Assembly (NCBI GenBank): GCA_964187785.1
Contig: OZ076417.1
Span: 17,422,001 to 17,486,000, forward strand
Direction of reading: 5' to 3'
From: Amphiscolops sp. MND2022
Lineage: Eukaryota
Length of the DNA stretch: 64,000 nucleotides
The notes beneath the pieces are model-generated. The model ran no database searches, was not told the origin of the DNA, and saw nothing but the letters and a program-made list of their open reading frames with translations. The translations under genes and the position numbers were made by a program. Of this stretch, positions 1 to 64,000 are shown piece after piece; the stretch's first letter is position 1, and each line of letters opens with the position of its first letter.

Positions 1-2394
1 GTAGGTGTTTCGCCTCAAAGTGGCCAAATTTGGCACTTTTCGTCGAAAATACATGAAAAAACGCACTTTTTTCGCACAAAACAGGTGCAAATGCACACGC
101 CTATTTGCAGAAAGCTCGTAAGAACATCGGCAAGTGATTACACATAAAATTTTGAGCAATCAAAAAAATTTTTCAACCTGACTCAAAGTATTCATACAAC
201 CTGGATCGACGAGTTGTATCTTTCCGTTCCTTTTACTCGTCACCCAGAACAGTTAGAGACAAACGGGTTGCATCTCTAGATAGGTCAGTGTTTGTAGTAC
301 GTTGCCACCAAATTTCGTTTTTCTGGGTAGCCTGTACGAGAAATGGGATGGGCGAGTCGTACAACTCCATTCCGGCAGGTTGTAAGATACTTTTGAGCAA
401 GGATCATCCTCTTCTCAACACTCGCTTCATTGGTCATAAAAAGCTGAAAAAGGCTGGAAAATACCTGTTAACACCTCTAGCAGCCTTTTGACGGCTTGCT
501 AGACCAATTTTAGAGAGTGACCCGTTAAGAGGGTTGGTTATTTCGACTGTTACCTGTTAACTACTAAAAAGCTTCAGAATTACAACATACAGCGCTTTTT
601 CACTAAATTTACCTTTAACCACCAGGCATAAAGCCTTCAATAATGTACATACAGGGTAAAAACATCGAAAACTCTGCTTCTGTCTTCTCCTCGTCAGAGT
701 CGGGTCGTACTTGGCGTCAATCACCAGAGGGTCGGCTCTTTTAAAACCATTAAGGGAAGCACTTCGAAGCGATCCCTCTGTGGTCGCCAAAAAATGATGT
801 CTCTATGTAACGACAGGCTCTCACCACTGTCGCCGTAACCATGAGAGTAAGAGGAACACATGATATGGGTATTTGCCCGGGACAGGCGCCCATGACCATG
901 AGCTCATTTTGCCTCCTTCGGGTAAAAACTGTCCCGTCAGAGGAGGATTCCGCTTCTTGTGAAGTGCTCGCCGGCCTGATCCAGTCTGTAATTGCTATCA
1001 GTAACGCGAATTACGCTTTTTCTTCGAAACCAACGCTTAGATAGCCTTTAAAAACAGGTGAGGTGGAAAAGGAAAATCGTGTTCTCTTGTAGCTACAGAG
1101 GAAATCGAAATAAGTAGCTCACGAGCTATTACCACGACAAAATACGTAATTTACTGCATAATTAGCACTTTTGGGTCAGCAATTAGCCTGGGACACAAGC
1201 ACAGATGCTTGTTCAAGCTAGTTGACTCATTTTGGTGGTCACAACATATTGTAATGATCTGCTAAAGAAAGCACCGATGGGAACAGAGTTTAGTCCGTAT
1301 CGGCCGAAATTTGAGTCTTTTTCTGACAGGTTTTGCGGATTCCTGTAGTCGTCTAGTTCGTAGTGGGTCCCTTCTGCTTCTCTCGCTCAAATCTTCTTCA
1401 ATTTCGGGGACAGGTCCTTTGGTAAAGACACGGTATCCTTCAGCGGAATATGACTTTTCAGGGGAGGGCATCTAGTCCCTTGAACGAAATTTTCAAAAAA
1501 AAATTCGAATTCTCGGACTCGATAAGTGATCGTTACAATTAACTTGTTTTCATTTATGGCTCATATTATGACCAACATGATTCCATTGTGGTCCAAAGTA
1601 TGGTAAGCCCGGAGCCATAAATGGAAAATTAGTATAGCGTCGTCAATTAACGCATACACTTGTTTCGAAGTTACTAGATATTCCCCAACCAAAGTGCCAT
1701 TACCATCAAAAACTGAAAACAAGGTCGAAATCATCAATTTTTGGCAGTTTTTGCTGAATTATTGTTAATTGCCCTCGAAAGGATCGAAAATCACTCTGAA
1801 AAATGTGCACTGCTGTAACAAAAGAGTTAACTGAAGAGTTAACTAATGATTAACTAAAAAGTGGCTGAGAACAAATTGCGTGGACATAATTTGTCGTTAA
1901 CTCCGGGGTTGCGTTTTACGGCGTTGAGACCTGCAATGTATCGTTTGGAGATACAAAAGGTCGAACGTGCTCTATTGCCGGTTCTGCATTCAGCCTTTAA
2001 AGCTGGCATTCTCAATATTTGAAAATTTTTCACTAAATTGCATGTCACGGCAATCCACGTGGCAACAAAAGTTCATGATTTGATCATATTCTGGGCCATT
2101 TATGATTCCGGACTGGACCATTTATGGTTTCATACTGGACCATAGAAATTCATTGCTCCAGGCCGACCATACTCCTAATCATGTATGATTCCAGATTGAT
2201 CACGGTAAGACGATAGAAAAAATTGTATGTTTTGTATGATGCCCTATATGACCAGAGTATGATCAACCTGGTCGGGAAACCAGGGCCTTCTTCCTAGTGT
2301 CAACGAAATTTTTTTGCTGAAGCGATGTTGACAAGCAAAAAGAAAGTGATAAGATTAAATTCAAATATAAAATCAATTGCTTCCAAGGCGATAT

Positions 2395-2460
2395 ACCCGG
2401 TTACTGCACTATACCCAGACTCCGTTAGCACTGGTTCGAATCCCGGACACTTCAAACCTT
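2395..2460 (+). mobile_element. Degenerate tRNA-derived SINE head fragment
   Basis: B-box GGTTCGAATCCC; the A-box is degenerate. Confidence 0.3.
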
Positions 2461-3943
2461 TGATATTTTGGAATTAGGATCTGAATATTTCCCTGAATTA
2501 GTTAAAATAAGCTTGAAAAAGCCTTGCTGTTTGTATTTGTTGTCAAATATTAATTTGTCCTTTTTGCGGTCGTTTCACATTACCATATACATATTTTGAT
2601 TCATTTTGCGGCCGTATATAGTCAAATTCAATTCAATATTTTGACTCTCCAAAACAATCTATAGAGAAACCTTTTAAATCTATGGTCATTTCAAGCGATG
2701 TTGCAATGTATGAAATTCTAAAATATGTCGCAATTTGAACTGCGACTCACCTGCAATAAATCGGACGTTGTCGTGGGCAGCGTTGACGAGAGGGTGTATG
2801 ACGTCACAGATAGGGTATCGTCACTTAGAGACTCGCTGTTCTCGAGGGAGGGTAGGTCAGTTATGGAGTTGGAACCCATGGCAGCAGGATTGATTACGTA
2901 AGAGGGTAAGTAGTAATTACGTAATCAGAGTTGGTTTTGAATATTCAATTCAAACAGTTCAAACAATAAACATTCATGCTGTAACAAAAACTAGAGAATA
3001 TGTTTCTTGACCGTTTAGAAAAGGCCCTCCAGGATAAACGGTTGAACTGAGTGGGTGTTGATTATCACCGGGAAAAAAAACGTTTTATTGGAAATGTTCT
3101 CTGAAACAGAAAAAAAACAATGATTATACGATTACAAAGAAATATTCATGAATACAAGATGTTTTTCAAAAACGTTTCTTTATCTGGAATAAAGGAATTC
3201 ATTGTTGCTCAAGGGTTTGTGAATTATGCTCAAGATATCAAAACCTCATAAAATTGTATAAAAGATATAAAAACATATGAAACGTATAAATATCTATAGT
3301 AAAAATCAGTAATTTGTTTACCCCATTCACTGACGAACTCAATTAGTGTTTCGTTCCAGAAGGACTTTAACTTTCTGTTGATTCTTTTTTCGCCTGACTC
3401 CGATGAAGTTCTCCACGATTTGCAGTAGACATTGCGGCGTTAAAAAAGTAAACAGATTCTTGACAAATTTCCAACTAATTTTAGTGTCGAGAAAAAGTAT
3501 GCAATTTGCATGTGCCAGGATAAATTGTAGTCACGCCTCAATGGATGATAATCGGACACTTGGGAGTCATTTTGGCGGGTAGGATGACAAACTATCCATA
3601 AAGTGGGATTCTTGTTACATTCTTTGGGGAAATGAATCTCCGAACAAAGCATTACCTCAGATGCAGAATTGTTTGATTTTAATCAGAAAGCTCTGCTGCT
3701 AATCTGCATGATTTGCAATTTGTAGATACCAACTTTTTATACTTTTTTTTTCTGCCCTGACAATCGAGGAGAAACTCATAGCTTTAATTGAAGTTGGTTC
3801 TTAACAATTTTCATATATGAATTGTTTTGAGCGTTTTGAATGCCTTTTTTTAGTCGGCGCTTTTCTTTAGAAAAGAGCGACTATATTCATGGCTTTTCGT
3901 CAGTTATTTTTCGATACACGTGAACTGTCCAAATTGGTGTCAG

Positions 3944-4377
3944 GACATTTCATCCTTTGCAATTTCAACCTATGCAATTTCAACCGTTGCCATTTCAACC
4001 GCTCACAATGTCAACCTATTGCATTTTCAACCGTTCGTCATTTCGACCTAAACTTACTTTGGCTAATGGATTCTAATTAGTTACATAATTAATTGGGTGG
4101 TTTTAACTTTCATACATTTCTAAATTCAAATATACTAATTTTTACGCCAGTTTTACGCCGTTCTGGCTTCGTCATGAATAATTACTATTAATTAGGGATT
4201 AAGGCTGTTTGATCCATTGCACTAGAATAATAACAACCGAATTAAGACTAAATAGCCAAAGTCAGTTTAGGTCGAAATTGCGGACGGTTGAAAATGCAAT
4301 AGGTTGAAATTGTGAGGAGCGGTTGAAATGGCAACGGTTGAAATTGCATAGGTTGAAAGTGTATAGGACGAAATGAC
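3944..4377. mobile_element. MITE/foldback-like element with ~120-bp TIRs built of TTTCAACC repeats
   Basis: 3944-4065 is the inverted complement of 4253-4377 (tttcaacctatgcaatttcaaccgttgccatttcaaccgctc versus gagcggttgaaatggcaacggttgaaattgcataggttgaaa). No clear TSD. Confidence 0.8.
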
Positions 4378-4664
4378 GTCATGTAACTGGTGAGATACTT
4401 TATCAGCATTTGGGAAATTTTTTAGTGATGGTCCCACAAGGTCGAAAGAATCATTAATAATTCTTTAAATAATTAATGTAGTCAGAAGTGTCAACCGCGG
4501 AATAAGCAAGTAGTTTTTTAACCTTGTTTTTTTATTTATCTAGAAAACACGGCGAAGTCTAGCCACCAATTCTAATGCATATAAAGATAACGCCTAGCGT
4601 CTAGAGAGCCAAGTATGAGCTCTTGAGGCTGTCAATACGGGAACTGAAGTTTTTAAGACACTAC

Positions 4665-5381
4665 TCAGCCTGAGAAGGATCTGAAATTTGTTTTGCTGAA
4701 GAGGCTCGCTCTGCAATATAAACATCCATTGTCATAACCTTCATCATTTTCATTACTATTGATGGAATCTATTGAATTCCTTCTACAATAATTTGTACGG
4801 TTATTCCTCATCGTTTCTAGCCTAGGGAAGTCATTTTGGGCATCCTGAAACCTTTGGGTAGGATTTTCCGGATGCCGTCCATATGACCCTAGGTCCCTTT
4901 GGGCCCGTTCTTGGCTGAAATCATTCGAATGCGGTCCATCTGACCGAAGGTCCAAATTCGCGTTTTTAGCTGAATTCATGGTTTCCAGAGCGTTTTTGAT
5001 GCTTGGAAGCACCCTTTCCTCTAATGCGGAGTTAATCACATCAAGTATATGAGAATTTAAGTCTGTTTTCAATTCCTCAATTTTTCGAGACATTTGGGAA
5101 GAAATTTCGGAATTAATTAGCCTGTTAGTTTCCACAGTAATCTCACTATTTTCACTCGTGTTAGTGTTCAATAATGACCTAAAGTTATTTTCAGTTTGTC
5201 CTTCACTCCGCTGGTGTCTTCCTGATTCTAAGTCTACTTCAGGTTCTGTATTATTCTCATCTTCAACTAAATCATTTCTCGAGTAGGCTCCTAACATTAC
5301 ATCGAGGTTTTCAATATCTGACATCACGTCAGATTGTCTAGAACGTTTCTCTTTGGCCTTTTGCTTTCTGGTAGAAGGCAT
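4665..5381 (-). CDS. Truncated Gag N-terminal ORF in the 3' LTR, reading 21 codons into flanking DNA
   Basis: Identical to the first 217 aa of Gag up to ...DEGYD, then NGCLYCRASLFSKTNFRSFSG* from the host flank. Confidence 0.7.
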   Translation of the reverse strand: MPSTRKQKAKEKRSRQSDVMSDIENLDVMLGAYSRNDLVEDENNTEPEVDLESGRHQRSEGQTENNFRSLLNTNTSENSEITVETNRLINSEISSQMSRKIEELKTDLNSHILDVINSALEERVLPSIKNALETMNSAKNANLDLRSDGPHSNDFSQERAQRDLGSYGRHPENPTQRFQDAQNDFPRLETMRNNRTNYCRRNSIDSINSNENDEGYDNGCLYCRASLFSKTNFRSFSG

Positions 5382-6180
5382 GACAAGAAGATTGAACGTT
5401 TCTAACAGTGAATTTTGCAATTGATCAAATCAAATCAAAGAGGTTGTATATAGCGTTTCAATATCAACAAAGTGATCCTCTAAACATCGGACTCCTTGTA
5501 TATATAGTTGGGGGACCATGACAATCATTATTTGGGGTGTCATGGTAATAAAAATACAAATGATGTCATAACACTATAAATAACTAAGCGCAGACATGAC
5601 GTCATATTACATCATCAACTATAAATAGCACTAGAAAGGGTTATATCAATAACTGGTAACACTAGTGGTTACATGTACGCAATACTACGTTACGTCGTGA
5701 TAGCTATACTAAGGTATTGCATGAAATAACATGTTGACCTAATGTCAGATTGACTGCACTAAATAACTAAGTTGGTACTGTTTGTCAAATATAGATGGTT
5801 TGTGACCCAACGTCAAAATGACTATAGCACTGTACTGGTACTTAGCGTTAATAGCACTTGAGATTAAATATAGTTGTTGACAGGACGTCAACATGACTAG
5901 AGCGTATTCCCTCTAGCCCCATATCAGGCGTCAAGTGAATACCGTGAGTATATTGATGCGGTCAGTTTGACCTTAAGTCCAAACAGTAGAATATCAGATT
6001 TCATGGTCAGGCTATTTACTAAATACTACTAAAATCAACGAATACATGTAAAATGGTAATTAACATTGTAAATGAGTTATTTCAGTTTCTATATTGGCAA
6101 TACCCCGGGTCCGGGGTTAATTTGACAGTTTTGAGGCATGATTTGATACAAAATGCCGTCACAGGCGGCAGCCTGTGACA
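4730..6180 (-). repeat. 3' LTR (1451 bp) of the 16-kb Gypsy element
   Basis: Near-identical copy of 19371-20821, flanked by TSD TCCAT on its outer side. Confidence 0.96.
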
Positions 6181-6898
6181 CTCCCCGGGGGACTAAGACA
6201 AATGAGCCTGCCCGCATTCCCGCTTGAAAAGCCCGTCGTTTGGCCATCCTCTGATCGTATGTTTCTCCACTGACATGTGAGCCTTCTAGATAGCCCAGAG
6301 TTATTTCCTCTCTGATTTCGGGGAAAGATTTCCCACAGACCACACATCCCGAGTGATAGGTTTCGTTTGGTTGCCCGCAATATCCACTCACGGAAATTGC
6401 CAACCCTGTGATGTGCTGGTTCTGAGCCCATTGATCTGTATATTGCTCGTGCTGTTGCTGGCTGTCATATTGATAGTGCGGCATTTGGTCGACTAACGGG
6501 GGTGAAGCAGGAGTTGCTGGAACCGGCTCAAGTTGACTACACACTGCAATCGGGTGTTGATCCACATTCTGTGCACAGTAGGAGGCTGGAGGATGACCTA
6601 CAGCCCAGTTGATTAATTCTTCAGAAGGTTCGGTGAAATCGCCAATCGTATCCGGAAGAGTTTCTGCTGGTAAGCTGAGGTCATTCAGACTTTCAGTCAA
6701 AGTTGTTGTCATGGCACGTCCTGCAGCTAGCTGTGGAGGGAACGGAGGTTTTTCATAAAAGCATGCCAACACTTGTATTTCGTCTTCGTCTGGTTCTCTG
6801 TCCAGCAGATCTTGAACGGATGTGATTGAATCCACCTCCATATCCTCATCAGAAGAGGCGTACTCAAGGCTGACTAGCGATCTGGGGCGTTCTTCCAT
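6089..6898 (-). CDS. Orphan acidic accessory ORF (~269 aa) in the env position, ending ~30 codons inside the 3' LTR
   Basis: Track ORF 6089..6916. Strong Kozak ACCATGG at 6898, preceded by a possible acceptor CTCCAG (6910-6905). Cys/His cluster YCGQPNETYHSGCVVCG. No signal peptide or TM segment visible. Confidence 0.6.
   Translation of the reverse strand: MEERPRSLVSLEYASSDEDMEVDSITSVQDLLDREPDEDEIQVLACFYEKPPFPPQLAAGRAMTTTLTESLNDLSLPAETLPDTIGDFTEPSEELINWAVGHPPASYCAQNVDQHPIAVCSQLEPVPATPASPPLVDQMPHYQYDSQQQHEQYTDQWAQNQHITGLAISVSGYCGQPNETYHSGCVVCGKSFPEIREEITLGYLEGSHVSGETYDQRMAKRRAFQAGMRAGSFVLVPRGVSQAAACDGILYQIMPQNCQINPGPGVLPI
6181..6192 (-). promoter_or_regulatory. Atypical polypurine-tract position (TCCCCCGGGGAG); only 6 purines, palindromic
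   Basis: Sequence immediately upstream of the 3' LTR TGTCA on the minus strand. Confidence 0.55.
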
Positions 6899-8481
6899 GG
6901 TAAACTGGAGGGACATTCTCCCGTTGTAACGGCTGAGTAGTATTTTCTTGGCAATTTTGATTTATAGATCTCGTGAGACTGATTTTCAGCTGAGTAGATG
7001 TGAGAATGAAGTGATATGGTCGTTCTGACCTAAGGTCTAATCTCAGAATTTGCGGGAAAACTAAAAGGGAAACCCCGCACACCATTTTCCTTATATTCCT
7101 ATTATAGGTAGATTTGGCTGAATGGGACATCAACAACTTAACGGTTGGGTGAGGTGTCTAGTCGTCAAGTAGTCCTTGAGTTTATTTGGCTTTTCTCTTC
7201 AAAGGTCTATGAAGCGGTGTTAACAGGTTGTTAAGTCGTTTACCACTTTTAATATTTGTCAACAATGTTGATCAAAGACCATCGGTCTATGTGACCGTAG
7301 CAGTTGTAATAGCCAATCAGATAAGTTTGACGAATATAAAATAAAATGGAATTTGATAAGGTGAAGCAGTGATTTTGATGAAAATTGAACGTGATGAAGT
7401 AATGTTTTGATTGATACATGTGATGGTTACATAAGGTAGTGAGTTTAATCTGACAGACAGTTGAAGCGTTGAATTACTAATATGATGCACTTTTAGGGGT
7501 ACTTCACTGGCAGGTTCAGTACGCACGATCATTGGTAATTTCATTCCGATTGACATAGTTTTGAGGAATAAGTTAATTCTAAATAATTTATTTTCAGCCA
7601 CGGCTCTCGTTGAAATTTCATTTAATGTGCAATTTTTCAATTAAACGCGGTTAGTGCTTTTGTTGAACGTGTTGTCCACTAATTACGTTCCATTGAATGA
7701 GTCGAAATACTTGGGTGAGGTAAATGCACTGCATGTTGGGTAATAAAGCAAGGTACGTTAATTGATTATTGTCAGTTGAATAAATTCGGTCTCAATAGTA
7801 CGGGGTGTACATGTAAGTAAATTAGTATAGTCTAAATGACCTGTGGTCTTTCATCATGGATGACGTCACAATGTGGAAGAAAGTAGGCTGCTATTATCAC
7901 CTGTCCTATTCCACTGGTAGCTGAGTACATGTAAGCGTTTGTAGTCAAGTGGACTTATTGTCCCATTAAGTAAATAATAAATGAGTGCAAAGTCATACTA
8001 TGTAAACACTAATCTGTTGCAGGCGGAATACAGCGTACATTACGTCATTTGGATACCTTCGTTAATAGTTGTTCACTATACGTTTGGTCTAACCGTTCAA
8101 AGTTGACAGTTGTAATTGATTACAGTTTCCGAGTAGCATCACTTAAGCTGTATTAATTTCCATCAGGAATTTAATGCTGTCTTTCTGACCTTGGGACCGT
8201 ATCATTTCCTTTCAATCCTTGTTACGCACTGGAAATCACATCAAATTTGACTTCTCCTTTAGATCAGTCTACAGCTCTAGTCTGTTTCACTATTTTGATT
8301 CCGCTTCTTTTGAATTGTAGACTAAAATTGATTTTGTGATTACTGATTGCGTTATCATCGCTTGTTCTGGTTTATCAATCCGACTGAAAGTCTCATCACT
8401 CAGCGTTGTAGGAAGGAGCTACCGAAGCCATACGATACAACAGTTTACTGCTGCTTTTGAGCTGAATTCAGACCTTCCATC

Positions 8482-11400
8482 ATGGAAGTATCTTCAGGTT
8501 GGTTCTTTTTGAATCGTTAAATTTTAGCTTGATCAGGGCTTTCATTTAACTAAGAGTCTTCCTCCATCGTGAAAACATACTAAGATGTGTGAAATTTCAA
8601 ATCTACTTCCGGAAGTTATTTGAATGCGGCAAGATGGATATTTTTGCAGGAAGCGAACCGCGATTATTCATTTCCTTTCGTTTAGAAAATGAAACAACTG
8701 GCCAACCAGCTCAAGATACGGAAGAGAAAATGGACACGAGCTCTCCTAGCTTGGTTCGTAGAGAAGCAGTTGAAGAGACTTCAAGTGATGAGATTGAGGT
8801 AATCGAGATCACTTTATCCAGTCCTGAGTGCACAGACATTGAGTCTGCTCTACCCCCAGTCACGCTGATGAAAACTGAGCCTGAGTCTGAAGAAGCGCAG
8901 ATATTTGCTGAAATTCAAAGGAGAAGCGGATTTACAAGTAATAGCAGCACTGGTTCTGATGAAAGTTTCGGAGCGTATGTGACAAGGAAACTAGACGAGA
9001 TGGAACAGTCTGGGCAACCTGAAGTTACACCCAAGACCAATGGCAAGGTCAAACAGAGTGAAAGCGAACCAATTGTCATGCAGCCTAATTGTAGTCCCGA
9101 TGGCCAGGCTTCTTCAAAGCAAACACTCCCTCTTTCCCTATCCAAATACATCAGCGTGGTCAACAACCCTGATGTCAAGCAGATTGAGCCAGCCGAGGTT
9201 ATTGACACGTATGAGTTCACATTTGCCCCAGCAGTGAAACACAAGTCCATCCGGAATGAGAATGAATCCTGTCAACTTGACTCTACGTCCTTAGAACCAC
9301 ATGAACGTCACTTAGCTGAGACACAATCGGGCAGTGAGACTGAAGTTCCATTCTTAAGTGACCATGACTCTACCCGTTACGCTCGGTCAACGTTAGCAGA
9401 AGCGTTGGCACCCCCCAAGACTCAGTACCTCACTTGTAATAGCGATGGGTCTGACTATGAGTCAACCATACAGGCACCCGTAGCAGCATCTAGAGAAGCG
9501 CCTATCTCAATCAGCAGTAGGGAGATAATTCGCAAGTGTTTTGCTGAAACAAATCCCATAAGTCTACCGCAAGGGCACCCGACCGTCGCCTTTAACCAGG
9601 AACAGATGTGCCAAATGCTGAAAGTGGTTGCTGACGAGACGGCAAAATCGACCTTTGGGATGATGAACAGTCTCATACTGAAGGCAAGTCAACTCAACTT
9701 GAACCAGAGTCCTCATTCCGCCAAAAGTATGCATCGGCCAAAGTCAGTCCAATCAACCGGTACGGATTCAGAAACTGACCGGTATACGTTCCGTCACAGG
9801 ACTCCATCTGGTCAAAGTGACTTTTGGACTACCGATCATTCTCGTGAGCAAACTCCCAGTCGGGCATCGGAGATCAACATTCCAAGTCCCCCAGTACCTG
9901 GGTGCAGTCGAAATGACCTTCAGTCCCCAGCTTTGGAGAAAACCGCCGACAGTCCAGGAGCACAGACCTTGGCTGAGTTGAAACGTGAAGCTGCAGTGAC
10001 CAAAACCAAAAAGAAGAAGGGTTCCAAGCGTCCCACCGCTACTAAATCAAAGAAAAAGAAACCCGTGTGGAGGTCTAACAAGGTGATGCGAGAAGAGCTA
10101 TTTGAAGGAATAAGTTGGGCAAGAACTTTTGTTACCGGACCAATGGATCCTAAGTGGAACCCCTATAAATTTTACTGCCAAATTTGTAAGGGGAACGTGT
10201 CCATCTATGGCAGGGGCGTCAAGGAAATTCTTAGACATCACAAAACGGAGCGCCACCTTCGTAGAGACCAACGATGGCGGTATGAACACCTGTCTGTGGA
10301 GGATCCAGTCACCAAGACGATTCGTCACTACGTCAGAGACGAGAATGGTAAACTCTTGACACCGTACGAATTGGAACTTGAATATCCCAAATTCAAGGAT
10401 GTGACTCTCGTTGACATCGGAGAGAAGCTGCCGTTCTATGATGAGGCTATGGCAGGGAATACCCACATGACGTCGTCTTCTGAAAACAGAGTTCGCGTAC
10501 AGATCTCGATCTTGGGCCACTTTCTTCCTAACTTTGGTGACATTAGGTCTTTGCGCAGTTTGTGGAAGGATATTGGAGTAGTCGTCAACCACCAGGCTTT
10601 GTTCTCTGACTTCAACTGGGGAAAAGAACGCCTCTCAGTAAGTCCTCATAAAGTAATTTGCTACTCAGCGTCTAATTGACTAGACTATCCAATATATCGA
10701 TACCTTTCATAAGTTAGGTCATACTTAGCCCTACCGTTATCCTGGCTTGCTGTTACGTTTCAAATCCCCTTGTTAGTATGTTGGATTTGTGTTTTCAGGT
10801 CCTGTTCCATCACATATTCGTGCGATTGTTGGATGACCTTGGGCAATACATTGTGGCTGAAGGACAGTTTGCCGTTGAGTTTGAGTTGAAAGGCCTATTC
10901 CTCTTTATGCACGTGCGTTTCTGGCGAGACAACCAACTGTGTCGTGTTGTTTTGAAAAGGACAGGGCGGACTGGCGGACAAACCCAAGCTGAAAAACATC
11001 TTTTCTCCAGCCTCTTGGGCGCTATTTCAACGCGTCCCAGTCCAGTTTGTGCTAGTGGATGTTCACTCGATTTCGTCCAAGAATTAGATGAGAGTCCTCT
11101 ATTTACATTGGGAGTTCAGAGCTTCAAGCGATTCGACGAGGTGTCACTAGCTAAGTTGATGCACAAGGAAAATTATTCGGTATTTGGACGAATTGACTTC
11201 TTTTCTACCCTAAAGTACTTAGTTGTCTCACTTGGCGGCAGTTTGGACATGGAGTGTGTCTTGCTATCCCCTGAGTTGTCTAAGGTTAGAGTCTTGCATT
11301 GTTTTTGGGTTTCCATGACTAAGACTAGGCCTAAATGACTGTGTTATTTGTAGGCGATTAGAACATGTCAGCTGGACGTCTCTAAACTGCATATCCTCTG

Positions 11401-12867
11401 TCAGGAATTGATAAAGAATTGGAAGTCAATTGTGGAGTTTCTTACTACATATTCGCTCAAGCAACAGATGCAAGGGGTGCATAATCAGGTAGGAATTTGG
11501 TCAAACTGACTTTTGGTCAAATACTCAAATCCCTTCGCAGCTGTAATATGTCTCTTGCTTCTAGCCGCAGAATTTGGAATGGTCGATCATCGGCGATGAA
11601 CTTTTCACTTGTCGACTAGGATTGTTCCAACGATTAACACGGGATTGTTAGTGCTCCTTTCTTTCCTTTCATCGTTATTTGGTCTCTTCAAACTGATTCC
11701 TAGGTTCGTTTAGATGCTAATGCCTTTTCACTCAGTCTGTCGGGCCGAAGAGACAGGTCATTTTACACCTACCGTCAACTTTGCCAATTTCTATTCAAAC
11801 TTGCGCGACGATGTTCTTCGCCAAAAGATTTGCCTCCAGAGGAAAATTGGCCTGAAATCCTTGACTTGGACTTGGGAACTACAACTGCACTCAGTGTCAA
11901 GAATTTCCTTTCTCGAGCCAAGTTTGGTTCTAAGTTAGACGCAGCTTGCAAGATCAAAGCTGGATACGACAAATTGGAAAAATGCAACGCAGGTCTATCC
12001 ATCGATGCACTGTCTGACAAGGATAAAGAAGACTTTGGAAGGGCAGCACGCAGTTACGTCACCTTTTTATTTAATTCGTTCCAAGGACTGAAGGGACTAA
12101 CTAATGACCTCGTTAAAGGCTTGGGTTGCTTTGATTTGGAAATTATCCTGCTTGGACCCATAGCACACGCAACTTACTGTCACACGCAATTGTTTACCAG
12201 TTTCCGACTGCGGGGCCATTTTACTATGGAACAAGAGACTGCAAGTGGTGAAGAATACCTGTCATTTGTGGATGATCTGAGGCGTACTTACTCTGACCTG
12301 GCGCAGCCTACTTTACTGATACCTGATACAGTCAAATTTCTTGTTGAATTGCCTATCCTGCATAGTCGACCTTTGCTCTTCAAGCTGTTTCGTTTGGCGT
12401 GCCTGTGCCTCGATGAGCCTTTTCCTGTTTTACCCAGCGTGAAATTTGGATCAGTTGATTCTGACAACCCGACTAGCAGTCATATTGATGTAATTTTACC
12501 TGTTCAATCTTATTTTGCTAATGTACCCTACAGTATTGAGGCTGTTACTACCGATCAATCCGTATCTGATTTCCTTCGTCTGGAGCCTGATTTTATTGAT
12601 GGTGGAATGAGCGATACTTATTGCCCCTGGGACAGCGTTGACTTCTTTGGACGTTCGAAGATTCTTGAACAGCTAACTTCTGATATTAGCAGACCAAAAC
12701 CCTCAGTCAGCATTGCTGTCGGTAAAGTTGCAGGGAGCAGTAAGGCTTCCGGGGCGTCCAAGTCGTCTCCCAAAAAGAGTAGCAAGCGACCCAATCAGCA
12801 GTCACCCGATAAGGAAATGATTTCGTCAGCTAAAGCCTTGTTGACCCCTAGTAGTTCTAAACTCTAA
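8482..12867 (+). CDS. Antisense, five-exon accessory gene (~1250 aa): acidic S/E-rich N-terminus, basic NLS, BED-like C2H2 finger, degenerate hAT-transposase-like core and C-terminus
   Basis: Predicted exons 8482-8497, 8686-10637, 10799-11284, 11354-11488 and 11704-12867. All introns are GT..AG (GTTGGT/TTTAG, GTAAGT/TTTTCAG, GTTAGA/TTTGTAG, GTAGGA/TTCCTAG) and all joins preserve frame. Start context catcATGG. Finger FYCQIC-x16-HHKTERH at 10176-10256. hAT-like segments FAVEF..MHVRFW, ELIKNWKSIVEFL, DFGRAARSYVTFL..KGLGCFD and RPLLFKLFRLACL. The exon 4-5 junction is the least certain. Confidence 0.8.
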
Positions 12868-13057
12868 TTGTACATTATGTACAATTGAATTCTTTAGTTT
12901 GTACATTTGTCTATTTATTCTGTGTGGGTGTTTTATGTCATTGCTTTCATTCGTATTTCGTTCCTTTTCTGATACCATTTCATTCAGTCCAAAAGACGTA
13001 CTGTTAGTCTGGGCCTCGTAGAGTGGTCATTATAAAGAGTTTAATTTACATGTCTGG

Positions 13058-16000
13058 TTAGTATCTGTATTCATCAGTAAAGTTTGGAGTAGGGTTGGGA
13101 CGTAGGTTATATTTGCCTCCCCTGGGACTTTCATTTTCTACAACCTTTTCATCATCTTCTCTTTCTGATAAATCGGGCACGGATATATCCCTCCCGCTAG
13201 GGTTTGAAAAATCGGAATTTGGCATCTCCGATGGGCTTTTGAAAGGCATTTCTTCTATTTCTGGATCTGTAGTTGATTGTGGTCGGTTTGACCTAAGGTC
13301 CATGTCAGGTGAGTTTTCAGCCGGCTGCTCGGTGACGGCTGAGTCAGTATCTTTGTTCGGTCCGGTTGACCTTGAGTCAATATCGCTATTTTGGTGCTCA
13401 CGCGGTGTAGCGGCGTTGTCGTTAGAATCGGCGTCACGTCTAGTGGACCGAAGGTCCAAATCCGTGTTTATAGCGTCGGGTTGGTCAGAATTCGTCGGAA
13501 AATCATCAGGAGTGTCTCCTGTATCAAGATGAGGGGGAAACTCGGCAAATTCAGTCTCCCACGAGATAATATAAAGATCGTCTTGAGGTATAATAATTTC
13601 ATCATCAGCTTGTAAATTTCCTTCTGGTCGCACATCACATAATTCCGTATTTGGAACGTATTTCCGCAAGCGTATCCTGTGTAAAATTTGCGTTTTGTTA
13701 GAGCTGAGTTTTCGGACAATGTAGTTTTCATTCGGTAGGACCTTTTCAATGACGTACGGTCCAATCCACCTGAATTCACGGAATGGAATTTTGGATCCTT
13801 GATTGTCGGCTAACGGCTGTAATATAAAGCAATAATCTCCCTGGTGTAACGGGGCTGCTTTAGCTTTTCGGTCATAATATTCCTTGTATTTTAAATATGA
13901 CTGCATGATATTTTTCTTTGTTCTATCAATTAAAATTTGGGTACGTCTTTGTAGTTCTTCAGCAAAATCCGTTGATGGTAGGATTTTCGGGTTGGGATTT
14001 AATCCCAACCTGTGGTCTAGGATGTTGTAAGGCACTCTACCGTGAAAAATTCTGGATGGTTCACATCCTAGACTGGAATGATAGGTTGTGTTGTAATTGA
14101 GAACAGCCAATGGTAAATATTTGTGCCATTGGCGCCGGTATTCACCCGAAGCCATTTTAAGATTGCCTTTAAGACTTGCATGAGTTCTCTCTAATTTACC
14201 TATTGTCTGAGGATGTTTCGTTGTTGCACATTTGATCTGGATACCTAGGATCTTTGTGACTTCATCGACTAGACGAGACGTAAAGGCAGTTCCTTTGTCA
14301 GTGATCAAAGTTGTTGGCAAATATGCATGCCTTGTCATGATGTCAATAAGTACTTTTGCGGTAGTGGAGGCCGATGCGTCGGCTACAGGGTAAGCGAACA
14401 GGTATCTTGAAAAGACATCCAGGGCAGTAATAACATTTTCATATCCCCCGCTCGGTGGGAGGTTAGGTAGAAGATCAATCTGTAATGCGTCTTCCGGGCC
14501 AAGATCCCATTCGGGCAAATTAAGAAGTTCAGGTGTTATTGATGGGTTTTTGATTCGTTTATCTTTGATGCATGTTTCACATCCTTGGACCCACTTTTTG
14601 ACAATTTTTGCAATTCCAGGGTAGTAATAATTTTGACGGATGTCATAAAGCATCTTGGAAATTCCCGGATGTTTATGTGCTGTCCCATGCAGTGATTGGA
14701 GTAATTCTGACACGAGGTGTTTGGGTAAAAGCGCCTGACGATATTGGACGCTTCCTGTTTCGTCATAATAGTCTCTAAGGACGACGTCGTCCTGGACGGA
14801 CAGACGGTCAATTTGACTGCAGTAATGTCTGTAGCGCGAATCTTGTTGTAGGATCGTCTCCGAATATTCTTCTTTCTGCAGTTTGAGACGTAACTGGTGC
14901 AATACCACATCATTTTGTTGTTCAATAGCCATGGTGGTGGGGTTTGATAGTCTTTGTAAAGTTGTTTGATGTGAAAAGACAGTGGTGTGGGCACTGAGTT
15001 TTCCTAGGGTGATGTCAGGTAATTGATTTGTCGGGTTTGACCTGGCGTCTTTCTTCCGTTGACATATCTGTTCTTCAGTTTCTTCATTATCGTCAGTGTA
15101 GAATATCTGGTCCTCCTCAGTGACTCCGGCGGATTGCACATTTAGTTCGATGGGCGTTGTCGATATGTCTTCCCGTATGCGGAGTATGAGTTTCTCTTTA
15201 GGGCAGATTTCTAGACGAGACAGATAGTCTGCGGCGGTGTTATTTTTGCCAGGAATATGAGCGATTGTGAAATTGAACTGAATAACGTAGTCACACGCGT
15301 TCCACAGGGTGGGTGGAATTATTTTAGTCTGAAAAAAGCGAGTGACCGACTTGTTGTCTGTCAGAATGATCACCGGTTGCGGAGTCCCCCAAAAGATATG
15401 TCCAAATTCCTTGAAGGCAAAGAATATTGCTAAGAACTCTTTGGCGTAGATGGACATTTTCAATTGTGCGGGACTAAAGGTCTTGGATCCATATGCTACA
15501 GGTGCGAAGGCTTTCCGCGTCGATGAATATTTTTCCATTGGATCGTCCTCGATGAGAACTGCGTAACCTGCTGCCGAAAAACTAGCATCTGTCATTAGAG
15601 CGATTTGTTTATTAGGCAGTGGTTGTTTGAGCGCGAGTTCACAACATCGGTCAAGAGCTTTGTTGATCTCGGTGAATTGTTCTAACAGATCGGGCGTCAC
15701 CATGACTTTAGCATCATTTTTCAATAATTTGAAAAAGGGGGTCATTTTTTCTGAAAGTCTTGGAATGTAGTTGCGGTAGTAGTTCAGGAAGCCCAAGTAT
15801 CGTTGAAGTGCTTTTTTGGATTTTGGAAATTTCGTTTTCTCTAGGAAGTTTTGGACCCTGGGTCGTTGTGGCCTCACTCCTTCAGGGGTGATGGTGCGTC
15901 CCAGGAAGTCAATTTCTTTGGCTCCGAAGTGACATTTATGCATTGTCAATTTGAGACCAGCGGTTCTGATGCACTCAAAGGTCGCTCGTAGGTTGTTGAT

Positions 16001-18238
16001 AAGTTGTGTCGCGTTGTTGGCTGCGATTCCAATATCATCTACGTACTGTGCGCATTGATCCGCTTTAATCACCTTGTCCAGGTATTCGCGCATAAAGCTC
16101 GAAAAGGCGGATAGGGCTCTGCTTAGACCTTGCGCAAGTCTGCGATAGGCAAAGGTTCTGCTAGCAAAGTTGAAGGCTAGCATCTCAATTGACCTCTGGT
16201 CTGCCATCTGAAGGCAGTGATATGCTTGAGAGCAATCCAATTTGCAGAATAATCGTTTGCCTGCCATATGTTGGGCAGCGTCCGTCAGTGTGCTGACAGG
16301 GTGATTATTGTTGATGTAATCATCAGAGATCAAATTATTGATCTTCCGGAGGTCGACCAGGAGTCGTAGTTTGCCATTTGGTTTCTTCTGGGCGAAAATG
16401 GGGCTTGCATATTTGGAAAACGGAAGCGTTGTTATGATCCCATATCTGTGTAGAAGGGCTAATTCGACGAGGATGTCCTCTTTGAGATTGATGGGTGTAG
16501 GCAAGCTTTGACTGTAGGCAGGGGAGTCGTCTTTAGGGGTTAATTTTACCTTGAAGTCCTCGTTCATCCCTATGTCAAAGCGGTGTCGTGCAAAAATGTC
16601 GTGGAATTCGACAAGAAGCTCTTCGATTTGGGCAATTTCAGTTGGGTTCAACGTCGAGTCTGCCCAATCAAAGTTGGCGAGAAACTGTTGTCTAGACTCC
16701 AGGTCATCCTGGGGGTTGAGTTTCTCTAGTTCTTGCAGGTTTCGCAATTCTTTGAGAATTCTTTGTTGTATTGGGGTATGCGTCTGAGGATCTCCTGGTT
16801 GCTCTGGAGTAGGAAACCAATAGTTTTCGCTGTTGTCTTCGGTTTTCGGAGATTTGATCAGACTACTGGCATAATAAACGGCATTTTCAGGATTATCCTG
16901 TAGAAGATGCCAAGTGGTCACAGGGTCGATAGGTTTGACGTATTTCAACTGTTCTGGAGTTAGTACAGAGAAATTGGCGATGTGGGAACCTCGTTTGAGG
17001 GTGTAAGGCTGATCGGTGAAATTGTTCACATGAATTGAAGCTTGACCTTGGGTCAGTGTGACTAGAGCGGCGCAGAAGGTTATATCACCGTCTTCCGCGA
17101 GGTCATTGCTCGGTTGAAGAATTCCAGTGACGGTTGTATCCTCGTACATTTGTGAGCACATGGATACCATATGTCTATCATTGGGAGGGATAGTGATATC
17201 CTCCCGGGTGCAAATTGGTTCCATGACATTAGTGTATTTGTGGTCCGCGGTTTTTAATTGCATGGAAAAGAACGGGAAGTTTAGGACTCCCTGTCTCATG
17301 TCAAGTATGGTATTGTTTCGTTGAAGGAACGAAAGGCCAATTAATGGACTTGTGAGCTTCTCCATGACTATGAAAATCTCGTGAAAATCGATGTCCCCGA
17401 CCTCGAATTTGAGTTCGACAGTGCTCTTGGGAGTTTCCAGCTGTCCATTAGCTACCATAATTTGGAAGTTAGGAGCTGGGCCCTCTTTGATGATTGACTG
17501 AGGGGCTAATAGTCGGATTTTACGTAGATCAGCTTCTGGGATTGCGCTCGATAATGCTCCCGTGTCTACAAGGCCATCTAAAGTTAGTTCGCCGAAATCC
17601 ATTGGAAAGTAGAGCATGCGTCTTTTATATTTGAGTCCCAAATTCGTCGTTAGAGGGACGTAATCGGGTTCACCGGCTCTTGAGATAAGCGAATTCACAA
17701 AGCGTTCTTCAACGGCTGCAGTCAACATGACCATAGGTCCTTCTTCGGAAGGTTTGTTTATTGATTCTTCTGGATTGGGTAAAGTTGTGGTGGTGCGATT
17801 ATATTGCCAGGGATCTACGAGAGCTTTGGTCAGGGTTAAATTGAGGGTTCGGTCGATGTCATATGAATCAAGTTCAATTTCCATGGGGTTCTTATGGTAA
17901 TTGTTGTAGAAATGAAGATGATGTTGGTTGTAGAGCTGAATGTCCCAATAAGGGTCGAAACCAAAATCCGGGTCAAGGTAATAGGGATTATAGTCATTTA
18001 TGAGGGGTAGGGGCCGGGTAGTACTAGTATTACAGTGGAGTCTATTGGACTGATGGTCCAAGTCAAGTAGGCTAATAGGGGTGTTTAACACCTGCTGCTG
18101 CCAGTCAGCAGATGAATTTTCTTTTAGCGAAGAATAGTATTCAGTATAGTATATAGTGGAAGGGTCAGATATGATGTATTGTCTGACTCGTAGTTTTTCA
18201 TTAATATAGAGCCGTGGCGAATTTAGTTTTTTGAGTTT
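13058..18238 (-). CDS. pol: Pol polyprotein: aspartic protease, dUTPase-like insert, RT, RNase H, integrase (Gypsy order)
   Basis: Motifs LVDTGA (PR), YVDD (RT), TDAS...TDN (RH), H-H-C-C zinc finger, QIDLL/TDKG/LERTH (IN D,D,E) and WIGPY. The reading frame is open from 18238, overlapping the gag end in the -1 frame. Confidence 0.96.
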   Translation of the reverse strand, partial: KLKKLNSPRLYINEKLRVRQYIISDPSTIYYTEYYSSLKENSSADWQQQVLNTPISLLDLDHQSNRLHCNTSTTRPLPLINDYNPYYLDPDFGFDPYWDIQLYNQHHLHFYNNYHKNPMEIELDSYDIDRTLNLTLTKALVDPWQYNRTTTTLPNPEESINKPSEEGPMVMLTAAVEERFVNSLISRAGEPDYVPLTTNLGLKYKRRMLYFPMDFGELTLDGLVDTGALSSAIPEADLRKIRLLAPQSIIKEGPAPNFQIMVANGQLETPKSTVELKFEVGDIDFHEIFIVMEKLTSPLIGLSFLQRNNTILDMRQGVLNFPFFSMQLKTADHKYTNVMEPICTREDITIPPNDRHMVSMCSQMYEDTTVTGILQPSNDLAEDGDITFCAALVTLTQGQASIHVNNFTDQPYTLKRGSHIANFSVLTPEQLKYVKPIDPVTTWHLLQDNPENAVYYASSLIKSPKTEDNSENYWFPTPEQPGDPQTHTPIQQRILKELRNLQELEKLNPQDDLESRQQFLANFDWADSTLNPTEIAQIEELLVEFHDIFARHRFDIGMNEDFKVKLTPKDDSPAYSQSLPTPINLKEDILVELALLHRYGIITTLPFSKYASPIFAQKKPNGKLRLLVDLRKINNLISDDYINNNHPVSTLTDAAQHMAGKRLFCKLDCSQAYHCLQMADQRSIEMLAFNFASRTFAYRRLAQGLSRALSAFSSFMREYLDKVIKADQCAQYVDDIGIAANNATQLINNLRATFECIRTAGLKLTMHKCHFGAKEIDFLGRTITPEGVRPQRPRVQNFLEKTKFPKSKKALQRYLGFLNYYRNYIPRLSEKMTPFFKLLKNDAKVMVTPDLLEQFTEINKALDRCCELALKQPLPNKQIALMTDASFSAAGYAVLIEDDPMEKYSSTRKAFAPVAYGSKTFSPAQLKMSIYAKEFLAIFFAFKEFGHIFWGTPQPVIILTDNKSVTRFFQTKIIPPTLWNACDYVIQFNFTIAHIPGKNNTAADYLSRLEICPKEKLILRIREDISTTPIELNVQSAGVTEEDQIFYTDDNEETEEQICQRKKDARSNPTNQLPDITLGKLSAHTTVFSHQTTLQRLSNPTTMAIEQQNDVVLHQLRLKLQKEEYSETILQQDSRYRHYCSQIDRLSVQDDVVLRDYYDETGSVQYRQALLPKHLVSELLQSLHGTAHKHPGISKMLYDIRQNYYYPGIAKIVKKWVQGCETCIKDKRIKNPSITPELLNLPEWDLGPEDALQIDLLPNLPPSGGYENVITALDVFSRYLFAYPVADASASTTAKVLIDIMTRHAYLPTTLITDKGTAFTSRLVDEVTKILGIQIKCATTKHPQTIGKLERTHASLKGNLKMASGEYRRQWHKYLPLAVLNYNTTYHSSLGCEPSRIFHGRVPYNILDHRLGLNPNPKILPSTDFAEELQRRTQILIDRTKKNIMQSYLKYKEYYDRKAKAAPLHQGDYCFILQPLADNQGSKIPFREFRWIGPYVIEKVLPNENYIVRKLSSNKTQILHRIRLRKYVPNTELCDVRPEGNLQADDEIIIPQDDLYIISWETEFAEFPPHLDTGDTPDDFPTNSDQPDAINTDLDLRSTRRDADSNDNAATPREHQNSDIDSRSTGPNKDTDSAVTEQPAENSPDMDLRSNRPQSTTDPEIEEMPFKSPSEMPNSDFSNPSGRDISVPDLSEREDDEKVVENESPRGGKYNLRPNPTPNFTDEYRY

Positions 18239-20022
18239 TTAAGGATAGAAGTAGTTGTCTTATTATTGGAGTCGTCATGACTTGCGGTTTTGTCATCGGA
18301 GGTAGAGTTATCTAATTTGAGGTTTTTGGGCTTGAGGTGGGCTCCTGCGCCTTTCCAACAGCGCTCCGCCGGGTGGTTCGTTTTATCACAAGTTGGGCAC
18401 TTTGGGTACTCTTTTTTGGTACTTTGGCCTTCATTGCGTTTTTGTTCTTCCTTTCTTTTGAGTTTTCGGCATTCATCTTTGACGTGTCCAGGTTTTTTGC
18501 AATAGTTGCATGTCGTTCCTGTGTCAATCCCTGACGAAAGGAGGCCTTGTCCCGGACGTGTCGTCGTTGGGGCAGTGGACATTGTGGGAACGGGAATGTC
18601 GTCACCTTCCTCAAGGCCATTTAATTCTAATTCACGTTCTAGGTGAGTGACAATTTCTTCATAGGTCGCGTTTTCTAATCGCGCCATGTTGACAGAACGT
18701 TTGAGTTTTGGTGGAAGTTTGGCATAGAGCAGACTGTCGATCATTGCTTGCGCGTGTTCGCCGAAGGCTTTTTCGGCACCCTGATTGAGTTCTTCAAGAA
18801 AATCAGGCAATTTCATTGTATTCGGGTTGAATACGAGTTTGTGCCATTTGTGTTTGGCAGTTGCCTGAGATTCAGGTTTGACATATTTGCGGCGAAAGAC
18901 AGCCAGTATGTCGTCCAGTGTTTGTCTGTTTGCTGAACTAATGTTACGGAAGGTCTGGAGCGCATTTTTGCGCAACAGTGAATGAAAGTGATTAATTTTC
19001 ATTGTTTCCGTCATGTCCGGTTGCATCTTTATCATCGTGTGAAAAAGATCTTCAAACAGTTCAAATTTTTCGGATTTCCCATCAAATGTCAGAGTGGCGG
19101 TATTGACTGGGCGTACCATCAGTGTTTGTGCAGAAGATTTGTTGTTCATTCCTATAATTACGTCTGCAAGGCGGTTAATGGGGTCTAAGGGTGTTTCAGA
19201 GTGTTGTCTCTGGTTGTTAATAGGGACTGACGGTATTTGCGCCGGTAGGGTATTATCTAGTGTGTCATCATTGACACACTGTTGATGGGGATTGGTATTT
19301 CGGGACTGCGTGGGACGTCCGGTCAGAAATTCAGGGACCATTTGTGGGGTAAGGTTGGCTCCTGTCACCATGTCATAACCTTCATCATTTTCATTACTAT
19401 TGATGGAATCTATTGAATTCCTTCTACAATAATTTGTACGGTTATTCCTCATCGTTTCTAGCCTAGGGAAGTCATTTTGGGCATCCTGAAACCTTTGGGT
19501 AGGATTTTCCGGATGCCGTCCATATGACCCTAGGTCCCTTTGGGCCCGTTCTTGGCTGAAATCATTCGAATGCGGTCCATCTGACCGAAGGTCCAAATTC
19601 GCGTTTTTAGCTGAATTCATGGTTTCCAGAGCGTTTTTGATGCTTGGAAGCACCCTTTCCTCTAATGCGGAGTTAATCACATCAAGTATATGAGAATTTA
19701 AGTCTGTTTTCAATTCCTCAATTTTTCGAGACATTTGGGAAGAAATTTCGGAATTAATTAGCCTGTTAGTTTCCACAGTAATCTCACTATTTTCACTCGT
19801 GTTAGTGTTCAATAATGACCTAAAGTTATTTTCAGTTTGTCCTTCACTCCGCTGGTGTCTTCCTGATTCTAAGTCTACTTCAGGTTCTGTATTATTCTCA
19901 TCTTCAACTAAATCATTTCTCGAGTAGGCTCCTAACATTACATCGAGGTTTTCAATATCTGACATCACGTCAGATTGTCTAGAACGTTTCTCTTTGGCCT
20001 TTTGCTTTCTGGTAGAAGGCAT
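18223..20022 (-). CDS. gag: Gag (599 aa from the ATG at 20022) with two CCHC zinc knuckles; the N-terminal ~217 codons lie inside the 5' LTR
   Basis: Track ORF 18223..20061 starts at TTG; the first ATG gives MPSTRKQK. Knuckles CNYCKKPGHVKDEC and CPTCDKTNHPAERC. Capsid-like region LTFDGKSEKFELFEDLF. Confidence 0.93.
   Translation of the reverse strand: MPSTRKQKAKEKRSRQSDVMSDIENLDVMLGAYSRNDLVEDENNTEPEVDLESGRHQRSEGQTENNFRSLLNTNTSENSEITVETNRLINSEISSQMSRKIEELKTDLNSHILDVINSALEERVLPSIKNALETMNSAKNANLDLRSDGPHSNDFSQERAQRDLGSYGRHPENPTQRFQDAQNDFPRLETMRNNRTNYCRRNSIDSINSNENDEGYDMVTGANLTPQMVPEFLTGRPTQSRNTNPHQQCVNDDTLDNTLPAQIPSVPINNQRQHSETPLDPINRLADVIIGMNNKSSAQTLMVRPVNTATLTFDGKSEKFELFEDLFHTMIKMQPDMTETMKINHFHSLLRKNALQTFRNISSANRQTLDDILAVFRRKYVKPESQATAKHKWHKLVFNPNTMKLPDFLEELNQGAEKAFGEHAQAMIDSLLYAKLPPKLKRSVNMARLENATYEEIVTHLERELELNGLEEGDDIPVPTMSTAPTTTRPGQGLLSSGIDTGTTCNYCKKPGHVKDECRKLKRKEEQKRNEGQSTKKEYPKCPTCDKTNHPAERCWKGAGAHLKPKNLKLDNSTSDDKTASHDDSNNKTTTSILKNSKN
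18226..18232 (-). promoter_or_regulatory. Putative -1 ribosomal frameshift slippery heptamer A AAA AAC
   Basis: XXXYYYZ heptamer in the gag frame immediately before the gag stop. The -1 frame is continuous with pol, with no stop from 18238 to 13058. Confidence 0.8.
19359..19370 (-). promoter_or_regulatory. Primer-binding site TGGTGACAGGAG (possibly tRNA-Leu)
   Basis: Starts with TGG directly after the LTR-terminal CA. The complement ...CTCCTGTCACCA resembles a tRNA-Leu acceptor end; the tRNA identity is inferred. Confidence 0.8.
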
Positions 20023-20821
20023 GACAAGAAGATTGAACGTTTCTAACAGTGAATTTTGCAATTGATCAAATCAAATCAAAGAGGTTGTATATAGCGTTTC
20101 AATATCAACAAAGTGATCCTCTAAACATCGGACTCCTTGTATATATAGTTGGGGGACCATGACAATCATTATTTGGGGTGTCATGGTAATAAAAATACAA
20201 ATGATGTCATAACACTATAAATAACTAAGCGCAGACATGACGTCATATTACATCATCAACTATAAATATCAATAGAAAGGGTTATATCAATAACTGGTAA
20301 CACTAGTGGTTACATGTACGCAATACTACGTTACGTCGTGATAGCTATACTAAGGTATTGCATGAAATAACATGTTGACCTAATGTCAGATTGACTGCAC
20401 TAAATAACTAAGTTGGTACTGTTTGTCAAATATAGATGGTTTGTGACCCAACGTCAAAATGACTATAGCACTGTACTGGTACTTAGCGTTAATAGCACTT
20501 GAGATTAAATATAGTTGTTGACAGGACGTCAACATGACTAGAGCGTATTCCCTCTAGCCCCATATCAGGCGTCAAGTGAATACCGTGAGTATATTGATGC
20601 GGTCAGTTTGACCTTAAGTCCAAACAGTAGAATATCAGATTTCATGGTCAGGCTATTTACTAAATACTACTAAAATCAACGAATACATGTAAAATGGTAA
20701 TTAACATTGTAAATGAGTTATTTCAGTTTCTATATTGGCAATACCCCGGGTCCGGGGTTAATTTGACAGTTTTGAGGCATGATTTGATACAAAATGCCGT
20801 CACAGGCGGCAGCCTGTGACA
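19371..20821 (-). repeat. 5' LTR (1451 bp) of the 16-kb Gypsy element
   Basis: TGTCA/TGACA termini, abutting PBS TGGTGACAGGAG on the minus strand. Matches 4730-6180 except at 20269 and 20272 (by-eye comparison). Confidence 0.96.
20140..20147 (-). promoter_or_regulatory. Candidate LTR TATA box (TATATATA); second copy at 5499-5506
   Basis: Lies about 120 nt upstream of the gag ATG, downstream of a U3 containing a TGACGTCA (CRE-like) motif. Confidence 0.45.
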
Positions 20822-21799
20822 TCCATGAAACAGATTTTTGAACCTTGTTCATTATTCACATTTTTCTCAATTATTATTTCATTTTTCTCAATTCACTCTT
20901 GCTTGGGTGGAGATTTATCGCAGTTTAAAAATTTTTTCATTGCAGCTGAGCGTTTATCATGTTTCCGCCATTTTTTTGCAAAATTACTTCAGTAACGTTA
21001 AGAATTGAAAACTAGCGTCATCTCAACTAAAAGCGGTGATCACATTAAACAATAATTCCGTGAAAAATTCAATTCAAAAAGATCCAAACGTTCGAAGTTG
21101 GCTCAATTACAACGCAGGCCTTTTGTACGGTAAAGACAAAAAAACAGTAGTAGCGCTTTTCTCGAATTTTGGTCAATATTGGGGATTTTAAAACTGTTTC
21201 TAAATTCCTATTACTAGCAGAAATTCTTGGTGAACAGAATTTCGAAAAGACACCATTGCAACTATTATTTTCACTCCAAATATTAAGAATAACAATCAAA
21301 TTTAACTGGAAACGTCCTTTTTTGCTTGCTCTGTAATTTCTTATCACAGTTTTCAGACGAGTAAAGCCTTTTGCGACCATTCGGACTGAAATTTGAACGA
21401 ATTGACAGGTTATTTTAATTTTTTCCCGAAAATGTGACATACCTCTTCGTTGTTTTTTTTTGGAAACGTTATACGTCGGAGCGCATTAACCGGAGCGTTC
21501 TCCTTTTTCGAAAAAAATTCCCCAAGGTCGCACTTCATCTCGGTGTAAGTTTTACTTGCTGCCAGATATTGTTTCGATTGTTTTTTTCTGCGACGAAATC
21601 CTAAGTACTTGACACTTGTGAACGGATTTAACATTAGCCATACGAAAGTTATATGAATCGAAGGAACAAGAAGCCCGAGGAACTTTTTATGGAACTTGTG
21701 TTGCGAGAACTTTTGTCGTTACGAGGAAATTGGCCGTTTCGCAAGGTTCTGCTAAAAATTTTGTGACGAAACTTGCGCTCCGATAAGCACCTTAATTAT

Positions 21800-22181
21800 A
21801 AACAAGCCGGGAACGGCCCAAGTCGGCGCCATATCTAAGGCTCAAAAAGACTCGAAAACCACTTTTTCTACAACTGGAGACAACAAAAGCTCTCAAAAAA
21901 CTAAAAATTGAGGAAAAAAAATCCGAATTTTTTTTTGAATTTTTTTTCGAAGTTTCCGGTAAGTCGCATAGTGCCGAAAAATGTAAAAGCGGGGACGCTT
22001 TTTATCTCATGTTAGACGCTTTGGATGCGTTGAAAATGAAATACTAAGTACATATGGTAAAAGTTGGTGAATGTGCATTAATTGGATTAATGCACAAAAA
22101 GTGGACGTTACGCGTTGAACCGACGAAAAAAAACTAACCACAGTAAGAGTCGGGATTTTCTTCGAAAACGCCGACTAAAAA
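21800..22181 (-). mobile_element. Non-autonomous Helentron-like (HINE/DINE-1-like) element
   Basis: Minus strand: TTTTAGTCGGCG subTIR folding with CCGACT, an internal body, then subTIR CGCCGACT, a GCCG-TTCC-CGGC hairpin and a CTTGTT end. Confidence 0.6.
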
Positions 22182-22389
22182 ACCTTTTTTTAAAAAAAAC
22201 ACCGAATTCCCTAATTAAAAGAGGCATCATTTTGTTTCCTTAAAAAGGCAGTGTGATTTTTAATAAAAACAAAAACAAACTAATGCATTAATTATAAACT
22301 TAACTAAAGCGGTAATCTCTCCAGCATTTTTTTCTATGTTCCGGTTGTTCCATTTCTTTCGCTATTTAATTTGAGAAGTGAACTTTATA

Positions 22390-22779
22390 TTAGCTTTTAA
22401 CTGTTTCAGCGGAAAATTTCTTTTTGACCAGACAAGATGGTAGACTATTCCACAGGGGTAGAGTCCTTATGAAGAAACTTTTTCTCATGAATTCATTAGA
22501 GATTTTTGTATTGCATACAAGTTTCTTCGTTCGACTGTGATTATTCATTCTAGCTGTTGGTTTTGTATTAGGACCACTGAAGGCTGGTAGTAGGTTATTT
22601 TGATATTTCCAGAAGTAACAACATGATTTATAGGCAAGAAAAATTCTTATTGGAAAATTCATATTGTGTTCAATTTTCAAATCACTAGATGAGTCCTGGT
22701 TTTCACGATTAAAACAGGCTTTTACACCCCAATTCAACTGTTTTGCAACTACAAAATTATTCAAGTATCTCGTCTCCAA
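22390..22779 (-). pseudogene. 3' fragment of a CR1/L2-type LINE ORF2
   Basis: C-terminal motif RKSFFIRTLPLWNSLP, typical of CR1/L2/Jockey-group RT C-termini. 5'-truncated. Confidence 0.7.
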
Positions 22780-23949
22780 GAAGTTCCTGGCGCGGAGAAA
22801 ATGGCCTTTAGCTTTTGGAATTGTTTCGTAATTTTTCTCTTTAAAGTACTCGGAGCAAAATTAGTGCTTCAAAAAAGTATCCTTATGTATTGTGACTTAT
22901 GGGAACCAATGTTACAAAAAGCGCTGCGAATATCAATTAACTAAATTCTCCAGCTACTCAAAATCATAGGATAATTTATTATGAACTTCACCGCCGATTT
23001 TATTGATGACTATGCACTTGAAAACTTTCTGACGGTTGGGGTAATGTCTTATCAAACTCCTCCACACTTCAAAGCACTGTACAGAAATTGTCCTAGTTTT
23101 TGCGAAATTGTCCAATGTCGCTGTGGATGTATTGGGAACAGTTTTCGTTCACACCTGCCTACATTTATCAGTTTGTCTGTCGGAAAAAGTTGGTTGTCCT
23201 TTCAACACAACTTTGCTTAGTGGTTGGGTAAAACATTCACTCGGAAAAGAAATTCGAATGTCGACCTCTCTTTCTGTTAACTTGAAAATTCTTGAAATTT
23301 AATTTACTGAAAATGTCGACCCTGCAAATTTCATTCTCGAAAAAGTGACGTTTTCATTATTAATCGATATATTAACGTGAACGACTTACAGTCCCTTTTT
23401 GACATTAGTTGATTTGGCGGACGGACAAACTGGACATAAAAACTTTGAAGAAAAAAAGTTACGTGAAAAGTTACCCATTTCACCCATAGGTAGTTTGAAC
23501 TCAACTGATGCAAATATCGCCGCCGTTAGCTGTATATGTTAAACTTTTCACAAGTTTGCGTGGGGTCCTTATTAACGCGAGCGGTACCCAAAGCTCCTTT
23601 GGAACATTGATCAGAGTAAATCAGACATTCTTGATTCTCAAGGACCTTGAATTTAAAATAGCTTTGTATTCTGTCATTTTATCACAAGTCCTCCACGGAG
23701 CGAAAATGTGAAAAAAATTTCAAGATTTCTAAGATGCAGGGAAGTTTTACAAACGTTTTCTCTGCATGATCCCTGAATTTTCTAAGTTTTTCAAAGACAT
23801 TTCCCTGCATGCATCCATGCAACGTGTGATTGAGGCTCGTTCAAAAACGTTCTTTGAGGCTCGACTAGGGGATAGTAAGGTTTTCATTCATAATTGTACC
23901 ACGAATGAGGATCAACCCTTACAACTAATGTTACAGAAAGTTTCACATA

Positions 23950-24660
23950 TTGTAACGGGACCCTGTGATATACCGAAATCAGCCGAGTTCGACGATTTAG
24001 AAGTTTTGACATGTTCAGAAATTTTGTCAAAAATTCTAATCCGATGTGTGACGTGGCACTGAGCATGTGATTGCTCTTTTCGCGGTTTCTACGAAATTGG
24101 CAGGTACTTCGACAAAAAAGAGCAAGAACGAGCAAAAACAGGGGTACGCCGCCATGACAGAAGCCAGAGACGGCAAGAACTTTTGAAAATAGACTCATTG
24201 ATTTTAACATTATGTTACCTTAAGTAGCGGAAACCAGTAAAATGAGTCTTTTTGCTTGTAGCTGTGTGGTTTGCCATATTCGTGCCTATTTTGATGTTTT
24301 TTCACTGGTTTTAGCTAGCTCGAGCGCTAGTTTTTGCAGTTTAGATCTTACTACCCATTTTAGACCTTATTCACAAGTCACCCTGGAATTGGAAATTTAC
24401 ACTGCTTATCCTAGGCGTTGTTTTTGAAGGTTGTCTAGACGGTGGTTGTGAAGAGAAAAAGCATAATGCCCGTTATTCTCAGCAGTTACAGATTGGAACA
24501 GGCCGGAGAGCATCCCTAGAGACGGCTCCCCTTCCTCGGGCCGGCTTCCTTAGGAGTACAAAATGGGCTGGCGTTATGGTGATTGGTCCCGAATCTTAAT
24601 CCATGGCATCAGTTCCTCCACCCTGAGTAGCGAACAAACGCTGAGCGCTTTTCTTTACAT
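23950..24660 (+). repeat. Diverged dispersed repeat (~700 bp), second copy at ~58236-58970
   Basis: Shared blocks such as gacatgttcagaaattttgtcaaaa, gatgtgtgacgtggcactg, gtagcggaaacc and ttagctagctcgagcgctagtttt. Both copies begin TGTAACGGG. Confidence 0.75.
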
Positions 24661-25622
24661 ATTTCCATTATAAACTTGATTGCTTTCCGCCGGAACGCGT
24701 ACAAAACGTACAACATCACAGTAACAAGATGAAATGGCGATCAAATGAAATCAACCTATGATGGTGCATTAATTTCCTTGTTTAACGGCTCTCAATTGAA
24801 AAAAAAACATTACCGTTTACGTGTTTTAGCTTGGGCCAATAAAGTAAAGATTGCATTCTTTGATTTTCTTAGATTACAAAGTCTAACGAAGGCCAAATCT
24901 ATGCCTCGATGATAATAGTGGACAGCTTGGTAATAGGATCATGTATGTAAAAAAGCAGGTTCTAACTGAAAAAAACTAAAAGTCTTTATCACCGAAGAAC
25001 CGATGAATTATCGCGGGACTTATCTCGTATTCAACTCAGCAGTCCAAAAATTCTAAAATCCACCTTAATCTGACAACCAAGACATGACATTTCCCCCTCC
25101 CCCCACTTTTGTGGTATCGCAGCTGTTCAGAAACAATCCATAGTTAGCATAACCAGTCTTATTCTGATTTTCAAGGACGTACATGTGTTCTTTTACTCTG
25201 GAACGAAAGATAGGTTTCAAACAAAACAGAGTAGAAATGCCAGAAAAATACCATCAACTCCTTCAAAGTGAAATTGTGGAAATGTATTTTGTATACAAGC
25301 ATCAAAACCGTATGTTGTAAAATTTCAAGTATTTTTCAAATTTTTTTCAGTCCACAGACATTGTTTCAATCTTTGTAACCTATCATTTCTCTATTTTTAA
25401 GAAAACAAAAAATAGAGAAATGATAGTTTAAAAATATTGAAACAGTCTTTGGACAAAAAATTAGAAAAATTATCATTTCTCCATTTTTCGTTTTCTTCAT
25501 TACTTTTCGACTTACTCAGGGAATTAAAAAATCTTGAATGTTTCTGAGCGGAATGTTTGAATGTTTTCCTCAAAACTTCAACAATTTCTGCCAGCAATTG
25601 CTGGCAAATTTAGGACAGTACC

Positions 25623-25790
25623 GGCTTGTCGGCATAGGGGTTAGAATGCTTAGAGACTGGAAGCAGGAGGTCGTGGGTTCGAATGCCGCAAGACCTCAAT
25701 TTTTTTCTTGTTGTCAATGCTACTCGGCATAGTGGTTAGTACGCGAGGTTGGGAAGCAAAGATTTGTATTCCAATCTCTCTCGGATCCAA
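25623..25790 (+). mobile_element. Tandem pair of tRNA-like SINE heads
   Basis: tcggcataggggttag...GGTTCGAATGCC, then tcggcatagtggttag...gtattccaatc about 95 nt later. Confidence 0.5.
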
Positions 25791-27371
25791 AGTTTCAAAA
25801 ATTTTCATTATACAGCTTACTTCTATCAGTTTCTGTTTTAATGTACTGAAAAAGAAATGCGCTTTATACCAGTTTTTGATTGACGTTGTACCCAAATGAT
25901 ATCAGATGTTGTCGCAACAAAAATGAGAGTTCGAGTCTAACTCGTGTCGAACGAATGTATTTTTTTTTCAAATATCTCTTCAATTGTACCGAAAACTGGT
26001 TTAGCGTATATATTTCACTATATATGAAACATTGGTATTGATTCTATTTTAGTCACGGAAAAAAGCCGGTCTTGGCTTTGAACCAGTTCAGAAACCTTTT
26101 CTCATTTGGAATTGAATCATGATAAACAAAATTTTTTAACAAACTATTTAAAACACTAAAATTGTGCTTTAAAACCAAACTTTACACGTTACTTTCGAAC
26201 TAAATTAGGCCTGGATAGGGAAAATGCGAATGTGTAACATTTTTGACTCGGCGCAATACGAAACATAGCTTCTTGAAAAATGATTGAAAACATACAATTC
26301 ATAACCTCTCCGATGTCTTGAAATACAAAAATTACAGGCTCGATAAATGTTTCCGAAGAATTCATTTCTCTGAAGCTTGGAAGATTACGTTTGTGTATCC
26401 GATAAGGAGCTTCTTCGGAAAAACAAACTAAAATCTGACCTTTAATTGATAAGTTTTTGAAAAAGAATATATTTGCAATGTTTCATTAGAAGAGACATAT
26501 TGTGCCTTGCAGTAATCTCAGGTAGTTTTCCATTAAGGCCCATCAATTAAATTTCGCTATCATGGCGACATGATTAGCCAATCAAAGCAATTCCGAGATT
26601 TTCCTTCATTGATTTTTCTATCTTTTTAATTGCTCTGAAAAAATGCTAGTACGAAATGAAGATGTCCGAATAGGTAACCAGACAAAAGCGCCCCGGCCAA
26701 AGGCGCTTTTGTCTACACACGGTACGAATGTTACAACCATCTTTTTTCATTTTTCCAAGAGACAATTCAAATCAGAAATCTTGGCTAGACTACAATTTAA
26801 GCTCGACTGGCATTTGGCGAAAGTACACTAGGCTACCTTAGACTCTTGAAAAGACTGATGTTTGCTTTTGGGAATTGAAGCGAAAAGTCAAATCAGACGA
26901 TGCAATATTATTTAAGCAAAATATAACAAGATTTTTGATTACAAGTAAACTTCAACAAGTTGAACTGTCTTTGAAAAAAGCAATTAAATTGATAGAAAAA
27001 GTATCCACACATCATTTGATCATTTGTCATTTTTAGCAAAAGATGAATTTGTTTATGGGAGCTATACAGAATTTTAAGGTGGAAAATACTTTCGAATCAG
27101 CTTACAGAATTTCCGGAAATATTTGAAACTCGCTAATTACCAAATTTAGGCACTTCCGTTCAGAGAGGGATGTTCCGATCCATGATTTGTATTTATGCTC
27201 AAAGGATTTGGAATAACTAAACCTTTTTTTGAATCGTTAGTTTTTCAAATAATTTTGTAATTAATAACCTAGGGCACTCTTTGTTGAATTTTTTGTTTTA
27301 GCTTTCCGAAAGATTATTTTTTTTAAAAAGCCTCTCCGTAAAAATTTTGAAAGGTAGTTTTTCTACTGAAA

Positions 27372-30300
27372 TTTGCATCTGATTGCCTCTCAAAGAATAA
27401 ACGGGATCGATGAGGCACAGATATTGTAAGAATTCGTATCAAACTTTGTAGAATCGTTTGTATTCATTACATATACAAAAACTCTAGCCGTGCCTGCCGG
27501 ATAGTGTTCTATGCTGCATTCTTGCATGCAGACTTTTTAAAAAAAACATGAAAAATTTGGGGACCTTGCATGAAAAATTTTGTGAATTTTCGGAGCAGTT
27601 TCCAAAAAAACTCAACGTATAAAAACTTACAAGTAGTTCATAGAATTTCTCTAAAAAACAACGGATCAAGAAAACGGGCGCTCCGAGCTACCTTAAGCCT
27701 CCAAAAAACTTGGAAAACTCATTCAAAAGCTTACTTTTATCGTAAGACCTACTGTACTTCATCGAGGAACCAAGTAACTAAAAAAGACAATTGAATCATC
27801 TCAAAATCAGACAATTAAGCACAAAAAAGACCATTCCCGAAGTAACTGTTTTTTTTCACTCTTTATTCGAACTTCACTAGCCCGAAACTACTTCTTCATT
27901 CGTAGCTTCAAAGAACTGAAACACCAGTTTGCACCTCTTTTTCGTCTAAAACTTGATTAAAATCTGCTCTCTATCTGCAAGGATGACGAGACATACTGCA
28001 TTTAAATATGACGCTAACCATAGTTTTCAACCAAATGGAAATTAAAACAAGTGTACTGACGTGTCATATGTTTGTCTTGGGATCAAATGGTGGACCTTTA
28101 GGGCTAGAAGTAGGTTTTATCCAAATTAAAAGCAAAAAACAATCAAGTGAAATGGTCTTCTTGGTGAAATAATTTAAAAAACTGCCCGAAAATTTTTAAA
28201 AAATCAAAGGTTGTGTCCTGTTGGTCCTTTTCGCAATTCAAATGAAAATTTAAAGTAGCCAAAGCCGGATCTTTTGAACTTTTCCGGATAATAGGTTGTG
28301 GAAAATGGTACCCATTCAGGTACAATATGTGGTCAGGAGAAAAACAACTAACTAGTCACTGCTACCTTCGCGCACATTTTACAAAGTGCGTCAACTAAAA
28401 ACATTTTTTTTGCTCAACCTTGTACCGTGTGGTTGTCAACGTATCGATTTTTTTGGAAAAGCAGTAATACAACTGGGAAGAAATGAACAAACAATCTCAA
28501 CATGCTAACATGAGCTAGCGGAGGGCATAAAATATATAGTATTTGTAATATAAAATCCTATGTAAATGCAACGTGTCTGTATTTTGGCGGTACAAAATTG
28601 TACGCATGAATATTGTCGGCAAAGTTCGTTCAATTAAAAATTTATTCATAGCTGAAAACAAATTTCTGCAGAGTTGAGTTAGTAATGACAACCGCCTAAC
28701 AAAATCGCGAAATCTGATTGTTAATTTGAATACAAATTAAAAATTTTTACCAATATAGAAACTTCGTCTAGTTTTAATTAAATTGAACATGGTTTTTTTC
28801 TCATGATTTTTTCGACTTCGATTTTCTCAACAGTAATTAAAATTTCTCAACAAAAATTCAAGCAACTTATTGAGCCTACAGACATGTGATTGGTAGGAAT
28901 TAAATTTCATTCATATTTCTAAAAAAATTGAGAGATTTGCCAAAAATGTGGTCATTGAGACGCCAGTAACTCACATGCATTGTTTTGTTTTGTTTAATTG
29001 TCCAATTATATAAAAAGTTATATCATATGACATAATAACCAACTTTTGTTTTTTTTCTGCTAGGCATTCTTAAAAGTCACTTTCAATTCGTCTTTTGAGC
29101 AAACTGATAATGAAAAGCCCAAAGGGCTACAAAAAAGCAGTAAACGGCTAAAGTCAGCGCGACATTAAGACTCAAAAAGAGAAACCTTTCAAATTTGTTA
29201 AATGGAATATGTTCATGAAAATTGTAAAAACCTTGCGGTACTTAGTAATATTCACAACGGGTACCCGTTGGATACAAAAATCATCTATCCTAACTGAAAA
29301 TAAGCAAGAAACCAAAGAGGGTCCATTTGGTTTCAAATAATTTTCAGGATCTGGTTAAAAATGAAATATTCAAAGGACTAAAATAATTTGAAATCTCAGA
29401 TTATATTCTTTAATGAAATACTAAATTTAATTAGGTTTTAGATCTTTATTGGACAAGATTGTAAAGCTGGACCGAACAGCATGCATTTTGGTTCGAGAAA
29501 ATGTTGTCGAAAGTGCAAAGTTTTAGCTGGTAATGAAGACTACTACTGGGTAAACATGCAAAAAAAACGAAACGCGCAAGAATTTGTTCACACACAAACC
29601 GTAGTATTTGTAAGCAAGGTCCAGAAATACAATTTGACTGACAGTCAATTGTTTAAATTGAACGCTTTTATTGGATAATTACATATTCAACCGAGGTCAA
29701 ATTTTCAGAAATAGTCTAGACATATTTACCAGTAATTTCGTTCTCGCTTCAGGTGTATGAAACTTGTTTTGCTTCCAAAGAAGTTGCCAATTTGAATGAC
29801 TGACAGCAGTGTTCCATGTTTCATTTTAAACAATTGATCACAAATATTCGAAGTTTTGCGAACTGAAATTTTTTAAGCGTTACATTTTGAAATCACCAAA
29901 TATCTTCAAGAAAAAGAGCGATAGTATTGAAATTACTTGAACATTTTAAATGCAATATACAGTCGCCAGCAACTTTTATTATAACTTTCTGGAACTCCTA
30001 CGGAAACTTTCATACAAAAGTACTTCATGTTGTATCTAAAGTTTATCAAGCTGTTTAAAATAAGTATGCCAATTTCGATGACAATTTTAGGCTTTGAAAT
30101 TTGGCAGGTTTTATTAGAATACAGCCTCATTTTTAGTAGCAACATAGTTGCTACAAATTTACCATTTTGAGGCAAAATGATTTCAGTCACGCAATAAACT
30201 GCAAATTAGCGTCATGTTTAGTGTGCTAATACTATTTGAGAAGCGCTGATCACATCAGATGGTTAGTCGTGAAAAAATGTTTGATTGCAGCGTGATCGTG

Positions 30301-33300
30301 TCGACAACAAAGTGAAAAAGTTTTCAATTTTTAATTGCAATAGTGTGAACTACAGTGCAATCGTACACGATTTACCACTGGAAGCTTACTGAATTTTCTA
30401 GGTTTTATAAAAAGTAAACATGCATGCAGATCTGCAGCATGTAAAAAGTTCCAACAGTGTCGACTAGAAAACAGTGAGAAGATTTCATTGTGAGGCGCAA
30501 ATGTCAACGTTCCTTATCGAACATTTTTTTCAATTTTCGCCGTCGACTCAGAGTATGATTTTTTCTGAGGTCTTTTAATTTGTAAATGACTGCCAATTGA
30601 TGGGAATTTCAGTGAAAGTTCCGGTAAATTCTTGAAAATTGTACTCGCTAACCTACAAAAACTTGTAAAAAGTACAAGCAGTTTCGACTAGGGTTGATGA
30701 GAGATTTCATGAATGGTAATTTTAAATACATGTAGTGGAATTTTTTCTAAAAGTGTTCGCTTTCGCTCGTAAACAACAGAGCGTTTGAATGTTAACATGA
30801 AAAATGAAAATTTTCAAAATTAGTTTGGTCTTCAACTATTCATCTCCGAACATGTAGCGAATGCACGACTTCGGTGAGTCAACTCGCCAGAAGTTTTCTC
30901 AGCTCTCATGAAGACAATTTTCTCAGATGAATTACTTTGGTCTACATTCAGTTTTTTCTATGATGTTAAGTTTGGCCTAAAGTTTGTCTAAAAACGCCTA
31001 TTGACATTGCTAGAATGTTTTGCATGTTCTTCAAAATTGCCAAGAACTTCTATTATGATTCTCAAACTCTCGAATATTTTCATGCGCAAATATTAAGTGT
31101 AAAAACAACGTTGACGAAGTGGGAAATCTTTTTTTAATTAAAGTTACAACACTAAAAGCTGCAGTGTAGTTCTACAATATTTACCAGCGGAAGCTTCCGC
31201 TTTCAACTTTTTATAAAATTTTTGGCATTTCTTATTTATTTCCAACTTTTTATAAAATAGTTCATTAACCTAGAAAATTACCCTGCATGCAGACCTGTAT
31301 TTTGTAAAAAGTTCAAGCAGTCTCTGGGGATTTCATGATGCTACGAATACAATCTCGAATTTTGAATCTTAGTTAATTTTCACAAGTCGACTTCAGTTGC
31401 CAACTCTGAAAATCTAAACTTCTCTAACCATTCGAAGCAAACTGAATTTGGCTTCAGTGATTTATTTTTTTTCAAAGTAGTTTCATCACACATACGTACT
31501 TTCAGTTTTTCGATACCGAATAGCTAACTGGGTATAATCTTATTGAAACTTTGGTAGAAATGGGAAATACGCAAAAAATAAAACCTTAAAACTTTTACAG
31601 TTTGAGATCTCTAAGTTTGTTGAATCCTTGGTACAATATACTCGGTACAGTTTCAACTTTTTTTTGTCACGTTTTCAATTATTACCATCATAAAGAAGTT
31701 TAATTAAAATTAAATTCAAAAATGGTGTATCTTTTTGAACAATCTATTTCGGAACAATGCAGCATGATTCATCAAAGATCATCAAAATTAACAAGAAAAT
31801 GAAACTTTTTCAACTGCAGAAGGAAGTAACTCGAAACTTAATGAAAAAACTTACGTGCTTGTATCAAGGAATAAAAAATGCCGTTTTTATTTCTGTCTCA
31901 ACGTTTCGATGAAAATAACAGTTCAATCCATTCGTTTCTGCAGAAATATCCACTGATAAACGAAAAGAATCAATCCAAATTGAATGGTAAGGGTTTTATT
32001 TCAGGAAAAATCCAACTAATACCACGGTTGGCGAGCGATATGAAATTTCCTGTTTGTATCGACGGATTTCAACCAATAAAATTTTTGTAAAGCGTTTCTC
32101 AGATTGGGCATGGTTAAAAATTGTCTTTGATCTACCCAATGAAATTATCTGGAGCTTTTAATGTTCTTTTCGTTTTAATTTCTTGTACCAACTGAGAATA
32201 TTTCCCCCTTTAATCAGGAAAAGCTTCCCAAAATGGCACGAAATCGAGGAAAAAAGTGAAAGTCAATCTGTCTATGACGTCAGCATTTACAAGCTAAGTA
32301 GATAAAAAAGTAATATAATTTTTTAAAAAATATATACATACCAGCTACTATGCTATGAAATTTCAATCAGATAGTTCTAAAAAATCAGAATTAGTCTTTT
32401 TTCTTCCAGCGAAAGTGCAAGCAGTTTTTCCTGCTGGTGGTAAATTTCCGATTTATCAATTAGCTATCAGTTTCGAATTCCTCTTAAACTGCCGTTAATT
32501 ACCAGCTGAAATTGTTGAAACAGTCAAATTTAGCGTTTATAGTGCTGAGAAAGTTCATTTTTTCGCAATTTTCGTCAACTTTTCCCCCGCAGCATGTAAC
32601 GATTCCTCATTATCGATTGGTCACAAATCTATGAGGTTAAAATTGTTACATTCGGGTTTGCATCTGATTGCCTCTCAAAGAATAAACGGGATCGATGAGG
32701 CACAGATATTGTAAGAATTCGTATCAAACTTTGTAGAATCGTTTGTATTCATTACATATACAAAAACTCTAGCCGTGCCTGCCGGATAGTGTTCTATGCT
32801 GCATTCTTGCATGCAGACTTTTTAAAAAAAACATGAAAAATTTGGGGACCTTGCATGAAAAATTTTGTGAATTTTCGGAGCAGTTTCCAAAAAAACTCAA
32901 CGTATAAAAACTTACAAGTAGTTCATAGAATTTCTCTAAAAAACAACGGATCAAGAAAACGGGCGCTCCGAGCTACCTTAAGCCTCCAAAAAACTTGGAA
33001 AACTCATTCAAAAGCTTACTTTTATCGTAAGACCTACTGTACTTCATCGAGGAACCAAGTAACTAAAAAAGACAATTGAATCATCTCAAAATCAGACAAT
33101 TAAGCACAAAAAAGACCATTCCCGAAGTAACTGTTTTTTTTCACTCTTTATTCGAACTTCACTAGCCCGAAACTACTTCTTCATTCGTAGCTTCAAAGAA
33201 CTGAAACACCAGTTTGCACCTCTTTTTCGTCTAAAACTTGATTAAAATCTGCTCTCTATCTGCAAGGATGACGAGACATACTGCATTTAAATATGACGCT

Positions 33301-36300
33301 AACCATAGTTTTCAACCAAATGGAAATTAAAACAAGTGTACTGACGTGTCATATGTTTGTCTTGGGATCAAATGGTGGACCTTTAGGGCTAGAAGTAGGT
33401 TTTATCCAAATTAAAAGCAAAAAACAATCAAGTGAAATGGTCTTCTTGGTGAAATAATTTAAAAAACTGCCCGAAAATTTTTAAAAAATCAAAGGTTGTG
33501 TCCTGTTGGTCCTTTTCGCAATTCAAATGAAAATTTAAAGTAGCCAAAGCCGGATCTTTTGAACTTTTCCGGATAATAGGTTGTGGAAAATGGTACCCAT
33601 TCAGGTACAATATGTGGTCAGGAGAAAAACAACTAACTAGTCACTGCTACCTTCGCGCACATTTTACAAAGTGCGTCAACTAAAAACATTTTTTTTGCTC
33701 AACCTTGTACCGTGTGGTTGTCAACGTATCGATTTTTTTGGAAAAGCAGTAATACAACTGGGAAGAAATGAACAAACAATCTCAACATGCTAACATGAGC
33801 TAGCGGAGGGCATAAAATATATAGTATTTGTAATATAAAATCCTATGTAAATGCAACGTGTCTGTATTTTGGCGGTACAAAATTGTACGCATGAATATTG
33901 TCGGCAAAGTTCGTTCAATTAAAAATTTATTCATAGCTGAAAACAAATTTCTGCAGAGTTGAGTTAGTAATGACAACCGCCTAACAAAATCGCGAAATCT
34001 GATTGTTAATTTGAATACAAATTAAAAATTTTTACCAATATAGAAACTTCGTCTAGTTTTAATTAAATTGAACATGGTTTTTTTCTCATGATTTTTTCGA
34101 CTTCGATTTTCTCAACAGTAATTAAAATTTCTCAACAAAAATTCAAGCAACTTATTGAGCCTACAGACATGTGATTGGTAGGAATTAAATTTCATTCATA
34201 TTTCTAAAAAAATTGAGAGATTTGCCAAAAATGTGGTCATTGAGACGCCAGTAACTCACATGCATTGTTTTGTTTTGTTTAATTGTCCAATTATATAAAA
34301 AGTTATATCATATGACATAATAACCAACTTTTGTTTTTTTTCTGCTAGGCATTCTTAAAAGTCACTTTCAATTCGTCTTTTGAGCAAACTGATAATGAAA
34401 AGCCCAAAGGGCTACAAAAAAGCAGTAAACGGCTAAAGTCAGCGCGACATTAAGACTCAAAAAGAGAAACCTTTCAAATTTGTTAAATGGAATATGTTCA
34501 TGAAAATTGTAAAAACCTTGCGGTACTTAGTAATATTCACAACGGGTACCCGTTGGATACAAAAATCATCTATCCTAACTGAAAATAAGCAAGAAACCAA
34601 AGAGGGTCCATTTGGTTTCAAATAATTTTCAGGATCTGGTTAAAAATGAAATATTCAAAGGACTAAAATAATTTGAAATCTCAGATTATATTCTTTAATG
34701 AAATACTAAATTTAATTAGGTTTTAGATCTTTATTGGACAAGATTGTAAAGCTGGACCGAACAGCATGCATTTTGGTTCGAGAAAATGTTGTCGAAAGTG
34801 CAAAGTTTTAGCTGGTAATGAAGACTACTACTGGGTAAACATGCAAAAAAAACGAAACGCGCAAGAATTTGTTCACACACAAACCGTAGTATTTGTAAGC
34901 AAGGTCCAGAAATACAATTTGACTGACAGTCAATTGTTTAAATTGAACGCTTTTATTGGATAATTACATATTCAACCGAGGTCAAATTTTCAGAAATAGT
35001 CTAGACATATTTACCAGTAATTTCGTTCTCGCTTCAGGTGTATGAAACTTGTTTTGCTTCCAAAGAAGTTGCCAATTTGAATGACTGACAGCAGTGTTCC
35101 ATGTTTCATTTTAAACAATTGATCACAAATATTCGAAGTTTTGCGAACTGAAATTTTTTAAGCGTTACATTTTGAAATCACCAAATATCTTCAAGAAAAA
35201 GAGCGATAGTATTGAAATTACTTGAACATTTTAAATGCAATATACAGTCGCCAGCAACTTTTATTATAACTTTCTGGAACTCCTACGGAAACTTTCATAC
35301 AAAAGTACTTCATGTTGTATCTAAAGTTTATCAAGCTGTTTAAAATAAGTATGCCAATTTCGATGACAATTTTAGGCTTTGAAATTTGGCAGGTTTTATT
35401 AGAATACAGCCTCATTTTTAGTAGCAACATAGTTGCTACAAATTTACCATTTTGAGGCAAAATGATTTCAGTCACGCAATAAACTGCAAATTAGCGTCAT
35501 GTTTAGTGTGCTAATACTATTTGAGAAGCGCTGATCACATCAGATGGTTAGTCGTGAAAAAATGTTTGATTGCAGCGTGATCGTGTCGACAACAAAGTGA
35601 AAAAGTTTTCAATTTTTAATTGCAATAGTGTGAACTACAGTGCAATCGTACACGATTTACCACTGGAAGCTTACTGAATTTTCTAGGTTTTATAAAAAGT
35701 AAACATGCATGCAGATCTGCAGCATGTAAAAAGTTCCAACAGTGTCGACTAGAAAACAGTGAGAAGATTTCATTGTGAGGCGCAAATGTCAACGTTCCTT
35801 ATCGAACATTTTTTTCAATTTTCGCCGTCGACTCAGAGTATGATTTTTTCTGAGGTCTTTTAATTTGTAAATGACTGCCAATTGATGGGAATTTCAGTGA
35901 AAGTTCCGGTAAATTCTTGAAAATTGTACTCGCTAACCTACAAAAACTTGTAAAAAGTACAAGCAGTTTCGACTAGGGTTGATGAGAGATTTCATGAATG
36001 GTAATTTTAAATACATGTAGTGGAATTTTTTCTAAAAGTGTTCGCTTTCGCTCGTAAACAACAGAGCGTTTGAATGTTAACATGAAAAATGAAAATTTTC
36101 AAAATTAGTTTGGTCTTCAACTATTCATCTCCGAACATGTAGCGAATGCACGACTTCGGTGAGTCAACTCGCCAGAAGTTTTCTCAGCTCTCATGAAGAC
36201 AATTTTCTCAGATGAATTACTTTGGTCTACATTCAGTTTTTTCTATGATGTTAAGTTTGGCCTAAAGTTTGTCTAAAAACGCCTATTGACATTGCTAGAA

Positions 36301-37941
36301 TGTTTTGCATGTTCTTCAAAATTGCCAAGAACTTCTATTATGATTCTCAAACTCTCGAATATTTTCATGCGCAAATATTAAGTGTAAAAACAACGTTGAC
36401 GAAGTGGGAAATCTTTTTTTAATTAAAGTTACAACACTAAAAGCTGCAGTGTAGTTCTACAATATTTACCAGCGGAAGCTTCCGCTTTCAACTTTTTATA
36501 AAATTTTTGGCATTTCTTATTTATTTCCAACTTTTTATAAAATAGTTCATTAACCTAGAAAATTACCCTGCATGCAGACCTGTATTTTGTAAAAAGTTCA
36601 AGCAGTCTCTGGGGATTTCATGATGCTACGAATACAATCTCGAATTTTGAATCTTAGTTAATTTTCACAAGTCGACTCCAGTTGCCAACTCTGAAAATCT
36701 AAACTTCTCTAACCATTCGAAGCAAACTGAATTTGGCTTCAGTGATTAATTTTTTTTCAAAGTAGTTTCATCACACATACGTACTTTCAGTTTTTCGATA
36801 CCGAATAGCTAACTGGGTATAATCTTATTGAAACTTTGGTAGAAATGGGAAATACGCAAAAAATAAAACCTTAAAACTTTTACAGTTTGAGATCTCTAAG
36901 TTTGTTGAATCCTTGGTACAATATACTCGGTACAGTTTCAACTTTTTTTTGTCACGTTTTCAATTATTACCATCATAAAGAAGTTTAATTAAAATTAAAT
37001 TCAAAAATGGTGTATCTTTTTGAACAATCTATTTCGGAACAATGCAGCATGATTCATCAAAGATCATCAAAATTAACAAGAAAATGAAACTTTTTCAACT
37101 GCAGAAGGAAGTAACTCGAAACTTAATGAAAAAACTTACGTGCTTGTATCAAGGAATAAAAAATGCCGTTTTTATTTCTGTCTCAACGTTTCGATGAAAA
37201 TAACAGTTCAATCCATTCGTTTCTGCAGAAATATCCACTGATAAACGAAAAGAATCAATCCAAATTGAATGGTAAGGGTTTTATTTCAGGAAAAATCCAA
37301 CTAATACCACGGTTGGCGAGCGATATGAAATTTCCTGTTTGTATCGACGGATTTCAACCAATAAAATTTTTGTAAAGCGTTTCTCAGATTGGGCATGGTT
37401 AAAAATTGTCTTTGATCTACCCAATGAAATTATCTGGAGCTTTTAATGTTCTTTTCGTTTTAATTTCTTGTACCAACTGAGAATATTTCCCCCTTTAATC
37501 AGGAAAAGCTTCCCAAAATGGCACGAAATCGAGGAAAAAAGTGAAAGTCAATCTGTCTATGACGTCAGCATTTACAAGCTAAGTAGATAAAAAAGTAATA
37601 TAATTTTTTAAAAAATATATACATACCAGCTACTATGCTATGAAATTTCAATCAGATAGTTCTAAAAAATCAGAATTAGTCTTTTTTCTTCCAGCGAAAG
37701 TGCAAGCAGTTTTTCCTGCTGGTGGTAAATTTCCGATTTATCAATTAGCTATCAGTTTCGAATTCCTCTTAAACTGCCGTTAATTACCAGCTGAAATTGT
37801 TGAAACAGTCAAATTTAGCGTTTATAGTGCTGAGAAAGTTCATTTTTTCGCAATTTTCGTCAACTTTTCCCCCGCAGCATGTAACGATTCCTCATTATCG
37901 ATTGGTCACAAATCTATGAGGTTAAAATTGTTACATTCGGG
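27372..37941 (+). repeat. Head-to-tail tandem segmental duplication, 2 x 5285 bp (27372-32656 and 32657-37941)
   Basis: All track ORFs recur at offset 5285. Differences found at 31393/36678 (T/C) and 31463/36748 (T/A). The junction has TT microhomology. Confidence 0.95.
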
Positions 37942-38162
37942 TTCACTCCGGTTTATGACCTTGCCGAGTTTCGGTTCCTAGAACTACAAACCATTTAAGA
38001 TTAAATGTCTAGAATACCTACTAGTGTTGACAAATACATAAAACATCAATACTAAATTAGATATCTCATTTATACGATTCTGATATCTATGATCTAGACC
38101 TACAAAAGAGATTAACTTTTAGAAACCTTTCTTTTCTTAAATCTAGTTTGTTAGAATAGAAC

Positions 38163-39183
38163 ATGGCGCAGTCAGCGAATTTTTAAAGAAACTGGATTCT
38201 GACCAACCAACGGAAACCATGGCAGAAAAGAATATAGTACCGAATCTTGAAACCAAAGCTACAGACGGGAATCCGGTATTCACACCGAGACAATGGCTAG
38301 AAAGATTCAAACAATTTACAAAACGGGAACACAAGATTGACATCAGAAAGATGAAGACATAACTGATTCCGGTTGGGACGCAAAAGAACAATCAATACAA
38401 GAAGATTTTATCTGGGGAGTGGGACCGGAAGCACTTTTCCAGATAACCCGAGCAGAATACAAGACACACCCGGATAGCATAAAAATTAAAGATCTAATCC
38501 GGTTATATACCGAATACTACTTACCAAAACGGAACACTTACCACAACCGAGGAGATTTCTTGTGGGCGAAACAATCAGAAGAGGAAACACCGGAGGATTT
38601 TTGGAGAAGACTAATCGAAATTGAAAAAGAATGCAATTTCGGCTCTATCTCACCTGAAGAATTACTAATCTCTGAATAGATGACCGCAATAACCAACAAG
38701 AACCTACGGGACAAAATAATGAAAGGAAAACCACTGGAATTGAAGAAGATAATCGAACTGAGGAAGCAAAATACATACGAAAAGAAAAATCAAAAGAATA
38801 CAATTCCGGAAGCATTGATCTCATCAAAAGAGAAACAAATGATAAAAGAAGAACCGATACAGAGAATGGAAAGATTCGGAACAAAACCGATAAATAAACA
38901 ATTCGGAAACCGACCATGTAGATTTTGCAATGCACCAAACTGGTCACCAATACACAAATGCCCGGCATTAGAAGCAAACTGCAATAAATGCGGAAAAAAA
39001 GGCCACTTTGCCAAAGCATGCAGACAAAGGACATACAATAACCGAACAGTGAAAAGACTAACCGAAGATGAAACTCAACAACCGAACGAATCAACTAGCG
39101 AATCAGAAGAGAGCATACATCACATCAAAGAAATAAAAGAATCGAAGAAAAGAACAAACACTATACGGCAACGATCAAAATAA
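38163..39183 (+). pseudogene. gag: Frameshifted gag with Mag-type tandem zinc knuckles
   Basis: CRFCNAPNWSPIHKCPALEANCNKCGKKGHFAKAC, split across ORFs 38419-38679 and 38680-39183. Confidence 0.85.
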
Positions 39184-42100
39184 ACGGAGTGAAGAAAAAA
39201 CTTATTGACGAAACGGGATCACCAATAACGATAATGCCACCAGACGAAAGAATCATGAAACATGCCAAAATTCAAAAAGTAACAAACCGATACTAAGATG
39301 TAAATAAAAACGAATTGAAATTTCGGGGAAAAGTTCCGGTAAACATCGAATACGAAAATAACAAACAGAAGATGGAAATTCTGATAACCGAAAGAACTGA
39401 TATAACACCATTACTCGGAATGGATTGGATGAAAACATTCAGATTAACCACCGGAAGAATACAATTGGCCGAAAACAACCAATCAGAAAAGGAGAATTTA
39501 TACCGAAATAAAAGATACCGAAATACGAGAATAAAAGATACCGAAATAAAAATACAATTCAAGCCCGGACATTTTCCGGTAAAACAAAAAGCCCGGCCGG
39601 TACCATTACACCTACAAGAAGATGTAGGAAGAGATTTAGAAATACTAATCAAATCCTGACACTTGGAGAAAATAAAAGATGTTGACGAAGATTGTTTTGT
39701 ATCACCGGTAGTAATCACAGTAAAAAGTGACAAGTCAGTAAAATTAGCATTAGACTCCCGAAAGCTAAATGATCGTTGCATCAAAATGAGACCACATATG
39801 CCGAACATGGAAGAACTACTAAATCAAATTTCGGTAGAGATAACACGCGACCGGACAATGCAACTATTCATGTCTAAAATAGACTTGGATTACGCTTACG
39901 GCCACATGAAATTACCGAAAAAACCAGCCGATAATGCGTATTCACATTAACCGGGTGAAAATTTAGTGGCTATTATAGATTTAAAAAAGGGTTCTACGGA
40001 CTTGCCGACATTCCCACATTATTCCAAGAAAAAATTGACCGAACACTCGGATACTGTACCCCAGCGTGGTTGGACGACATAAGAATAGTAACACGCGGAA
40101 GCAAACAAGATCGCGAAAGGAAACTATTTGACGTCCTAAGCAAGCTAGAAAAAGCCGGTTCCCGAGCTAGCAAGAAAAAATCAGAATTCCTCATGAAACA
40201 AACAAAGTGGCTGGGCCGCGAGATTGATGAAACCGGAATAAAACCGAACGAAAAAAAGTTGAAGCCATACTAAAATTGAATCCACCGGTGAATACCAAAG
40301 AATTAAACTCATTTCTCGGAGCAATACAATACATGGCTAAATTTCTACCGAAACGTTCGGAAACAACAGACCGATTACGGAAACACTTGAAAAAGAATGA
40401 AACATGGAATTGGGGAACCGAACAAGACGAAAATTTCGGAAAAATAAAACAGATGCTAACCGAAGGCCCGTGTTTAGCACACTACGCAAAAATTAAAGAC
40501 AATATCGTATCAACCGATGCTAGCACAACCGGATTGGGAATTACAATTTGGCAAGATCAAGATAACGGAAATACAAAATTAATAGCTTACGGAAGTAGAT
40601 ATATGAATGATACCGAAGAGAAATATTCCATCGGTGAATTAGAACTGCTAGCAGTCGTAAGGGGATTAGAGAAATTCCGATGCTACCTTTACGGAAAAAA
40701 AGTTTACTTATATACAGACCACCAATCATTAGAACCATTAATCAAAATAAACCGGAGTAACGAACAATACAGATAGCAAGACTAACGAGATGGTTAGATC
40801 GCCTAACACATTTTGACATATCAATACAACATAAAGCCGGCAGTAATTTGAGTTTTACCGATTATCTCAGCAGAAATCCGGTAGGGGGAACCACACCGGG
40901 AAAAAATTACGATGAAGAATACGTAATTAATATACTCTCTGAACAAGCTGAACTGAACTTGAAAAACGGACAATTGTTCGAGGACCAATCAAAACGCAGC
41001 AAATGCATCACCGAAAGAACAAAGAATAACTCCGAACACAAAACTGAGCATTAAACCGACCAATCACAGTTAAATAGAACATTCGAGAACAAAAACCACG
41101 TGAACGAAACCGAACAAAACAAGAGAACAACATCCGCGCAGTCCTATTTTAGCACTCTGAAAGTTAGTCAAACATCAAATACCGAAAACTTTGACAATAT
41201 GGATCGCAAAAACTTCTGTCACTGGGGAGCCACCCGAGAGATTATGGACATCATTAGAACAAGAAATAACAGTCCAGAGACAAGAAGACTTGTTGAACAA
41301 CGGAACGCACTATCCCGACACGGCACACTGAGACGCCGGTACGACCATCAAACACAACGTACGGTTTTTGCTCCGTCCCGGCCAAATAAACGTAGCAGAG
41401 AAGAGATTGCCGAAATCGATGCCGAATTAATCCGGAGAGCGAACAGACTGGGGGGCGGTTATCAACCGATAACCGAAGAACAAGAAGAACAACCGAGTAG
41501 TATGGAAAGTGTGTAGCCCGGACCACTTTTTGCTCCGATTGATTTTCCCTACCGCCGGCCTTTCAACAGGTGGGGGGATCCTTGCCGCGTTTGACTACGA
41601 AAGTAAATTATTGGTTGAATTCTTTTTGTCTTCGTTTTTGGAATTGCATTTTTGCGAAAGTACATGTAAAAGCATAGACACTCTTGTTTATTTATTGAAT
41701 GCCTGAAAGTTTGGAAAGTACTAACCTTGAAATTTTGTTGTAAATGAATTGTAAAGCTGGATTGACTAATACTGGTACAAATTTCTTGTGAATAAAGGGA
41801 GTGGTATTTCCAACTTTCTTGTCTGTATGTACTCCTAATATTATTAGGAATAGTTATATGCCTTCCTCCGAATGCAGTGGTAGCGGTGTTCTTATTACTA
41901 CCTGTAAAATATCCTAAACTTCCCAACAAGTTCTTGTTGAATCGAAATGTTGCTGCCAACCCCTGACCTACCCAAGTTAAATGAAATTAAATAAATCTGC
42001 AAACCACCATTATTCGTTTCAACTACATAAATTCTTGTTAGAAAACAAAACGAATTTCACAAATGCAAGGTTTTTTATGCTGTTCCATTCTTCGTTTCAA

Positions 42101-44144
42101 CTACATAAATTTTTGTTAGAAATGAAAACGAATTTCACAAATGCAAGCTTTATTATGTTGTTAACGTTATACAAAGAAAAATTTAGTGAATGATACTACT
42201 GTAGTTCATTATCAATATAAAAGTTGACTTTTCTGATGAAGGGGGGCCACGAGTGGGAACCTCCACTGCTTCACATTCTAAAAATACATTTGATTGGTAA
42301 TTGGATAAGTCTTCTTTGAAATCAGACAACTCTGTTAGGGGTCCCTGCGGTTCAACTTTTAGGACCCCTTCAAAAATGGCAGCTGGGTGGGGTCCTAAAA
42401 GTTGAACCACAGGGACCCCTAACAGAGTTGTCTGATTTCAAAGAAGACTTATCCATTACCAAATCAAATGTATTTTTAGAATGTGAAGCCGTGGAAGTTC
42501 CCACTCGTGCCCCCTTTCATCAGAAAAGTCAAATTATATATTGATAATGAATTACAGTAGTATCATTCACTAAATTTTTCTTTGTATAACGTTAACAACA
42601 TAATAAAGCTCGCATTTGTGAAATTCGTTTTCATTTCTAACAAGAATTTATGTCCTCGATATCCTCCATTTCGATCATTCCGGCATCACAAGAAAGACAA
42701 CCGAAGCCGAAATTTTCTGGTGGCTGAACAAAAAACAGGACATCGAAACGAAAGTCAAGGATTGTACAGCATGCCTCGCATCAGGTAAAAATCTTAACTA
42801 TCAATTACCGAAAAAACCTTACGGAAAATTAGAAAAACTGTCCTAACCCGGACAAGAAATACAAATTGATTTTACCGGAAAACTACACAAAAAAAAGTTA
42901 GGAGGAAAAACACAAACACTGATCGCGATAGATAGATTTAGAAAGTGGCTGACAGCGAAAATTTGTAAAATTTCGGAAACAAACGAGGCAACAAACATCC
43001 TATTTAGTAATTTTAATTTGTACGGAATACCGAAAAGATAAAATCAGACAAAGGCGGAGAATTCATTTCAAAAGAAAACCGACAATTTTGTAAAAGCCGA
43101 AATATAGAAATAAAATAATGTACACCCCGAATGCACACCGGAAACGGAGTAGTCGAGAGAGCAATCCAAACAATAAAAAACTCAATAATTGCAAACATGG
43201 AAGACGGACTATGCCTAACCGAAAGCGTAAACCGGGCACTACGAGTAATGCGTTTCACAATACATACGGGATTAAAAATAACACCGTTTGAATTACATCA
43301 CGGAAGAAAACCGAGAACCGAATTAACTAACATCGTTAAAGACGGAAAAACATACTTATCTAATTGGTCGGAAATGAATTCTTCAGCTCCGGACAGACCG
43401 AAAATCCCAATCCATGTGGGCCCCGATGCGGAAGGTGAAATAACCAACCACATTATAATGGCAAAGACGATGAATTAAGAGAAACAATCGGGAGAAAGCA
43501 CAAAGTCACCGAAGAAGAAAAATTCGGTTAGTTACCTTTTCTCATTCGTTGAAACAAATTATAACAAAAAATCCCTAGAAGGGAGGTTTCAAAACAAAAT
43601 ACAAACCGCAATAAGCGGAACCGAAAACACCGTAAAAACGGATACCGGAAAAATTATTAACCGAAGATTCATTTCGGGACCATTATTTCAGACCGAGAAA
43701 AAAACACAAAGAGAGACCTCACTAAATACCAACGGCGAGATATACCCGAAAACAGACTCTGCCTCTGAGGCCTCGATGGTAAATACGGCAGATGGGACGG
43801 ACGAAATACTCCGTGATATACTAAACGGAAAACTAAAGATCGTCCAAAACCAAAAACAGACGGCAAGCGACACGGAAGAAGAAGACGATTATGATGACGA
43901 TGAAGAGATGTCGGAAGAAAACGGGACACCAACACCGAAGATATATGATACCTCAGAACGGGACGGACGGTTTACACCAATCCGCACTAACCCGGAAGAA
44001 GAAGATGCATTACAACTGCATACCGACGTCGAGATATCGGGTGAGAAAATAAACACAAAAAGAAGACGGTCCACCCGAGACAGTAAAAAACCGAATAGAT
44101 ACGGTACCATACCACACACTGGAAATTTTTGGGGTTGGAAATAA
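39178..44144 (+). pseudogene. pol: Disrupted pol (PR, RT, RH, IN) with many stops and frameshifts and an internal insertion
   Basis: DETGSP (PR remnant), IDLDYAY and WLDDI (RT), TDAS/ELELLAV/YTDH (RH), HFDH..CTAC (IN zinc finger, ~42670-42780), GVVERAIQTIK (IN core). Confidence 0.9.
42103..42653. repeat. Long near-perfect palindrome (~266-bp arms, 20-nt spacer) inside a ~1.14-kb insertion in the decayed element
   Basis: 42103-42368 is the reverse complement of 42389-42653; the loop is ttcaaaaatggcagctgggt. A ~77-bp direct repeat lies just upstream (~42015-42170). Confidence 0.95.
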
Positions 44145-45710
44145 AATGTTCAAAAAAATGTACTTGTTACAGGAAACATGTGGATCCGACCAAAGGGGAC
44201 ACCACAACCGGAGAAAATCCAAAAGCCCGCAGATTTCTTACCAGAAGAAGGAACACCCCAGGAACCAGAACTGAGAAGGAGGAGAAGAAAGAGGGGGAAA
44301 TGTTACATTCGGATTCATTCCGGTTCATGACCTTGCCAAGTTTCGGTTCCTAAATCTACAAACCATTTTATTTTATATGTCCAAAATACCTACTAGTGTT
44401 GACAAATACATAAAACATCAGTACTAAATTAGATATCTCATTTAAACGATTCTGATATCTATGATCTAGACCTACAAAAGAGATTAACTTTTAGAAACCT
44501 TTCATTTCTTAAATCTAGTTTGTTACAGTAGAACAAAAATTTCGTTCAATATTTCGTATTTGGCGTACAGCTTAGTCTTGTCATTCAGGTACCAGTCAAA
44601 GCGAAAAGAGTGCAAAAAGAGACATATGAACAAGGCATGGACCAACCAGGAGTGAAATCGAGAACATCTATGATCACGCCACGTTAATGCGTGAAAGCAT
44701 CTCTTTTTCTTTGGAAGAATTAATGTGCTTTTTAGTCGGCGCTTCATGAAGTGATACGCAACTATTATAGTGAGTTTTTTTCAATCCACACGAACTGAAC
44801 AAAATAGTCCTTAAAAGTTCCCCTGGTCGAAGTGGCCGCGAAGTTTTACAGGCACATTCAAAAAATGCTGGATAATTTTTTATAAAACTTAGAAAATACA
44901 GGGACCATGCCTGGAAAACTTTTGTAAAATTAAAAGGCAACTTATAAAATTTTGCAAAATTACAAGGCAACTTGGAAAGAAATGCTGGCAGCATTTCAAG
45001 GTGCTTTAAAAAATTTCCTGCAACCTTTAAAACATTTTTTCAAAAATCCACGTGTCACCTGAAAAAACTCTCAAAACGATCTTTCAATTCGAACTCAATT
45101 CTCATTCTGACGAAGTCTAATTTCTTCAATTTTGATGTTCTTTCAAAAAAAAACCAATAAGAATAAAACTGAATTAAAATGTTTAAAAAATTAAAAAAAA
45201 ATTAAATTAAAACAATAACTATTGGCTGGTTTTTTTCTGCACCCCCCCACCATTAAAATGTTTGACGAAAATATGCAGGTACTTTTCAAACTGATCGAAG
45301 TAAAAAATAAATTTCTTTCCACAACAGGAAGTTAAAATCGGTTCGAATAGTTTTTTGTTTGAACGAAACCTTTTTCACACATTTTGACTGTGATTAGGTT
45401 TGATTTGATTTTTTGTGACTCAACAAGAAAAAGTGAACAAAGCTTCTATCTGAACCTTGAAAAGTCATATTGAAAATGAATTTAAAACTGAAGGTTTCTG
45501 AATTAGTTCCAAGTCTTTTTTCCCAATTTTTCAGAAAAAGCTGGTGGTTGGGGGAAAAACAGCAAAGAGCCAAACTATTTATGAATGAAGTAGCAAAAAT
45601 CAGGTACATTGCGAGAAAAAATGAATTCCGAAAGTCTACGGTTTTCTTCATCAAAAAGGACACTAGCTGAAGTTGTCAATTCGGATGATTCAACCAACAC
45701 GTCATCACAC

Positions 45711-46331
45711 AGTATGTTATTCCAGTGACATACAGTGTTCTCAGATCACATTATACCAAAATACAGTGAGTTTATAGGTTATTCTGCAAATATAGTGATT
45801 TTAGACGTTATTCCCAAAAAAGTGATTTTAGACGTTATTCCACACAAAAAAATGAGTTAGAAGTTACTCAACGAAACTTTGATTGCTTTAGACGTTATTT
45901 CAGTGGCATACAGTGTTTTTAGATGCTATTCTTACAAAATACAGTGGTTTTAGACGTTATTCCGCAAATATAGTGATTTTAGACGTTATTTCCAAAAAAG
46001 TGATTTTAGAGTGATTTTAGACGTTATTCCACACAAAAAATGATTTCAGACGTTCTTATACGAAAATGCGATTGTTTTAGACGTTATTCCAGTGACATAC
46101 AGTGCTTTTAGATCCTATTATACCAAAATACAGTGATTTTAGACGTTATTCCGCAAATATAGTGATTTCAGACGTTATTCCCAAAAAAATTGATTTTAGA
46201 CGTTACTCGACCAAAATACGATTATAGTAGACGTTATTCCAGTTAAATAGTGTTTTTAGATCCTATTCTACCAAATACAGTGATTTTGGACGTTATTCCA
46301 ACAACTATAGCGATTTTAGATGTTGTTCCGA
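45711..46331 (+). repeat. Minisatellite of ~30-bp monomers (core gtgattttagacgttattcc) organised in ~150-190-bp higher-order repeats
   Basis: The monomer series beginning cagtgacatacagtg recurs at 45723, 45901, 46090 and 46240. Confidence 0.9.
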
Positions 46332-47089
46332 TATCAGAAATGAAATACGATTGCAAACAAATTTGACTGAATTTTTTGAATTAGAATTTTTCGTTTCCGA
46401 AATTTTTGTCAACTTTTTTCATCGAAAAACTTCAAATTTTTCAACTCATGCGAAAAACTCCTACAACAAAGCTCGCAAAAACTTTTAATAGGGTTTTTTG
46501 TTAGTTTTCCAGATTTTCCAAACATCTTCGGAGCTGAAATTGTTCAAAAAATATTTGAAATTTCAACCAATCACAACCGTTTTATTTTGATATTCCGTTC
46601 TAAAGTAGTTCCTAAAATCAGCGTATAGAACTTCTATATGAAAATGTTTTTGTTTTTCCAAACCCGAAAGTTGATGTATATTGCCTATTCCATCAGTTTG
46701 CATGTAAAGAAAAAAATTCTTTGAAAAAAATTCCAGTAATACGAATTTTTTTGCCACACGGTCACTTGTTGACTATTTGTTTACGTCATATTGTAGCGTC
46801 TGTGCTTGCAAATCTCGAGGCCTTGCCCACGAAAACCTACAAATTTCGGCGGGGAATTTGTCTTTAATTTCTTTGATGTTACTCTGAAAACCCTCTAAAT
46901 TGTAAAGAAATCTTGATAAATACTTGAAAAATTAGTGACGCAGCATGAAAATATTGAGCATGAAAACTTCTCTGAGCAGTTGCCAAAAACCTAATAAATT
47001 AGCCTTGCAACCTATAAAAGCATGTAAAACTTTCGAGCAATTTCAACCAAGGTCTACGAAATTTTATGTCCCAAATCATTTGGATCAAT

Positions 47090-47438
47090 GAATTATTGAA
47101 TCATTTGGCCTAGCGAACTGAACCAAAAAGGTTTTTCCTTTTTTCTACGTAGCACACAATCCCGGGAGAGACTAAAGGGTCCACGTTTCAGTTTTTTTCG
47201 GTATTGTGACACTGTTTTTCGGATTTTTTTTTCACCAAAGGGTCCCACTTCAATTTGTTGATGTTTTGCAACAATGGATGTTGAAAAATGCAACAGGGTC
47301 CCCCTTTTAGCGCGCCAATTCTGTCCAACTTTTTGGGTTTTTCAGGTACTGTAGGAGAGCATATATTGACACTTTGCAGTCCTTTTGCTTATTTTGAGCC
47401 TTAGATATGGCACCGACTTGGTCCGGTCCCGGCTTGTT
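47090..47438 (+). mobile_element. HINE-like family copy (3' part)
   Basis: Ends ...ttagatatggcaccgacttggtccggtcccggcttgtt, with internal gggtcccc repeats. Confidence 0.6.
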
Positions 47439-49409
47439 ACAATATACAGAGCCAAGAACCCGTTTTCGGGCTGGCAGGGTTTATGCCAGGTTGCGTCATC
47501 TTTGATGTTTCTATCAGTGGTGTTATTGTGCTCAATTGTCTGTATTATAGTGTATGTTCGAGAACTGCCACTCGAAATTGTGATCTTATTTCTCAGTTGA
47601 CTGTATCGTTCGGTGATACCTGTACCCTTTTTGTAAGGGCTTCTCAAGTGGTGGTCCTGAAGTCAAACGCGATGCCCACTGTTTTGAGCAGTTAAAGACT
47701 GGAGTAGTTTAGAAAGCATTCTTGTGAGACGAAGCCCCCTCAACGGGACATGCAACTACTGGTGGAGAAAAGGCTGGTAACCTAAAACCGTCAGTGCTGG
47801 CGAAAGAGCCGGTTTCCAATCCGGAAAAGCTCAGTACGGAACTGAGAAAAAACCGACGTCATGGTCTAAACAATGAGCAGAAGAGAAAAAAAATGAAAAA
47901 AGCATTCAACTGCCAAAACTCTGTTTTTGACAAATTGGGAAAGAGCTGATCTATTTATGCCTAAAACAAAACACCCAGTTCGTTTCCCAAATCAGATTGT
48001 TCAAGTGAATTACATACTTGAATGACACTTTTAGTCGGAATTTTTTGAAGTGGCCAGTTTTTTTATTTGGTCACGCTTCAGATATGAACCCCCATGATCT
48101 AGTCCTCGTGGCGCAATTTGGCTAAACGAAAATACACAAACTCTGATACGCAGATGTTGTTTTGTGTTACACAGTATCGTATTGGCGTACAGCAGTATTG
48201 CTACATAGTAAAGTATTTTTCAATCTCTTGAAGAAAAAAAATAAAAATTCTCTTCTGTGCTTCCGTGGTCGCGGTTCACCCGAACCCCATTCAACTGATT
48301 CTGCTGTTTGTGCAATAATGGAAGATGGAAGGCCGAAAAGCTACTTTAATCAGTTGCTGGTTACCTTTAAAACATCCGTCAAAGGTGCTTCACATATTTT
48401 CATGGCCGTTAAATTCATTGTTTTGTGATAAAAACTGTCGAAATCCATAAGTGAACGACTTTGACCTATTTCTCAAACGTCTAAAACATTGCCAATTTAT
48501 AAATCAAAAACTCACTTCTAAAACTTTTGTGGGTTCTTTAAAAAAACGAATTTAACTGGTTTCCTTTTCTTTTCTTTTCTTTTCTTTTCAGCCTCGCTTC
48601 TGAATTGATGTCTGACCCCGCCTCGAATCGTCTAGACATTTCAAACTCCATTTTTATCTGTTCTTCATCCCAATAAATCTTTTTCTCAATTCATTTCCGT
48701 GCCTCATTTTCCAGCCAATCCATCAGTAATCAATGACTTCCATGAACGAACGGAATGCATCAAAGTTCCTTGATCAGTATCAAATTTATGATCGATCAAG
48801 AAATTATAGATAATTTCACCGAATCTCTGCATATTATTTCTCTTATACGTTGTTGTCTTTGTACAATATTTGATAAAGTAGTTCAATTTCCACAATCTAT
48901 CAATTAAACCTTGACGGTACATCAAAGATTGAGCGGCAATCAGTTACTGTCAAAGTTAAACTTTGAAAGCTTGACTTTGGAAGTTTGACTTTGAAAGCTT
49001 CTAGTAGAATCTGCTTTTGAAGGTTTTGCTGAAAATACGTAAGGTAATCCCTAATTGATTCCTGATTGCCTTAACGTATCAGACACTTTAGACGTCATCT
49101 TCCCGACAACCTTCGATAGAAGAGAAATGCGATCAACTGAGTTGAATTATCTCTTAATTTACTCAACTTTTCTTTGGTTGGTACTGGGACAAGAATCATC
49201 GCATGAAATTTAATAACACCACGAAATTACACGAAAGTTTTCAGAAAATGAGTCGAATCAGAATTTTTTTCTCGATCAGTCCAATATGAAAAATATTTTT
49301 GATGAATTTGTTTCTGACAGCCATCACAAAAAAGGCAAACTAGGTAGACAAAGTTCATCACCTTGAGAACCAAATCAGCATTGAAAAGCACAAAGAGAGA
49401 AGAGAGAGA

Positions 49410-49740
49410 AGTTAATTTCCCCATTACCGTGGGGTGGACGCCGAATAAGCAGTTCTGCTTTTCTAAGTGGGCGCCCTTTCGGATACTATCTCCGTAATGG
49501 TGGACTTGAAGCTGTGGTTTCAAAGTAACTTGCTCAAGTTCACAAAGGTCTGACTGCTCACCGTTGCTCTTTTTGTTTTGCTTCTCTCCGCCAAATGCGT
49601 TATTTATTGTCATTGACCATACCACTAAGCTAGGGATGAAGGACTTGCTTAAGGACCAACAATGGTGAGTTGAGAGAGATTCGAACCTGATACCGCCCCA
49701 GTACAGACCGAATGCTCTAACCACTACGCCATGCTCCCCC
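49410..49740 (-). mobile_element. tRNA-derived SINE with a CORE-like central domain
   Basis: A-box TGGCGTAGTGG (49731-49721) and B-box GGTTCGAATC (49687-49678), then GTCCTTAAGCAAGTCCTTCATCC, resembling the CORE-SINE motif CCTTGGGCAAGTCACTTAACC. The 3' boundary is approximate. Confidence 0.75.
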
Positions 49741-50581
49741 AGTCTTGAAACTGATATTTTGTCCCGAATTGAGGACTATAATTTAAAAATGTGGAGTATC
49801 TACAAGAGTCGCAGTGTAGGGATAGTCGCAGAACTGGGATAGTTTTCATACACTATTGAATGAGAATATTTACCAGGGGGACTTTCCAGGATCAGAAAAA
49901 AACTTTTAACTGAAAATTTTTCCAAAAGCCCAAGTTTGTGATTGTTTCCGAAAAAAAATACTTCGAAAAAGTCACAAAGCGCCGAAATTACCCAAGGGCT
50001 TGAAACTTTAGCATCAAATACATGTTTTCTAAACTGAAACCATTAGAAAAATTGGAACAGTGAACCTCCAATGAAAATGAAAAGTTTCCGTCAAAAGTTA
50101 TGAAAAGCCAAAAAAAATCCACTATTTTTGAGAAAATCTCATCAGTTTCAGAAACGTCACGGTTAACCAAAGAGGTTACCCTTAGGACTTGATGAACAGC
50201 TTTCCCTAACAGAAAATCTGAAAAAACAAGAATTGTGTGAAAAATAATATTTTGAAAGAAATTCTTTTCTTTCCTCTTTTCTTAAAAGCCCTTTTTGGAA
50301 GCATTTTGGGAGGGAAAAGAAATTCTTAAGTTCTAAAAATACGATTTTTCATTCCTTGAGGAACGAAAAACAAAAAACCAAAAGAGTTGCATGTCGAAGC
50401 AAGTGTCAGAAGCTCGAGTTTTGATGTCAATTGTCTTCATCATCAAAGAGCAGATCTTTTCTTGCAATAAGCTTCTTACTTTTTTGAACCAAATTTTAGC
50501 CGGCGCGTAATGAAATTAAAGACGACTTTTCTCATTTTTTAATCCGGTCCAAGAATTTTCATGCCAAATTTCCTGAATACC

Positions 50582-50613
50582 CTTCTTCTTCTTCTTCTTC
50601 TTCTTCTTCTTCT
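50582..50613. repeat. (TTC)n microsatellite, possibly the (AAG)n tail of an RTE-like retroposon on the minus strand
   Basis: About 10 TTC units; the minus strand reads ...GGACATGGCACTTAGAAGAAGAAG. Confidence 0.6.
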
Positions 50614-51207
50614 AAGTGCCATGTCCAAAGACGTCGGCAACCATGAGATTTTTTTCCCTTGCACGCTTGAAAACATCGTAAAGACAGGTTCTGAATACCC
50701 TACAAAGTAGCAAATTGTTCAGTGGTCCTCCCTTTCAAAATTTGACATCGTTTTTTGAAAAAAGAATGATTGTTTGAGGGTTATTTTCGGTTCTCTGAGA
50801 CTTTTTTTTTTTAAAAAAATCAGTTTCACAAGAGGCTAACCCTGTCGTAGTGTGCATTATTGTCTCAATCAGATTGAATTGACCATTGCACAGGGAATGG
50901 CAAATTGTCCGAAATTCTACGACAAAATCTTTAAATGGCAAATCAGTCTGAAAGAGTTCCCCATTCATTTTTCCACGTACTTATTCTGATTACTTAGGTT
51001 TTTTCAAAACCTAAAAATTTTTGGGGAGTGATGTTTTTTTGATTTTCAAGTTTGTTGGGTATTTTTGGATGGAAAAACCGTTTTGAGCCGAAGGATTCAA
51101 CTTTTGTTTTTTTCTGATCTTCGAAATCCTTGGTTTTGTGTGGACGTCAGTTGAATATCTTTTTTATTGCAATGATAGGTTTACGCTTCCAACTTTTTAA
51201 GACTCAG

Positions 51208-51783
51208 AAACGAGTCGTGAACGGCATAAGGTGGCGCTATATCTAATGCTCAAAAATAGCAAAATGACTTCAAAGAGTCAAGTATTCTGTTTTACAGTAC
51301 CCAAAAAAAACCCAAAAGTTGGGCCGAACTTGCGCGCTAAAAAGGACCTTTTTGGATTTTTCAACATTTCTCTCGCAAAACATCAGAAACATGGGAGGAG
51401 GGACCCTTTGAAGTCATTTAAAAACTCTCGACCAAAAGTTTGACAATGACGAAAAAAGCTGAAAGGGGGATCCTTTAGGATTTTTTAAACATTTCTATAT
51501 TAATTTATCAGAAAAACTGAAGGGGGTACCCCCTTGGTTAACAAAGTTCAAGAAATGTCTGACAATGCCGAAAAAGTTGGACGGGGGACCCTTCAGTCTC
51601 GCCCGGTTTTGTGTGTTGCGCTGAAAGAGAGAGCAACTCTTTTGGATAAGTTCCTAGGGGCAAATGGTCCAATTTCACACCCTAAAGTATCGTAGAACTT
51701 TTAAGAACTATTTTGTTCAGAACGTGTGGATTGAAAAAAAACTAGTTTTGTCGCGTTTCACTTCAAGAAGCGCCGACTACAAA
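51208..51783 (-). mobile_element. HINE-like family copy (diverged)
   Basis: Degenerate aaacgagtcgtgaacggcataaggtggcgc end, gggggaccc internal repeats, and gcgccgact at 51770-51778. Confidence 0.55.
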
Positions 51784-51858
51784 CTAGGCGCTAATGAGCT
51801 GCTAAGTGTTTCTAAGTTGGAAGCGTCAACCTCTCATTGTCTGAAAACTACATGTAGT

Positions 51859-52143
51859 TGTTACGACTAGGGTTCGTGTCGTTTTCCGGCGGGGTATCCA
51901 TTTTTACTGGTCTCGCTGGAGTACTGAAATTCCTAGACACTTTTCACTGCATTTTACCTTCTCGTGGAACCTTTTCCTCATGTTTAGACATTAGCTGTTT
52001 CAAGATTTCTCTCTTTGATTCAAGCATCAGTCCTTTTAATTCAGGTTTAATTCAGTTATTTCATCCTTCAAGGACACTCTCAGACTCTCCAAGGTACTCT
52101 TTTCAACTCAGGGCGACTTGGTAATGGAGGGAACCGCAACCAT
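51859..52143 (-). pseudogene. Relic LTR end carrying a decayed Gag-N-like ORF (second family with ORF-in-LTR design)
   Basis: The minus strand from the ATG at 52143 reads MVAVPSITKSP*VEKSTLESLRVSLKDEITE/ELKGLMLESKREILKQL...NDTNPSRN and stops at a ...CGTAACA terminus at 51859. A possible other end is TACCA at 52670, with GTAGT on both sides. Confidence 0.45.
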
Positions 52144-55100
52144 GACGTCGGATATATCTAGATCTACGTTTTGTACCAAGATGGGGTAACTTTCCACTCA
52201 CTTACGTTCTCGGTGCTCTCCTGTTGAACACTTTCTCTTTAGGTTTCTCGAAGACATTTTCGAAGAAAGCTTTGCTTGAATAAGTTAATTTAAAATGTTT
52301 GAGGCGAAAGCTCGTTTTAACAAAGTGTTGGTGACAAAGCAGAGGACAAAGTTTGAGGAATATGATTTTTCAAATGCTGAGTAATTTACAAATACCCTCA
52401 GATCATCATTTGATCACACCGGTGTGCCAGAATTTGCTTCGAACAAATAGTCATTCACAGATTTTACTATAAAAACCTTAGAAAATCAACGTACGTAGAC
52501 CTTTCTTCAAAATTCATATTCTCCCTACTGTTAACCCCCTATCAGTCATCAGCCGTGCTCATATCGTTTCATTGCGGCGTCACGCTTCGTTTCCACTAAT
52601 TAGGGAATTAGATTTTACTTCACCTTCAGCAAACCGGAAGTACCTTCCGATTTTTTACTCGAGCGTACCAGTAGTTTTAACCAACAACATTTCAACATCA
52701 ACTTCTAATACTGCATAAAGCACTAAGGTTTATTCGGGACGAACAATATGAATAACGGGAGGGTTAACTAAAGCAATATAGGAACGTATTAAGCATTATT
52801 GAGTAATAAATTTCATGTCAAACTTTATAAAATGGTTGAACATCACTCGTCATCATTTTACGTTGTGACGACGTCATTCGGGAGGAGCTTCATTGTAAAA
52901 TTGTCATAAATGGTGGATAAAAAAGCGTCTATACAAAGCCATTTTCGTATTTTGATAACGGACATGTTCCCCACTTTAACCTGCATGTTTCACAGTTTAG
53001 GTCTGGGTTAATATCAGTACAAAACGTGCACAAGTAAGCTTTACATTGTGAATATAAACTGTGATTTTCCAGTTAAGAATCGGTTACACACTTTTACGTT
53101 ATTATACTCCCACGAAAACAACCTTTAACCCTTATTCTGAATAAAGTTCACCTTAGCTGACACAAGCACGACGCAAAATTGCGATTCCCCTGTCTGTGTT
53201 CACTTTGTTATTTGATGTAGTCGTGACGCAATATAAACCGTTCTTAACTGGTACTTCCTTGCTAAAATTTTACTATCTTAAGATTGAATACCAGATAAAT
53301 CTCTCAATTTTATATATTTGCGACGTAGTTTTAACGTAAATTCGATGCCAGGCCGAGCTAGCTAGCTAGCTGCCGTTCTTGACTTGGCAAAATGTATCCT
53401 CGCTTTGACGGGGCTGTGACGTCACAATGATTCTCTGAATTCGTCTACTTGGTCATGACGTCACGTATATAGTAATCCCAGCCGGCGTTGCTATGATTGT
53501 TTACTTAACCACGTATCATTGTCCTTAATCGGAGTCACAAATGCGTACTCTTTTAATGTCTGTTTAGAAAGTGGTTTCTGTTTTGGTTTGTTTATGATCT
53601 TAATCGAAGCGTGTTTTCTAATTTAGTTTTCAGGTGAGCATGGCCTTTTTTCGGGCGTGGTTCAAATGTCTTCGCGGAATTGTGTGAAATCATTTTATCT
53701 GTTCATTTTGGTAATCAATTTTTTTCAGATCTTCTGGATTTCGGTCAGTCACGGATATTTTCGATTAAGATATTTAATAGTATGATCTCACTAGTTTCGT
53801 AGCGCATCCATGTCCCCTGCCAATCTTCATTCTTCGACAATTGCAATCCAGGCCGGGCGCGGACTGTGACAGCAGTTTTCCACGACGACAAGTTTGAGGA
53901 CTAGGTCATTTTTGGTTCCGAGAAGTCCCGAAAGTAATGCCATGAGTTTCTTTTATTTCGATACTAAACGTTTTGATTAAAACTATCTCAAAGTTTACTG
54001 GACTATTCAAGACATGATTGAGTCTTCATAGAAACGTAACGTAATCTGAACGTAAACACCTGAATAGCTGTGCGTATAGGTACTCTCCCTCTCTATCCTT
54101 GTTGACTATTGCTTTGGTTCATCCAATCAACCAATCAAAAACTCTTGATACGAAGTTGCTCAACGTTTCCTTTTTTTCAATTTTCTTAAATAAATTCTGT
54201 GAATTGCAATTTTTCTATGAATTGCTAGCAATTGGTTAGAAAGGTTAAGAAGTTTTTCTCAATTTCTCTTCCTCCTGATGTTTCAGTTGAATAAGAAATG
54301 TCGTTATAGTTTTTTTCTCCAGAACGGATTCAAGTATCATCAAATTAAACCAATGATAAAACAATTCATGAATAAGACGCCCGCTAAGGAGTGGAAAGTT
54401 TTCCGCCTCGAAATCTTACAGCTATGGCATTTTCCTAATGCTCGTGCGTGAAAACTTCTACACCTTCCATTCATTTCACTCCTCTTTGAGAAGCAATAAA
54501 AGAATGTTTCCCTAAAATTATGTTTGATTATTATAGTGTTCGAACTATAAGAATATTTATACTTACAAAAACATGCAAAAAATTATCAAAATGAAGCGAG
54601 TGAAAAAAGACACATTTTGGCTCTTGATTGAGCATTTTATGTATTTTAAAAAACTCAACTTTTCAACTTTGAGAACTTGCTAAAGAGGAAAGTTTCGGGT
54701 CTTCAAACACTGTAATGTTTACAATCACCAAAAAGTTCTACAAAAAATTGTTTAACACTGTTGAAATTGGAGAAAAGTGCGTCTTTTGTGTGCTTTTTGA
54801 GTCTTTTGTGAAAGAATAGCTTCAACTTTTTCCTGTGAAAATAAATTGGATAATTATTTTTTGTCGCTGAGTTCGTTGAATTTTGCAACGCACGGAATTG
54901 TCTAAAAACTGTAACGAAATGCCCACCCAAATTTCAAAAATTGGACTTTTATCTATTTTTTTTCGATTTTTGAGTTTCCCTTGAGTATTTTTAAATTTCG
55001 TTTCTATTCGAAAAATATGCTGCATATATGCTTCTTTCATTACTGAGCTCCGATTGCTTGTTAGTTTCGGAGACATCGCTGCATTTTTAAACAAAAACAT

Positions 55101-55424
55101 CAGTTTTCTCTTCTTAAAAGTTTGTTGAACAATTTTTTGTTGCAACGTGGAATTCGCTCAATAATTTCATCCTTGAAAACAGTGAATAACCGGATAAAAA
55201 AAGCAACTGAATAATCAAAGATGTCATCACAAAGAAATCGTCGTAAAAGCGTATCAGATGATTGCTTGTTTCATCTTTGATATTTTTGGGTGTTTGAATC
55301 TCTCGAAATAATGGAAAACATTACCGAATTTGCACAAGTTTGTCAAACATGGACTTCGTAACTTCTTCGAAGTATTCTCGAGTTTTTTTAAAATACATTA
55401 GCATTGGATTACTCTTCGTGTCAG

Positions 55425-56411
55425 CCCGGGTCGACCCTCCATGGATATCTTAGAAAGATCTTGCCAAGATCTTGGAAAAATCTTAGCTAAGATCTTGCCA
55501 AGATATTGGCAAGAATTGCAAGATGCCATGGTAATATCTTATCAAGAGAGCCATGTTTCCAAGAAAACTTTTATTGTAAAATCCTATTTGGAAAGAAAAA
55601 AATCTGAGAGGAAGTCAACAAAAATCAACATTTCTGCAGATTTATATTGTTAGACAATAAAACTTCTGTTAGCAATGTATAAAATTTGGTTGAAGAGATA
55701 TTTGTTTAGGAAGGCTGGTTAAATTGTTCTTTCAATTGCAAAACTGTCGCCAACAACGGCGTCAGAAAAGCTTTGAGCTGAATCATTACCCAAATTACTG
55801 CAATGACCGCCGTTTCTAGCAGGAATAAGGCTACTGAAACAGGCTCAAAGAAAGCTAGAATTATGAATTTTACAAAAATTTCCGGATTTTAAGGTCTTTC
55901 CTTTGTAACTTTCCGATAGTGTGTCTGGACGTTTGAGAGCATATTTCTCCGTTTCTGGAATCGACAGGAGTGATAAATTTTTGGAAAGCCCTTGAAATGA
56001 CCTTCCATTTGGTACATTCGCATTTCTCAATCCTAAACAGATGAGCAGTTATAAGGATTCTCGTCAAAATTTCGGAAGCCAGAATACGTTATCGTAATTT
56101 TTCACGCATTTTTGCATGCAAAATTTTTTCAGCAGGTTTAAGCATTTAACCATGAAAACGGGTAGAAATAGTCGTTGTTGGGTGAAATGAGCCTTCAGAT
56201 TGAGTTTCGGCTGCTTGTACTGAAGGAATGGTGTTCTGTATAATCTTAGAATTTTGTCCATCGTGATAAGATTCGATCTTCGAATAATGTATTATCTTAG
56301 TAAGATCTTAATAAGAATCTTGCCATGGGATCCATGGTTGCCAAGATGTAGTAAGAAGTTGGCAAGATCTTGCCAAGACAGCCAAGATGCTAGTAAGAGG
56401 TTCAACCCGGG
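55425..56411. mobile_element. Non-autonomous EnSpm/CMC-like DNA transposon (987 bp)
   Basis: TIRs CCCGGGTCGACCCTC / GAGGTTCAACCCGGG (13/15 match), a 2-bp AG flanking duplication, and subterminal GATCTTG(C)CAAG repeats at both ends. Confidence 0.7.
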
Positions 56412-56834
56412 AGCGGTTGCGATAGCTAACTGGCTCCTTGATGTACTTATGTTTCGAAACGCTCGAAATCTGTTTAAAAACTGTTTTAAAACGGTCAATA
56501 TATATATTTTCGAAACTACCAGACCTTATCTTGCTTTTTTGAAACACTTTTACAACAAACATTTTCGTATTTTTTTTTCAGAAAAGCATCAGAAAGACTG
56601 TATATATAGCTTGATTGTTCGTTTTGTAGCTTTTCGGATATTCGAACTTACGCAAATGTTCGGAATTTTTTTGTTTCGGAAAAATTAAAACTTTAAAACT
56701 GGTAAAATGTATGAGCCAAAAAATGTCAACAATATCTACAAAAACATATCGAACAAAACTAAGTCTATCTCAGATAAATTCTTTGAGCCAGTTCCTTTTT
56801 GAGTCTGATATTGGATTAGGAACAATGTTGGACG

Positions 56835-57259
56835 AAACAAGACGGGAACGTCTAAAGTAGGCGCAATATCTAATTAAGGCTTAAAGACTCGAAGGTTTTA
56901 AAATTGTAGAAGGGGGGACCCTTTAGACTTTTTCAATTCCAATTTGTAGCAAAATATCAAAAAACTTGAAGGGGGGACCCTTTGGCGACAAAAAAATTTC
57001 GAAAAAAAGTCGCACAGTGCCAAAAAGAATTCAAAGGGGGGGACCCTGTAGTCCCGTCCAGTTTTGTATCTTACGTTAAAAAATTTAGTACACGAAAGGG
57101 GGACTCTTTGCACTAACTTAGATGCCTTTCCGCTTGCCGGTCCAGTACTTTAGTAGTTCTGTAAAAAGTGTCCACTACGCATACATTCTGTGGTCCGACG
57201 AAAAAAAACTTGCCACTGTAATAGTCGGGCTCATTTTGATAAAATGCGCCGACTAAAAA
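56835..57259 (-). mobile_element. HINE-like family copy
   Basis: aaacaagacgggaacgtctaaagtaggcgc end, ggggggaccc repeats, and the agtcgggc...tgcgccgactaaaa hairpin end. Confidence 0.6.
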
Positions 57260-58235
57260 CGGCTCAGTTAGTAATTTCCTTCGATTGTAAATATGGGCGG
57301 AAAGAACGCAATGCATTTCTTTAAGGTAAGGGTCACATATTCGGAGTTTTGTTTCATTTGATTAAAAAAACAAAGGCTTTCAAAGTGATCTGTTTTTGCA
57401 GAATTGCAAATTGTAAAATGAGCCATTTGTAGTCATAAAATTATCTATAGCCTATTTATTATGGATTCAATTTTATTGATAATTCCTTTTGGTAGGAATA
57501 ATAATGAAGACTAAAACGTTTGGTGTTCATAATTTATTCAGTTAGATGTTGGCGTTCTATTGAAAATTGTTCACAGGTTCACCAAAAGTTTTCAAATACC
57601 TGGATTCTAATTTGACGGAAGCAATATATAGCTTTCTACTGTTCATGTGATTTGACCATAGATGCTTCTATAATTTAGCCTAAATTCCTGGGCGTGAATA
57701 AAGCAGCGAGTCACATAAAAATGTCATTTTTTGTAAATCTTAATACGAACAGGGAATCCGCCAGGACAACTGTAATGACAATTCCATGTATCCTTGAAAA
57801 CTTTTAATCCAACATTCGACTGCGTTCAAAAAACACTGTTGCCCTAAATGTAGCTAATGAACACTGGAAAAAATATCTGAGGCGACAAAAACACAGCAAA
57901 CTGCTCAGAAAAATTTTATCTCAGTGTAAAATTGCGTTAAGCTCTTGTCAAGTTCTTGGATTTCTCTTAAAATTCCCGTTACCTCTTGAATTTTCATAGA
58001 TACGATTTTTATGGGATTTAATAAGAAATTGTTAGAGCTTTTTCGGATTGATTTCAGAATATTTTCGATCTTTGAATCTGTTTTTGAATCTTTATTCAAT
58101 GAATTTGGATCTAAGTTGAAATAAGATCTAAAGTTAAATCCACTGAGATCAACTGATTATAGATCTTATTTCTAGTGATTTTCTTTCCTGAGCCTAGTTT
58201 TTCCAGAGTTTTTGGCACGTGGTTGTAGAGTTTTT

Positions 58236-58970
58236 GTAACGGGGCCGGATACTCTTATAAACGATTTTGCAACTTTGACATGTTCAGAAATTTTGTCAAA
58301 AAATCTATTTCGATGTGTGACGTGGCACTGCGCATGTGATTGCTCTTTTCGCTGTTTTGGCCATTTCCAATGCAAAACGAGGACCGAGCAAGACCGAGCG
58401 AGAACCCAGAGAACGGAACAGCTTGAGGGCTTAGAACAACTCTGAAAAAGACTCTTTTTTGGGTGCTAACCCTGGTTTTCCTTGAATTTAGCATTATGCT
58501 ACCCTAAGTAGCGGAAACCGGTAAAATGAGTCATGTAGCCTAATTATCCTTGTTTGGTGCTTGGAGCCCCTGCGCCACAGCCTTTAGCTGTGTGGTTGGC
58601 CATATTGGTGCCTGTTTTAGTGAATTTTCACTGGTTTTAGCTAGCTCGAGCGCTAGTTTTGGCAGTTTTAGATCTTATTCCACATTTTAGAACTTATTCC
58701 CATGTCACCCTCGAACTGGAATTTTACCTTACTATTGGCATTGTTTTTATGTGCTAGTTAAGCGGTCGTCGGTAAGAGTCAGGAAGATACCCGTTACTAT
58801 TAGCAATCAACGACTAGGACAGTATTCGTCGAAGCACCCACGGCCTCGGACGTATTTCAGCCCTGGAGGCAAAATGGATCTGTGGCGATGGGTGCCTGTC
58901 CCGAGCGATTTACCAATTCTGCAGGTTCCTCCACCTCTGTTAGCACAAACGCACAAAACTTTGCTTCTTT
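58236..58970 (+). repeat. Diverged dispersed repeat, paralog of 23950-24660
   Basis: Same conserved blocks in the same order. Confidence 0.75.
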
Positions 58971-61900
58971 AAAATTGTATTATTTGTAGTAGTTGCATTT
59001 AAGATTCGAGGCTGAACGAAGGACCGGTACTAAGGGTTTATGATTCTGACCTGATCTAGACCATTTATGGTTCCACCTTTCTCTTACTAAGGAATTCGGT
59101 TTGTTTTCTATGGTGCCAGATATGATTCATAACTATGACAACCCTAGTCGGAATTACTTGAAATTTTTACATGCTGCATGGAAACATGGAGGCTAATTTT
59201 ATCTTACGAAACATGGAAAATTCCGGGAGCCTGCGGGGAAACATTTTGTAGGATTACAATGCAGCCTACACTATTTGAATTAAAACTGAAAACATTTACA
59301 CCTCTTCACAGCGTAAAGTTCTCAATTAAGTGCCTTATGTAATCACCGTTATTCAAATAGTGAATATGACGCTACTTTGAAATTTATGTGACTGAAGTTT
59401 ATTTGCATTAAAATTGCGGTGAAAATGATGAAGGTCCTAGCTGCTTTCAAAATTAGAACGGCGTCTTAATGAGACCTGCAAACCTTTGCGGCGCAGAGTT
59501 GCCGCCAAATTTTAGATGCACTTTATAGACAGCTTGATAAAAATAGATCGAATCAGTGAAGTTTTATTGCATGGAAGTTTCTTTGAGATTTTTATTAAAA
59601 AATGGAAAATTAGCTTGGTAACCTACAAAAACATGTAAAAAGTTCAAGCAGTTTCAACCAGGGAAGCCCGAAAGTAATCTTTGTTTTTCATATAAAACAT
59701 TTTTTTATTCCAAACAGTGTAACGTCCACCAGTCAACACCAAAAATTCGATCGAGGACCAAAAAGTGTGCGAATCAAAATGGCCGACCTAGCAGGTCGTT
59801 GAAAGCAAAAAAGAACAACAGAGAACGCAACAAAGAGACCCCCCCTCAGACGAAAAAGAGAAAAAGACGACACACCAACTGAGAGACACATTGTGAGACC
59901 CGGAATTGTGCCATCATTCTCGGAAATTGCAAGTTCTTTGCGACGAAATGGCCCGGGATCCAGATATCCCATATTCAAAGAAGAACTGAAAAACTGTAGA
60001 ATCGACGAAAGAACGCTGGAAATGCCAATTTTGCTTAATCTGGATGTTATTATTGTTTGTTTGCAGATTTATGGCAATGCAGGATCTGCTAGATCCTTGT
60101 GCTGGTACTTTTGAAGGTTATTTTCCTAAAAGAATGCTTTCAGACTAACACCCCGTTTTCGGACCTTGGAGGCATGTAGGACTGCAGGAACTCTTTAGGA
60201 TACGTTTTTACATGCTTGTGGGACGTGTCCGGACTTTGAGTGTGCCGGCACGTCGCCACGGAGCTCTAATATGAGGTGTCTCCCCGGCGTCCTGGAAAAG
60301 TCCCTACTGAGACCTTTTAGGGATGAAAAGCTGATGTTCAGGTTGTTATAAGACACCGGTCTCTTGTTAAAGCATCCTGAGCAATATCCATGTTCTAGAA
60401 TGTAGCTGCTAGCTTGACGTTACAACTAGGATTGTTTTTATGGCGCCCCACAAGGGACCTGTTTCCATCTTCTCGTCATTATAGGAGTTTTTCCTGCTTT
60501 CCGGCCCTGTTAGGTCCGGATCTAGGAAAATTTGTTGGAGAGTCCTAGATTGTTTTTATTGCCTTAGTCAAGCCTGGTAGGTTTTTTACGAACTGAATTC
60601 CTGCGTTTCCTGCGTATTTCCGGGGTCTGAGATGAGAAATAACCGTTTAATTACAAAGTACCGTTTCGACACCGTTTCTCTGTATCGAGAATAACCATCC
60701 GGCTTAACCGGATTTTGTTTTAAAGGGTTTTGTAGCCTCATTTCAGCTTAGTTGTAATGTATGGGAACTGCAGGGACGTGGTGTGAGCGCCTCCACTAGC
60801 TGTGACGACGGAGCGACGTCCTTCACGTCAACACCCCCTTAACCCACTGGTGAACAACTGCAAGTCGACTGGGTAACAACCTCCCTTTTTGTTTTTGTGG
60901 CTTTAAAAGCCTATTCCCAGGCGTACCCTCAATAGTAAGAACTGAGAAAAATACCCACTGGGTATTTCGATCGTTTTCTTAAAAAAACATAGCGAGTTAT
61001 CTATAACACCTGATATAGCTCGATTCTTGATACAGTTAATATCAAAAGTCAAAATTTTTCAGAAGAGGGTACGGCCAGTGGGAATACGATTGTTCCATCA
61101 GACCTGCCAGGTCAGGAACAGAAAACTTTGCTGGGCTAAATTGCTTGCGATTTGTTTGAAAAAACATCAATTTTGGCCTAAACGACCAAAATTGGTGAGG
61201 GCGAAGCCTTGGGCGTTTGTTCCCAAGCTTTTAGACCGGCCCAAAAACGTTATACCCGAGCTTGGTAGTACAAAACACTACTGCCAAGACGTTTTTTACC
61301 CTTCCCCAATAAAAGTTGATAGTTTAACCCTCGACTTTCTTTTGTTATACATAGACCTGAGTAGAGGACCCCATAGACCTGAGAGTTATAACATCAAAAC
61401 TAATAATTGAAACAACACCAGTCCCCTGAATAAAAATATTACACCTTGTTACGTCACGTTTAGAACTATCCCGAACATCTGGGAACCGAGACATAAAAAG
61501 TTCCCAGGGAAAATACGTATTTTTCACATTGTTTCCAGAGTGTAAAAAGTGTAACTTGGAAATTTTTTGACAGACCTTGGAACCCAGGTTTTGCTTGCCT
61601 ATTTTCTGTTAGTATAGAGTAAAAAATTGCTAACGCAGAAAACCGCGAGTGATTCCAACCAGTGGTTGCCGAGAAATAGCCAAAAACGTGCTATTTTAGT
61701 GACAATATCGGGACATTGGTGTAGTGCACCCAGAGCAGGTCGAAATCTCTCCTGGTAGGAGTAGCCAAAAAACGGATTGCACCATGGTGTAGATCGCAAA
61801 AGGTTACGTTAGTGGTGTAGTTTTCGTAGCGCTACCATTACTAGTAATTGAGAAATCTTAGCCGCAGTTTTGCTCAAAAATTGTACGAAATTGTCGAAAA

Positions 61901-63429
61901 AAATCGAGTTTTAGTTGAGCATAGTGCTTTACCTTGGAGGTACCCCAGCATTAAGATTCTTGCATTTTCGTAGGTACGGCACTAGATCCCGACAATTTGT
62001 GCATTTTGAGCAGCTTGCTACTGTCCAACTCGGAGAAATTGACATTTTTGTGAATTTAGACCCCAGAAAGTGACCAATATGGTACATCATAGTTTTGTCG
62101 ACTCGGATTGCTGAATTTTGATCTGGGCACCCTGCCATTTGTTACGTAGGCATAATTTACCCTTGCATACAAAATTTCACGTAGCTAGGAAGCCTAGAAG
62201 GCGAGTTTGACAGACTTGTGTAAATTTCACAACATTCACAACAAGTCACGTATAATGAATTTTGGCGCAATCGGCGGTGATTTTCCCACAATTTGGCCAC
62301 TATAGTATACCGTGTTAACTTATAAGGTCGGTACCAGCTCTAGAAGTGATTTTCCCCTTTCCCAGACGTGCAAATTGGTGACAAAATTACCGATTTTGTG
62401 AATTCCTACGAAAAATATCAAATCTTTCGTAGGTGTAGTCGCAAGGGAAGGCTCGAGCGACCCTAGTTCAACACCAGGCACCCATAGCACGTCTTGTTGA
62501 GACAATCAGAATAGAGCTAGCCAAACCCTAAGATCTTGGGTTCGTCAAAAAACTGTCTACGAGACGTAGAAGTGAAAAACACCAAAATCGTGCTCTCTCC
62601 ACCTACGGCCACCAAAGTCATCTAAGTGTGAATTAATAGCTGCAGCCACATACATTTCGAGTGGGAATTACCGTGTGAAAGCTAGAACGCATTTAGTAGC
62701 TTCCCAGGAAACGTAGACTTTGGACGCGGCGCGTCTCGAAACAGAGCATCAACAAGAACAGTAGCATTGAGAAGTGCTAAAATCCAAGTTTCCCGGGATC
62801 GCAATGTGATCAGAATAGTAAAACACCCTCGCTAGCTAGTGTCCCAGCATCTACTCACCCCAAGGTCTACTTCCCGAATTCCCTTTAGCAGTAACCCTAC
62901 TTGTACTCTCCAGAAATAAGGCAGTGCGAGTGAAATAAAGTACGCTCGGAGAAGTGCAGTGTGACGATTCGTAGGAAATATCTCCCGGAAGTCCAGCCAA
63001 CGTACTAAAATCTTTTTGTTCATTCCAGTTACATAGTCTGCGGCTGGGCGGCTGGATAAAACCTAGTTTAGAGTGAGTTAGCCTTAGCATCCTCAAAGTA
63101 GTATCTCAAAAAAACTTGTGCTCAATCTTAGTAGAATAACTATCTCCAATAAGTGGGGAAGTAAACCTTTTCGTTCTGATCAGTGGTGGTTAGCACCAGT
63201 GCATGTAATCGGGAGCCTAGAGTTTGTGAGAGCCAACTAGTCCTAACTTAGAACATAGAAGACAATCACGAGCTACAAGATACAATAGCTTAGTTAGAAT
63301 ATTAGAGGAAGTGTAATCCAAGCTTCGAAATTAGTTAACTGTTGTTCCAATTTGTGAAGGGGAAGGAGTGAGTGGAAAGCCAAAGAAAAGTTTAGTTAAG
63401 TGAAAGAGCAAAAGATAGGACGAACGAAA

Positions 63430-64000
63430 ATGAGTTGGAGTGATTGGGAATTCTCAATACCGTCGAATGAAGCATTTTGTGAAACTAATGGCTTCCACGC
63501 CACCAACCCATTCAAAGCAACAAGAGGAAAACAGCCCAGTGTGCACAGACTATCTAACTGCAGTGGAAACCTACAAAGACACATTCAAAAGATATGGACG
63601 CCAAGACTTTGCCAACCAGCTGCCAGAGCAATGCCCGGTGGGCTCCTCCGCAGAAAGACAGGCAGCGTGACAGGAAGAAAACTCTACCGGTGGCAGCACA
63701 ACATCTGTAGTATCTACCATGATTCCAGAAGATACCCCGCAAGTTACCACAGCAGCGAACAAAGATACATCCTCTAATGACGCTAATCATACCAATCGGG
63801 TATCAGAAGACAATATAATTGTTCCCGACAATGACGTAACGATGCCACCAAGCAGTCCGGAAAACATACCAGTATCCATATCCCAGTCAGAGGTAGCTGA
63901 TGTAGAATTAGAACTCAATGAATTGCCCAGCGTGAATCCCAAGAACTGCCGTCAATGGATATGCTACCAGAAACACTAGACGAAGCGTCACAAGAACAAA
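63430..64000 (+). pseudogene. Interrupted low-complexity reading frame at the window edge, possibly a decayed retroelement gag/ORF1 N-terminus
   Basis: Track ORFs 63440-63670 and 63719-63979 are in the same frame, separated by a single TGA. No diagnostic motif. Confidence 0.3.

What the first reader, a model, noticed from the sequence alone, without database searches (positions are those of the whole stretch)
8498..11703. Four spliceosomal introns that survive retrotransposition because they are antisense to the genomic RNA
Introns 8498-8685 (188 nt), 10638-10798 (161 nt), 11285-11353 (69 nt) and 11489-11703 (215 nt) have canonical donors and acceptors on the plus strand, and they stitch three track ORFs plus two small exons into one frame (phases 1,0,0,0). 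Sense-strand introns would be lost during the RNA replication cycle, whereas antisense ones are invisible to the spliceosome on the genomic RNA. This is the logic of engineered retrotransposition-indicator cassettes, here apparently occurring naturally. It also implies the gene was captured at DNA level or gained its introns in situ.
Basis: partly seen in the sequence, partly recalled or inferred. Interest (0 to 1): 0.8.

Follow-up and report, generated by a model that had tools for sequence, protein, structure and literature searches.

The report
Backwards five-intron gene inside retrotransposon
A large family of copy-and-paste jumping genes carries, on its opposite strand, a conserved extra gene with five predicted introns that likely survive copying because the element's own RNA is the other strand, and its protein probably descends from a disarmed cut-and-paste transposase.

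Summary
Real feature, gene model partly wrong. The window holds a young 16-kb Ty3/Gypsy element on the minus strand with a plus-strand gene between pol and the 3' LTR. Introns 1-3 are right. Across 71 loci down to about 30% protein identity, GT/AG stay at the same codons, intron lengths drift, exons show dN/dS 0.02-0.19, and integrase is on the other strand in 69 of 71. One family lacks intron 4 exactly (30 of 30 copies) and nests among intron-bearing families: a likely precise loss, and indirect evidence of splicing. Intron 1 is more conserved than the exons and holds a second conserved ATG, like HTLV-1 hbz. Folds weakly point to a hAT-like transposase. The indicator-cassette analogy is inverted; reverse-oriented globin vectors and hbz are the right analogues. 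No RNA data could be tested. The scan reported this gene before in other windows of this genome. New variant of known antisense accessory genes.

The parts
4725..4729 (.). target-site duplication TCCAT, left copy
4730..6180 (-). 3' LTR (1451 bp, TG...CA, 2 mismatches to the 5' LTR)
   Evidence: 3 mismatches in 1452 aligned bases, the last lying outside the LTR
6089..6916 (-). sense-strand ORF3, uninterrupted, unknown function, ends inside the 3' LTR; no Pfam match
   Evidence: 26-62% identical relatives in distant families
8482..8497 (+). exon 1 (ATG + 4 codons + 1 nt)
   Evidence: ATG 16 nt (55) or 13 nt (2) before the donor in 57 of 62 loci where the region was found; not found in 9 of 71
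8498..8685 (+). intron 1, phase 1, 188 nt; unusually conserved, with palindromic motifs (TGATCA, CTTCCGGAAG), likely an internal promoter
   Evidence: the promoter role is inference
8634..8685 (+). second conserved ATG and 17 open codons in frame with exon 2: predicted alternative N-terminus
   Evidence: ATG in 56 of 62 loci, open in 53 of 56, AG 50 nt later in 52 of 56; codon periodicity 0.83/0.82/0.68
8686..10637 (+). exon 2: long acidic low-complexity region, basic stretch, C2H2/BED-like zinc finger and helical domain
10638..10798 (+). intron 2, phase 0, 161 nt
   Evidence: absent in proteins P0079, P0112, P0255
10799..11284 (+). exon 3: predicted RNase H-like fold
   Evidence: model of homologue P0255
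11285..11353 (+). intron 3, phase 0, 69 nt
11354..11488 (+). exon 4
11489..11564 (+). intron 4 (corrected), phase 0, 76 nt; exactly absent in one family
11647..11713 (+). intron 5 (corrected), phase 1, 67 nt
11714..12867 (+). exon 6: helical region resembling the C-terminal part of Hermes transposase, basic tail, stop
13058..18238 (-). pol: protease, dUTPase-like, reverse transcriptase, RNase H, integrase
18223..20022 (-). gag, starting inside the 5' LTR and read through the LTR end and the primer-binding site
19371..20821 (-). 5' LTR
20822..20826 (.). target-site duplication TCCAT, right copy

Best explanation
This Ty3/Gypsy retrotransposon carries a conserved six-exon gene on the strand opposite gag-pol, and its five predicted introns likely persist because the RNA that is reverse-transcribed reads them backwards and so would not splice them. 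Shown: element anatomy, orientation, conserved splice dinucleotides, purifying selection on all exons, exact absence of intron 4 in one family. Inferred: the gene is transcribed from its own promoter(s) in the 3' internal region into a separate spliced mRNA, probably with two N-termini (short spliced exon 1, or the ATG inside intron 1). It probably arose when a hAT-like DNA transposon inserted backwards into an ancestral element at the DNA level (about 0.6). It then lost catalytic residues but kept the zinc finger, and now likely acts as a nuclear DNA-binding accessory regulator of the element (about 0.45). Rare reverse transcription of the spliced antisense mRNA, followed by recombination, would explain the exact intron loss.
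For: LTRs, TSD and gag-pol on the minus strand. Integrase on the opposite strand in 69 of 71 loci and on the same strand in 0; 2 loci showed no integrase in the stretch fetched. GT/AG kept at fixed codons while lengths range 69-181, 35-111, 65-126 and 64-177 nt in all three frames. dN/dS 0.02-0.19 per exon. Intron 4 absent with 0 intervening bases in L096, L098 and 30 of 30 loci of that family (L103 repeats L098). The family sits in a 99%-supported clade of intron-bearing families, and a tree with intron-bearing copies as one clade is rejected (delta logL 101). Sense-strand gag, pol and spacer have 0 strong acceptor-like sites per kb against 1.3-2.2 on the other strand. Folds: the top 4 Foldseek rows for the P0255 model are Hermes (best E 3.3e-3), followed by retroviral integrase cores. 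The exon-6 model has Hermes at rank 2 of 48,161 (Z 5.3, rmsd 3.5, 86 aligned, Hermes 426-567). Hermes is the only row among the 50 shown that spans model 11-288 (Z 5.1, rmsd 15).
Against: No transcript was seen, so splicing and promoter use are inferred. Intron 1 diverges far more slowly than the exons (d 0.09 against dS 0.7-3.7 in the ~81% group), and introns 2-5 (d 0.29-0.50) diverge more slowly than synonymous sites. The hAT link is weak: no Foldseek match at E<=0.001, Z values in the range the tool calls common, exon-6 model pLDDT 50, no Pfam hAT or BED match, no PDB sequence match, and no profile similarity to 8 hAT frames from this genome. The N-terminal model is of a 29%-identical homologue, not the window protein. 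The sense strand of the gene region itself is not clearly depleted of splice-like sites. The tree uses exons 2-3 only, a fast search and 2000 replicates; recombination between families could mimic nesting.
Confidence: 0.72

Rival explanations
1. Same spliced antisense gene, but captured from a host gene or another DDE transposase family (MULE, P, Kolobok), or an intronless ORF that gained all its introns inside the element.
For: The hAT match is weak. Relatives P0079, P0112 and P0255 lack intron 2, and a single gain of intron 2 in this genome's lineage is not rejected (p-AU 0.077). The long hAT frames sampled here run about 600-700 codons without interruption.
Against: Two separate models independently rank Hermes at or near the top, in the right domain order. 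No copy outside an element was seen among 71 loci, although these searches are saturated by element copies.
Confidence: 0.2
2. The protein serves the host (a restriction or silencing factor hitch-hiking in the element), or the antisense RNA rather than the protein is what matters.
For: Antisense transcription can itself regulate elements (PMC7264820, passages). Intron 1 is conserved as nucleic acid.
Against: dN/dS far below 1 across many co-amplifying families means selection on the protein in lineages that propagate by transposition. The gene is in the same place in all families examined.
Confidence: 0.06
3. The introns are not spliced: the open tracks are separate ORFs or a decayed gene, and the GT/AG sites are coincidence.
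For: No RNA evidence was obtained. Exon 2 alone gives a 681-codon ORF from ATG 8634 (P0001).
Against: Splice dinucleotides are conserved far above control positions, intron lengths are free of frame, exons of 45 and 27 codons without their own starts are under selection, and one family has exons 4 and 5 fused exactly.
Confidence: 0.02

Closest known systems
Antisense additional ORFs between pol and the 3' LTR (aORF-3R): maize Grande gene23, rice RIRE2, Silene Retand, PvRetro13, Botrytis Boty (PMC7264820, passages and section 6; Tat eORFs with PMD or Transposase_28, PMC4408406, passages)
   Same: Position, orientation, presence in most copies, own promoter (Grande), nuclear protein, in some cases a transposase-like domain.
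   Different: The word 'intron' does not occur in that review, which calls for looking for spliced antisense transcripts and leaves origin open. Here there are five conserved introns, 1274 codons, an RNase H-like/hAT-like fold, and no PMD or Transposase_28 Pfam match.
HTLV-1 hbz antisense gene (PMC1459196, passages)
   Same: Spliced antisense gene in an LTR retroelement. A 4-residue N-terminus from a short exon 1 replaces a 7-residue one from an intronic AUG, as predicted here for 5 against 17 residues.
   Different: hbz starts in the 3' LTR, its intron overlaps sense-strand viral sequence (recalled) and it is a bZIP protein. Here exon 1 lies 2.3 kb inside the element, four further short introns split the coding core, and the protein is unrelated.
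Reverse-oriented beta-globin lentiviral cassettes (PMC6775231, abstract)
   Same: An intron is kept through reverse transcription because the cassette is reversed.
   Different: Engineered, not natural.
Retrotransposition-indicator cassettes (PMC12786077, passage)
   Same: Antisense gene inside a retroelement, interrupted by an intron.
   Different: The intron is sense to the element RNA and is removed on transposition: the opposite logic.
hAT (Hermes) transposases
   Same: Predicted order: zinc finger, helical domain, RNase H-like core, helical insertion, C-terminal region.
   Different: No sequence-level match, no conserved acidic catalytic triad apparent, a long added N-terminal region, carried inside an LTR element.

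Membership tests
Ty3/Gypsy LTR retrotransposon | LTRs with TG...CA ends and a 4-6 bp TSD | tested here: met
Ty3/Gypsy LTR retrotransposon | pol order PR-RT-RH-IN | tested here: met
Ty3/Gypsy LTR retrotransposon | RT phylogeny within Gypsy | not tested
   no RT tree with reference elements was built
U2-type spliceosomal introns | GT...AG ends with pyrimidine tract, conserved at fixed codon positions | tested here: met
U2-type spliceosomal introns | removed from mRNA | not testable with these tools
   no reads could be laid; exact absence in one family is indirect support
aORF-3R antisense accessory ORFs | antisense, between pol and the 3' LTR, in most copies, under selection | tested here: met
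aORF-3R antisense accessory ORFs | homology to plant PMD or Transposase_28 proteins | tested here: not met
   no such Pfam match; same layout, separate origin
aORF-3R antisense accessory ORFs | own antisense promoter | not testable with these tools
   conserved motifs in intron 1 only
hAT transposase | RNase H-like core with helical insertion, N-terminal zinc finger | tested here: inconclusive
   Hermes top-ranked but E 3.3e-3 and Z 5.1-5.3
hAT transposase | Pfam zf-BED or Dimer_Tnp_hAT match | tested here: not met
   only a weak C2H2 match (PF25420, below cut-off)
hAT transposase | conserved DDE triad | tested here: inconclusive
   by-eye register against this genome's hAT frames finds no conserved acidic triad in alignments A1/A2; no computed alignment was obtained
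hAT transposase | terminal inverted repeats and 8-bp TSD around the gene | tested here: inconclusive
   no inverted repeat of 40 nt or more flanks the gene; shorter ones were not sought
Retrotransposition-indicator cassette logic | intron sense to the genomic RNA, lost on transposition | tested here: not met
   introns are antisense and retained (definition)

The most novel reading that the evidence does not exclude
A whole retrotransposon clade domesticated a DNA-transposon gene, introns and promoter included, as an autoregulator whose zinc finger binds the conserved palindromes in its own first intron. Its spliced antisense mRNA is occasionally reverse-transcribed and recombined back, so that introns are lost precisely inside a replicating retroelement: a natural system for watching intron loss and gain under reverse transcriptase.
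Probability: 0.25. Interest if true: 0.82.

Novelty: new variant of a known kind. Interest (0 to 1): 0.6.

Why it matters
Genes in LTR retrotransposons are expected to be intronless. This clade keeps a five-intron gene over deep divergence and thousands of candidate loci (8125 first-look candidates, 150 scored), a natural counterpart of reverse-oriented vector cassettes. A review leaves the origin of antisense accessory ORFs open and names nested transposon insertion as unsupported (PMC7264820, section 6); this may be such a case. Families that differ by exactly one intron make reverse-transcriptase-mediated intron loss testable. The five-intron structure also means ORF-based repeat annotation will miss such genes.

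Tried and rejected
RNA: no RNA holder was listed for 8300-13000; this is no evidence either way and no reads were laid. Rfam on 4700-13100: 0 matches at E<=1. A second possible acceptor at 8649 scores 6.2 and is not invariant; left open. L047's 207-nt deletion across introns 4-5 is imprecise, not an intron loss; L091's shortened intron 2 in a duplicated segment also is not a clean fusion. No fully intronless copy was seen: open frames reached at most 765 aa in 150 exon-2 hits and 534 aa in 126 exon-6 hits; only top candidates are scored. No longer homologues of exon 6 among 7992 candidates (weak). PF14291 search rang nowhere, uninformative. Profile tests against local hATs negative. The protein Atlas gave no answer, so no language-model look-alikes are available. 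A sixth intron, as earlier scan notes report for other copies, was sought in the 5' region and exon-6 tail and not found; a 5' untranslated exon is not excluded. Rows dropped: L048 (no exon-2 match); L002-L020 were used only and L021-L030 only as re-fetched longer stretches; L077 from alignment A6. Literature: ten full-text searches listed no paper describing a multi-intron antisense coding gene in an LTR retrotransposon; subscription papers such as Steinbauerova 2011 are not held, PMC5850863 was not held, and no supplements were read. Passages only, nothing bearing on it: PMC9289625, PMC6431247, PMC12477816, PMC5408684, PMC9911081. Penelope-like elements that retain introns are known from a reference title and recall.

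Full report
Element. The window holds an LTR retrotransposon on the minus strand from 4730 to 20821. It has 1451-bp LTRs with 2 mismatches, TG...CA ends and a TCCAT target-site duplication. Gag starts inside the 5' LTR, and pol encodes protease, a dUTPase-like domain, RT, RNase H and integrase in Gypsy order. Between pol and the 3' LTR lie a plus-strand gene (8482-12867) and a sense-strand ORF3 (6089-6916). The host was not identified; G000 is a 1.07-Gb genome with spliceosomal-type introns.

Observation. Comparison with copies showed a problem at the fourth acceptor: the dinucleotide at 11702-11703 is AG in only 6 of 39 loci, while the AG at 11713 is kept in 36 of 39. The interval holds an 82-nt exon (11565-11646), 85-100% identical in protein among 16 near copies and 42-78% in distant families. 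The corrected gene has six exons and five introns, phases 1,0,0,0,1, and 1274 codons.

Are the introns real? I examined 71 loci chosen from top-scoring hits of four searches, favouring long open frames; they are related and not independent. Introns 2-5 keep GT/GC in 64/68, 63/69, 64/66, 68/69 and AG in 68/68, 68/69, 65/66, 66/69; 2-3 loci per intron could not be scored. Control dinucleotides inside the introns match in 6-22. Lengths vary in all three frames. Exons show dN/dS 0.02-0.19 in the groups where dS is not saturated. Integrase lies on the opposite strand in 69 of 71 loci and never on the same strand. With matrices trained on other families, all five donors score 7.1-9.7 and all five acceptors 7.2-15.1. 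The sense strand of gag, pol and the spacer has no acceptor-like site of 8 bits or more, though its A-rich composition contributes. No transcript was seen.

Intron turnover. L096 and L098 have exons 4 and 5 joined with no intervening base. A search with L098 gave 40 matches at 89-100% (40 of 898 candidates scored), and all 30 fetched lack intron 4 while keeping introns 2, 3 and 5. On exons 2-3 this family falls in a 99%-supported clade of intron-bearing families. Forcing the intron-bearing copies into one clade costs 101 log-likelihood units (21 of 41 rows, fast search, 2000 replicates). One precise loss is the simplest reading, and it marks the predicted boundaries exactly. Database proteins P0079, P0112 and P0255 lack intron 2. 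Their DNA context is unknown, and gain against loss is unresolved (p-AU 0.077).

Intron 1. Exon 1 is still supported: an ATG stands 16 or 13 nt before the donor in 57 of 62 loci while the codons between vary. A second ATG at 8634 opens 17 codons in frame with exon 2 (56 of 62 loci) and shows codon periodicity, whereas the 5' part of the intron has conserved islands without periodicity, including two palindromes. I infer an internal promoter and two N-termini. HTLV-1 hbz has the same layout of a short spliced exon 1 and an intronic AUG (PMC1459196, passages).

Protein. Pfam gives only a sub-threshold C2H2 match. The model of homologue P0255 (pLDDT 71; 29% identical to the exon-2 domain) shows a zinc finger, helices and an RNase H-like sheet. 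Its four best Foldseek rows are Hermes transposase (E 3.3e-3 to 1.3e-2), then integrase cores. VIA lists many RNase H-like folds at Z 5-7, with Hermes at Z 5.1 over model 11-288. The exon-6 model (pLDDT 50) ranks Hermes second (Z 5.3) and sixth in Foldseek (E 2.1). Sequence profiles find no link to hAT frames of this genome or to the PDB. A hAT-like origin is therefore probable, not shown. By eye, no acidic catalytic triad is conserved.

Mechanism. The genomic RNA is the minus strand, so plus-strand splice signals are unreadable on it and the introns pass through reverse transcription (established knowledge; used deliberately in globin vectors, PMC6775231, abstract). The gene would be expressed from integrated DNA as its own spliced mRNA. 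A backwards DNA-transposon insertion explains orientation, introns and fold together. A nuclear DNA-binding accessory role follows from the zinc finger, basic stretches and comparison with Grande gene23 and hbz; this is inference.

Comparison and verdict. Antisense ORFs at this position are known in plant and fungal Gypsy elements, some transposase-like (PMC7264820, PMC4408406, passages), and spliced antisense genes are known in retroviruses. Ten literature searches listed no multi-intron case in an LTR retrotransposon, within a library that lacks most subscription journals. Earlier notes of this scan describe the same gene in other windows of this genome, two of them with seven exons; I had reached the hAT reading before opening them (note 1) and find six coding exons here. 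A search of the notes for precise intron loss returned nothing. Verdict: real, corrected to five introns, a new variant of a known kind, interest 0.6.

Noticed in passing
window 18223-20022 (-) and 4730-5380 (-): gag begins inside the LTR and reads through the LTR end and primer-binding site, so the 3' LTR carries a gag fragment that runs into flanking DNA (frame 4665-5429).
   Followed up: partly
window 6089-6916 (-): Sense-strand ORF3 ending inside the 3' LTR, with a CxxC motif, conserved at 26-62% across distant families, no Pfam match; mode of expression unknown.
   Followed up: partly
window pol, residues 341-422: dUTPase-like domain between protease and RT (E 6e-4, below the Pfam cut-off), as also noted for planarian Burro elements.
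   Followed up: no
window 8096-8197 and 7914-7979: Conserved non-coding islands upstream of exon 1 (76-86% in near families, shorter core in some distant ones): candidate promoter or untranslated exon.
   Followed up: partly
L031-L102 integrase against the antisense gene: Integrase stays 75-98% identical while exon 6 falls to about 30%: the accessory gene evolves much faster than pol or is exchanged between elements.
   Followed up: no
L051, L062, L091: Internal tandem duplications of parts of the antisense gene, introns included.
   Followed up: no
window 27372-27671 and 32657-32956: Identical direct repeat with 5285-bp spacing, probably a tandem duplication or another element.
   Followed up: no
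window 3946-4375 and 42025-42653: Two inverted-repeat (MITE-like) elements; a minisatellite lies at 45643-46328.
   Followed up: no
L157-L161: Intact-looking hAT transposase frames of about 600-700 codons exist in this genome; 150 Dimer_Tnp_hAT matches among 150 scored of 2215 candidates.
   Followed up: partly

Follow-up and report, generated by a model that had tools for sequence, protein, structure and literature searches.

An antisense, intron-containing gene of probable hAT origin within a Ty3/gypsy-type LTR retrotransposon

The window (the whole stretch of DNA analysed, 64,000 nucleotides) contains a full-length Ty3/gypsy LTR retrotransposon on its minus strand and, between the pol ORF and a small accessory ORF (ORFx) of this element, a six-exon gene on the plus strand (Table 1). 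The LTRs, the TSD and the minus-strand pol bear out the antisense position inside an LTR retrotransposon that an initial annotation of the sequence had proposed. The two LTRs are 1451 bp each with TG..CA ends, and are ~99.7% identical over a BLAST match of ~1459 bp (4726-6184 versus 19368-20824). The pol product matches the Pfam families RVT_1 (8.6e-23), RT_RNaseH, Integrase_H2C2, rve and gag-asp_proteas, and the order protease-RT-RNase H-integrase along its 1677 aa is that of Ty3/gypsy elements. The 5' LTR holds the first ~217 codons of gag, and residues 1-217 accordingly match the other LTR as well; the putative PBS falls inside the gag ORF. ORFx is placed head-to-head with the antisense gene, with its final 92 nt within the LTR; it has no Pfam match and is kept at the same place in the related loci L002-L010 with 30-79% identity. 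A search of the window against Rfam returned no match. The element is young and apparently autonomous, of the Ty3/gypsy type.

Table 1. Positions, in the window, of the features of the retrotransposon and of the gene on its opposite strand.
Feature	Position	Strand	Remarks
TSD TCCAT, left copy	4725-4729		same 5-mer at 20822-20826, immediately outside both LTRs
LTR retrotransposon	4730-20821	-	16.1 kb
3' LTR	4730-6180	-	TG start, CA end; BLAST and ends read directly; element sense is minus
ORFx	6089-6916	-	sense accessory ORF, 275 aa; ORF call
Divergent spacer, ORFx to antisense gene	6917-8481		candidate promoter region; 64% nucleotide identity to L005/L006, patchy
Antisense gene	8482-12867	+	six exons
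Exon 1	8482-8497	+	ATG + 13 nt, then donor G/GTTGGT
Intron 1	8498-8649	+	contains CTTGATCAGGG, palindromic TTCCGGAAG and an in-frame ATG at 8634
Exon 2	8650-10637	+	acidic N-terminal region, NLS, finger, conserved linker; 239 homologs
Predicted bipartite NLS	9999-10064	+	residues 456-477
C2H2/BED-like finger	10116-10256	+	residues 495-541
Exon 3	10799-11284	+	predicted RNase H-like fold core, beta1-beta2-beta3-alpha1-beta4-alpha2; 56 relatives
Exon 4	11354-11488	+	51-87% conserved in L002, L003, L005, L006
Exon 5	11565-11646	+	donor GAT T/GTTAGT, phase 1; donor motif kept in L002, L003, L006
Exon 6	11714-12867	+	predicted all-alpha domain, FRLACLCLDEP motif, basic S/K-rich tail, stop TAA; 89 homologs
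pol ORF	13058-18091	-	1677 aa; protease, weak dUTPase-like stretch, RT, RNase H, integrase
gag	18223-20022	-	599 aa; ORF call; also called in near-identical L004, weak DUF1759 match
Putative PBS	19353-19370	-	TGGTGACAGGAGCCAACC (minus strand); adjoins 5' LTR; from position and TGG start
5' LTR	19371-20821	-	BLAST and ends read directly
TSD TCCAT, right copy	20822-20826		read directly

The spliced antisense gene is 3861 nt long and encodes 1286 aa with zero internal stops; the intact frame described in the initial annotation thus holds, while the length of ~1250 aa given there is revised upwards. All five introns are bounded by GT..AG and carry pyrimidine tracts, and the splice sites fall at unchanged codon positions in L002, L003 and L006, copies whose pol is up to 30% diverged. 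Relatives without an intron at the site confirm three junctions: exon 2/3 is contiguous in P0085 and P0082, exon 4/5 in P0305 and L011, and exon 5/6 in P0146, with exactly two residues between. For the minute first exon, the arrangement ATG-13 nt-GGTTGGT is kept in the window and in L002, L003, L005, L006, L007 and L010, amid flanks that cannot be aligned. Intron 1 is unusually conserved (91-92% identity to L005/L006, compared with 72-84% for the exons and 65-76% for introns 2-5). The N-terminal start is ambiguous, because the second in-frame ATG, within intron 1 as drawn here, is also conserved.

The ~470-aa acidic stretch with an NLS that had been noted earlier is resolved into residues 1-455 (pI 4.8, 51% S/T/E/D/P/Q), of which residues 6-455 form the disordered part encoded by exon 2 and include two short conserved motifs, and the predicted basic bipartite NLS, with KKKK runs at 459 and 473. 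The finger follows, with SWARTF at 494 and the ligands C515-x2-C518-x16-H535-x5-H541; the W, the F, the C-x2-C-x16-H-x5-H pattern and DQRWRYEHL are invariant in alignment A3. This W..F..C-x2-C-x16-H-x5-H pattern fits the BED signature, and the recurrent weak Pfam matches are to C2H2 families: zf-C2H2_ZN292 is found weakly in 46 of 106 members and zf-BED in one (E=0.88). The strings quoted in the initial annotation as by-eye counterparts of hAT landmarks are all present in the spliced translation, with FAVEFELKG at residue 692, MHVRFW at 705, LLGAISTRPSPV at 740, ELIKNWKSIVEFL at 848, DFGRAARSYVTFL at 1009, LVKGLGCFD at 1035 and RPLLFKLFRLACL at 1121.

For the part from the finger to exon 3, we used the AlphaFold model of the relative P0085, whose identity to the window protein is 39-51%. 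This model shows an RNase H-like fold (beta1-3/alpha1/beta4/alpha2) with a pLDDT of 82-90 in the exon 3 part, and the predicted beta1-3/alpha1/beta4 elements coincide with FAVEFE..MHVRFW and LLGAISTRPSPV, supporting their earlier placement. Foldseek searches of the PDB with this model rank the hAT transposase Hermes first (8edg_A, a marginal E=2.4e-3; also 4d1q and 2bw3; probability 0.96-1.0), and in BFVD the top match is a Pandoravirus 'HAT family C-terminal dimerization region' protein (a marginal E=3.2e-4, probability 1.00, 305 columns); the TM-scores lie between 0.2 and 0.26, and other proteins with a generic RNase H fold, including RT RNase H, integrases, ISCth4 and P-element transposase, come within about tenfold of the top E-value. 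The AF2 model of exon 6 is confidently all-alpha (residues ~918-1135, pLDDT 85-97 over model residues 13-230); exon 6 lies downstream of the core and was modelled apart from exons 4-5. Its Foldseek search against the PDB gave nothing at E<1 and no match to Hermes or the Hermes insertion domain. The Hermes similarity expected in the initial annotation is seen for the finger-to-exon-3 part, and the correspondences drawn by eye in the C-terminal part stay putative.

Sequence methods detect no hAT relationship. Among the exons and 155 family members Pfam finds no DUF4371, DUF659, Dimer_Tnp_hAT or Transposase_28 (PF04195), no match to the C-terminal hAT dimerisation domain PF05699 appears at E<=10 in 49 exon-6 sequences, and alignments A1 and A2, used as profiles against the sequences of the PDB, give zero matches at E<=10; the zf-BED and Dimer_Tnp_hAT matches expected in the initial annotation are thus not borne out, apart from the sole zf-BED match already mentioned. 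This silence, the closeness of the generic RNase H-fold proteins in E-value and the lack of an insertion-domain match for exon 6 would suit an RNase H-like fold of other or unknown origin (another DDE superfamily, or one derived from an integrase or RNase H), with the hAT matches reflecting a shared fold plus a finger. We consider such an origin unlikely, since the top match is a hAT protein in each of two independent libraries, over 288-305 aligned columns, far above the ~110 residues of an RNase H core, and since finger, linker, RNase H core and a long all-alpha region follow one another as they do in hAT transposases. The gene is probably of hAT origin.

The antisense gene is far beyond what chance would leave, because it has many relatives (counted per exon in Table 1), is under purifying selection and keeps its splice sites in diverged copies. 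The comparison of dN/dS across element copies suggested in the initial annotation gave 0.06-0.13, similar to pol (omega 0.07-0.12 in the same comparisons). L004 differs by 38 synonymous and 8 non-synonymous changes (omega 0.06); for L006, dN is 0.113 and dS 1.11 (omega 0.10), and for L005 omega is 0.13. Within exon 2, dN/dS against L006 is 0.03 in the C-terminal part and 0.15 in the N-terminal part. For exon 3 dN/dS is 0.06 and for exon 6 0.11, and exons 3-6 are constrained as strongly as pol. Ten loci, from two samples, have enough flank, and in every one of them the gene lies antisense beside pol; in a third sample it stands alone on a short contig. L002-L010 share the layout ORFx(-)/gene(+)/pol(-)/gag(-) and have LTR pairs that are 94-100% identical, and in L011, from the other sample, the gene again adjoins the end of pol. 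Gene and pol phylogenies, also proposed for comparison in the initial annotation, run in parallel: distances correlate with r=0.86 and the deep splits agree, with one well-supported conflict (L008), which shows that modules of the element recombine. The family is probably active, since dozens of its copies are intact and nearly the same in sequence, and their LTRs hardly differ. Its members come from a marine biofilm (L001) and other metagenome assemblies; no relative was found in the JGI metagenome contigs scanned with A3. A profile search with A1 of 1.84 billion representatives gave 672 matches. Each of the 150 listed is a short ORF fragment from the antisense-gene family (<=418 aa), about as long as one exon called as an ORF, and neither a full-length spliced model nor a recognisable hAT protein is among these 150.

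The spliceosomal introns and the missing transposon ends are also what would be expected if the gene had been captured from a host gene, such as a host-domesticated, hAT-derived zinc-finger gene with introns, and were merely carried along, and retroelements are known to take up host sequence (PMC11963269). Transduced genes, however, occur in one or few copies (PMC11963269), yet this gene is present in every lineage examined, including those whose pol is ~30% apart, and omega is ~0.1 between element copies. No free-standing relative was found: 10/10 loci with flank have the gene inside elements, and the 150 matches listed of the 672 are single-exon-sized fragments. Capture and mere carriage of a host gene are thus quite unlikely.

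The position after beta4, where the second catalytic Asp of the transposases would lie, reads S/T-G-C/S-S/T and is acidic in 0-4% of ~51 sequences family-wide, and with this residue lost the protein most likely no longer cuts DNA. The initial annotation had taken the catalytic positions to be substituted, which is right for the second Asp and goes too far for the first (beta1), where an acidic residue is kept, Glu in place of Asp (E44/D4 of 54, 89% acidic). The retained Glu, D298 at the end of alpha2 (98% conserved), the nearly invariant D-E of LCLDEP in alignment A1 and the pol-like constraint on exons 3-6 could be read as signs of a still-active nuclease or transposase with non-canonical acidic residues, giving the element a second activity at the DNA level. 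It is very unlikely that this is so: besides the non-acidic canonical position, the gene has no flanking TIRs to act on, and the retrotransposon shows the usual TG..CA at its LTR ends and a 5-bp TSD of the kind that integrase leaves. A hAT DNA transposon nested by chance in one retrotransposon copy would likewise appear as a transposase-like fold on the strand opposite to the surrounding element. This is ruled out by the sister copies, in which the gene keeps its place and strand at all related loci, with a divergence that tracks pol and with intact introns and frame; 8.0-13.1 kb is flanked, as the initial annotation anticipated, by no hAT TIRs or 8-bp duplication but only by imperfect repeats at chance level.

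Beside the observed element anatomy, gene structure, conservation, selection, linkage to pol, modelled fold and loss of one catalytic residue, we propose, with a probability of about two in three, that the antisense gene is a hAT-like accessory gene whose product no longer cuts and serves the retroelement in trans as a nuclear DNA-binding factor. The product is predicted to have the hAT layout (a disordered acidic N-terminal half, an NLS and a BED-like finger, followed by an RNase H-like domain and then by an extensive all-alpha part) and would bind DNA in the nucleus in a sequence-specific manner. Its preferred role would be transcriptional control at the LTR or an internal promoter, or protection from silencing, and integration guidance is our second choice. 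The introns are reverse-oriented on the genomic RNA that is reverse-transcribed and so cannot be spliced from it; they are therefore carried along in every new copy, and would be removed solely from the antisense mRNA. We infer that the gene is transcribed and spliced in vivo, and that its product is nuclear, binds DNA and benefits the element. We put at slightly better than even the chance that a whole lineage of active LTR elements, in a marine eukaryote that is probably an invertebrate, has taken over a derivative of a class II (hAT-type) transposase for good as a trans-acting nuclear factor, with the introns of the gene preserved by antisense carriage.

Antisense accessory genes are known from plant Tat/Retand elements and retroviruses, with functions that are largely obscure; the one described here is large, multi-exonic and under selection of pol strength, and its recognisable transposase-like, DNA-binding scaffold fold makes concrete experiments possible in a family that is probably active and tractable. 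Domesticating a protein of a DNA transposon is usually credited to hosts; here a retrotransposon would have done so to its own benefit. The family also shows that spliceosomal introns can be kept, gained or lost inside a retroelement across ~30% pol divergence. If the proposal is true, the element would be the first non-plant case of a class I/class II chimera of such a kind and nature's equivalent of the antisense-intron reporter cassette.

The antisense product resembles hAT transposases such as Hermes of Musca domestica in its finger with upstream aromatics, its predicted RNase H-like core and the predicted all-alpha region after it, and differs from them in having no detectable hAT Pfam similarity, including the C-terminal dimerisation domain. 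Like domesticated hAT genes (e.g. those of ZBED proteins), the gene lacks transposon ends and one catalytic Asp; unlike them, it is carried by a retrotransposon instead of being a fixed host gene, and encodes a 455-aa acidic disordered N-terminus. HTLV-1 HBZ, HIV-1 ASP and L1 ORF0 are likewise retroelement proteins from the minus strand. These three are short, and their genes are transcribed from the 3' LTR or the 5' UTR, whereas the present gene starts internally, 2.3 kb from the LTR, and encodes a 1286-aa multi-domain protein of unrelated fold. HBZ, which is spliced and nuclear, controls transcription of the virus and is the functional model that we adopt for the antisense gene.

Bdelloid rotifer Juno/Vesta and other animal LTR elements carry foreign ORF3 genes (env, DEDDy, GDSL), which are in sense orientation; that account does not mention introns (0 occurrences) and speaks of antisense for small RNAs only (PMC5408684). 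Our literature search for an animal equivalent found none, and found the antisense arrangement described in plants and retroviruses only. In plant Tat/Retand-type Ty3/gypsy elements (Retand with TRP28/Transposase_28, Grande, RIRE2), antisense aORFs lie between pol and the 3' LTR (PMC11963269; PMC7264820). The proteins differ, the present one having no PF04195, five conserved spliceosomal introns and a predicted transposase-like RNase H fold, and the host here is apparently not a plant, with relatives from marine biofilm and other metagenome assemblies. Shared with the plant aORFs are conservation throughout the family, a predicted nuclear or DNA-binding role and an unusually long region between pol and the 3' LTR (PMC11963269; PMC7264820).

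The carrier of the antisense gene is a full-length, very young LTR retrotransposon of Ty3/gypsy type (16.1 kb), with the minus strand as its sense strand. BLAST self-comparison of the window gave direct repeats at 4726-6184 and 19368-20824 (1459 bp, 99.7% identity), within which the LTR ends were read at base level. A gap of about 6.9 kb between the pol stop and the 3' LTR contains the plus-strand antisense gene and the minus-strand ORFx.

Features of the carrier element and exons of the antisense gene (window positions)
Feature	Position	Strand	Remarks
LTRs	4730-6180 and 19371-20821	minus	base-level reading; TG start, CA end
Target duplication	4725-4729 and 20822-20826		TCCAT (5-mer), flanks both LTRs
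Primer-binding site (PBS)	directly after 5' LTR	minus	TGGTGACAGGAGCCAACC; assigned by position
gag ORF	18223-20022	minus	upstream of pol
pol ORF	13058-18091	minus	1677 aa; Pfam order aspartyl protease, RVT_1 (8.6e-23), RT_RNaseH, Integrase_H2C2, rve
ORFx	6089-6916	minus (sense)	275 aa; ORF call
Exon 1	8482-8497	plus	
Exon 2	8650-10637	plus	
Exon 3	10799-11284	plus	
Exon 4	11354-11488	plus	
Exon 5	11565-11646	plus	donor GAT T/GTTAGT
Exon 6	11714-12867	plus	

Three long plus-strand ORFs in different frames (8589-10679, 10778-11338 and 11830-12867) can be joined via canonical GT..AG introns with pyrimidine tracts, and the spliced antisense gene comprises 3861 nt and 1286 aa with zero internal stops. 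Every peptide string quoted in the initial annotation was found at its expected place in the spliced translation, and the observation is confirmed. Relatives that lack single introns match the predicted junctions exactly: the exon 2-exon 3 junction is contiguous in P0085 and P0082 (locus L001); the exon 4-exon 5 junction in P0305 (locus L011); and the exon 5-exon 6 junction in P0146, with exactly the two residues predicted by a phase-1 junction. L002, L003 and L006, though diverged, have all exon boundaries at the identical codon position, with the bordering ag and gt kept, and between the window and L005/L006 nucleotide identity is 72-84% in exons and 65-76% in introns 2-5. Intron content varies by lineage (intron 2 is missing from L001, intron 4 from L011 and L012, intron 5 from P0146); intron loss or gain has thus taken place within a retroelement. 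The intron-2 region of L003 and P0111 is an open in-frame read-through. The gene model rests on genomic sequence, and transcription and splicing in vivo are predicted.

The block 8460-8660 (exon 1, intron 1 and the start of exon 2) is 87-93% identical to L005/L006, and keeps ATG+13 nt+GGTTGGT, CTTGATCAGGG and the palindromic, ETS-like TTCCGGAAG across deep lineages, as well as a second in-frame ATG (8634) 15 nt ahead of the acceptor. Because the exon-1 ATG with its donor and ATG 8634 are both kept, the spliced and unspliced N-termini are both conserved, and the predicted N-terminus is ambiguous between the two start codons. A promoter or TSS may also lie inside this block.

Searches for relatives returned 239 matches to the exon-2 product, 89 to exon 6 and 56 to exon 3, all unnamed ORFs of ENA assemblies, and 672 matches came from a profile run against 1.84 billion cluster representatives. 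Their sources are a long-read metagenome-type assembly (about 90-145x coverage), a marine-biofilm metagenome and a third sample. Ten loci have usable flanks, nine of them (L002-L010) from the single long-read assembly and picked to span 100% to 41% gene identity. All nine show the order ORFx(-), gene(+), pol(-), gag(-), with LTR pairs 94-100% identical; in L011, a short contig of another sample, the gene end adjoins the 3' end of an opposite-strand pol. For the gene, dN/dS is 0.06 between the window and L004 (38 synonymous and 8 non-synonymous differences), 0.10 against L006 (dN 0.113, dS 1.11) and 0.13 against L005, falling to 0.02-0.11 for the conserved exons alone; pol gave 0.07-0.12 for the same pairs. 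The antisense gene is thus under purifying selection among element copies, which marks it as a part of the element maintained throughout the family. A nested hAT insertion would have left terminal inverted repeats and an 8-bp duplication; neither was found bracketing the gene, as the initial annotation had expected. With no bracketing repeats, and with the layout shared by the sister loci, this explanation is excluded, and so is a one-off transduction.

Gene and pol distances correlate (r=0.86 over 45 non-independent pairs), and the ML trees of the gene and of the RT-bearing pol agree on the deep split and on the pairs at the tips. The agreement is incomplete in one well-supported place: the pol tree puts L008 beside L009 (100/99), the gene tree beside L007 (100/100). 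Compared with the window, L002 is 86-87% identical in the C-terminal part of gag and in pol, whereas the antisense gene, ORFx and the LTR-encoded part of gag are only 58-65% identical. Recombination between element lineages is likely, leaving modules with different histories.

Pfam searches of the exons, and of 106 + 49 family members with a cut-off of E<=10, found only weak recurrent C2H2-finger matches (zf-C2H2_ZN292 in 46 of 106, best 3.9e-5; the KIN17 finger in 28); DUF4371, DUF659, Dimer_Tnp_hAT and Transposase_28 gave no match, so that the dimerization domain anticipated in the initial annotation did not appear. Profiles of the exon-6 alignment (A1) and of a further family alignment (A2) had no PDB sequence match at E<=10. 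The finger, by contrast, is well defined: in the alignment that covers it (A3), W, F, G-P-x-D-P, N, C-x2-C, H and H are invariant, followed by LR-x-DQRWR-x-E-x-L (consensus HLR[RK]DQRWRYEHL), and the ligand spacing is C-x2-C-x16-H-x5-H. By pattern the finger fits the expected BED signature; Pfam zf-BED matched once among the family members (E=0.88). The acidic N-terminal half is otherwise fast-evolving and has two short conserved islands: residues 6-20 at the very N-terminus (GS.P..FIS..L), and a block of ~55 aa at residues ~296-352 (about 9519-9689; ..F.E.N....P.G...V.....Q....L......E.........M......KA), recognizable even in the 50% identical relatives P0085 and P0107.

Structures were predicted in pieces. 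Exon 6 of the window (49 sequences) is confidently modelled as an all-alpha domain (residues 13-230 at pLDDT 85-97) with a disordered tail, and has no Foldseek match in the PDB below E=1. The second piece, P0085:470-845, comes from a relative that encodes finger, linker and exon 3 without interruption, and was modelled with 106 sequences; in gapless alignment it is 51% identical to the C-terminal part of the window's exon 2 and 39% to exon 3. Its exon-3 part is predicted as beta1-beta2-beta3-alpha1-beta4-alpha2 (pLDDT 82-90), an RNase H-like topology. The best PDB matches are Hermes hAT transposase structures (8edg_A, marginal E=2.4e-3 over 288 columns; also 4d1q and 2bw3; probability 0.96-1.00), followed by RT RNase H domains, ISCth4, integrases and P-element transposase. 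In BFVD, an independent library, the top match is a Pandoravirus japonicus 'HAT family C-terminal dimerization region domain containing protein' (marginal E=3.2e-4, probability 1.00, 305 columns). Hermes was thus recovered as foreseen, but for the relative's finger-to-exon-3 part and at marginal E. From topology and top matches, the domain is modelled with good confidence as RNase H-like, and hAT-like is the best available reading, with a probability of roughly 0.7-0.75.

In the predicted topology FAVEFE..MHVRFW maps to beta1-beta2, and LLGAISTRPSPV to beta4 with the preceding end of alpha1. In a DDE enzyme, beta1 and the position after beta4 hold the first two catalytic aspartates. Across about 51-55 sequences the beta1 position is Glu (89% acidic), and the residues after beta4 are S/T-G-C/S-S/T (0-4% acidic). 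The domain therefore lacks at least one canonical catalytic residue.

Several further features of the region were observed. ORFx lies head-to-head with the antisense gene, and its last 92 nt overlap the 3' LTR; Pfam gave no match for it. It is a second accessory gene, kept in position in each of the nine sister loci L002-L010 (30-79% conserved). Codons 1 to ~217 of gag are encoded within the LTR (19371-20022, minus) and the PBS falls inside the gag ORF; because the gag start is LTR-encoded, this stretch is repeated in the 3' LTR (4730-5381, minus; ORF 4665-5420). It is much less conserved than the remaining gag (60% vs 87% in L002). Between protease and RT, pol residues 293-374 (about 16970-17215, minus) are weakly dUTPase-like (PF00692, E=6e-4, just below the cut-off; faint also in L007). 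Conservation in the region is lowest (57-60% vs L005/L006) in the 190 nt that separate the convergent stops of gene and pol (12868-13057); around them the plus strand lacks a canonical AATAAA and offers variants only, AGTAAA near 13076 among them, and the minus strand has AATAAA, read as reverse complement, near 12913. A second, degraded Ty3/gypsy-like element (38600-44200, plus) retains a zinc-knuckle ORF (38680-39183) and an RT_RNaseH fragment (40276-40776, E=2e-29), with strong A-over-T skew (0.24-0.37).

Splice sites are directional, and antisense introns are the principle of antisense-intron retrotransposition reporters. The genomic (sense) RNA carries the introns of the gene inverted, so that they would remain unspliced in the RNA copied to cDNA and a five-intron gene could persist through retrotransposition. 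Given the strong purifying selection among mobile-element copies, those with a broken gene would leave fewer descendants, and the antisense protein would serve the element. Its NLS, invariant finger and transposase scaffold with an incomplete active site suggest a nuclear factor that binds DNA sequence-specifically and acts in trans. HBZ controls transcription or silencing for HTLV-1, and by analogy with HBZ and plant antisense ORFs (aORFs), control of element transcription or silencing would be the most likely role; guiding integration is an alternative. For the plant aORFs such control of the element has been proposed (PMC7264820; PMC11963269).

In position and orientation the closest systems are these aORFs, those of Retand, Grande and RIRE2 (PMC11963269; PMC7264820), which have a conserved Transposase_28 domain, not found in the gene described here; introns are nowhere mentioned in the Retand paper (PMC11963269). 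By predicted fold the antisense protein comes closest to hAT transposases and the proteins domesticated from them. The ORF3 captures of bdelloids are in sense orientation, in contrast to this gene, and literature searches turned up no comparable antisense gene in an LTR element of an animal or marine eukaryote. The retroelement antisense accessory gene is a known class, of which the present gene would be a transposase-type member with introns.
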